Assembly (NCBI GenBank): GCA_944384695.1 | Contig: CALWUQ010000009.1 | Coordinates: forward strand, 1,297-33,296 | DNA: 32,000 nt | Direction of reading: 5' to 3' | From: an uncultured Agathobaculum sp. | GTDB lineage: Bacteria > Bacillota > Clostridia > Oscillospirales > Butyricicoccaceae | Shown here: piece by piece, positions 1 to 32,000 of the stretch | How the letters are laid out: the number at the start of each line of letters is the position of its first letter | How positions within the stretch are numbered: position 1 is the first letter of the stretch | Notes under the pieces: generated by a model | Database searches by the model: none | Told to the model about the DNA's origin: nothing | What the model saw: the letters and a program-made list of their open reading frames with translations, nothing else | Translations under genes and position numbers: made by a program

Positions 1-142
1 CCAGACCGTAGTTGGCCAGCGAAACGGCTACATTGGCCTCGCCGCCGCCGAAGGTGAATTCCAGATGGTCAGCCTGTACGAAACGCTCGTAGTTGTACGG
101 CTGGAGACGAACCATCAGCTCGCCGAAAGTAACGATTTTCAT
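1..142 (-). CDS. kdgK: 2-dehydro-3-deoxygluconokinase (PfkB family), N-terminal part; gene continues beyond the window start
   Basis: Own reverse-strand translation from ATG 142..140 gives MKIVTFGELMVRLQPYNYERFVQADHLEFTFGGGEANVAVSLANYGL, the TFGE..R..P....GG.EANVA N-terminus typical of KDG kinases. GGAGG lies 7 nt upstream. The gene follows eda and the VOC gene on the same strand. Confidence 0.75.
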   Translation of the reverse strand, partial: MKIVTFGELMVRLQPYNYERFVQADHLEFTFGGGEANVAVSLANYGL

Positions 143-168
143 GTGATTTCCTCCGTCATCTTGTTGAA

Positions 169-513
169 TTACTGCTTGCCGACCAGATGAATTGCAAAGC
201 CGCAGATTTCATCGGACAGATAGATGGCATTGAGCGTACCGTCCGCCTTATACTTGGCGGTGGCGCCGTTGAAAACAATGCCGCGTGCTTCCAGCTCAGC
301 CTTGGCCGCCGCGACATCCGGCGTACCGATGGCGATGTGGCCGTTTTTGCCCATGTAGGGCTCCTTCATCAGTTCAATATCGCCAGCGAAAAACGAGCTG
401 TTGCCCTCTTTGACTGCAAAACCGAACAATGCCTGAAACAGTTCCGCCGCCTTCTGGGCTTCTTCCTTGTTTGCCGCGTTGATGCCGATGTGCGCGAGCG
501 AATACTTAACCAT
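169..513 (-). CDS. VOC/glyoxalase-fold family protein
   Basis: 114-aa ORF with an HIGIN...GHIAIGT pattern like glyoxalase/VOC proteins. Its start overlaps the eda stop region by 8 nt, so it is co-transcribed. Confidence 0.6.
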   Translation of the reverse strand: MVKYSLAHIGINAANKEEAQKAAELFQALFGFAVKEGNSSFFAGDIELMKEPYMGKNGHIAIGTPDVAAAKAELEARGIVFNGATAKYKADGTLNAIYLSDEICGFAIHLVGKQ

Positions 514-1150
514 TGCGCGCCTCTTTCACGATTTCGACCGACTTCTTGCACAGCTCGGTGATTTCGTCCCACTTGCCGTTGTCAATCAGGTCGGCGGTGA
601 CCATGTAGGAGCCGCCGCAGGCAGCGATGACCGGATTCTTGATATAGTCCGCCAGATTCTTGAGGTTGATGCCGCCGGTCGGCATAACTTTGAACATCGG
701 GAACGGAGCGCTCATCGCTTTGATTTTCGCGATGCCGCCGGACTGCTCAGCAGGGAAGAACTTGACCACTTCCAGACCGAACTTGTAAGCGGTGTGGTAA
801 TCCGTGGGGGTGCTGCAGCCGGGGAAGATTGCGATGCCAACCTTCTGGCAGTAAGCAACGATTTCGGGATCCATGCCGGGGGTAACGATGAACTCCGCAC
901 CGGCAGCCATGGCTTCGTCAACCTGCGCGGTGGTCAGGACGGTGCCGGCACCGACGCACATTTCCGGGAAGTTGTCATGCATCAGCTTGATGGCGGTTGC
1001 AGCGCCAGCAGCGCGGAAGGTGACCTCGGCAGCCGGGACACCACCGGCAATCAAAGCTTTTGCCAGCGGGATAGCATCACGTTCCGGGTTGTTGAGCTTG
1101 ATGACAGGTACTACACCGATGGACTGAAACTTTTTCTCGATCTCATTCAT
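506..1150 (-). CDS. eda: 2-dehydro-3-deoxyphosphogluconate / 4-hydroxy-2-oxoglutarate aldolase
   Basis: 214 aa with GVVPVIK, AGGVPAAEVTFR, GAGTVLT, FIVTPG, KFFPAE and MPTGGI segments characteristic of KDPG aldolase. GGAGGA SD lies upstream of ATG 1150. Confidence 0.9.
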   Translation of the reverse strand: MNEIEKKFQSIGVVPVIKLNNPERDAIPLAKALIAGGVPAAEVTFRAAGAATAIKLMHDNFPEMCVGAGTVLTTAQVDEAMAAGAEFIVTPGMDPEIVAYCQKVGIAIFPGCSTPTDYHTAYKFGLEVVKFFPAEQSGGIAKIKAMSAPFPMFKVMPTGGINLKNLADYIKNPVIAACGGSYMVTADLIDNGKWDEITELCKKSVEIVKEARNG

Positions 1151-1343
1151 TGCGTTCTTCCTCCATGTTTCATATTACGGAATAGCGTTTCATAAATCCG
1201 CTTGATGCTTTTATTATAAAACTTTACCGTCAGATTGCAAGACTTTTTCCAAAACAATCTGTGCAAAGTTTCTCTTGTATTTTTGGTGAAAATCCATTAA
1301 AATGGAACAAAGTTTTATAATGCGGAACGAAAGGGGCCTCGTT

Positions 1344-2123
1344 ATGGCAGAATCCTCGTCTGTGCAGTCGCTCGACCGTGCGTTTGATTTACTGGAGCTG
1401 CTGTGCAAGAGCAGGAATGGAATGACCATCGGCTCGTTGTCGGCTGAAACCGGCCTGCATAAGAGCACGGTGCACCGCCTGCTGTCGAGCATGTGCACAC
1501 GCGGCTATGTGCAGCGCGACGCGGCGACCAGCATTTATCGTGCGGGTATGCGTCTGTGCGAACTGAGCAGTTATATCATGGAGAATCTGGATGTGGTGGA
1601 GCGCGCACGCCTGCCGATGGAGCGTCTCGGGCAGGAAACGGATGAGACGGTGCATCTGGTGATGCAGGAGGAGCGCGACATCGTGTATATTCATAAGGTG
1701 GAAAGCAGCCGCGGCGCGATTCGTATGTTTTCGCGCATTGGCATGCGCCGTCCGCTGTACTGTACCGGAGTGGGCAAGGCGATTCTGGCCACCTGGCCGG
1801 ACAGCGAGGTGCATGTCCTGTGGCAGGAGAGCGATGTCAAGCCGTGGACAGCGCATACCATTGTGTCCGAGGACGCCTTTTTCCACGAGCTGGAGCGGGT
1901 GCGGCGTCTGGGCTATGCGCTCGATGATGAGGAAAATGAGCTGGGTGTGCGCTGCATTGCAGCGGCTATCCCGGATTATCGCGGCCGGGCGTCGTATGCG
2001 GTTTCGATTTCCGCACCGATTAGCCGCATGTCGGATGAGCGCATCGGCTTGCTGCGCGCTCCGCTGCTGGCGGCGCGCGACGAGATTGCGGCGGCGCTGG
2101 GCGGCAGCATGCGCTGCGTTTGA
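1344..2123 (+). CDS. IclR family transcriptional regulator (KdgR-like by context)
   Basis: Winged-HTH N-terminus (SLDRAFDLLELL...GLHKSTVHRLL) plus an IclR effector domain. ATG 1344 is preceded by GAAAGGGG; the track ORF starts earlier at 1302. Divergent from the kdg operon. Confidence 0.85.
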   Translation: MAESSSVQSLDRAFDLLELLCKSRNGMTIGSLSAETGLHKSTVHRLLSSMCTRGYVQRDAATSIYRAGMRLCELSSYIMENLDVVERARLPMERLGQETDETVHLVMQEERDIVYIHKVESSRGAIRMFSRIGMRRPLYCTGVGKAILATWPDSEVHVLWQESDVKPWTAHTIVSEDAFFHELERVRRLGYALDDEENELGVRCIAAAIPDYRGRASYAVSISAPISRMSDERIGLLRAPLLAARDEIAAALGGSMRCV

Positions 2124-2181
2124 GATGCCGGAAAGGCAACGGCAATCCCTTTGACGGGATGTATAGAATAGGAGTGAATCA

Positions 2182-3204
2182 ATGGCAGTCACATTGGCAG
2201 AGATTGCGGCGCTGGCCGGGGTCTCACGCGGCACGGTGGACCGTGCGCTCAATAACCGTGGAAGAGTAGATCCCAAGGTAGCCGCACGGGTGCGGCGCAT
2301 CGCGGCAGAAAGGGGATACCGGCCCAACCGCGCGGGCAGGATGCTGGCGCTGGCAAAGCATCCCATCAAAATCGGCGTGATCGTGCAGTCGGTGGAGACC
2401 ATGTTTATGCACATGGTCTATGAGGAAACCAGCCGCGCCTGTGCGCGCCTGAAAAGCGAGGGCGCGGAGGTGATGCTGCGCCCGCTCGAGGGCGTGGATG
2501 CGTCGCGCCAGCTTGCCGCAATCGACGAACTGGTTGCGGAAGGCATGAACGGCCTTGCCGTAACGCCGGTGGAGGATGACGCCGTGCGTGCGCGTCTGCG
2601 TTCGCTGTCTGAGGAGATGCCGGTTGTCACATTTAATACGGATTTGTCGGAGTCCGGCCGCCTGTGCTATGTCGGCTCGGATAACTATGCTTGCGGCCGC
2701 GCCTGTGCGGGGCTGATGAACCTGCTGCTCGCCGGGGGCGGCGAGGTACTGGTGGTGGCGGGGCAGGAAAATAACCTGTCGCACCGGCAGCGGGTAGAGG
2801 GCTTTTGCGACGAAGCAGCGTCGCGCTTTCCGGACTTGAAGCTGCTGCCGCCCGAGACCTGCGGGGATGACCAGCAGCTCGCACATGATATTGTATGCCG
2901 TGCGGTGCAGGAACATCCCAATTTGCGTGGCGTTTATGTCTCGGTCAACGGGCAAATCGGCGCGTGCGACGCCTTGCGTGAGCTGGGGTTACAGGGAAAG
3001 GTGCATTTGATTTGTCATGACCTGTCCGCGGTCAATGCGGAAAATATCCGTGCGGGACTGATTGACTTCCTAATCGACCAAGACGCGCATTTGCAGGGGG
3101 TGCGTCCGGTGGAGCTGCTGCTGGATTATCTGCTGGTGGGCGAAAAACCGGAAAACGAGCGCATTCTGGCGCGAATTGATATTCGCAACCGGTATAATGT
3201 GTAA
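2182..3204 (+). CDS. LacI family transcriptional regulator
   Basis: N-terminus MAVTLAEIAALAGVSRGTVDRALNNRGRV is a LacI/GalR HTH, followed by a sugar-binding-like domain. AGGAG SD upstream. Confidence 0.85.
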   Translation: MAVTLAEIAALAGVSRGTVDRALNNRGRVDPKVAARVRRIAAERGYRPNRAGRMLALAKHPIKIGVIVQSVETMFMHMVYEETSRACARLKSEGAEVMLRPLEGVDASRQLAAIDELVAEGMNGLAVTPVEDDAVRARLRSLSEEMPVVTFNTDLSESGRLCYVGSDNYACGRACAGLMNLLLAGGGEVLVVAGQENNLSHRQRVEGFCDEAASRFPDLKLLPPETCGDDQQLAHDIVCRAVQEHPNLRGVYVSVNGQIGACDALRELGLQGKVHLICHDLSAVNAENIRAGLIDFLIDQDAHLQGVRPVELLLDYLLVGEKPENERILARIDIRNRYNV

Positions 3205-3231
3205 GTGGTGCGGTAAAGAGGGGATTGGCTT

Positions 3232-4005
3232 ATGATGGAGTGGGTGCAGCTGCCGCATGGCGTTTTGACTCACTTCGGCACGGCGACGGGGGAGAAAAAG
3301 CCCGCGCTGGTGCTTTGTCCGGGCGGCGGCTATGAATTTTGCTCGATTCGGGAGGGTGCGCCGGTCGCGCGTGCCTTTGCGCGGGACGGCATCGAGTCGT
3401 TTGTACTGGACTATGACTGCACGGATACACCGCTCGGCACACGGCCGGTGCGCACGTTGTCTGCGGCTGTCGCATGGGTGCGGGAGAATGCTGCGCGCTT
3501 CGGGATTGATGAAAACCGCATTGCGGTCGGCGGTTTTTCCGCGGGCGCGCATCTGGCGGGCACATTGGCGGCGGTCTGGAATAAGCCGGAATGGTTTGAC
3601 GCGGGCACGGACCTTGCAAAGCACCGGCCATATGCGGCAGTGCTGGGGTATCCGGTCGTGACTGCGGGCGCGTATGCCCACCGCGGCAGCTTTGTGCGTC
3701 TGGCAGGCGCGTATGCCGCGCGCCAGCAGGCGTTTTCGCTGGAAACGCTGGTGGATGCAGATACGCCGCCGGTGTTCCTGTGGCATACGCTGACCGACGC
3801 GACCGTACCGGTCGAAAACACGCTGCTGCTCGAGACCGCGCTGCGAAAGGCGGGCGTGCCGCATGAAGTACATCTGTTTCCGCACGGCGTGCACGGCCTT
3901 GCGCTGGCGGATTTTGAAACCTACGACCCGGCGCGCGGCCGCCGTCCGGACCGGCATCTGGCCCGATGGCAAACGCTGTGCGCGGAGTGGATGAAGGAGC
4001 TATAA
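3232..4005 (+). CDS. alpha/beta hydrolase (esterase/lipase-like)
   Basis: 257 aa with a PGGGY oxyanion-like segment and a GFSAGAHLAG nucleophile elbow (GxSxG). HG near the C-terminus. Confidence 0.8.
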   Translation: MMEWVQLPHGVLTHFGTATGEKKPALVLCPGGGYEFCSIREGAPVARAFARDGIESFVLDYDCTDTPLGTRPVRTLSAAVAWVRENAARFGIDENRIAVGGFSAGAHLAGTLAAVWNKPEWFDAGTDLAKHRPYAAVLGYPVVTAGAYAHRGSFVRLAGAYAARQQAFSLETLVDADTPPVFLWHTLTDATVPVENTLLLETALRKAGVPHEVHLFPHGVHGLALADFETYDPARGRRPDRHLARWQTLCAEWMKEL

Positions 4006-4007
4006 CC

Positions 4008-4502
4008 ATGGAAATACAACGCACGCAGCCGGCGGATTTGCCGGTGCTGCTTGGGATTTTTGCGGGTGCGCGTCGATTTATGGCGGAAAACGGCAACCCG
4101 AACCAGTGGGGCGACCATACCCCCACGCGCGAAATGCTGGAGGAGGACATCGCGGCGGGGCGCAGCTATGTCTGCCTGGATGCCGGCCGCATCGCCGCCA
4201 CCTTTTGCTTTTCCACGGCGGGCGAGCCGACCTATCGCGTGATTCGTGAAGGGGCTTGGCTGGACGACGCGCCCTATGGCGTGGTGCACCGCATTGCAGC
4301 AGCCGAGCAGGGACACGGCGCGGCGGCGTACTGTCTGGAGTGGTGCTTGGAGCAGTGCGGCAATATCCGCATCGACACGCACCGCGACAATAAACCGATG
4401 CAGCGGCTGCTGCATCGGCTGGGTTACACCTACTGTGGATTGATTGATTTGGAAAACGGTCGCGGAGAGCGGCTTGCCTTTCAGAAACGGCAGGTCGGAT
4501 AA
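4008..4502 (+). CDS. GNAT family N-acetyltransferase
   Basis: ATG 4008 lies after GAAGGAG and 3 nt after the esterase stop. VHRIAAAEQGHGAAAYCLEWC resembles the GNAT acetyl-CoA loop. The track ORF start at 3966 overlaps the upstream gene. Confidence 0.7.
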   Translation: MEIQRTQPADLPVLLGIFAGARRFMAENGNPNQWGDHTPTREMLEEDIAAGRSYVCLDAGRIAATFCFSTAGEPTYRVIREGAWLDDAPYGVVHRIAAAEQGHGAAAYCLEWCLEQCGNIRIDTHRDNKPMQRLLHRLGYTYCGLIDLENGRGERLAFQKRQVG

Positions 4503-4531
4503 GTTTCCATAGCGCCCGGATGCAATTGAAA

Positions 4532-4579
4532 ACAGCCCAGGTTTGTACGAATGGTACAAACCTGGGCTGTTGGTTTTCT
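4532..4579. terminator. bidirectional rho-independent terminator between convergent genes
   Basis: Perfect 17-bp stem ACAGCCCAGGTTTGTAC / GTACAAACCTGGGCTGT (4532-4548 / 4554-4570) with a 5-nt loop. T4 lies downstream on the plus strand, and an A4 upstream gives a T4 on the minus strand. Confidence 0.8.
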
Positions 4580-4604
4580 TGCAGTATAGGGGATACAGGC
4601 AGCT

Positions 4605-5297
4605 TTATCCGAAAAACATCGAGCCGACCGAAACAAGCAGCGCGGTCAGCAGACCGGCTACGCCGATGGCAAGGCCGCTCATGGCGCCTTCGGTTTCGCC
4701 CAGTTCGATTGCACGCGAGGTGCCGACCGCATGGGCGGCGGTGCCGATGGACAGGCCCATCTGCACAGGGTTGCGCACGCCGATGCACTTGAGGAAGGTC
4801 GGCAGCAGGATGGCGCCGACGATGCCGGTGAACACCACGGCAATGGCGGTGACCGGCGCCAGACCGCCCAGCATTTCGGAAAGGGCCACGCCAATCGGTG
4901 TGGTGACCGATTTGGGGACCAGCGAGCGGGTGGTCGCGTCGGACAGGCCGAACAGCCGGCAAAACAGCAGCACGCTCAGGATAGAGGTCAACGAACCGAC
5001 CAGCGCGCCTGCGATAATCGGCACCAGATTCTTTTTCAGCACATCCAGCTTGCGGTAAATCGGCACGGCGAGCGCCACAGTCGCCGGGGTCAGGAAAAAG
5101 GAGATGAGCTGACCGGCGCTTTCGTAGGTTTGGTAAGTGGTGCCGGTCACAACCAGCAGTACGCCCACCAGCAGGGCGGCAATCAGCAGCGGATTGCAGA
5201 GCGGCGAGCCGGTCCGGCGCTGGATGTTAACGCCCAGCGCATAGCAGCCGATGGACAACGCCATCCAGAAAGCGGAAGAGGAAAGCAGGTCAGTCAT
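4605..5297 (-). CDS. lrgB: LrgB/CidB family membrane protein
   Basis: Polytopic membrane protein with LrgB-like sequence throughout. Chosen start is ATG 5297..5295, which overlaps the lrgA stop by 8 nt (ATGACTGA). The track ORF begins at 5342. Confidence 0.85.
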   Translation of the reverse strand: MTDLLSSSAFWMALSIGCYALGVNIQRRTGSPLCNPLLIAALLVGVLLVVTGTTYQTYESAGQLISFFLTPATVALAVPIYRKLDVLKKNLVPIIAGALVGSLTSILSVLLFCRLFGLSDATTRSLVPKSVTTPIGVALSEMLGGLAPVTAIAVVFTGIVGAILLPTFLKCIGVRNPVQMGLSIGTAAHAVGTSRAIELGETEGAMSGLAIGVAGLLTALLVSVGSMFFG

Positions 5298-5667
5298 GGT
5301 CGAACGCCTCCTCGCTTTCGCGGTTCTGCAAACGGAATACAATGTGCACGGTGAATGCGGTCGCCGCGGCGGTGCACAGCGTGGTCAGCACGCATACCGC
5401 AAGCATCGCCAGAATCTCGCTTTTTATCTGCGCGAAGATTTCCAGCACGCCCAAACAGGCGGGCAGAAAGAAAAAGGCCATGTTTTGCAGCAGGAAATCC
5501 GCCGTATGCTCGACATGTTGCAGCCGAATCGGGCCGAAAATCAGCAGCAGAAGCAGCAGCGTCAGGCCGAGCACATTGCCGGGCAGCACGCCGTGCAGCA
5601 GGATGGAAAGCGCGTCGCCTGCGACGCAGCAGGCGAGCAGTACGCCCAGTTGCTTAATGTAGTTCAA
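5290..5667 (-). CDS. lrgA: CidA/LrgA family holin-like protein
   Basis: 125 aa with four hydrophobic helices and PGNVLGL / FFFLPA motifs typical of LrgA. Immediately upstream of lrgB. Confidence 0.8.
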   Translation of the reverse strand: MNYIKQLGVLLACCVAGDALSILLHGVLPGNVLGLTLLLLLLIFGPIRLQHVEHTADFLLQNMAFFFLPACLGVLEIFAQIKSEILAMLAVCVLTTLCTAAATAFTVHIVFRLQNRESEEAFDHD

Positions 5668-6218
5668 GGGGTTTCGTCTTCTTTCTCGGTTTCGTAGTCT
5701 GCGGTCATGGCGCTCAACAGGGTCTGGTAGATTGCTTCCGCGTTGTTTTTGAAGGTGCGCTCCAGCATCGCGGCCTGTCCGCGGTTGACCACAGCCATCT
5801 CGATGGCGAATACTTGCTCCATCTCCATGCGGACAGTCAAATCGTTGGCGGCGCGCTCGGCCACAGACGTGTGGATTGCGGCATTCCGCCGGATTTGGCG
5901 CACGACCCGCAGCGCCGAGCGCTGCGCAGCCTCGCGCACCGGATAGGGCAGCTGCTTTTCAAACACGCGGATGGCCTCGCGGCCTTTGTCCGTGATGCGG
6001 TAGGCAGGCTCGCCGTCGCCGGGGACTTCCTCAATGTGGCCGGTGGGCACCATTTCATAGAAGGCCTCGCTCAGCTCAAAATAGCCGAAGCCTTCGTCGC
6101 ACCAGGTCGTCAGGTCCACGACCGTGCTGAAGCTGACCGGAAAGGGCAGCAAATCCATAGCGAACAGGATGAGGAATTTGATATCTTCCTTGGAATGGAT
6201 AAAACCGTGACGAACCAT
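5664..6218 (-). CDS. DUF4364-like protein
   Basis: Start taken at ATG 6218..6216, preceded by AGGGAGG. The KFLILFAM...YFELSEAF...YRITDKG pattern resembles clostridial DUF4364 proteins. Its stop overlaps the lrgA start. Confidence 0.55.
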   Translation of the reverse strand: MVRHGFIHSKEDIKFLILFAMDLLPFPVSFSTVVDLTTWCDEGFGYFELSEAFYEMVPTGHIEEVPGDGEPAYRITDKGREAIRVFEKQLPYPVREAAQRSALRVVRQIRRNAAIHTSVAERAANDLTVRMEMEQVFAIEMAVVNRGQAAMLERTFKNNAEAIYQTLLSAMTADYETEKEDETP

Positions 6219-6409
6219 GTGCGCAAGCCTCCCTTGTTGACAAAATCGCTTAAAGTAGTATACCCCAAAAAGCGGGAAAAAGCAATCGGCTGAGCGGACA
6301 AGGATACATGCGCTGCATCGGTTGGTGTTTGTTTGTTTTTGACGGAAAAGCGCACAAAGAACAGGCGAACGCATGTACGTTTTTTGGCGTTCCAAACGGC
6401 AAAAATCGG

Positions 6410-6438
6410 TTGAACAACCGGGGCGCGCGCGGTATAAT
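6410..6438 (+). promoter_or_regulatory. sigma-A type promoter for the GNAT-radC-uvrB gene run
   Basis: TTGAAC (6410-6415), 17-nt spacer, TATAAT (6433-6438), about 38 nt upstream of ATG 6476. Confidence 0.55.
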
Positions 6439-6475
6439 GAAAGGACGGAAACTATCGCAACGGGAGAGAAATACT

Positions 6476-7075
6476 ATGCCGGAAGTTGTTTTGCGCGCCG
6501 CAAACGAAAGCGACGCTGCCGATATGCTGGCGCTGTACGCGCCGTATGTGATTCAAACCACGGTGTCCAGCGAGTACGCACCGCCGTCGCTGGATGAATT
6601 CCTCGGACGCATGCGCACCTATGGCGAGCGTCTGCCGTGGCTGGTCTGCACGGTGGACGGGGAAGTGGTCGGCTACGGCTACGCTTCGCCCCACCGCACT
6701 CGCGCAGCATATCAGTGGTCGGTCGAGACATCCATCTATGTCGCGCAGGAGTGGCACCGGCACGGGATTGCGGGCGCGATTTACGCGGCGCTGTTTGAGC
6801 TGCTTGCGATGCAGGGATACTATAACATCTATGTCGGCATCACCTCGCCCAATGAGCGGTCGATGAAGTTCCATAAGGCGATGGGATTTATCATTTCGGG
6901 CGCGTATCAGGAAAGCATGTATAAGTTTGGGCAGTGGCGGGATGTGCTGTGGATGGGCAAGAGCCTGCGTCCGCATGAGGGCGAGCCGCAGCCGACCGTC
7001 CCGTTTCCCGAAATCAAGGACAGTCCGCTGGTCGCCCGCGCGCTGCGGCAGGCCGAGCAACGCATTCATCTATAA
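6476..7075 (+). CDS. GNAT N-acetyltransferase, phosphinothricin-acetyltransferase (PAT)-like
   Basis: ATG 6476 lies after GGGAGAG. YAPYV..T..S.E, PWLV..VDGEVVGYGYAS..R.R.AY.WSVE.SIYV and KFG.W.DV.WM match the PAT family pattern. Confidence 0.8.
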   Translation: MPEVVLRAANESDAADMLALYAPYVIQTTVSSEYAPPSLDEFLGRMRTYGERLPWLVCTVDGEVVGYGYASPHRTRAAYQWSVETSIYVAQEWHRHGIAGAIYAALFELLAMQGYYNIYVGITSPNERSMKFHKAMGFIISGAYQESMYKFGQWRDVLWMGKSLRPHEGEPQPTVPFPEIKDSPLVARALRQAEQRIHL

Positions 7076-7096
7076 AACGCAAAGGAGGCCGGGCGC

Positions 7097-7801
7097 ATGG
7101 CGGACAAGCTGCATCAAAACCATCGGGAGCGCGTGCTGGAAAAGTTCCGCCGCTTCGGGCTGGATGTGTTCAGCGACCACGAGGTGCTCGAGCTTTTGCT
7201 GTTTTTCGCCATCCCGCGCGTGGACACCAACCCGACCGCGCATCGGCTGCTGGAGCGTTTCGGCTCGCTGCACGCGGTTTTGGAAGCGCCGGTCGAGCAG
7301 CTTTGCGAGGTGCAGGGTATCGGGCCGCGCTCAGCCGACCTGCTCAAGCTGTCGTTTGCAATGTGCGCACGGTATCAGCAGGACGTGGCCAAGAGCGAGC
7401 GGCACAGCGATAAGCTGAACAGCTATGAAAAAATCGGGGAATACTTTATGCCGCAGTTTGCGGGCGAACAGGACGAGGTGCTGCTTGCCGCCTATCTGGA
7501 CGGGGTGGGCCGCGTTATCAAGTGCGAGGAGATTGCCCGCGGCGGGCATGCGCATGTGCCGGTGGACGCATATAAAATCGCAAGCGGCGCGCTGATTTGC
7601 CATGCGGCAGGTGTGGCGGTGGCGCACAACCACCCGAACGGAACGGCGACTCCATCCGAGGCGGATATGCTTGCCACACGGCGGCTCGAGCAGACGCTGT
7701 CGGGACTGGGATTGCAATTGGTTGACCACTGCGTTATTGCGCGCGGCAAATACACATCCATTTGCAGGCTGCGTGCCGGTCAGATGGGACAGAGGAGGTA
7801 G
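7097..7801 (+). CDS. radC: RadC-family JAB-domain protein
   Basis: 234 aa with an N-terminal HhH-like region (LELLL...LL..FGSL..V) and a JAMM-like HNHPNG..PS..D motif. Confidence 0.85.
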   Translation: MADKLHQNHRERVLEKFRRFGLDVFSDHEVLELLLFFAIPRVDTNPTAHRLLERFGSLHAVLEAPVEQLCEVQGIGPRSADLLKLSFAMCARYQQDVAKSERHSDKLNSYEKIGEYFMPQFAGEQDEVLLAAYLDGVGRVIKCEEIARGGHAHVPVDAYKIASGALICHAAGVAVAHNHPNGTATPSEADMLATRRLEQTLSGLGLQLVDHCVIARGKYTSICRLRAGQMGQRR

Positions 7802-7804
7802 GAT

Positions 7805-9759
<1,955 letters not shown>

Positions 9760-9763
<4 letters not shown>

Positions 9764-10581
9764 GGATTTTCACACTCATGGAGGATACCGCGTGCGCGCC
9801 GGACTTTGCCTGCGAGCACGGGTTGAGCTTTGTTATCGAAACGGGCGGCCGCAAGCTGCTGTTTGATATGGGGCAGACGGATTTATTTTTGAAAAACGCT
9901 GCTGCGCTCGGCATCGACCTGTCCGCGGTGGATACGGCCTTTGTCTCGCACGGGCATTACGACCACGGCGGCGGGCTGGCGGCGTTTCTGGAAAGCAATG
10001 ACCATGCGCCGGTCTATGTGCACGAAAAGGCGTTCGAGCCGCACTTTTCTCACAAGCCGGAGGGCATCAAAGAGATTGGTCTGAGCGCTGCGCTTGCAGA
10101 AAATCCGCGTCAGCGGCGCGTCAGCGGCGTGACGCAGATAGATGAAGTGCTGACGCTGTTTTCCGATATCACAGGCGCGGACTGTGTCCCCGCGGGCAAC
10201 CGCACGCTGTACGAGCGGGAAAACGGCCAGTACGTCCCTGACCGCTTTGCGCATGAGCAAAGCCTGCTCGTGCGGGAAGGGGAAAAAACGGTGCTGTTTA
10301 CCGGCTGCGCGCACAAGGGCGTTATCAATATCTGCGCGCGGGCAAAAGAACTGCTCGGCCGCGACCCGGATGCCGTCATCGGCGGGATGCATCTGTTCAG
10401 CCCGTCGACCGGCAAAAGCGAGCCGGATGAGAATATCCGCGCGGTCGCGCAGCGTCTTGCGGAGACGGACAGCCGCTATTTCACCTGCCATTGCACCGGC
10501 CCGCACGCCTATGACGTGCTGCGCCAAACGCTGGGGGAGCGCATCGCGTTCCTGTCCGCGGGCAGTATGATAGAAATCTAA
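9760..10581 (+). CDS. MBL-fold metallo-hydrolase
   Basis: 273 aa with an [10 protein letters not shown] metal-binding motif. Its ATG overlaps the uvrB TGA (ATGA at 9760-9763). Confidence 0.8.
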
Positions 10582-10644
10582 ACGCGGCATGCTATGCAGG
10601 ATAGAGAAACCCGAAACAAAAGTGAGGATGAAGCAGAAAAAACT

Positions 10645-13491
10645 ATGCACGAATATATTCATGTCAAGGGTGCGCGTGAGCACAACCTGAAAAACATCGA
10701 TATCAAAATCCCGCGCGATAAGCTGGTCGTGCTCACCGGCCTGTCCGGTTCGGGCAAGTCGTCGCTGGCATTTGACACCATCTACGCCGAGGGGCAGCGC
10801 CGCTACGTTGAGTCGTTGTCGAGCTACGCGCGGCAGTTTCTGGGACAGATGGACAAGCCGGATGTGGACTACATCGACGGCCTGTCGCCCGCCATTTCGA
10901 TTGACCAGAAAACCACCTCGCAAAACCCGCGCTCGACGGTCGGCACGGTCACGGAGATTTACGATTATATGCGTCTGCTCTGGGCGCGCATCGGCACGCC
11001 GCACTGTCCCAAGTGCGGCAAGGAAATCCATCAGCAGACCATCGACCAGATTATCGACCGGCTGATGGCGCTGGAAGAACGCACGCGCGTGCAGATTCTC
11101 GCGCCCGTCGTCCGCGGCAAAAAGGGCGAGCACGTCAAGGTGTTTGAGGACGCCAGACGGCAGGGCTATGTGCGCGTGCGGGTGGACGGCGAAAACCGCG
11201 ACCTGTCCGAGGAATTGAAGCTGCAAAAGACAAAAAAGCACAACATTGAGATTGTGGTCGACCGCATCGCCATCCGCGCGGATGTGCGCAGCCGCCTGAC
11301 CGACTCGGTTGAGACTGCGGCGGCGCTGTCAGGCGGTCTGGTGATTGCGGACGTAATCGGCGGCGAGCCGATTCTGTTTTCGCAGAACTATGCCTGCGAG
11401 GATTGCGGCATTTCCATCGAGGAACTCACCCCGCGCATGTTCTCCTTCAACAACCCCTATGGCGCGTGCCCGGTGTGCACGGGACTGGGCATGCAGATGC
11501 GCGTCGACCCTGACCGTATCCTTCCCAACCGCAAGCTGTCCATTCGGCAGGGCGCTATCCGCGCCACAGGCTGGGGCAGCGCAGAGCCGGGCACCATTGC
11601 GGGGATGTACTTTACCGCGCTGGGGAAAAAGCACGGCTTTACGCTCGATACGCCAATCGAGGAGATGAGCGATGCGGCGGTGCATGAGCTGCTGTACGGC
11701 ACGGGCGATGAACCGCTGGAGCTTTCGGTCAGCCGCGTGTCGGGCGGTGTGATGCGCCAGCCGTTTGAGGGCATCGTGTGCAACCTGGAGCGCCGCTATA
11801 AGGAGACGTCGAGCGATTACGCCCGCAGCGAAATCGAGGAGTGCATGAGCGAAATCCCCTGTCCGGCGTGCCACGGCCGCCGTCTGCGTCCCGAAGTGCT
11901 CGCGGTGACGGTTGGCGGGCTGAATATCGCGGAGTTTTCCGAAAAGTCGGTCGTCAAGGCGATGGAGTTTTTGCATACGCTTCAGCTCACCGAGATGCAG
12001 CACAAAATCGGTGACCGCGTCATCAAGGAAATCATGGACCGGCTGGGCTTTTTGCAGTCGGTCGGTCTGGAATACCTGACGCTCTCGCGTTCGTCCGGCA
12101 CGCTGTCGGGCGGCGAGAGCCAGCGCATCCGGCTTGCTACCCAAATCGGCTCGTCGCTGATGGGCGTGCTATATATCCTCGATGAGCCGTCCATCGGACT
12201 GCACCAGCGCGACAATGACAAGCTGCTTGCGACCTTGAAACGCCTGCGCGACCTCGGCAACACGCTGATTGTGGTCGAGCATGACGAGGATACCATGCTC
12301 GCGGCCGACCACATTGTGGATATCGGTCCGGGCGCGGGACGTAACGGCGGTGAGGTCGTGTTTGAAGGCAAGGTGGACGACTTGCTGAAAAGCGAAACCT
12401 CCATCACCGGACAGTATCTGTCCGGCCGCAAGTGCATCCCGGTGCCCGCGGCGCGCCGCAAGGGCAACGGCAAAAAGCTGACGGTCAAGGGCTGCGCGGT
12501 CAATAACTTAAAGCACACGGACTTTACCATTCCGCTGGGCACGTTCACCTGCGTCACCGGCGTGTCCGGTTCGGGAAAATCCTCGTTTGTCAACGAGATT
12601 CTGTATAAAAAGCTCGCCGCGGAGCTGAACGGCGCCAAGACGCGCGCGGGCGCACACGATAAATTTATCGGCCTTTCGCATCTTGATAAGGTCATCGACA
12701 TCAACCAGTCGCCCATCGGGCGCACACCGCGCTCCAACCCCGCCACCTACACGGGCGTGTTCAACGACATCCGCGATTTGTTCGCTAAAACGGCGGATGC
12801 CAAGGCGCGCGGCTATGGTCCGAGCCGGTTTTCCTTTAACGTCAAGGGCGGACGGTGCGAGGCTTGCGCGGGCGACGGTTTGCTCAAAATCGAGATGCAC
12901 TTTTTGCCGGATGTGTACGTGCCCTGCGAGGTGTGCAAGGGCAAGCGGTACAACAAGGAAACGCTCGAAGTGCGCTACAAGGGCAAGAACATCTATGAAG
13001 TGCTCGACATGACGGTGGACGAAGCGTGCGAGTTTTTCGCAAATGTGCCCAAAATCGCGCGGCGGCTGGAAACCATGCGCGAGGTTGGACTGGGGTACGT
13101 CAAGCTCGGCCAGTCGTCTACCACGCTGTCGGGCGGCGAAGCGCAGCGTGCCAAGCTCGCCACCGAGCTTTCCAAGCGCTCGACCGGCAAGACGATTTAT
13201 ATTTTGGACGAGCCGACCACCGGCCTGCATGTCGCGGATGTGCATAAGCTGGTCGATGTGCTGCAAAAGCTGGTCGACGCAGGCAATACTGTGGTCGTCA
13301 TCGAGCATAATCTGGATGTTATCAAAACGGCGGATTATATCCTCGACCTCGGCCCTGAGGGCGGCGACGGCGGCGGCCGGCTGGTCGTGGCCGGCACACC
13401 GGAGGAGGTCGCGGCCTGCCCGGATTCCTACACCGGACAGTACCTCGGACGGGTGCTTGCAAAGCAGAATGCAGAGAAAACGGAAGAATAA
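10645..13491 (+). CDS. uvrA: excinuclease ABC subunit A
   Basis: Canonical N-terminus [46 protein letters not shown], two ABC modules and zinc-finger CxxC pairs. ATG 10645 was chosen; the track ORF starts at 10594. Confidence 0.97.
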
Positions 13492-13512
13492 AGCAGCTTT
13501 TTGCGTGAAAAA

Positions 13513-13545
13513 AGCGGGCATTTCCTTGCGAAATGCCCGCTTTTG
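13513..13545 (+). terminator. rho-independent terminator after uvrA
   Basis: 12-bp stem AGCGGGCATTTC / GAAATGCCCGCT with a 5-nt loop, followed by TTTT. Confidence 0.8.
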
Positions 13546-13563
13546 ACAATTTGCATAAAAATG

Positions 13564-13592
13564 TTGAGCTTTGTGGCGCGTTTTGGTATAAT
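13564..13592 (+). promoter_or_regulatory. promoter for recJ-relA gene run
   Basis: TTGAGC (13564-13569), 17-nt spacer ending in TGG, TATAAT (13587-13592). This gives an extended -10 (TGnTATAAT), 32 nt upstream of ATG 13624. Confidence 0.6.
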
Positions 13593-13623
13593 AATGGTAA
13601 TATAAAATAAATGAGGGAGTCAT

Positions 13624-15699
13624 ATGAAAACAAAGCGATGGGTGATCGCCGACCCCGCTGAGGCGCGCGTGCGCGCCCTGTCGGAGGAGGGCGGGTATGC
13701 CCCGCTGACCGCGGCCGTCCTTGTGGCGCGCGGGATTGATACGCCGCAGGCCGCAGCGGCGTATCTGAGCTGTGATACATCCGGCCTGCACGATCCGTTT
13801 CTGCTGACAGATATGGATAAGGCCGTCGCGGTGATCCGCGGCGCAATCGAGCGCGGCGAGCATATTGTGGTATACGGAGATTATGATGTGGATGGCGTGA
13901 CCGCCACCTGCACGCTGGTGGATTATTTGCGCAGCCGCGGCGCAACATGTGAATATTACATCCCCAACCGCTTGCGCGAGGGCTATGGACTGTCCCGCGC
14001 GGCGATGGAGGCGCTGTATGAGAAGGGCACGCGCCTGCTTATCACGGTCGATTCCGGCATCACCGCCGACGAAGAAATCGCGGTCGCGCGCGAGCTGGGC
14101 ATGCAGGTGGTCATCACCGACCACCATGAGTGCCACGACGCGCTGCCCGCGGCGGATGCGGTGGTCGATTACAAACGGTCGGACTGCACCTATCCGTTTG
14201 ACAGCCTTGCCGGCGTGGGCGTGGCGTTCAAGCTGATTTGCGCGATGGAGGGCAATGCGGAAGCCGTGCTCGAGCGGTATGCCGATTTGGTTGCGCTGGG
14301 TACGGTCGCGGACGTCATGCCGATTACGGGTGAAAACCGCATCATCGTGGCGGCAGGGCTGAAAAAAATGGCCGAGACCGGCAATGTCGGTCTGGAAATG
14401 CTGCTGCGCGAGGCGGGGATGAAGCATAAGCGCCTGACCTCCTCGACCATCAGCTTTGTGCTGGCCCCGCGCATCAACGCGGCGGGCCGTATGGGACGCG
14501 CGGAGCTTGCCGCCGAGTTGTTCCTGACGCACGACCCGGTGCGCGCGCAGTCGCTTGCCGCGCAGCTTTGCGAGCAAAACAAGCTGCGGCAGAATGAGGA
14601 AAACCAGATTTTAACGCAGGCGCTCGCCCGTCTGCGCAAGGAATACAATCCCCTTGAGGATAAAATCATCGTGCTGGCGGAAAAAGGCTGGCATCACGGC
14701 GTGATTGGCATTGTCTGCTCGCGCCTGTGCGACCGGTACGGCTGCCCGGTCGTGCTCATTTCGCTCGATGAGGACGGCACGGGCAAAGGCTCGGGCCGCT
14801 CGGTGGGCGGGTTCAACCTGTTTGATGCGCTGACCTCGTGCGAGGATTTGCTGGAGCGCTACGGCGGGCATGCGCTGGCCGCAGGCCTGACCGTGGACGC
14901 GGACAAGGTGGATACGCTGCGCGAGCGGCTGCGCGCCTATGCCGAGACGCACGTCACCATGGCGGAGCTGGTGCCGCAGCTGCACATCGACTGCATGGTG
15001 CGCCCCGAATGGCTGACCGAGGAGAATATCGAGGCGCTGAGCGTCCTTGAGCCGTACGGCATGCACAACCCGGAGCCGGTGTTCTGCATGAAGGACATGG
15101 TGGCCGAGGATATCACGCCCATTTCGTCCGACCGGCATGTGCGCATGACGCTGGTCAAGGACGGCGTGCGCTTTTCCGCCATCTGGTTCGGCACAGGCGC
15201 GGGCGGACTCGGCTTTGTGGAGGGCAACCGCGTCGATGCCGCCTTTCATCTGGAAATCAATGAGTTTCGCGGCCGCCGCACGGTGCAGCTGACGCTGTGC
15301 GATGCGCAGCTGAGCGATTGTGAGCATCTGGCCGACCAGAAGCTGCTCAATGTGTATAATACCTACATGGCCGACGGGCCGCTGACCGCGCGTGAGGCAC
15401 GCCTGCTGCTGCCCGACCGCAAGGATTTGGTGGCGGTGTGGCGGCATATCGTGTGCCGCGCGGAGGATGGCCGCCTGTCCGTGCCGGACGGTGCGCTGTC
15501 GCGCCGCGTGGCGTGGGAGAGCCGCCGCGATATCAACATCGGCAAGTTATTCGTCTGTCTGGACGTGTTTTCTGAGTCCGGGCTGATTAGTTATCATTTC
15601 AAGGAAGGGATGCTCAACATCCTGCTCAAGCCTTACGAGGGTAAGGCGGATATATCCGGTTCGGTCGTTCTGGCCACGCTGCAAAGCATGGCGGGTTAA
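13624..15699 (+). CDS. recJ: single-stranded-DNA-specific exonuclease RecJ
   Basis: 691 aa with DHH motifs (GDYDVDGVT, TVDSG, ITDHH) and a DHHA1 region (GGH..AAG). GAGGGAG SD upstream. Confidence 0.95.
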   Translation: MKTKRWVIADPAEARVRALSEEGGYAPLTAAVLVARGIDTPQAAAAYLSCDTSGLHDPFLLTDMDKAVAVIRGAIERGEHIVVYGDYDVDGVTATCTLVDYLRSRGATCEYYIPNRLREGYGLSRAAMEALYEKGTRLLITVDSGITADEEIAVARELGMQVVITDHHECHDALPAADAVVDYKRSDCTYPFDSLAGVGVAFKLICAMEGNAEAVLERYADLVALGTVADVMPITGENRIIVAAGLKKMAETGNVGLEMLLREAGMKHKRLTSSTISFVLAPRINAAGRMGRAELAAELFLTHDPVRAQSLAAQLCEQNKLRQNEENQILTQALARLRKEYNPLEDKIIVLAEKGWHHGVIGIVCSRLCDRYGCPVVLISLDEDGTGKGSGRSVGGFNLFDALTSCEDLLERYGGHALAAGLTVDADKVDTLRERLRAYAETHVTMAELVPQLHIDCMVRPEWLTEENIEALSVLEPYGMHNPEPVFCMKDMVAEDITPISSDRHVRMTLVKDGVRFSAIWFGTGAGGLGFVEGNRVDAAFHLEINEFRGRRTVQLTLCDAQLSDCEHLADQKLLNVYNTYMADGPLTAREARLLLPDRKDLVAVWRHIVCRAEDGRLSVPDGALSRRVAWESRRDINIGKLFVCLDVFSESGLISYHFKEGMLNILLKPYEGKADISGSVVLATLQSMAG

Positions 15700-15718
15700 C
15701 GGAATGGGGGAACGAAGT

Positions 15719-17902
15719 ATGCAAAACAAACTGGATTTTTTAATCGAGCGCGTGCAAAAGCAAAATCCGCAGGCCAACATCCGCAAAATCCGTGCGGCTT
15801 ATGAGTGCGCGGCTGCCGCGCATGAGGGACAAAAGCGCAAAAACGGCGAGCCGTATATCATCCATCCGGTTTCAGTCGCGGAAATCGTGGTCGAAATGGG
15901 ATTGGATACCGACTCGATTTGCGCGGCGCTGCTGCATGACTGCATTGAGGACACCAACTTCGGTTACAAGGAAATCGAGAACAAATTCGGCACGCCGGTC
16001 GCGGAGCTGGTGGATGGCGTCACCCGTCTGGGCATGCTGCGCTATTCCAAGGAGCAGGAGCAGTTCGAGGACCTGCGCAAGATGTTCCTTGCCATGGCGA
16101 AGGATATCCGCGTCATCCTCATCAAGCTGGCCGACCGCCTGCACAATGCGCGCACCTTCCAGTACTTGCCCGAGCGCAAGCAGCGCGATAAGGCGCTCGA
16201 GACCATGGAAATCTATGCGCCGATTGCCCATCGACTGGGCATGAGCCGCATCAAGTGGGAGCTGGAGGACCTGTCGCTCAAAATCCTCGACCCCATCGGC
16301 TACAATGAGATTGTCGAGGGCCTGAAAAAGCAGAGCGAACAGCACGAGGAGTTCCTCAAGGGCATTCAGGAGCGCATCAGCGCCAAGCTGGCGGAGGCGC
16401 ATATCAAAAACACGATTTCGGCGCGCGTCAAGCATATCTATTCGATTTACCGCAAGATGTACGCCCAGCATAAGACGATTGATGAGATTTACGACATCTG
16501 CGCGGTGCGCGTAATCGTCGATACGGTGGCGGACTGCTACAACGTACTCGGCTATGTGCACGACCTTTATAAGCCGATTCCGGGACGTTTCAAGGACTAT
16601 ATCTCCACCCCCAAGCCCAATGGCTACCAGTCGCTGCACACGACGGTCATCGGACGCGCGGGTGTGCCGTTTGAAATCCAGATTCGCACCACCGAGATGC
16701 ACAAAATGGCGGAATACGGCGTGGCGGCGCACTGGAAATACAAGCAGGGCCTGACCAAAAAGGGCAATGAGGAAACCTTTGCGTGGATTCGTCAGCTGCT
16801 CGAAGCGCAGCAGGACACTGAGGCCGAGGATTTCATCAAAAACATCAAGGTCGATTTGTTTGCCGACGAGGTGTTCGTCTTTACGCCCAAGGGAGACGTG
16901 GTCAACATGCCCGCGGGCGCGACCCCGATTGACCTTGCCTACGCCATCCACTCGGCGGTCGGCAACCGCATGACCGGCTGCAAAATCAATGGCCGTATCG
17001 CGCCGATTGACAGCCAGCTGAAAAACGGTGATATCGTTGAGATTTTGACCTCCAAGGAAGCGCATGGACCGAGCCGCGACTGGGTCAAAATCGTCAAGAC
17101 CACCGAGGCGCGCAACAAGATTAAACAATGGTTCAAGAAGGAGTGCCGCGAGGAGAATATCGTCAACGGCCGCGAGGACCTTGACCGTGAGCTGCGCGCG
17201 AACCTGTTGTACAACGGCTTTTATGAGAATGAGGAAGTGCGCAAGAACACGCTCAACAAGTTCTCCTTCAATACGCTCGATGAGCTGTACGCCGCCATCG
17301 GTTACGGCGGTATCACGCTGACCAAGGTCATCAACAAGGTCAAGGATGACATTGGTAAGCTGCGCCGCCAGCGCGAGCTGGCCGAGCGCGCGGCCCAGCC
17401 GCAGCCCGAGCAGCAGCCCAAGCGTGTCACCCGCTCCACCACCGGCGTAGTCGTCGAGGGAATCGACAACTGTCTGGTCAAGTTTGCGCGTTGCTGCACG
17501 CCGATTCCGGGCGATGAGATTGTCGGTTTCGTTACACGCGGCTATGGTGTGTCCATCCATCGGCGCGACTGCGTCAACGTTCATATACAGGAGGACCCGG
17601 ACCGCTGGGTGCGCGCTTGGTGGGATGAGGATTTGGCTATCTCCGACCGTTCCAACCGCTTCTCCACCGGTTTGCAGATTTCCACGCGCAGCCGCATCGG
17701 CGTGCTGAGCGATGTGACCGCAGTGCTGGCTGCCTGCAAAATCAATGTGCACGAGATTTCGGCGCGCGACCTCAACGACGGCTATGGCATCATCAACGCG
17801 ATGGTAGACGTTGCGGGGGTGCACCAGCTTGACAACCTCATCAGCCGTTTGCGCTCGATTAAGGGCGTGGTGGACGTGACACGCACGGTGGACACCAACT
17901 GA
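15719..17902 (+). CDS. relA: bifunctional (p)ppGpp synthetase/hydrolase (RelA/SpoT family)
   Basis: HD domain (HPVSVA...LLHD.IED), RelA_SpoT synthetase region (YRSLHT-like YQSLHTTV), TGS and ACT domains. ATG 15719 lies after GGGGGAA; an alternative ATG is at 15704. Confidence 0.95.
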   Translation: MQNKLDFLIERVQKQNPQANIRKIRAAYECAAAAHEGQKRKNGEPYIIHPVSVAEIVVEMGLDTDSICAALLHDCIEDTNFGYKEIENKFGTPVAELVDGVTRLGMLRYSKEQEQFEDLRKMFLAMAKDIRVILIKLADRLHNARTFQYLPERKQRDKALETMEIYAPIAHRLGMSRIKWELEDLSLKILDPIGYNEIVEGLKKQSEQHEEFLKGIQERISAKLAEAHIKNTISARVKHIYSIYRKMYAQHKTIDEIYDICAVRVIVDTVADCYNVLGYVHDLYKPIPGRFKDYISTPKPNGYQSLHTTVIGRAGVPFEIQIRTTEMHKMAEYGVAAHWKYKQGLTKKGNEETFAWIRQLLEAQQDTEAEDFIKNIKVDLFADEVFVFTPKGDVVNMPAGATPIDLAYAIHSAVGNRMTGCKINGRIAPIDSQLKNGDIVEILTSKEAHGPSRDWVKIVKTTEARNKIKQWFKKECREENIVNGREDLDRELRANLLYNGFYENEEVRKNTLNKFSFNTLDELYAAIGYGGITLTKVINKVKDDIGKLRRQRELAERAAQPQPEQQPKRVTRSTTGVVVEGIDNCLVKFARCCTPIPGDEIVGFVTRGYGVSIHRRDCVNVHIQEDPDRWVRAWWDEDLAISDRSNRFSTGLQISTRSRIGVLSDVTAVLAACKINVHEISARDLNDGYGIINAMVDVAGVHQLDNLISRLRSIKGVVDVTRTVDTN

Positions 17903-17941
17903 TGCGGCCGGACAGATACAACAAACAAGTAAGGAACAACC

Positions 17942-18706
17942 ATGCAGAGGAAATATTTCTTTTTTGATATCGACGGCACACTGAGCGTCGGGCAGACTAT
18001 GGTCATGCCGGAGAGCGCGGTGCGCTGTCTGGAACAGCTGCGCGCCAACGGGCATTTCACAGCGCTCGCCACCGGCCGTTTGCAGGCATCGGCGGCGGGG
18101 TTTGCCGCGCAGCACGGTTTCACCGATTTCGTCGCGGACGGCGGGTACAGTTTGACCGTCGGCGGCAAGATTGTGGAGATGAAAAGCCTGCCGGTCGCAG
18201 ACTGCATCGCGCTGATTGACCGGCTGGAAGCAGCGGGCATCCCGTGGGCGGTCACGCCGGTCAATGAGCGCATCTGTGTGACCACTGACAAACGCTATCT
18301 GGACGCTGCGCCGCCCGAATACTTCCCGACGCGGTACGACCCGGCGTTTGATTACCGCACCTTGCAGGTGCTGTATAAGGTCAACATTGTATGCACGGCG
18401 GAACAGGAGGGCAACATGGATTTTGGCACGCTGCCGACCGTGCGGTACAATCGTGATATCCTGCTCGTCGAGCCAACCGAAAAGCAAAACGGCATCCGCC
18501 GTATGGTGGAGCGGCTCGGTATTCCGAATGAGGACGTGGTCATCTTCGGGGACGGCACGAACGACGTTTGCATGTTTGGGCAGGGCTGGTTCTCGGTCGC
18601 CATGGGCAATGCACGCGACGCGCTCAAGCACATGGCGGATTATGTCACCGACCTGGTCGACCGGGACGGCCTATGGAATGCCTGCCGTCATTTCGGTTGG
18701 ATTTAA
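17942..18706 (+). CDS. Cof-type HAD-IIB family hydrolase
   Basis: FFDIDGTL motif I, a cap region, and C-terminal GDG.NDV.MF followed by AMGNA. Confidence 0.85.
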   Translation: MQRKYFFFDIDGTLSVGQTMVMPESAVRCLEQLRANGHFTALATGRLQASAAGFAAQHGFTDFVADGGYSLTVGGKIVEMKSLPVADCIALIDRLEAAGIPWAVTPVNERICVTTDKRYLDAAPPEYFPTRYDPAFDYRTLQVLYKVNIVCTAEQEGNMDFGTLPTVRYNRDILLVEPTEKQNGIRRMVERLGIPNEDVVIFGDGTNDVCMFGQGWFSVAMGNARDALKHMADYVTDLVDRDGLWNACRHFGWI

Positions 18707-18718
18707 GGAGAGACGCAC

Positions 18719-19489
18719 ATGCTGTTTGATACCCATGCGCATTATGATGACGAACGCTTTGACGAGGACCGAGACGCGCTTTTATCCTCCATGCCGGAGC
18801 ACAATGTCGGATTGATTCTCAATCCGGGCTGCGATGTGGAGACTTCGCGCAAGGCGGTAAGCTATGCGCAAAAATACCCGTTTGTATATGCCGCCGTCGG
18901 CATTCATCCGGAAAATATCAACGAAAATTGGAATAATGACCTCGCGGTCATCAAAGAACTGGCCCAGACCGAGCCGCGCGTGCGCGCCATTGGGGAGATT
19001 GGGCTGGACTACTATTGGGAAAAGGACGAGCGCGCCCGCGCGCGGCAGCAGGTCGTGTTCGCGCATCAGATGGAGCTGGCGCGTGAGCTGGACAAGCCGG
19101 TGATTGTGCATGACCGAGACGCGCATGCGGATTGTCTGGAAATTGCGCGGCGGTACGCCGGGACGCAGGGGGTATTCCACTGCTTTGCAGGCAGCGTCGA
19201 GATGGCGCGCGAACTGCTCAAGCTCGGCTATTATCTTTCGTTTACCGGCGTGATTACCTTCAAGAATGCGCGCCGCGCCATTGAGGTCATCCGTGAAGTG
19301 CCGCTTGAACGGCTGATGGTGGAAACCGATTCGCCCTATATGGCGCCCGAGCCGTATCGCGGCCGGCGCAATTCGTCGCTGTATGTCTATCGTATGGCTG
19401 AGACGATTGCGCAAATCAAAGGCGTGGATGTCGGTGAAGTGGAGCGCGTCACCACCGAAAACGGCAAGCGCCTGTTTGACATCCATTGA
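18719..19489 (+). CDS. tatD: TatD family metal-dependent hydrolase
   Basis: MLFDTHAHY, GIHP, EIGLDY, VHDRDAH, FHCF.G and ETDSPYM motifs. Confidence 0.9.
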   Translation: MLFDTHAHYDDERFDEDRDALLSSMPEHNVGLILNPGCDVETSRKAVSYAQKYPFVYAAVGIHPENINENWNNDLAVIKELAQTEPRVRAIGEIGLDYYWEKDERARARQQVVFAHQMELARELDKPVIVHDRDAHADCLEIARRYAGTQGVFHCFAGSVEMARELLKLGYYLSFTGVITFKNARRAIEVIREVPLERLMVETDSPYMAPEPYRGRRNSSLYVYRMAETIAQIKGVDVGEVERVTTENGKRLFDIH

Positions 19490-19506
19490 GCCGGTTTACA
19501 GGGAAT

Positions 19507-19536
19507 ACAAAAAAGCCCGCCATTGGCGGGCTTTTC
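19507..19536. terminator. rho-independent terminator after tatD (A/T tracts on both sides)
   Basis: AAAAAAAA-GCCCGCC-ATT-GGCGGGC-TTTT, a 7-bp GC stem at 19515-19531. Confidence 0.7.
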
Positions 19537-19539
19537 ACT

Positions 19540-19564
19540 TGGAGCGGATGATGGGAGTCGAACC
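19540..19564 (-). other. orphan tRNA 3'-end fragment (T-loop to CCA), putative att junction; possibly derived from tRNA-Gly
   Basis: The reverse strand reads GGTTCGACTCCCATCATCCGCTCCA: T-loop TTCGACT, T-stem 3' half CCCAT, acceptor 3' strand CATCCGC, U73, CCA. No matching 5' acceptor strand (GCGGATG) or T-stem 5' half follows toward 19616. That DNA instead encodes the integrase C-terminus. Confidence 0.6.
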
Positions 19565-19584
19565 TGTGCAGGGGGCGCAGAGTA

Positions 19585-20628
19585 TCAGGCGTTTTCGGTA
19601 TCTGTGTTGCATTTCGTGTTGCATAATGCTTCAAAATAGCGGTCAATTTGGTCATCAACGGCCTTGCGTTTGTCCGAAAAGGTATGCTGATAGACGGTTT
19701 GCAGCACGGCATTCGTTGACCAGCCGCCGCGCTCCATGGCGTACTTCTCCGGCACGCCCAGCTGCAACATGACCGAGGCGTTTAGATGCCGCAAGTCGTG
19801 AAAGCGCATGTGCGGCAGCCCGGCCTCAGCAATTGCTGCGACAAAGCGGTTATAGATCACCGCGCCGCTTTCCTTGATGATTGGTTCGTTCGGTTTGCCC
19901 TTGCCGATCAGCTGCCGCAGATAGGGCGGCAGGCGCAGCCGTCGCGTGCTGGTGAAAGTCTTGGTCTGCTCGCGCACTTCCTCATGATCGCCGACATGCA
20001 GCACCGTGCGCCGAATCGTCAGAATGTCGCCGCTGATGTCGCCATAGCGCAGGCCGCGCACCTCGCTCATACGCAGCGATAGCCAGAGTGCCAGCAGGGC
20101 GGGCAGCTCGACCGACGTGCCCTGCACGGCATGGATCACCTGCTCGGGTGTAGGCAGGGTACGCAGCCGCCGCTTTTTGGCGGGCAGCGTGACGCGCAGT
20201 CGAAGGTCGGGCGCAAACATGGCGCACGCGGCTGAAATCAGGCCGTAGGCGTTGGCGACAGTTTTCGGCGAGCATTCTACCGCCTCGCGGTTAATTGCGC
20301 TTTGTACGGCCGCTGAGTCCAGCGCAGCGAGAGACAGCTTTTGCAGCGCCCCAAACCGATGCTTGGCAATCGACCGATAGGCCTGTACGGTCGTGGGGGA
20401 AAGCACATGTTCCTTGGAGTCGATGTACTGCTCGATGGCCTGCGCAAGCGTCAGCTCCGCAGCAGTGCCGCCTTTGCGTTTACGGGTGAGGTATTCGCTG
20501 GCCAGAAACTCCGCAGTGCGTTTGTCCGGATCAGTAAAGGATTTGTATTGCCGCTTGCCGGAGGCATCTTTGCCGGTATAGACCAGTACGCGGTAGTTGC
20601 CTGATGGTAATTTCTTTGCTGTTGCCAT
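19585..20628 (-). CDS. site-specific tyrosine recombinase (phage integrase family)
   Basis: 347 aa from ATG 20628, with GGAGG 8 nt upstream. It has an N-terminal arm-binding-like AKKLPSGNYRVLVY..KD..GKR, a core-binding region, and a catalytic region with R (MSEVRGL), HDLRH and the terminal ...YQHT tyrosine. The track ORF starts at 20694, inside a terminator hairpin. Confidence 0.9.
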   Translation of the reverse strand: MATAKKLPSGNYRVLVYTGKDASGKRQYKSFTDPDKRTAEFLASEYLTRKRKGGTAAELTLAQAIEQYIDSKEHVLSPTTVQAYRSIAKHRFGALQKLSLAALDSAAVQSAINREAVECSPKTVANAYGLISAACAMFAPDLRLRVTLPAKKRRLRTLPTPEQVIHAVQGTSVELPALLALWLSLRMSEVRGLRYGDISGDILTIRRTVLHVGDHEEVREQTKTFTSTRRLRLPPYLRQLIGKGKPNEPIIKESGAVIYNRFVAAIAEAGLPHMRFHDLRHLNASVMLQLGVPEKYAMERGGWSTNAVLQTVYQHTFSDKRKAVDDQIDRYFEALCNTKCNTDTENA

Positions 20629-20672
20629 TGCGAAAACCTCCAAAAAGGAACATTTGTTCGGTTTGAGTGGGT

Positions 20673-20717
20673 GAAAAAATGCAGACCACAACAAAACAGT
20701 GTTCGGTTGTGGTCTGC
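20673..20717 (-). terminator. rho-independent terminator (minus strand) between the HTH genes and integrase
   Basis: 12-bp perfect stem GCAGACCACAAC / GTTGTGGTCTGC (20681-20692 / 20706-20717). On the minus strand it is followed by ATTTTTTC. Confidence 0.7.
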
Positions 20718-20726
20718 GGGGTTATT

Positions 20727-20939
20727 TTAGCGCTCAGCTTCATCGGGGATATATTCCATAATATCTCCAGGCTGACAATTTAGAAGCTTACAGAGACGCT
20801 CTATGATTTCGGTAGTAACATATTGATTTTTGATTAGACGATCAACCGAATTTGCGTGAATGCCATTAAGCCGCAACCAATGCTTGTTGACACCTTGTTG
20901 CTCCATCAAGGAGAAAAGCTTTTTGTATGTAATTGGCAT
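20727..20939 (-). CDS. small Cro/C1-type HTH protein (HTH_26-like), paralog 1
   Basis: 70 aa from ATG 20939, after AAGGAGA. The C-terminus ...RLCKLLNCQPGDIMEYIPDE is typical of HTH_26 proteins. The track start at 20945 is a TTG. Confidence 0.75.
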   Translation of the reverse strand: MPITYKKLFSLMEQQGVNKHWLRLNGIHANSVDRLIKNQYVTTEIIERLCKLLNCQPGDIMEYIPDEAER

Positions 20940-20969
20940 GAGCAAGTCTCCTTTATATCTGAAAATGTG

Positions 20970-21197
20970 TTAGTTGTCCTCATCATCAGGAATATATTCC
21001 ATTATGTCTCCGGGTTGACATTGGAAAAGTGCACATAACCTGTTGATGGTCTCGGTGTCAACACGCTGAGTTTTTGATAATTTATCGGATAATACTTTAT
21101 CAAGTATATTCGGATTAAAACCCATTTTGCGCAAATCGTATTTTTTTAGTCCTAATCGCTCCATTTGCTGGGCAACTTTTTTCATAGTAATTGCCAT
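20970..21197 (-). CDS. small Cro/C1-type HTH protein (HTH_26-like), paralog 2
   Basis: 75 aa. The C-terminus ...RLCALFQCQPGDIMEYIPDD is nearly identical to the downstream paralog. It lies 24 nt from paralog 1, so they are probably co-transcribed. Confidence 0.75.
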   Translation of the reverse strand: MAITMKKVAQQMERLGLKKYDLRKMGFNPNILDKVLSDKLSKTQRVDTETINRLCALFQCQPGDIMEYIPDDEDN

Positions 21198-21229
21198 GAA
21201 GAAGTACCTCTATAATTATAGCATAAAAG

Positions 21230-21319
21230 TGTACGAACAATAGTACAAAATATCAACAAAATAATGTACTCAAGTTCGTACAATATCACGATTTACAATA
21301 TTGTACTAACTCTGATACA
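21230..21319. promoter_or_regulatory. three operator-like 18-bp palindromes TGTAC-N8-GTACA
   Basis: O1 at 21230-21247 is TGTACgaacaataGTACA. O2 at 21265-21282 is TGTACtcaagttcGTACA. O3 at 21302-21319 is TGTACtaactctgATACA (one mismatch). Centres are 35 and 37 bp apart. A minus-strand extended -10 (TGCTATAAT, revcomp of 21215-21223) sits just before the paralog-2 start. Confidence 0.55.
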
Positions 21320-21321
21320 AT
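21292..21321 (+). promoter_or_regulatory. candidate plus-strand promoter overlapping O3
   Basis: TTTACA (21292-21297), 18-nt spacer, TGATACAAT, which is an extended -10 with TACAAT at 21316-21321. It points into a 190-nt ORF-free stretch and then the 3' end of the PH-SHOCT gene. Confidence 0.4.
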
Positions 21322-21508
21322 ACACATGGTGATAGCAAGTCACTGTGTGTTCCTTAATAACTCAACAGCAAGGGTGCGCTCCTATGAAGCCAGCGCCGGG
21401 TAGTTGCAGACCGTTAGGTATCCCATAGCGAAGAGTAACAGCAAATGTACATGGCTCAAGTGTGCAAAATGTAGCGCCAAGGAAAGATTAGTTAATAGAT
21501 TCGGTTGC

Positions 21509-22072
21509 TTACAGTCCTAAAATCTGTTTTTTCTTTGCGTCAAATTCTTCTTGAGTTAGCACACCAGCATCCAAGAGTTCTTTTAGCTCATAAAGCAGAC
21601 TAATTTGGTCATCAACTTCCTTTTGCGGGTTAGTTGACTGTGCCTTAGGCGTAGGCTGCTTGAGGTCTACTAAAAGATTATGCAGACGTTCACTAACATT
21701 TTTCGCCTGACTCTTCTCAAGAGCAACTTTAAACTGTTCCCTGATAGTGTCAACTGTGATAGTACCAAGAGCAAGCCCTGAAGAAAATGTAATATCATTG
21801 ATCTGATCGAGCGCAACACTTATCAGGTTTTCTCCAATGAATTTCTTTTGGGCAAGAATAAAACGGCGATTTGTAACAGCATAAGCATAGTTGCCATCGT
21901 GTTTTGACGCGGATTGGTAATTATGTAGACCTTCAAATACGAACAGTACTTGTTCGTCTGGCTGCAATGCGTTTTGGATCAGTGTAAAGTGCTTCATATC
22001 CCAACTTTTCATTGATCCTTGTCCAAGATGATTTGCAACGCAAAACTGAATCATTTCTTCTGCGGTTCGCAT
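21509..22072 (-). CDS. bacterial PH-domain (YokE-like) protein with C-terminal SHOCT domain
   Basis: 187 aa. ...YAYAVTNRRFILAQKKFIGENLISVALDQINDITFSSGLALGTITVDT... matches the YokE-like bPH pattern. The C-terminal LLYELKELLDAGVLTQEEFDAKKKQILG is a SHOCT motif. Confidence 0.8.
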   Translation of the reverse strand: MRTAEEMIQFCVANHLGQGSMKSWDMKHFTLIQNALQPDEQVLFVFEGLHNYQSASKHDGNYAYAVTNRRFILAQKKFIGENLISVALDQINDITFSSGLALGTITVDTIREQFKVALEKSQAKNVSERLHNLLVDLKQPTPKAQSTNPQKEVDDQISLLYELKELLDAGVLTQEEFDAKKKQILGL

Positions 22073-22091
22073 CTTAAATCCCCCTTAAAGA

Positions 22092-22119
22092 TTGACAAAA
22101 TTAGCCAATCTTGTATAAT
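22092..22119 (+). promoter_or_regulatory. near-consensus sigma-A promoter
   Basis: TTGACA (22092-22097), 16-nt spacer, TATAAT (22114-22119). It is divergent from the PH-SHOCT start at 22072. Confidence 0.6.
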
Positions 22120-22125
22120 GGTATT

Positions 22126-22191
22126 GGAGGACTGTGAAACACTCCATCTTTGCCCGTTCCGGTGGTAGCGCACCGGGGCGGGCGCTTTTTT
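22126..22191 (+). ncRNA. candidate ~66-nt small RNA (or leader/attenuator) defined by promoter plus intrinsic terminator
   Basis: 5' hairpin TGGAG(22125-22129)/CTCCA(22142-22146). Terminator hairpin GCCCGUUCCGGUG-GUAGCG-CACCGGGGCGGGC at 22152-22183 has 13 pairs including two G-U, followed by GC and T6 (22186-22191). No SD or start codon lies inside. Confidence 0.45.
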
Positions 22192-22372
22192 ATGGTGTCC
22201 AATTTGAACACCGATATTTTTGATGATATGCAATATATTGATTTACCCTTGCCAAAATCCAAGATGTGGTGTATTATTGAAAATACAAACACTTGTTCGA
22301 TTTTGGGAGGGGTTAGGATGACAGAAAGACAAAAGCGAATGAAAGAACTGCTGATTCAATCAGACGCGGAAA

Positions 22373-22723
22373 TCACTGACCAGATTCTTTCTGCTGTTTT
22401 AGCCAAATTCGGTACTCCGCCTGTTGAATCAAATCGTCCTGATCCTGCTCAGGAAGCTTGTCCATCATTTCCAAAATCTTAATCTGCTTTTCCGTTAACC
22501 CGCTTATATCTTCGGATGTGAGCGGGTTTTTTATATATGTGTTGCCAATCAGGTAATCGGTTGAAACATTAAACAAATTCGCTATTTTACGCAATGTTTT
22601 CCTGTCTGGTTCGAATGTTCCATTTTCCCATCCAGAAACAGTAGACTGCCCAACATTAAGAATTTTGGCGAGTTCAGATTGTTTCATTCCTGCTTCTTTA
22701 CGCAATTGCTTTATGATACGCAC
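22373..22723 (-). CDS. XRE family (cI-like) HTH repressor
   Basis: 116 aa from GTG 22723, after AAGGGGG. It contains the classic HTH_3 segment MKQSELAKILNVGQSTVSGWENG...L.KIA.LF.VS.DYL. Confidence 0.85.
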   Translation of the reverse strand: MRIIKQLRKEAGMKQSELAKILNVGQSTVSGWENGTFEPDRKTLRKIANLFNVSTDYLIGNTYIKNPLTSEDISGLTEKQIKILEMMDKLPEQDQDDLIQQAEYRIWLKQQKESGQ

Positions 22724-22737
22724 ATACTCGCCCCCTT

Positions 22738-22869
22738 ACTGATATTAGTTTAACTGATATTAGAAGGCGTCGCAATGAAATATCTGAAAATATGAAAAAT
22801 TACATTGACATATCAGAAAATATCAGTTATATTAAATATCAGAAATACTAATATATCATAAAATATCAG
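22738..22869. promoter_or_regulatory. operator array of short ATATCAG/CTGATAT repeats in a divergent promoter region
   Basis: ACTGATATTAG occurs twice (22738-22748, 22753-22763). ATATCAG occurs four times in the opposite orientation (22810-22816, 22820-22826, 22836-22842, 22863-22869), with degenerate copies at 22780-22786 and 22853-22859. A minus-strand promoter candidate is TTGCGA-N17-TAAACT (revcomp of 22770-22775 and 22747-22752). Confidence 0.55.
22805..22833 (+). promoter_or_regulatory. rightward (early, PR-like) promoter
   Basis: TTGACA (22805-22810), 17-nt spacer containing two ATATCAG repeats, TATATT (22828-22833). Confidence 0.55.
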
Positions 22870-22887
22870 AAAGGGGGTGAGAGGGTA

Positions 22888-22925
22888 CGAAATTAAAGAA
22901 ACCCCACTTGCGGCTACAAGTGAGG
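22888..22925 (-). terminator. rho-independent terminator (minus strand) after the 97-aa ORF
   Basis: The minus strand reads CCUCACUUG-UAGCCG-CAAGUGGGG, 9 pairs with one G-U that would be a C-A mismatch on the plus strand. TTTCTTTAATTT follows. Confidence 0.6.
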
Positions 22926-22947
22926 TTAAACCAGACTTTCGCCGAAT

Positions 22948-23241
22948 TTACGGAGTGCATGCCATGCATCGCTGCATGGTAGGGCGAGCGTTCACCTTCT
23001 TAACAAAAGATTCAGATGTGCGATTATGTGTAATTGAACCTTCAGGTGTGGCCAGACCGAACGGGCTCAGTTTCTTCAACTGAGCCAGCGCGATCAGTCC
23101 GGAGGATGGCTTGACGAAACTAATTGCACCATCAGCGCTTGTAAATGCGCTGGTAACAGGGCTTGTCAGGCTACTCTTCACTACGGTCGAACGCAGCGAA
23201 GTGATAGCACCGGACATGATATCATTCTTCGTCGCGTTCAT
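22948..23241 (-). CDS. hypothetical Ser/Thr-rich 97-aa protein with C-terminal CxxC
   Basis: ATG 23241 is preceded by GGAGAAAT, and a strand-specific terminator lies 23 nt after the stop. A candidate promoter is TTGCGT-N17-TATACT (revcomp of 23431-23436 and 23408-23413). No family recognised. Confidence 0.45.
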   Translation of the reverse strand: MNATKNDIMSGAITSLRSTVVKSSLTSPVTSAFTSADGAISFVKPSSGLIALAQLKKLSPFGLATPEGSITHNRTSESFVKKVNARPTMQRCMACTP

Positions 23242-23473
23242 ATTTCTCCAAATTTGTTACCCATAAGTGGGGCTGCGTCATTTCTGCGCAGCTCTCACGG
23301 TCGCCCGTGAGTTCAGACTGTGCCTTCAACCACGAGGGTTGCTCCGTGTCCAGTCGTTACACCTTCCGCATCAGCGGCTTGGCTCGGCGTTATCTGGTTG
23401 TGATGTCAGTATACAACACGAACAGGGAAAACGCAAGCAACGTTCGGATATGGGAGAGAGGAGGTGAGAGGGG

Positions 23474-23701
23474 ATGGAACAAGAGTTTGACGAGCGCTTT
23501 TGGGTATGTGTCTCACGCCATTGCGTAGCCGCGCATGAAAGCGCATGCGAGAAAACGCCCGTACACTGGGGAGAAATCTGTGCGTCATGCCAGTATGTCC
23601 ACCAGTGCTACAAGACAGGAAACGACGGTTATTGGCCGACAGCCAATGCCATTTTAAGAAAGAAAAGCGGCATTGGCTGTCAATTTGCGCGGATGAAGTA
23701 G
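23474..23701 (+). CDS. hypothetical Cys-rich 75-aa protein
   Basis: Strong SD GGAGGTGAGAGG precedes ATG 23474. Seven Cys including CxxC (CASCQYVHQC). No family recognised. Confidence 0.6.
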   Translation: MEQEFDERFWVCVSRHCVAAHESACEKTPVHWGEICASCQYVHQCYKTGNDGYWPTANAILRKKSGIGCQFARMK

Positions 23702-23703
23702 GA

Positions 23704-23913
23704 TTAGTAAACAGATTTTTGATAAACCGGGCATTCGAAACCTTCTTGAGATGCTCCGGGGCACTCGCCTATCGCGCGAGCGCTACAAAGGTAGGTTGAT
23801 TTGTCGTAGTAAGTTCCGGTGTCTCCACATACTTCTATCTTTTCAAACTCAACTCGGACAGACACCGGTTTTTTACTCAGCGGGCAACTACAGCGATAGG
23901 TTTTTGAAACCAT
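23704..23913 (-). CDS. hypothetical Cys-rich 69-aa protein
   Basis: ATG 23913 is preceded by GGAAGGAGGTGGAAC. Six Cys (CxC...C...C...C...C). Convergent with the previous gene, with stops 2 nt apart. The track start at 23946 lies upstream of the SD. Confidence 0.6.
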   Translation of the reverse strand: MVSKTYRCSCPLSKKPVSVRVEFEKIEVCGDTGTYYDKSTYLCSARAIGECPGASQEGFECPVYQKSVY

Positions 23914-23928
23914 AGTTCCACCTCCTTC

Positions 23929-23956
23929 CTGCTTCCATGGTAACACATGGAAGCAG
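23929..23956. repeat. perfect 11-bp inverted repeat with 6-nt spacer in a divergent intergenic region
   Basis: CTGCTTCCATG-gtaaca-CATGGAAGCAG, lying between the starts at 23913 (-) and 23989 (+). Confidence 0.7.
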
Positions 23957-23988
23957 AGGGGGCAAGGAGTGATAGGGAGGTGAGAGGA

Positions 23989-24261
23989 ATGGACAAGAAA
24001 GTGTTAAAAGAATTGCGGAACATGAAAAAAAGAATTGATGTGCTGGAACGCAACCAGACAGCACCGTCTTATTACTTTGGCGAGATGAATCTCGCAGGAG
24101 TAGTTCGCATGGTTGAAACATTAACGAAAACCAGACAGAAAAAAGAAATAGCGTCTCCTAAAATCGAAAAACGAGCAGATGTTGCTTTTGTGGCATCGAT
24201 TGCGGCGTTGATCTGCGGAATTATCGCACTCTGTCTGAGAGTATTTGAACTATTCCTGTAA
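23989..24261 (+). CDS. hypothetical tail-anchored small membrane protein
   Basis: ATG 23989 lies after GGGAGGTGAGAGG. 90 aa with a charged coiled N-part and a single C-terminal hydrophobic helix VAFVASIAALICGIIALCLRVF. Confidence 0.6.
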   Translation: MDKKVLKELRNMKKRIDVLERNQTAPSYYFGEMNLAGVVRMVETLTKTRQKKEIASPKIEKRADVAFVASIAALICGIIALCLRVFELFL

Positions 24262-24327
24262 TTGCTGCCAGCGTACTGAAGAAAAGAGTAAGTCTTTTGT
24301 AGTACATGGAACGAGAAGCGATAAGGA

Positions 24328-24507
24328 GGTGAGCGCTTGGATCAATCCTTGCAATTTCATGATGAAATCATCTTGAGATTTAGGCAGGGTCGATTGCAGG
24401 AAGTCATTATCGACGGTATACGGCAAAATGATGTGAAAGCCTTTTCGATTGCGGCATCTCCGACGCAAGTCGCTTCCTACCTGATTGAGCATTCGACCGT
24501 ATATTCA
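24328..24507 (+). CDS. hypothetical 59-aa protein (TTG start; below the track length cut-off)
   Basis: Own translation gives (M)DQSLQFHDEIILRFRQGRLQEVIIDGIRQNDVKAFSIAASPTQVASYLIEHSTVYSDS. TTG 24328 lies 6 nt after AAGGAGGTGA (24314-24323). Confidence 0.5.
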
Positions 24508-24544
24508 GATTCCTAAGAACAAGAACCGGAAAGGGGTGAATAAC

Positions 24545-24745
24545 ATGAAAACCATCAAGCGATACCGCGAAGAGCGCGGCATCAAGCAGATCGAGCTTGC
24601 GGCGCACTTCGGTGTATCTCAGCCGACGGTTGTCAGATGGGAGCAGGAGGGTGTGTACCCACCCTGTCAAGTGATGCCTGAGCTTGCGGCCTTTCTCGGC
24701 TGCACGACCGATGAACTGTATGAAACGAAAAAGGAGGTGAGCTAA
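24545..24745 (+). CDS. Cro-like XRE family HTH protein
   Basis: 66 aa from ATG 24545, after AAAGGGGTGA. Contains IKQIELAAHFGVSQPTVVRWEQ, an HTH_3-type motif. Confidence 0.8.
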   Translation: MKTIKRYREERGIKQIELAAHFGVSQPTVVRWEQEGVYPPCQVMPELAAFLGCTTDELYETKKEVS

Positions 24746-24746
24746 G

Positions 24747-24968
24747 TTGAGCAAACAGGGTGATTTGCAATTCGTTGCAAACCTTGAGAAGTATCGTGTT
24801 TTGTCGGGGCTGCCGGATCACACAGCGCTTGCCAAGCGCATCATGGTATCGCGGCAGCTACTGCACCGACGATTGGAGCAGCCGGGCAATCTGACTGTTA
24901 ACGAACTGCGCCGGATTTCGACTGTGCTGGGCATGCCCGCAGAGGAAATGCTGTCACTGTTCAAGTGA
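24747..24968 (+). CDS. small HTH-like protein
   Basis: TTG 24747 lies 6 nt after AAGGAGGTGA. 73 aa with HTALAKRIMVSRQLLHRRLEQPGNLTVNELRRISTVLGM, resembling an XRE/HTH fold. Confidence 0.55.
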   Translation: MSKQGDLQFVANLEKYRVLSGLPDHTALAKRIMVSRQLLHRRLEQPGNLTVNELRRISTVLGMPAEEMLSLFK

Positions 24969-25006
24969 TGGGTGCATTATACCATGAAAAAAGGAGGTGA
25001 ACCAGT

Positions 25007-25474
25007 GTGTGTGAGTACCGGAATATCTATCAAACCGCGCGTTTGAATACCGGTTTTACGCAGGAATTCGTATCGGAGCGCATTGGTATTTCTGTTGAAA
25101 GCCTGCGAAAATATGAGACGGGGCAGCGAAGGCCACCGGATGCCGTTGTTTGGCGTATGGCGACGTTGTATAGTTCCATGCTCTTGTGCTACCAGCATCT
25201 TGCGTCGGGTGAGTTGGGAGGCATGTTGCCGGACGTGCGGCAAAAGTCGCTTGAGCAGGCAACACTGCGTTTTGTGCGCCTGTTCGGCGAGTTTGCCAAG
25301 AGCGGCCATCTGGATCAGCTGATGGAGATCAACGAGGACGGCATCATCACAGCAGAAGAGCGTCCACTGCACGACGCAATCATGGCGGAGCTGCAAGAAC
25401 TCACGACGACATATCTCGAACTGGGCTGTGCCGCACAAAAAGAAAGCGCCCAGTGCGGCGGCAACCGCGACTGA
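25007..25474 (+). CDS. XRE family HTH protein with ~90-aa C-terminal extension
   Basis: GTG 25007 lies 6 nt after AAGGAGGTGA. The N-terminus has FTQEFVSERIGISVESLRKYETGQRRP. The C-terminal domain is unrecognised. Confidence 0.75.
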   Translation: MCEYRNIYQTARLNTGFTQEFVSERIGISVESLRKYETGQRRPPDAVVWRMATLYSSMLLCYQHLASGELGGMLPDVRQKSLEQATLRFVRLFGEFAKSGHLDQLMEINEDGIITAEERPLHDAIMAELQELTTTYLELGCAAQKESAQCGGNRD

Positions 25475-25556
25475 GCGCAAATAAAATTGAACTTACTTAC
25501 AGGATACCGGAAAAGCCCGGCGCTGTCAAGAGGCCGCGCCGGGGGAAAGGGAAAAC

Positions 25557-25757
25557 ATGAAACTCGTAGAGGTGAAATTTGAGATCCCAGAGGATCTGGA
25601 GCCGCGCATTGCGGCGTTAGCTGCGGAAATGGGGCTATCTTTTGATTTGGCCGCGCAACTACTGCTGTGGGACGGATTTGTCACGCATTTGCGCAGCTCG
25701 ATTGAGCGGGCGGAACAAGAACTGCGAGAGCCGTTAGCGGAGGAGGTGGCGGTATGA
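25557..25757 (+). CDS. hypothetical acidic 66-aa protein
   Basis: ATG 25557 lies after GGGGGAAAGGGAAAAC. High-GC codon usage matches its neighbours. Confidence 0.5.
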   Translation: MKLVEVKFEIPEDLEPRIAALAAEMGLSFDLAAQLLLWDGFVTHLRSSIERAEQELREPLAEEVAV

Positions 25758-25861
25758 TCTACGCCATCCTTGCCATGCTCGGGGTGGGCTGCGCCTACCT
25801 CGCCCTTGGCATGCTGGTGGACAGGCTCACCCAGCCGATGGAACGGAGGGGACGGCGGTGA
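25754..25861 (+). CDS. hypothetical 35-aa single-pass membrane peptide
   Basis: Own translation gives MIYAILAMLGVGCAYLALGMLVDRLTQPMERRGRR. ATGA overlap with the upstream stop, and GGAGGAGGTGG SD upstream. Confidence 0.4.
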   Translation: MIYAILAMLGVGCAYLALGMLVDRLTQPMERRGRR

Positions 25862-25892
25862 GCGTGCCGGACAAGAAGGGAGGCGGCGTATT

Positions 25893-26621
25893 ATGCCAAG
25901 GCCGAGCTATTTTTCAATTCTGACAGCAGACGTGCGCTATGACACAGGTCTGTCTGACTTTGCAAAGCTGCTGTACAGCGATATTACCGCGCTGTGCAAC
26001 AAGAAGGGCTACTGTGACGCGACCAACGACTATTTCGCCACGCAGTTTGGCAAATCCAAGCGCACGATCAGTGCGACCGTGGGCGCACTCGCAGACGCGG
26101 GTTATATCTGCATCGAAGTCGAGCGGGACGCAAGCAACGCGGTCGTGGCACGCAAAATCTGGGTGCAGGCAAACGCCCGTGCCGCTGCGGAAAAGGTGCA
26201 GACCCCTATAGAAGAAAATTTCCATAGGTATAGAGAAAAACTTCCTGACCCTATGGAAGAAAACTTCTACCAATATAATAGGAAGAATAATACAAGTAAG
26301 AATAATACCCCTATAGTCCCCAAAGGGGACGACGGGCTGTTCGATGAATTCTGGGCGGCTTACCCGAAGCACGTTGCAAAGCAACCGGCGCGACGGGCAT
26401 TCGATCGGCTGAAGCCTGACAGGGCGCTGCTGGACAAGATGCTGGCGGCCTTGCAGTGGCAGAAGCAGACCGAAAGCTGGCAACGGGACAGTGGCCGCTA
26501 TGTACCAAACCCCGCGACATGGCTCAATGCCCGCCGCTGGGAGGACGAGCCGGAGGGCAGTCCCACGCCGCCCAAACCGTCCAAGCCGACCAAAGAGGAA
26601 CGGAGGTATGAGCATTGGTAA
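25893..26621 (+). CDS. phage replication initiator / replisome-organizer-like protein
   Basis: ATG 25893 lies after GGGAGG. The N-terminal winged-HTH-like region is SYFSILTADVRYD..LS..AKLLYSDITALCNKKGYC.ATNDYFA..FG.S.RTIS..V..L. The C-terminal FDEFWAAYPK...YVPNPATWLNARRWEDE block is common in phage replication proteins. Confidence 0.75.
   Translation: MPRPSYFSILTADVRYDTGLSDFAKLLYSDITALCNKKGYCDATNDYFATQFGKSKRTISATVGALADAGYICIEVERDASNAVVARKIWVQANARAAAEKVQTPIEENFHRYREKLPDPMEENFYQYNRKNNTSKNNTPIVPKGDDGLFDEFWAAYPKHVAKQPARRAFDRLKPDRALLDKMLAALQWQKQTESWQRDSGRYVPNPATWLNARRWEDEPEGSPTPPKPSKPTKEERRYEHW
26203..26316. repeat. iteron-like direct repeats in an AT-rich patch inside the replication gene (candidate origin)
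   Basis: CCTATAGAAGAAAATTTC (26205-26222) and CCTATGGAAGAAAACTTC (26250-26267) share 16 of 18 positions. CCCCTATAG occurs at 26203-26211 and again at 26308-26316. AAGAATAATA occurs twice (26283-26292, 26298-26307). There is an imperfect inverted repeat CCTATAGAA/TTCCATAGG. Confidence 0.5.
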
Positions 26622-27376
26622 AAGCGACACTCGACGCAGAGTACAGCGTGATCGGCTGCCTACTGGTTGACCCGTCGATCGCGGGCGAAATGCTGTACCG
26701 CACGCGGCCGGAGGACTTCACCGTTCCCGAGCTGCGCACGGTGTACAATGCCGCGGTCAAGCTGTTTGGTGCCGGGCGGCCGGTGGACGCGGTCACGATC
26801 CGCGGCGTGTGTGGCGCGGAGTATAACGACCTGCTGATGCAGTGCATGGATGTCACACCGACCTCGTTCGGCTGGCGCACCTACATATCCGCCATGCAGG
26901 AGCAGACACGGGTCACCCGGCTGCGGGCGCTGGCTGCCGAGCTTGCCGAGGTGCGCACAAGCGATAAGGCGCGCGATCTGCTCGGACAGGCAGGCGAGAT
27001 TTTGAGCGAAAAGAACCGCACGCAGGTCGTGACCATGCAGCAGGCGCTCGTGCAGTTTTTCAGCGAGCAAGGCGAAAAACGCCGCTTTCTCAGTTGGGGC
27101 TTTGATAAGCTCGACCGACGGCTGTATACAGACTACGGCGATTTTGTGATAGTTGCGGGACGTCCGTCCGCGGGCAAGACTGCGCTTGCCTTGCAGATGG
27201 CGTCGCACATGGGGCGGCAGGACAAGGTCGGCTTTTACAGCCTTGAGACCAGCACTGCCAAGCTGACCAACAGATTGGTTGCGAGCCGCTGTATCATCGA
27301 CTTCGGCCATATCAACCGCCGCGAGATGACGCCCGAGGAGTGGGAGCGCGCAGCTAAGTGGAAAAAAAAGTCTTAG
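26615..27376 (+). CDS. DnaB-like replicative helicase, N-terminal portion (through Walker A), ends at TAG just after an A8 run
   Basis: TTG 26615 lies 8 nt after GGAGG. It has a DnaB N-domain-like LDAEYSVIGCLLVDPS and the Walker A VAGRPSAGKTALAL. The zero frame reads TGG AAA AAA AAG TCT TAG. Confidence 0.8.
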   Translation: MVKATLDAEYSVIGCLLVDPSIAGEMLYRTRPEDFTVPELRTVYNAAVKLFGAGRPVDAVTIRGVCGAEYNDLLMQCMDVTPTSFGWRTYISAMQEQTRVTRLRALAAELAEVRTSDKARDLLGQAGEILSEKNRTQVVTMQQALVQFFSEQGEKRRFLSWGFDKLDRRLYTDYGDFVIVAGRPSAGKTALALQMASHMGRQDKVGFYSLETSTAKLTNRLVASRCIIDFGHINRREMTPEEWERAAKWKKKS

Positions 27377-27885
27377 AAAGCAAGCTGGAGCTGATTCCCG
27401 CGTCCGGTTGGGGCGTACAGGACATTCTGGCGACCGCGCTGGCGCGGCAGCACCGGGTCGTGTTTGTCGACTATTTGCAGCTCATTCGTGCGGCCGGGCG
27501 CAACCGTACCGAACAGGTGACCAACATTTCGCTTGCGCTGCACGAGATGGCGCAGGCACACGGCATTCTGGTCGTCGCACTCAGTCAACTTAATCGCGCC
27601 AGCACGGATCGCGCGGACGCAACGCCTACGCTGGCTGATCTGCGCGAGTCAGGCCAGATCGAGCAGGATGCGGACGCGGTGCTTGCACTGTACATCGACC
27701 CGGATGAGGATGCGCCCATGGACGACCGCAAGCTGCGGGTGCTCAAGAACAAAGAGGGACGGCTGGGCGATTTCTCACTCGCGTTCGACGGCTCGACACA
27801 GAGTTTTGCGGAATACATGGACGGGCAGCTTGCCGCCGCTCGGCAGATCAAGAAAATGGGGAAGAAAACCGACGCATCCGCGTAA
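27358..27885 (+). CDS. DnaB-like replicative helicase, C-terminal portion (Walker B onward), in the -1 frame
   Basis: VVFVDYLQLI (Walker B), ALSQLNR, LADLRESGQIEQDAD and the RecA-like C-terminus. It continues ORF 26615..27376 after a -1 shift in the A run. Confidence 0.8.
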   Translation: MEKKVLESKLELIPASGWGVQDILATALARQHRVVFVDYLQLIRAAGRNRTEQVTNISLALHEMAQAHGILVVALSQLNRASTDRADATPTLADLRESGQIEQDADAVLALYIDPDEDAPMDDRKLRVLKNKEGRLGDFSLAFDGSTQSFAEYMDGQLAAARQIKKMGKKTDASA

Positions 27886-27904
27886 CGAAAACGGAGGTAC
27901 ATAC

Positions 27905-28168
27905 ATGAGCAAGATGAAAAAGATTCGTCTCTGCCTTGAGGTGCAAGGCCTCGGGCAGGACGATTTGGGCACGCCATGCCCTGCGGGTGTCTGTCTGACG
28001 CTGGGCGACGAGGACGCCGAGGAAATGACTGGCGCGGAGTACGAAACATTTTTGCAGCAGGTCAAGATCGAAGAAGTGTTGCGGCTGGTCTGCCTTGATA
28101 AGCTGTACACCCCGGCAGACTGCCGCCTGATGATGCCGGACGAGTACGACCGGAAATATGGGGAGTGA
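27905..28168 (+). CDS. hypothetical 87-aa protein
   Basis: ATG 27905 lies after ACGGAGGTAC. It is the in-frame tail of track ORF 27533..28168, whose upstream part overlaps the helicase. Confidence 0.5.
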   Translation: MSKMKKIRLCLEVQGLGQDDLGTPCPAGVCLTLGDEDAEEMTGAEYETFLQQVKIEEVLRLVCLDKLYTPADCRLMMPDEYDRKYGE

Positions 28169-28174
28169 GAGCAA

Positions 28175-28975
28175 ATGAAAACCATCAGCATTGTGAATTT
28201 GAAAGGCGGCGTCGGCAAGACGGTGACGGCGGTCAACCTTGCGGCGATCCTCGCCACCGAGTACAATGCGCGCGTGTTGCTGATCGACGCTGACCATCAG
28301 GGCAACGCCAGCCGATTCTACCGCATCCCGGCCGAGCCGGGCACGCTCGCCGACCTGTTTGAGGGCATGTGCCTGTGCTATGCCGACCTTGTCCAGCACA
28401 CGATTTACCGCGGGCTGGATGTCATTCCGGCGGACATGTCGCTCGCGGCGCTCGACCTTGACGGCAGTCTGCCGGGGGATGTAAACGGTGGCACGCCGCG
28501 TGACCGTGCGCTGCGCGTGCTGACCGACCTGCGTGACGCGGTCATCGAGGACGACGCCTATGATTATCTCGTCATCGACTGCCCGCCCGCGTTTTCGGTC
28601 GCGTCCATCAGCGCGGTCGCGGCGTCGAGCGACATCGTTATCCCAGTCAAGCCGGGTGCGTTCGAGATCGACGGCATGGCCGAGCTGCTGCGTCAGATTG
28701 ACGGCATCCGGCGCGTTAACGGCGCGGTGCAGGTGGGCGTGCTGCTGACCATGTGGCACAACGCGGATGTGGTCCGGCAGGGCGAGGACTGGCTGCGGGC
28801 AAATTGCCCTGTGCCGGTATTCGAGACCCGCATCCGGCGCACGGATAAGGTGGACGAAAGCACCTTTGCGCGCGAGCCGGTCTGCCAGTGGTCACCGACC
28901 TCGGCCGCTGCGCGCGATTACCGCGCGTGGGTGCGCGAGTATCTGGGAGGTGGCGCAGATGGCGCGGAAACTTGA
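28175..28975 (+). CDS. parA: ParA/Soj-type partition ATPase
   Basis: MKTISIVNLKGGVGKTVTAVNLAAILA is a deviant Walker A. LIDADHQGN and DYLVIDCPP are also present. Confidence 0.9.
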   Translation: MKTISIVNLKGGVGKTVTAVNLAAILATEYNARVLLIDADHQGNASRFYRIPAEPGTLADLFEGMCLCYADLVQHTIYRGLDVIPADMSLAALDLDGSLPGDVNGGTPRDRALRVLTDLRDAVIEDDAYDYLVIDCPPAFSVASISAVAASSDIVIPVKPGAFEIDGMAELLRQIDGIRRVNGAVQVGVLLTMWHNADVVRQGEDWLRANCPVPVFETRIRRTDKVDESTFAREPVCQWSPTSAAARDYRAWVREYLGGGADGAET

Positions 28976-30662
28976 TATTGGGGCGATGCTCGGCGACACG
29001 GTGTCCAAATTGAACACCATGCAGGTGCGTGAGATCGCGCTAAGTCAGCTCGAGGAAAACCCGGACAACTCCTATGCGCAGACCGGCATCGATGAGCTGG
29101 CCGAGTCGATTGAGGTAGTCGGTTTGCAGCAGCCGCTGGTGGTTGTGCCGGTGGAGGACGGCCGCTTTCGCATTCTTGCAGGTCACCGGCGGCGCAATGC
29201 GCTGGAAAAGCTGGAGCGCAAAACCGCGCCGTGCGTCGTGCTGGATGCCGACCTCGACCCGTCGCTGCGCGTGCTGATCCTGCACTGGACGAACACCATG
29301 GCACGAGGCGGCGCTGGCCTGACGGCTGAAAACACCTTTGCTGCCGCCAAGGAGATTAAGGAGGCGCTGGTCGACCTCAAGCAGCGCGGCGTGCTCGAGC
29401 TGCCGGGCAAGCTGCGCACTTATGTCGCGGACGTGCTCAAGGTGAGCGAAGCCGCAATCGCGCGGGCGGACGCGATAAATGCGCACCTATCGAAGGCGTG
29501 GAAGGGCGACTACAAAAAAGCCATCATCAACGATTCGGTCGCCTATGAGCTGAGCCAGTGCGATGACGAACTGCAGCGCGAGCTGCACGACCTGTACAAG
29601 GGGGAGATGTGGGGGTTAGACGCCAAAAAAGTCAAAGCACACAAAAAGGCCGCGGCTGCGGGCTTTGCGCCGTTGCAATGCCCAGCGGCGCAGTACGGCA
29701 TCCAGCCGTGTGTCGGCACGGACAAGCGCGCCGCGGCGGTCAAGCGCGGCGAATGCCTCGGCTGCTGCCACGACTGCGACAAGGCGGACGGCTGCGAGTG
29801 GGTGTGCGGCCCAGTCAGTAAAGCGAATCACGCCCGCATTCTGGCTGAGGAGCAAGAGAAAACACGCAAGCAGGAAAACGAGGCGTTCGAGGCATCGCCA
29901 CTTGGCAAGCTGCGGCGCCACATGCGAGAGACACTTGCAGTGTATGGCGTACATAGCAATGCCGATTTACCGGGCAGTTTGTATGGCTATGGCGCATGGA
30001 TTTGGACGAACAACCCGGCTGCGACCAGCCCGACCGGCATACAATCTATGCAGCGTATTGCAGATCATATTGGCATCGACCTGCAGGAGCTGCTGTTCGG
30101 CAACCCGGAGGGCGCGCCGCTGCGCCAGCTGGACGAGCAGATGCAGCAGGCGACCGCCGAGCCCATGCTCGCAGCACCATCCATCCCGGAAGTGCCCGAT
30201 ACCATCATCACCGCAGGCAAGGAAACGTGCCTGCCATGCGCGGCGTGGTTTTCGCCTGATGTGCTGCCGCCGGATGGTGCGCGCATCATTGCGCAGGATC
30301 GGGACGGGTTTGTCGATGAAGGGAAGTTCCTTGGCGGAGGACTAGATTCGGTCATCATGGAGTGGGATGAGGTTGTCCGCTGGACTCTCCACCCGGACGA
30401 CGAGGCGTACACCGAGCCGGTGCAGCAGGCGGTGCAGGAGCCGCAGCCCGCGCCGGTCTGGCACCCGTACCCGGTCGAGGAGCCGGACGAGGGACAGACA
30501 GTGCTGACGCTCACACACAACAACGAATTAAACGTAAATACTTATGACGTATATGTCTATCGCGAGGGAGCATGGTATCTTCCCGATATACCGCTCGATG
30601 TTGAGACGGAGGTGGATGTTAGCTGGTGGTCGGCAGAGCTGCCGCCGGAGGTAGTCAAATGA
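28959..30662 (+). CDS. ParB N-terminal-domain protein with Cys-cluster and long C-terminal extension
   Basis: ATG 28959 lies after GGGAGGTGG and overlaps the parA end. The ParB/Srx region is SQLEENPDN...ELAESIEVVGLQQPLVV...ILAGHRRRNA. There are 8 Cys in 46 residues (~29676-29812). The C-terminus has two W..P...G..V......W-type segments reminiscent of DUF551. Confidence 0.8.
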   Translation: MARKLDIGAMLGDTVSKLNTMQVREIALSQLEENPDNSYAQTGIDELAESIEVVGLQQPLVVVPVEDGRFRILAGHRRRNALEKLERKTAPCVVLDADLDPSLRVLILHWTNTMARGGAGLTAENTFAAAKEIKEALVDLKQRGVLELPGKLRTYVADVLKVSEAAIARADAINAHLSKAWKGDYKKAIINDSVAYELSQCDDELQRELHDLYKGEMWGLDAKKVKAHKKAAAAGFAPLQCPAAQYGIQPCVGTDKRAAAVKRGECLGCCHDCDKADGCEWVCGPVSKANHARILAEEQEKTRKQENEAFEASPLGKLRRHMRETLAVYGVHSNADLPGSLYGYGAWIWTNNPAATSPTGIQSMQRIADHIGIDLQELLFGNPEGAPLRQLDEQMQQATAEPMLAAPSIPEVPDTIITAGKETCLPCAAWFSPDVLPPDGARIIAQDRDGFVDEGKFLGGGLDSVIMEWDEVVRWTLHPDDEAYTEPVQQAVQEPQPAPVWHPYPVEEPDEGQTVLTLTHNNELNVNTYDVYVYREGAWYLPDIPLDVETEVDVSWWSAELPPEVVK

Positions 30663-30982
30663 ACCTGTCCGACTGCACAAAGGCCGATTTGCTATGGATC
30701 ATCAAAGCAATGTGCAAATATGACTTATCTGATCTCAGTCTGCAACGGGCCTTAAATGATCTGGAATGGGAGAAGGAGCAGGATCGGCTTGCCCGTGCGG
30801 ATCAGGCGCTTCAAACCGCATCTGCCGCGTCACAGCGGTATATCGAATTGCTCAAACCGTATGAGGGCATGCCACTCATAGAGGTGCCGATGGACGTTTT
30901 GCAGCAGGCGGACGCTGCACTGGCCGAGTCGCGCGCCGCGAATAAGCAGTGGGCGAAGTTGATGGGAGTGAAAATGAAATGA
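30659..30982 (+). CDS. hypothetical 107-aa protein
   Basis: ATG 30659 overlaps the upstream TGA (ATGA). GGAGGTAG SD upstream. Predicted helical, no family recognised. Confidence 0.5.
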   Translation: MNLSDCTKADLLWIIKAMCKYDLSDLSLQRALNDLEWEKEQDRLARADQALQTASAASQRYIELLKPYEGMPLIEVPMDVLQQADAALAESRAANKQWAKLMGVKMK

Positions 30983-31578
30983 GCCTAAAGCCGATCTTGT
31001 TTGACACCGAAATGGTGCGCGCGCTGCTGGAAGGTCGAAAAACGGTCACCCGGCGGGTGGTGAAGCCGCAGCCGGTGCTGGACGGCCATCTTTGGAAGCT
31101 GGGTGGCGCAGCGTGGAGCGACAGCGTGCTGTCCGTTCCTGTGATGCTTGGGCATAGCCTGTATAATCGCGCGCCATACCAGCCCGGTGATGTGCTGTGG
31201 GTGCGGGAGACGTGGCAAGTACAGCGTGGCGGCGGTTATATGTATATGGCTGATATGATCTGGCCATTCTGCACATCCATAACGCCAGACTGGAGGTGTG
31301 TACCTGATATTCCATGGAAACCATCAAATCATATGCCCCGCGAAGCTGCCCGCATCTTCCTGCAGGTGACCGACGTTCGGTGTGAACGGCTACAGGAGAT
31401 CACGTCCGATCAAATAGACGCAGAGGGTTTCAAAGGCGATCTGTCATGGTTTCAAATCGATTGGGATAGTGCTATCAAACCCATCGACTTTGACAGGTAT
31501 GGCTGGGAAGCAAACCCTTGGGTGTGGGTGATCGAATTCGAGCGGATTGGTAGAGAGGAGGCGAAACCCACTAAATGA
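30979..31578 (+). CDS. ASCH/PUA-like domain protein commonly linked to phage methylases
   Basis: ATG 30979 overlaps the upstream TGA. KPILFDTEMVRALLEGRKTVTRR, GDVLWVRETW and HMPREAARIFL.VTDVR.ERLQEIT match this phage family pattern. Confidence 0.6.
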   Translation: MSLKPILFDTEMVRALLEGRKTVTRRVVKPQPVLDGHLWKLGGAAWSDSVLSVPVMLGHSLYNRAPYQPGDVLWVRETWQVQRGGGYMYMADMIWPFCTSITPDWRCVPDIPWKPSNHMPREAARIFLQVTDVRCERLQEITSDQIDAEGFKGDLSWFQIDWDSAIKPIDFDRYGWEANPWVWVIEFERIGREEAKPTK

Positions 31579-32000
31579 ACATGGCTTACAATATGGATTG
31601 CATGGAGTACATGCGGACATTACCGGACAAGGCGTTTGATTTAGCTTGTGTTGATCCCATGTACGGTATAGGCGAAAATGGTGCAAAGTCCGGAAGTCGT
31701 GCAAAGTTAGCCAAACGAATAGATTATAAACCAGTGTGTGATGATCCGCCAACGGAGGAGTATTTTGCGGAGCTCTTTCGTGTGTCAAAACATCAAGTGA
31801 TTTGGGGAGCAAACCATTTTATAGCTGCATTTGGCAAAAATGCTTCATGTTGGCTTGTGTGGGATAAAAACAATGGCGATACGAATTATGCAGATTGTGA
31901 ACTTGCATGGACAAGTTTTCCGGGAGCTGTAAGAAAGTTTAAGTATTTGTGGGCTGGAATGCGGCAGGAACGGCAAGGGAAAAATCATCAATTTCGCATC
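31575..32000 (+). CDS. DNA methyltransferase (N6_N4 MTase, beta-class), 5' partial; continues beyond window
   Basis: Own translation gives MNMAYNMDCMEYMRTLPDKAFDLACVDPMYGIGE...FRVSKHQVIWGANHF.... DPMY is a variant of the DPPY catalytic motif. The ATG overlaps the upstream TGA. Confidence 0.85.
   Translation, partial: MNMAYNMDCMEYMRTLPDKAFDLACVDPMYGIGENGAKSGSRAKLAKRIDYKPVCDDPPTEEYFAELFRVSKHQVIWGANHFIAAFGKNASCWLVWDKNNGDTNYADCELAWTSFPGAVRKFKYLWAGMRQERQGKNHQFRI

Follow-up and report, generated by a model that had tools for sequence, protein, structure and literature searches.

A candidate family of cis-antisense small RNA genes carried as a portable module 5' of prophage accessory genes in gut Clostridia

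A full consensus promoter, closely followed by an intrinsic terminator and pointing away from the gene beside it, raises the question of what is transcribed from it and what the transcript would serve. Such a unit lies at 22092-22191 of the window, which is the whole 32,000-nt stretch of DNA analysed here. The surrounding genes make up the lysogeny and early part of a prophage-like element, and the unit is located in the arm between repressor and integrase. The leftward arm was composed of a tyrosine integrase gene, two HTH_26 genes, the PH-SHOCT gene and the XRE gene. To the right, a strong promoter at 22805 amid ATATCAG repeats and small HTH genes were found, followed by genes for a replication initiator, a DnaB-like helicase, ParA and a ParB-like protein. 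Most genes of the element matched phage protein families, and the G+C content was 39% at 21000-23000 and 56-63% in host DNA. When 21400-23000 was searched by blastn against the INPHARED phage genomes, a single match of 59 nt was obtained, inside the SHOCT region. Regulatory RNAs in prophages of strictly anaerobic gut Clostridia are almost unknown, and the present RNA is absent from Rfam.

A preliminary description of this DNA had placed the unit in a 300-nt gap between an XRE repressor gene and a PH-SHOCT gene. Both flanks were confirmed with Pfam and the gap was indeed 300 nt, with the -35 box 19 nt from the PH-SHOCT start codon. The PH-SHOCT gene and the genes that occupy its place in other loci are called cargo genes below. 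The coordinates of the features are collected in Table 1.

Table 1. Features of the small RNA unit and of its surroundings in the window.
Feature	Position	Strand	Remarks
Tyrosine integrase gene	19585-20694	leftward	
Cargo gene, bPH_3 + SHOCT protein, 187 aa	21509..22072	-	Pfam; PHROG families of unknown function
Leader and RBS of cargo gene	22073..22091	-	SD AAGGGGG 22086->22080; ATG 22072->22070
Dyad GATTGAC-N7-GCCAATC	22090..22110	.	overlaps -35 and spacer
Sigma-A/sigma-70 consensus promoter	22092..22119	+	-35 TTGACA 22092-22097; 16-nt spacer; -10 TATAAT 22114-22119
Predicted small RNA, ~64-66 nt	22126..22191	+	start inferred 7-8 nt past -10; 3' end in U-run
Predicted 5'-terminal hairpin	22126..22145	+	GGAG 22126-22129 pairs with CUCC 22142-22145; bulge and loop variable
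Intrinsic terminator	22151..22191	+	14-pair stem 22151-22184; 6-nt hypervariable loop; C; T6 22186-22191
54-codon ORF	22318-22482	+	strong SD; hydrophilic 54-aa product; part of XRE module
XRE/CI-like (HTH_3) repressor gene	22373..22723	-	Pfam; PHROG repressor families

The TTGACA-N16-TATAAT promoter that had been reported here proved to be exact, with a score of 12/12. Its two hexamers stand at a distance within the 16-18 nt of sigma-70/sigma-A promoters, and TTGACA-N16-18-TATAAT had a single occurrence in the 32-kb window, both strands taken together, and none in 100 dinucleotide-preserving shuffles. The early proposal had been made to depend on the conservation of promoter and hairpins in related elements, and such conservation was found. 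Among 20 distinct copies ascertained without the promoter, being retrieved by protein or by terminator only, the -10 TATAAT was kept in all and the -35 TTGACA in 19, and the same two-hairpin fold was predicted in homologues. The spacer was 16 nt long in all 20 of these copies, in which 11 spacer sequences and 10 discriminator sequences were present. The promoters of three diverged copies (L018, L204 and L310) each scored 12/12 as well, with L018 and L310 retrieved by patterns containing the hexamers and L204 alone retrieved without them. One copy, L134, had a degraded -35 and no adjoining gene start. An invertible promoter (inverton) was considered and rejected: no flipped copy was seen, the orientation being identical in all of the 20-odd copies retrieved by terminator only, and the flanking repeats were only about 6 bp long.

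The GC-rich hairpin with T6 described downstream of the -10 was also present. Its stem begins 31 nt past the -10 and, with G·U counted, consists of 14 pairs, of which 10 are G-C, so a G+C-rich stem-loop followed by a U-run on the transcribed strand, as is typical of intrinsic terminators, could be recognized. The predicted RNA (22126-22191/2) would fold into the 5' hairpin, a 5-nt linker and the terminator hairpin, with -33.9 kcal/mol and z = -4.1 to -4.5; none of 200 shuffles was as stable. The two-hairpin shape was also predicted in seven other homologues (z = -3.1 to -6.0), and in L018 an unrelated 7-bp hairpin occupied the position of the 5' hairpin. No alternative antiterminator fold was seen when the RNA was folded. 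Rfam 15 gave no match in the whole window at gathering thresholds. At E<=10, four chance matches were obtained in 21900-22600, none of them overlapping the RNA; one of these, to snoU6-53 (22020-22098), reaches only the -35. For ctRNA_pT181, the sole match in the window was located elsewhere and reached 19 bits against a threshold of 56 bits, which is at the level of chance.

In one point the preliminary description has to be corrected. It had stated that neither a Shine-Dalgarno sequence nor a start codon lies between promoter and terminator, while an SD-like GGAGG (22126-22130) and a GTG at 22134 open an ORF of 29 codons (22134-22223) which crosses the terminator and is not conserved. A coding role was rejected for this ORF and for the minus-strand ORFs across the module, which were broken among homologues by 1- and 2-nt indels located in the bulge and in the linker. 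Since these indels break every ORF on both strands, the module is non-coding.

The limits of the unit could be drawn from contigs which carried an identical PH-SHOCT or XRE protein (exact-protein look-up) and were aligned to the window. In six XRE loci with other downstream genes (e.g. T5orf172), homology stopped at 22192, the base after the T-run, and the RBS of the downstream gene was situated 15-18 nt from the XRE module. In L007 and L011 the match ran from 22892 down to 22070, with the promoter-to-terminator unit and the RBS kept and a different cargo protein behind them. The unit of L010 was 90% identical and lay between two accessory genes, and in L001 the PH-SHOCT gene, the unit and 22192-22311 were fused to another XRE module. 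Homology ended with the T-run on one side and gave out on the other at the RBS or ATG that belongs to the divergent gene, the leader and RBS at 22073-22091 being the left edge in most loci. From these sharp breaks the conserved piece was delimited as the RBS and the -35 to the T-run. As judged from the alignments, the unit is a discrete, portable module of about 100-120 bp, composed of the RBS of the left gene, the head-on promoter, the small RNA and the terminator. Of the 20 loci listed, most had 19-20 nt between the cargo start codon and the -35; the distance was 15 nt in L018, and 28 nt at the integrase copies when the start of the longest ORF was taken. T5orf172 and a 179-aa gene occupied the same slot without the module, thus the module is dispensable for expression there. 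A phage moron cassette was rejected, because the cargo gene has both promoter and terminator on its 5' side, each directed away from it.

The module was found in a restricted range of hosts and elements. Thirty-six distinct sequences of close variants were aligned, from Agathobaculum, Butyricicoccus and Oscillospiraceae genomes, metagenomes and IMG/VR viral contigs. A genome scan with the hexamers and the 5' arm as anchor gave 16 true homologues among 109 matches, mainly from Agathobaculum, Butyricicoccus and Oscillospiraceae assemblies, and Agathobaculum sp. Marseille-P7918 carried at least two copies on different contigs. In viral contigs the first exact-spacer pattern had no match; terminator-only scans revealed the full unit on two IMG/VR viral contigs and about 20 metagenome contigs. 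The left-hand genes were of at least nine kinds, PH-SHOCT, Ltp-type, BRCT and HSDR_N genes, lipoprotein genes and integrase among them. The Ltp-type genes encode membrane proteins or lipoproteins with 2-3 Lipoprotein_Ltp repeats, which belong to the superinfection-exclusion family of phage TP-J34 (PMC3952083). The terminator bordered on the XRE module, or on the stop codon of a further leftward cargo gene or of an ImmA-like gene.

When 151 IMG/VR loci with Ltp or PH-SHOCT genes were scanned generically for an antisense promoter with a terminator behind it upstream of the gene, one hit was obtained, which was L204; the same scan gave none on the sense strand and none in shuffles. With only one of the 151 loci carrying the unit, the module is lineage-restricted and not a general requirement of these morons. 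An HMM search of 154 Ltp/PH-SHOCT loci returned L204 and otherwise only weak terminator-like matches. L204 is a diverged homologue from a low-G+C phage, with TTGACA, 16 nt containing GCCAAT, and TATAAT, then a GGGGUU/AACUCC 5' hairpin and a terminator of 12-13 pairs which has CCGUUC in common with the window; it is flanked by the stop codon of an ImmA-like metalloprotease gene on one side and by an Ltp-type lipoprotein gene on the other. L310 is a second diverged copy of the L204 kind and L018 another diverged copy, and five further terminator-anchored matches shared the hairpin sequence alone.

Base pairing in these copies indicated which strand is read. Taken as plus-strand RNA, the terminator stems of the 36 variants had 372 Watson-Crick, 93 G·U and 3 mismatched cells, with 2-3 G·U pairs in each variant; taken as minus-strand RNA, the same stems had 372 Watson-Crick, 1 G·U and 95 mismatched cells. 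The search pattern did not constrain two of the stem positions and did not extend to a third; all three were occupied exclusively by bases able to pair in the plus-strand RNA. The preliminary description had read the unit as an independent source of a short RNA with two hairpins which, if XRE and PH-SHOCT are co-transcribed, is antisense to the gap between them. In its core this is upheld by the conservation that runs exactly from promoter to terminator, by the hexamers kept in copies retrieved without them, by full pairing on the plus strand only and by pair changes on both sides in diverged homologues. Its expectation that homologues would conserve the hairpins with compensatory changes held in part. 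The close family alone had no both-sided pair changes; with the diverged members included, 7 of 17 pairs had them (3 of the 4 pairs of the 5' hairpin and 4 of the 13 of the terminator) and 99.2% of cells paired. Shuffles gave 1.1 ± 0.9 such pairs (0 of 500 reached the observed number) and slid controls 0-3. The alignment behind these counts was made with a covariance model and is fitted to the structure, hence supportive and not decisive. The maintenance of pairing in the 5' hairpin, together with the hairpin in the unrelated L018 sequence, points to selection on the RNA itself. Within family A, which is closely related, the 5' hairpin sequence was more conserved than pure cis-antisense action would need. 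By these comparisons the feature is real and conserved.

What the RNA could act on depends on how the cargo gene is transcribed. A single minus-strand promoter match of at least 9/12 was obtained between XRE and the cargo gene; it scored 9/12 (22098->22071) and is unusable for the cargo gene because its -10 overlaps the cargo start codon. Manual reading of the minus strand over 22073-22372 gave no better candidate for a cargo promoter, and no minus-strand terminator was found between the two genes. As no usable cargo promoter was found in the 19 nt up to the -35, the cargo mRNA would have to start upstream and cross the module. In loci without the module, the cargo RBS directly adjoins the XRE module (at 22192), which leaves no room for a separate promoter. 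The cargo slot is most simply taken to be expressed by read-through from the repressor operon. The RNA gene lies on the opposite strand between two same-strand genes, the layout of scr4677 and GadY; in other loci its neighbours were two cargo genes, or an ImmA-like and an Ltp-type gene. The RNA overlaps no ORF of the flanking genes, nor the RBS or start codon of the cargo gene. Since these sites are not covered, a simple block of translation is unavailable.

The leader of the cargo gene contains the dyad listed in Table 1, whose arms were conserved and centre variable, and which was perfect in L018 and L131. One possibility is an operator that covers the -35, the other a hairpin of 9 bp formed in the minus-strand leader just ahead of the cargo SD. 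If it is an mRNA hairpin, cleavage directed by an RNA duplex could leave a stabilised cargo mRNA. The leader hairpin 5' of the cargo SD is AU-rich and without U-run (fold z = -1.6). Attenuation of the pT181 type was rejected as not evident, this being the only leader hairpin after the target region.

To the reading that 22092-22191 is probably a constitutive gene for a non-coding RNA of about 65 nt, which would uncouple cargo from repressor by cis-antisense pairing and head-on interference, we give an even chance. The RNA is most likely a real and uncatalogued antisense regulator, and the unit is best described as belonging to a putative new family of cis-encoded antisense small RNA genes, forming a portable module 5' of prophage accessory genes. 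In this scheme temperate phages of gut Clostridia would have a leftward lysogeny operon with the order repressor or ImmA, accessory genes, integrase, and the module would occupy gaps between its cistrons. In a read-through cargo mRNA, 65 nt would be perfectly complementary to the RNA; this stretch would begin just past the upstream stop codon or the XRE module and end about 54 nt short of the cargo start codon. An abundant countertranscript would pair in cis with this intercistronic leader, and the small-RNA promoter would fire head-on against the incoming polymerase; the two together would uncouple cargo expression from that of the repressor. The likely route would be RNase III-type cleavage or destabilisation of the duplex and/or transcriptional interference, meanwhile the strong terminator would confine antisense transcription and shield the upstream gene. 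The effect on the cargo might go in either direction, repression or processing versus stabilisation. We infer from the sequence that the RNA is expressed in vivo, that one transcript spans repressor and cargo and that the RNA pairs with the leader.

Several known RNAs have a comparable arrangement. GadY of E. coli is a cis-antisense RNA from the gadX-gadW intercistronic region, and RNase III-dependent cleavage there uncouples the cistrons; it overlaps the 3' UTR of the upstream gene and stabilises that gene, depends on RpoS and associates with Hfq. The window RNA resembles it as a predicted intercistronic cis-antisense RNA within a polycistronic mRNA, while no homology exists between the two. 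Sar of phage P22 is an antisense RNA of about 69 nt whose promoter lies in the arc-ant intercistronic region, and it covers the RBS of ant and blocks translation. It is likewise an intercistronic antisense RNA of a phage immunity operon, but in the window the RBS is outside the RNA and lies under the promoter. The plasmid countertranscripts RNAI/II of pT181 and RNAIII of pIP501 are transcribed from a strong constitutive promoter inside the target leader and consist of 60-150 nt with stem-loops and a terminator. They are complementary to the leader upstream of the RBS and induce a rho-independent attenuator just 5' of rep. A strong and probably constitutive promoter inside the leader, a predicted RNA of this size with stem-loops and a terminator, and complementarity upstream of the RBS are shared with them, whereas the leader in the window has no evident attenuator.

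The nearest layout was found in scr4677 of S. coelicolor, an opposite-strand small RNA in the gap between co-transcribed genes, which starts a few nt upstream of the start codon of the downstream gene and runs away from that gene (PMC3896431). It affects the transcripts of the adjacent gene, with RNase III involved (PMC3896431). The opposite-strand position in the intergenic region between same-strand genes is common to both, and the sequences are unrelated. In addition, scr4677 is chromosomal, whereas the window RNA is on a mobile element, portable and paired with many unrelated genes; the start site of scr4677 is 14 nt from the start codon, against 19 nt for the -35 and about 54 nt for the start site in the window. 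An OOP-like layout had also been suggested earlier. It stands loosely, in that lambda OOP and OOP-like RNAs are short prophage antisense RNAs from the immunity region with their own promoter and an intrinsic terminator (PMC7067206). It does not stand for the target, as OOP overlaps the 3' end of cII (PMC7067206) and the window RNA overlaps no coding sequence. Membership in the OOP type was accordingly rejected: 22126-22191 overlaps no flanking ORF, and there was neither homology nor an Rfam match. STnc6030 of the Salmonella prophage BTP1 is a 786-nt RNA antisense to structural genes which acts on superinfecting phage (PMC7067206), and the likeness would consist in a prophage-expressed antisense RNA with an accessory function in the lysogen. 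With OOP, P22 sar, the plasmid countertranscripts and type I antitoxins, only the general idea is common to the window RNA.

A wider role can be proposed with considerably more doubt. The module of about 120 bp might be a portable "antisense-gated adaptor" that defines the accessory cassettes between repressor and integrase, serving as a swap joint and as a post-transcriptional gate, and this we regard as a speculative, rather improbable extension. A swap joint for unrelated defence or exclusion genes is suggested by homology breaking exactly at both module ends; as a gate, it would turn read-through of the repressor operon into a separately set expression of the cargo. If real, the unit would show in what way genes for superinfection exclusion and defence, inserted between repressor and integrase, are both expressed and kept insulated, and would represent a compact part of promoter, RNA and terminator that evolution has reused with many genes. 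It could also serve as a sequence marker for accessory-gene slots in metagenomic prophages. Its value would be that of a well-delimited, testable new family of antisense RNAs; no long-standing open question is touched.

Other explanations of the same unit were weighed. It might be a transcriptional insulator, in which the act of head-on transcription, and not the RNA, throttles read-through of the repressor operon by collision or occlusion, and the terminator keeps antisense transcription and plus-strand read-through out of the upstream gene. We hold this for a minor possibility. It would agree with the hexamers and the spacer length as the most strictly kept features, with a terminator that is present in every copy and directly adjoins the upstream cistron, and with a hypervariable terminator loop and no trans target found. 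The 5' hairpin argues against it: its pairing is maintained through G·U and both-sided changes, and in L018 a hairpin is in place although the sequence is unrelated. Interference and antisense pairing are not mutually exclusive. The strict placement beside a gene start would be left unexplained if the RNA acted in trans, as a lysogenic-conversion gene whose 5' region (GGAGG...CACUCC) targets mRNAs of the host or of competitor phages. Such a role seems unlikely, even with a 5' region well conserved within family A, a consensus promoter that predicts high expression, at least two copies in Agathobaculum sp. Marseille-P7918, and the same hairpin sequence in the 5' coding part of an early gene of other elements (L129, L143 and L147), which would complement the 3' half of the RNA. 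When the 5' 28 nt were compared by RNAduplex with both strands of 19500-32000, the result was no better than with 30 shuffled queries, the best duplex elsewhere in the element (-23.5 kcal/mol) being inside the shuffled-query range of -21 to -29. Furthermore, the 5' region was wholly different in L018 and largely different in L204 and L310, while position and shape were kept.

The alternative named in the preliminary description, a leader or attenuator, would have the promoter serve a downstream plus-strand gene (the 54-codon ORF) or XRE antisense, with the terminator as a site of regulated read-through. In that case the read-through might be governed by translation of the GTG-initiated ORF. 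GGAGG and GTG just past the start site, the ORF that crosses the terminator, and the plus-strand ORF with a strong SD that follows in the window would be in line with it. It is nevertheless very improbable and was abandoned: in at least ten loci (L010, L028, L092, L096, L120, L139-L145, L149, L204 and L310) only the 3' end of a minus-strand gene lies past the terminator, which abuts the stop codon of that gene, and no plus-strand gene comes after. The 54-codon ORF has its own promoter P2 and occurs in loci without the small-RNA module, the frame of the leader ORF is broken by indels, and no antiterminator fold was seen; the 54-aa product and its analogues had no Pfam or PHROG match. A type I antitoxin-like RNA guarding a toxic neighbour, likewise suggested before, shares antisense orientation, strong promoter and prophage location with the unit. 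It can hardly be maintained, as the neighbours are large and diverse, namely proteins of 176-359 aa from unrelated families plus integrase, and not small hydrophobic peptides; no coding sequence or RBS is overlapped by the RNA, and the sole small ORF nearby, the 54-codon ORF, is hydrophilic and a member of the XRE module. Chance juxtaposition, or a decayed remnant without present function, might be read from L134 with its degraded -35 and no adjoining gene start. For the unit as a whole it is scarcely plausible, with a promoter unique in the window and found in 0 of 100 shuffles, hexamers kept in independently ascertained copies and scoring 12/12 in diverged low-GC homologues, and strand-specific pairing.

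Returning to the cis-antisense reading, a possible origin of the module was given by three loci of another class (class B: L129, L143 and L147), in which the hairpin is inside the 5' coding region of a gene for 112-132 aa that follows an excisionase-like gene. An RNA of class B would cover the start codon and the first ~40 codons, which is the classical immunity-type antisense arrangement, and this suggests that the module studied here may be derived from an immunity-type antisense regulator like that of class B. The minus-strand coding region of these loci is real, with its N-terminus (ARPxAGTPERA) conserved and a 3-nt indel that keeps the frame; promoter-like hexamers were kept on its antisense strand.

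The position downstream of the repressor-like XRE gene, which holds the PH-SHOCT gene in the window, is a hot spot where accessory or defence genes are swapped. Downstream of an identical XRE gene, gene content differed by contig (window 22073-22372 versus L007-L016, L120 and L010, loci among the compared sequences from other genomes, metagenomes and viral collections), and the slot was occupied by PH-SHOCT, Ltp-type, T5orf172/MUG113, BRCT, a 179-aa gene or others. The next gene after the slot encoded either a tyrosine or a serine recombinase, depending on the contig. In the window, two small paralogous HTH_26 genes separated the integrase gene from the cargo gene. The related contigs L001-L004 had one or two copies of such a gene, and the compared elements with a serine recombinase had none.

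The terminator loop of the predicted small RNA gene beside the slot (22165-22170) was hypervariable among homologues and occurred as a few discrete alleles (GTAGCG, GTGGTG, CGTCAC, CATCAC, GTAGAG and others). Since these alleles did not follow the identity of the cargo gene, the sequence comparison points to recombination inside the RNA gene itself.

A 19-bp palindrome, GGTGTCCAAWTTGAACACC, was found in two copies in the window by a search with its 17-bp core, for which 0.18 matches were expected by chance. One copy (22194-22212) was directly 3' of the T-run of the RNA gene, on the boundary of the XRE module, and the other (29000-29018) was within the first codons of a ParB-like gene, whose start is likely ATG 28959. 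The palindrome may serve as a parS or ParB-binding site, and the cargo insertion point, 22192, immediately adjoins its first copy.

A second + strand transcription unit was predicted inside the XRE module, at 22249-22535 (see table). The same layout was observed in L001, whose XRE module is non-homologous, and L105 carried a third version. The small ORFs of all three gave no match in Pfam or PHROG. The + strand unit may provide an antisense RNA or a small protein against the repressor.

Features of the XRE-module unit, its counterpart in L001, and the HTH_26 genes
Feature	Position	Strand	Remark
Promoter TTGCCA-N17-TATTAT	22249-22277	+	XRE-module unit
SD GGGAGGGG	22305-22312	+	precedes 54-codon ORF
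54-codon ORF	22318-22482	+	antisense overlap with final 36 codons of XRE
Terminator, 14 pairs	22497-22528 plus T-run	+	within XRE coding sequence
L001 48-codon ORF	1838->1692		counterpart of 54-codon ORF
L001 terminator	1653->1634		within L001 XRE gene
Two paralogous HTH_26 genes	20727-20945 and 20970-21197	-	between integrase and cargo gene

Between XRE and the rightward genes, the divergent promoters, among them the 11/12 promoter at 22805, were surrounded by repeated ATATCAG/CTGATAT motifs (22738-22872), and a comparable site was located at 22212-22228, upstream of the promoter of the 54-codon ORF. These sites are likely XRE operators.

The hairpin GCCCGTYCCGGTG-N6-CACYGGGGCGGG of the RNA gene also occurred inside the 5' coding region of an early gene of 112-132 aa in L129 (5552-5944), L143 and L147, where its other strand encoded ARPxAGTPERA. 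Promoter-like hexamers on the antisense strand were kept in these three diverged sequences, and the region is a candidate for a small RNA antisense to the start of the early gene.

In L051 and L095, where the RNA gene neighbours the integrase gene, the interval between the two holds a perfect inverted repeat of 13 bp, CTGCAGACCACAA...TTGTGGTCTGCAG, located 45 nt upstream of the -35 box. On the minus strand the repeat is followed by TTTT, and it is a possible terminator for that strand. After the RNA gene, L084 and L103 show a related string, GGTGTTCGGTTGTGG. The DnaB-like helicase of the window (26615-27885) was carried by two overlapping ORFs, 26615-27376 and 27358-27885. The split may mean that the gene carries a frameshift or is a pseudogene, or may reflect a sequencing error.

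Follow-up and report, generated by a model that had tools for sequence, protein, structure and literature searches.

A DnaB-like helicase gene that breaks exactly at a slippery heptamer of the E. coli dnaX type raises the question whether the break serves as a recoding signal or is an ordinary lesion. Such a gene is found in the window, as we call the whole stretch of 32,000 nucleotides of uncultured Agathobaculum sp. DNA that was analysed. An initial annotation had placed the break inside a run of eight adenines (A8, 27362-27369) and had derived from it a zero-frame product of 253 amino acids (aa) and a -1 product of 423 aa. The break and both products were reproduced from the sequence and from the list of open reading frames (ORFs). 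The features around the site are as follows.

26615-27885, plus strand: DnaB-like helicase gene, whole span, interrupted at the A8 run
26615..27376, plus strand: helicase 5' fragment, 253 aa, WP_297274526.1 (ORF list, Pfam PF00772 and PF03796, exact database match, motifs)
27335..27346, plus strand: GAGGAG and GGGAG, part of Glu-Glu-Trp-Glu codons conserved in all intact relatives
27358..27885, plus strand, -1 frame: helicase 3' fragment, WP_297274527.1 (ORF list, DnaB_C match across the junction, alignment to Geobacillus DnaB)
27362..27369, plus strand: A8 run, the lesion site, 8 nt as against 9 nt in relatives outside the lineage
27374..27376, plus strand: zero-frame TAG stop made by the frame change; its bases belong to TTA GAA (Leu-Glu) codons in intact relatives

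The helicase is not encoded as one uninterrupted frame, the zero frame being closed by the stop at 27374-27376 and the remainder lying in the -1 frame. From a TTG start at 26615, which has GGAGG 5 nt upstream, the 253-aa ORF runs into the site as TGG AAA AAA AAG TCT TAG. The heptamer A_AAA_AAG occupies 27364-27370 in the correct zero-frame phase of the X_XXY_YYZ pattern. Joining the frames by a -1 step after AAG 27368-27370 yields a protein of 423 aa, which also results when one A is added (A9). Runs of A6 or A12 restore the frame as well and A7 fails; the earlier statement that A7 or A10 would be in frame was an arithmetic slip. The 5' fragment holds the DnaB N-domain, the linker, Walker A and motif H1a; the 3' fragment holds Walker B, H3, H4 and the C-terminal part of the RecA-like domain. 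The mechanical ORF start of the latter is GTG 27358, and helicase homology resumes at 27370. RefSeq annotates the two fragments as separate proteins of uncultured Agathobaculum sp. The A8 run is the longest homopolymer in the window, followed by three 7-mers. The window has a G+C content of 57%, at which we estimate that about 0.3 A8 runs are expected in 64 kb of two-strand sequence, so that a single one is not improbable.

After repair of the frame the protein is a member of the DnaB family, not a curated equivalog. It matches the Pfam DnaB N-domain PF00772 with 49.8 bits (cut-off 23) over residues 5-90, and DnaB_C PF03796 with 191.3 bits (cut-off 27) in one stretch, in which residues 160-399 correspond to profile positions 3-254 of 255; this match is complete only in the repaired frame. 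Both NCBIfam equivalog models scored below their cut-offs (TIGR00665, 233.1 vs 385.25 bits; TIGR03600, phage_DnaB, 213.7 vs 498.65 bits). Walker A was located at residues 182-189, H1a at 209-213, Walker B at 284-290, H3 at 324-328 and H4 at 344-354. The closest known systems among phage and mobile-element replicative helicases of the DnaB family are SPP1 G40P (PDB 3BGW) and Geobacillus DnaB (2R6A, 2VYE). The repaired protein resembles them from end to end, with N-domain, linker, Walker A, H1a, Walker B, H3 and H4, and Geobacillus DnaB (2VYE, 2R6A) aligned with it over chain residues 13-438. The Agathobaculum prophage gene differs from them in being interrupted and in its NCBIfam scores below cut-off.

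The break falls at residues 251-253, between H1a and Walker B. Judged from these positions, the 253-aa product is predicted to end within the RecA-like ATPase core rather than at a boundary between domains. The earlier reading that the short product carries the N-domain and Walker A only was right in this respect, as Walker B, H3 and H4 all lie past the break. On its motif content, a fragment lacking these three motifs cannot be a helicase.

The gene belongs to an integrated prophage, because an integrase gene adjoins the chromosome and a near-identical contig (locus L009) runs into TerL and portal genes. Positions 1-19,500 of the window are chromosomal and also hold a HAD hydrolase gene. The genes that matter here are listed below.

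7805-9763: uvrB, end-to-end profile match
10594-13491: uvrA, end-to-end profile match
13624-15699: RecJ-like gene, contains an A7 run
15704-17902: relA/spoT, end-to-end profile match
18719-19489: tatD-family gene, end-to-end profile match
19585..20628, minus strand: tyrosine integrase, left end of the prophage, adjoining the tatD-family gene downstream (PHROG integrase, gene calls on L009)
25893..26621, plus strand: HTH_36 protein (DnaD-like or replication-initiator-type), 242 aa (Pfam; gene calls on L009, L001, L008 and L018)
28175-28975, plus strand: ParA, intact (Pfam, gene calls on L009)
28959-30662, plus strand: ParB-like gene, intact (Pfam, gene calls on L009)

After the integrase gene the order is HTH regulators, the HTH_36 gene, whose stop overlaps the helicase start, then the helicase, an 87-aa ORF, ParA and the ParB-like gene. 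L009 continues into DNA methylase, HNH, TerL and portal genes. A tRNA scan of the window found none, and the prophage does not sit at a tRNA gene there.

The initial annotation had proposed to compare orthologs, and this was done. A search with the fused protein returned 7,630 relatives. Among the 120 best cluster representatives, 114 reach a length of at least 400 aa; identity goes up to 97-98%, and one representative comprises 74 member sequences. The region of the break reads KWKK(D/E)V/L in these proteins; the motif was located in 45 close relatives, 41 of which have D or E at codon 252, and KWKKK was absent among the relatives examined. DNA was fetched for 19 related loci (ENA, Logan, NCBI, GTDB and JGI assemblies). 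Seventeen of them span the site, 16 from outside the lineage of the window and the remaining one being L009. All 16 outside loci have 9 nt between TGG and the next codon and an intact frame; the site reads AAAAAGGAA, AAAAAGGAT/C, AAAAAAGAT or AAAAATGAA, with A-runs only 5-6 long and Asp or Glu at codon 252 in every case. The variants are distributed as follows.

AAAAAGGAA: L001, L008/L011, L014, L018
AAAAAGGAT: L010, L013, L015, L016
AAAAAGGAC: L019
AAAAAAGAT: L002-L007
AAAAATGAA: L012

The heptamer and the two-frame organisation were found in none of the 16 outside loci, all of which are single ORFs, and no A7, A9 or any tract longer than 6 was present in a relative outside the lineage. The A run and the frame break are therefore not conserved beyond one lineage: the orthologs are uninterrupted and lack the slippery run, which the initial annotation itself had named as evidence against its proposal. 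L009 is the only other locus with A8; over their overlap of 15,386 bases, it and the window differ at 2 positions. In about 15 billion proteins searched, the exact fragments were present on just two contigs, of 40,463 and 40,419 bp, and the 90% clusters of the 5' and 3' fragments had 5 and 2 members, respectively. A search of IMG/VR viral contigs with the site pattern gave no match, and blastn of the gene against the phage GenBank collection gave just three short, distant matches.

Short homologs were considered as candidates for further split alleles. Six of them were mapped onto the fused protein, and none begins or stops at residues 251-253. Four candidates were rejected upon closer inspection, three of them (P0054, P0122 and P0123) after tracing to their contigs, which left out P0081, P0084, P0085, P0086 and P0092: P0054 runs off the contig end, P0123 diverges just before the contig end, P0126 reads through the site intact, and P0122 ends in AGATCGGAAGAGCGTCGTGTAG, which we take to be Illumina adapter sequence. 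No further split member of the helicase family was found among the about 15 billion proteins and the six short relatives mapped.

If the site were a programmed one, it would be kept by selection and yield both the 253-aa and the 423-aa product, either by a dnaX-like -1 ribosomal frameshift on A_AAA_AAG or by RNA polymerase slippage from A8 to A9. The heptamer indeed stands in the right frame with a zero-frame stop two codons later, and if stimulated, A_AAA_AAG ranks with the heptamers most prone to shift in E. coli (PMC4066793). For some IS elements, productive slippage is assumed to occur on A8 runs (PMC1088944), and the 3' half of the gene is under apparent purifying selection. Set against this are the restriction of motif and break to one lineage and the missing stimulators. 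GAGGAG (27335-27340) ends 23 nt and GGGAG (27342-27346) 17 nt before the heptamer, the distances already given by the initial annotation; no SD-like stimulator was found at about 10 nt upstream, and the two elements are ordinary conserved codons. RNA folds of four windows (44-121 nt around and downstream of the site) were no better than those of dinucleotide shuffles (z +0.57, -0.92, +0.15 and -0.05) and revealed no downstream stem-loop or pseudoknot, in line with the earlier failure to see a convincing hairpin. Rfam gave no match around the site at E <= 1, a dnaX element included, and none over the whole window at the gathering threshold. Bare heptamers shift at no more than about ten times a background of 0.055% in E. 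coli reporters (PMC4066793), and the short product would be cut within the RecA core. For transcriptional slippage, runs are typically at least 9 long and kept across homologs (PMC1088944), whereas this run has 8 nt and occurs in one lineage. Selection against A/T runs is evident at about 9 nt in many bacterial genomes (PMC1088944). A literature search, including PMC3711429, turned up no programmed frameshift described for a DnaB-type helicase.

The likeness to E. coli dnaX (tau/gamma) consists in the identical A_AAA_AAG, the codon phase, the nearby zero-frame stop and the replication gene. At the dnaX site, an SD-like element precedes the heptamer by about 10 nt and a stem-loop follows it within a few nt (PMC4344849). 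In dnaX the zero frame gives the full-length protein and the shift the short one; in the Agathobaculum helicase this is reversed, the shift being needed for the long product. Moreover, the dnaX site is conserved among enterobacteria and gamma is a modular truncation, whereas the Agathobaculum site is absent from all relatives outside the lineage and its 253-aa product ends within a fold. Thermus thermophilus dnaX with A9 slippage and two-ORF dnaX genes with A7-A10 are similar in that an A-run parts two frames in a replication gene (PMC1088944, PMC3711429), but the Thermus-type runs are conserved across species and the Agathobaculum run is unique to one lineage. We therefore consider recoding under selection highly improbable, and the dnaX-type programmed frameshift with two isoforms that had been suggested is unsupported: the site is confined to the lineage, has no stimulators and cuts inside the RecA fold. 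What we see is an ordinary frame break, not programmed recoding. Of the alternatives that the initial annotation listed besides recoding, an inactivating prophage mutation and a sequencing error are those favoured by the evidence.

Regarding the age of the break, the window differs from intact relatives in 5-6% of nucleotides and 2-3% of residues. Relative to L014, the codon differences divide into 33 silent and 7 replacement ones before the break and, in the helicase frame, 25 silent and 2 replacement ones after it. Substitutions private to the window, counted against five intact genes, amount to 10 silent and 2 replacement changes upstream and to 5 silent and 1 replacement change downstream (helicase frame), the single downstream replacement being located in the C-terminal tail. 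Read in the helicase frame, most of the downstream private changes are silent, and so the 3' half has not drifted. Such an undrifted 3' half would be compatible with a very recent mutation, with an assembly error and with continued function alike.

The break probably arose recently and within a single Agathobaculum lineage, by deletion of one base from the helicase gene of its integrated prophage. In the alignment, one column within codon 252 is missing in the window. The ancestral site would have been TGG AAA AAR GAA GTC TTA GAA, encoding Trp-Lys-Lys-Glu-Val-Leu-Glu. Starting from an AAA AAA GAA state, removal of the Glu codon's G would join A6 and A2 into A8, and this one deletion would give TGGAAAAAAAAGTC, so that A8 run, A_AAA_AAG phase and TAG (from TTA GAA) would all come into being at once. 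The frame would be shifted, the TAG exposed two codons on, and standard decoding would end in the 253-aa fragment. The resemblance to a dnaX site would then be a by-product of a deletion in a Lys-Lys-Glu codon string and not a selected signal. AAA stands at codon 251 of L002-L007 and GAA at codon 252 of L001, L008, L014 and L018; because both codon states occur separately among the relatives, an AAA AAA GAA ancestor is plausible. Exactly AAAAAAGAA occurs in no relative among the loci compared, so that two steps are needed from any observed allele, and one silent change plus one deletion may well account for the site. An alternative route would lead over an in-frame A9 (Glu to Lys) that later contracted; it needs an allele that is absent from all relatives.

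The evidence below leads us to infer a deletion of the genomic DNA itself, not one introduced by the assembly. The main rival, which is less likely, is a sequencing or assembly error, whereby the real genome would have 9 nt (A9 or AAAAAAGAA) and an intact 423-aa gene from which the consensus lost one base. A single-base lesion in or next to a homopolymer is the classic type of error, the assembly is metagenome-derived, the break is a singleton among a very large intact family, and the downstream half is without any decay. Large surveys attribute most singleton frameshifts in genes whose homologs are intact to sequencing errors or indel mutations (PMC3711429). The two assemblies, which differ at two other positions, nevertheless agree on A8; yet the two A8 contigs are of nearly equal size and may come from one sample or share reads, in which case they would not be independent. 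No other long gene in the 32 kb is broken, and as uvrB, uvrA, relA/spoT and tatD give full-profile matches and recJ carries an A7 run, the assembly is not generally indel-prone. The scaffold naming suggests a short-read assembly, for which consensus indels at A8 would be uncommon. As no relative has A9, a simple homopolymer under-call needs an additional, unseen E-to-K allele. Taken together, we judge an error to be unlikely, though it has to be kept in mind.

Phase variation, in which replication slippage would toggle the helicase between A8 (off) and A9 (on), has in its favour that homopolymer tracts are hypermutable (PMC1088944) and that A9 restores the frame, with Lys for Glu or Asp at codon 252. 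However, the lineage shows A8 in both of its contigs, tracts of A7, A9 or any length above 6 and KWKKK alleles are missing among the relatives examined, and contingency loci are mostly surface and restriction-modification genes and not replication genes (PMC3711429), which makes a phase-variable tract very unlikely. Even less can be said for a functional two-piece helicase, in which a 175-aa C-terminal piece re-initiated at GTG 27358 would reassemble non-covalently with the N-terminal piece. The GTG overlaps the end of the first ORF and has GGGAG 11 nt upstream, and RefSeq holds the pieces as separate proteins, but the split would lie within the RecA beta-sheet core between P-loop and Walker B, other split family members were not found, and the GTG and GGGAG are ordinary Lys-Trp and Trp-Glu codons in all intact relatives. 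We rejected this reading as extremely improbable, on account of the split inside the RecA core and of a start and SD that are ordinary conserved codons.

The recent deletion that we favour would leave the prophage impaired in autonomous replication, unless the lesion suppresses itself. Conceivably, a real deletion has accidentally made a working recoding site that supplies a few percent of full-length helicase, through A8 to A9 polymerase slippage and/or a -1 slip on A_AAA_AAG before the stop. The nearest functional analogy would be an indel in, or creating, an A-run, for which slippage recovers part of the full-length product. About a tenth of full-length product is obtained from a human apoB deletion allele that has A8 (PMC1088944), and about 20% from the A11 run of Citrobacter rodentium tssM1 (PMC4256274). 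These cases share with the Agathobaculum site a frame-breaking lesion in or creating an A-run, on which an A added by RNA polymerase can restore the frame. They differ in that rescue was measured for apoB A8 and tssM1 A11, whereas the Agathobaculum site is known from sequence alone; further, the tssM1 run is 11 As long and the gene needs both products, while the run here has 8 As. Nothing indicates selection for such a leak, and we regard a rescue of this kind as quite improbable. If true, it could keep the prophage replication-competent and would explain the undecayed 3' half.

As to what the finding means, the two RefSeq proteins named 'DnaB-like helicase C-terminal domain-containing' should be one pseudogene. 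The event is one more lineage-specific frameshift in a prophage gene and has little biological weight. It does call for caution, as a single deletion in a Lys-Lys-Glu codon string is enough to produce, by chance, a slippery heptamer with a stop behind it, and conservation among orthologs is the test that separates such a chance heptamer from true recoding. If low-level rescue does occur, the site would be a small example of an indel creating its own suppressor site, a snapshot of a recoding site or 'pseudo-pseudogene' born from an ordinary indel.

The chromosomal part of the window and the integrated prophage meet directly behind a tatD-family gene, as the following features (window positions) show.

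1-19500: chromosomal part (first 19.5 kb), with uvrB, uvrA, recJ-like, relA/spoT, HAD hydrolase and tatD-family genes
19585-20628: prophage integrase gene, immediately downstream of tatD
21509-22072, minus strand: bPH_3/SHOCT-domain gene
26615-27885, plus strand: DnaB-like helicase gene, as two open reading frames
27905-30662: 87-aa ORF and parAB genes, of which ParA and a long ParB-like protein (567 aa) occupy 28175-30662

No tRNA gene was found across the whole window, and the attachment site used here is therefore not a tRNA. Just within the prophage, G+C content is 38-43% over 2.5 kb (20500-23000), the value for the window as a whole being 57%. This stretch contains the bPH_3/SHOCT-domain gene as well as small HTH genes and may have been acquired separately, as a moron or lysogeny cassette. 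Gene calls, taken from the near-identical ENA scaffold L009, leave approximately 880 nt (roughly 22600-23470) without a called gene. Over 15.4 kb, window and L009 differ at just two positions, 19747 (C/G, within the integrase gene) and 28343 (A/C, within parA), which may reflect micro-heterogeneity between strains or differing consensus calls in two assemblies made from one community.

RefSeq carries a separate protein record for each helicase half (WP_297274526.1 and WP_297274527.1), titled in both cases 'DnaB-like helicase C-terminal domain-containing protein', and no single frameshifted pseudogene is listed. Among the relatives, the short database protein P0122 was considered as a truncated allele ending few codons from the site at which the frame is broken in the window. 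It is encoded by L020, a public metagenome contig of 849 nt, whose terminal positions 828-849 read AGATCGGAAGAGCGTCGTGTAG, an Illumina adapter sequence. P0122 thus carries an adapter-encoded tail (…EWERDRKSVV) mimicking a truncation, and was rejected as a true one. In the related locus L016 (955-2084), the helicase gene aligns to the window over 955-1385 and again over 1486-2084, the roughly 100 nt in between being unmatched, and the called gene comprises just 186 aa from the 3' part. At the site of the frame break L016 is intact (AAAAAGGAT), and the unmatched segment probably reflects a gap in the scaffold or a local misassembly, not a lesion.

A module of replication initiator plus helicase is common to the window and the related loci L001 (2327-4060) and L018 (2250-7150), with 94-95% nucleotide identity. 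Downstream of it, L001 and L018 differ entirely from window 27905-30662; in their contigs the module is followed by genes for a 741-aa protein without domain hit, HicA/HicB and a CHAP-domain protein. The C-terminal tail of the helicase switches too, reading …KKMEDKRHEQMSLQKAE (429 aa) in the L001 and L018 contigs as compared to …KKMGKKTDASA (423 aa) in the window. The different downstream genes and the switched tail suggest that the 3' end of the helicase gene is a recombination junction. In the ParB-like protein of the window, an N-terminal ParB_N is the sole recognised domain, approximately 400 C-terminal residues being without Pfam match. The presence of an integrase and partition genes in one prophage is reminiscent of elements that are also able to persist as plasmids.
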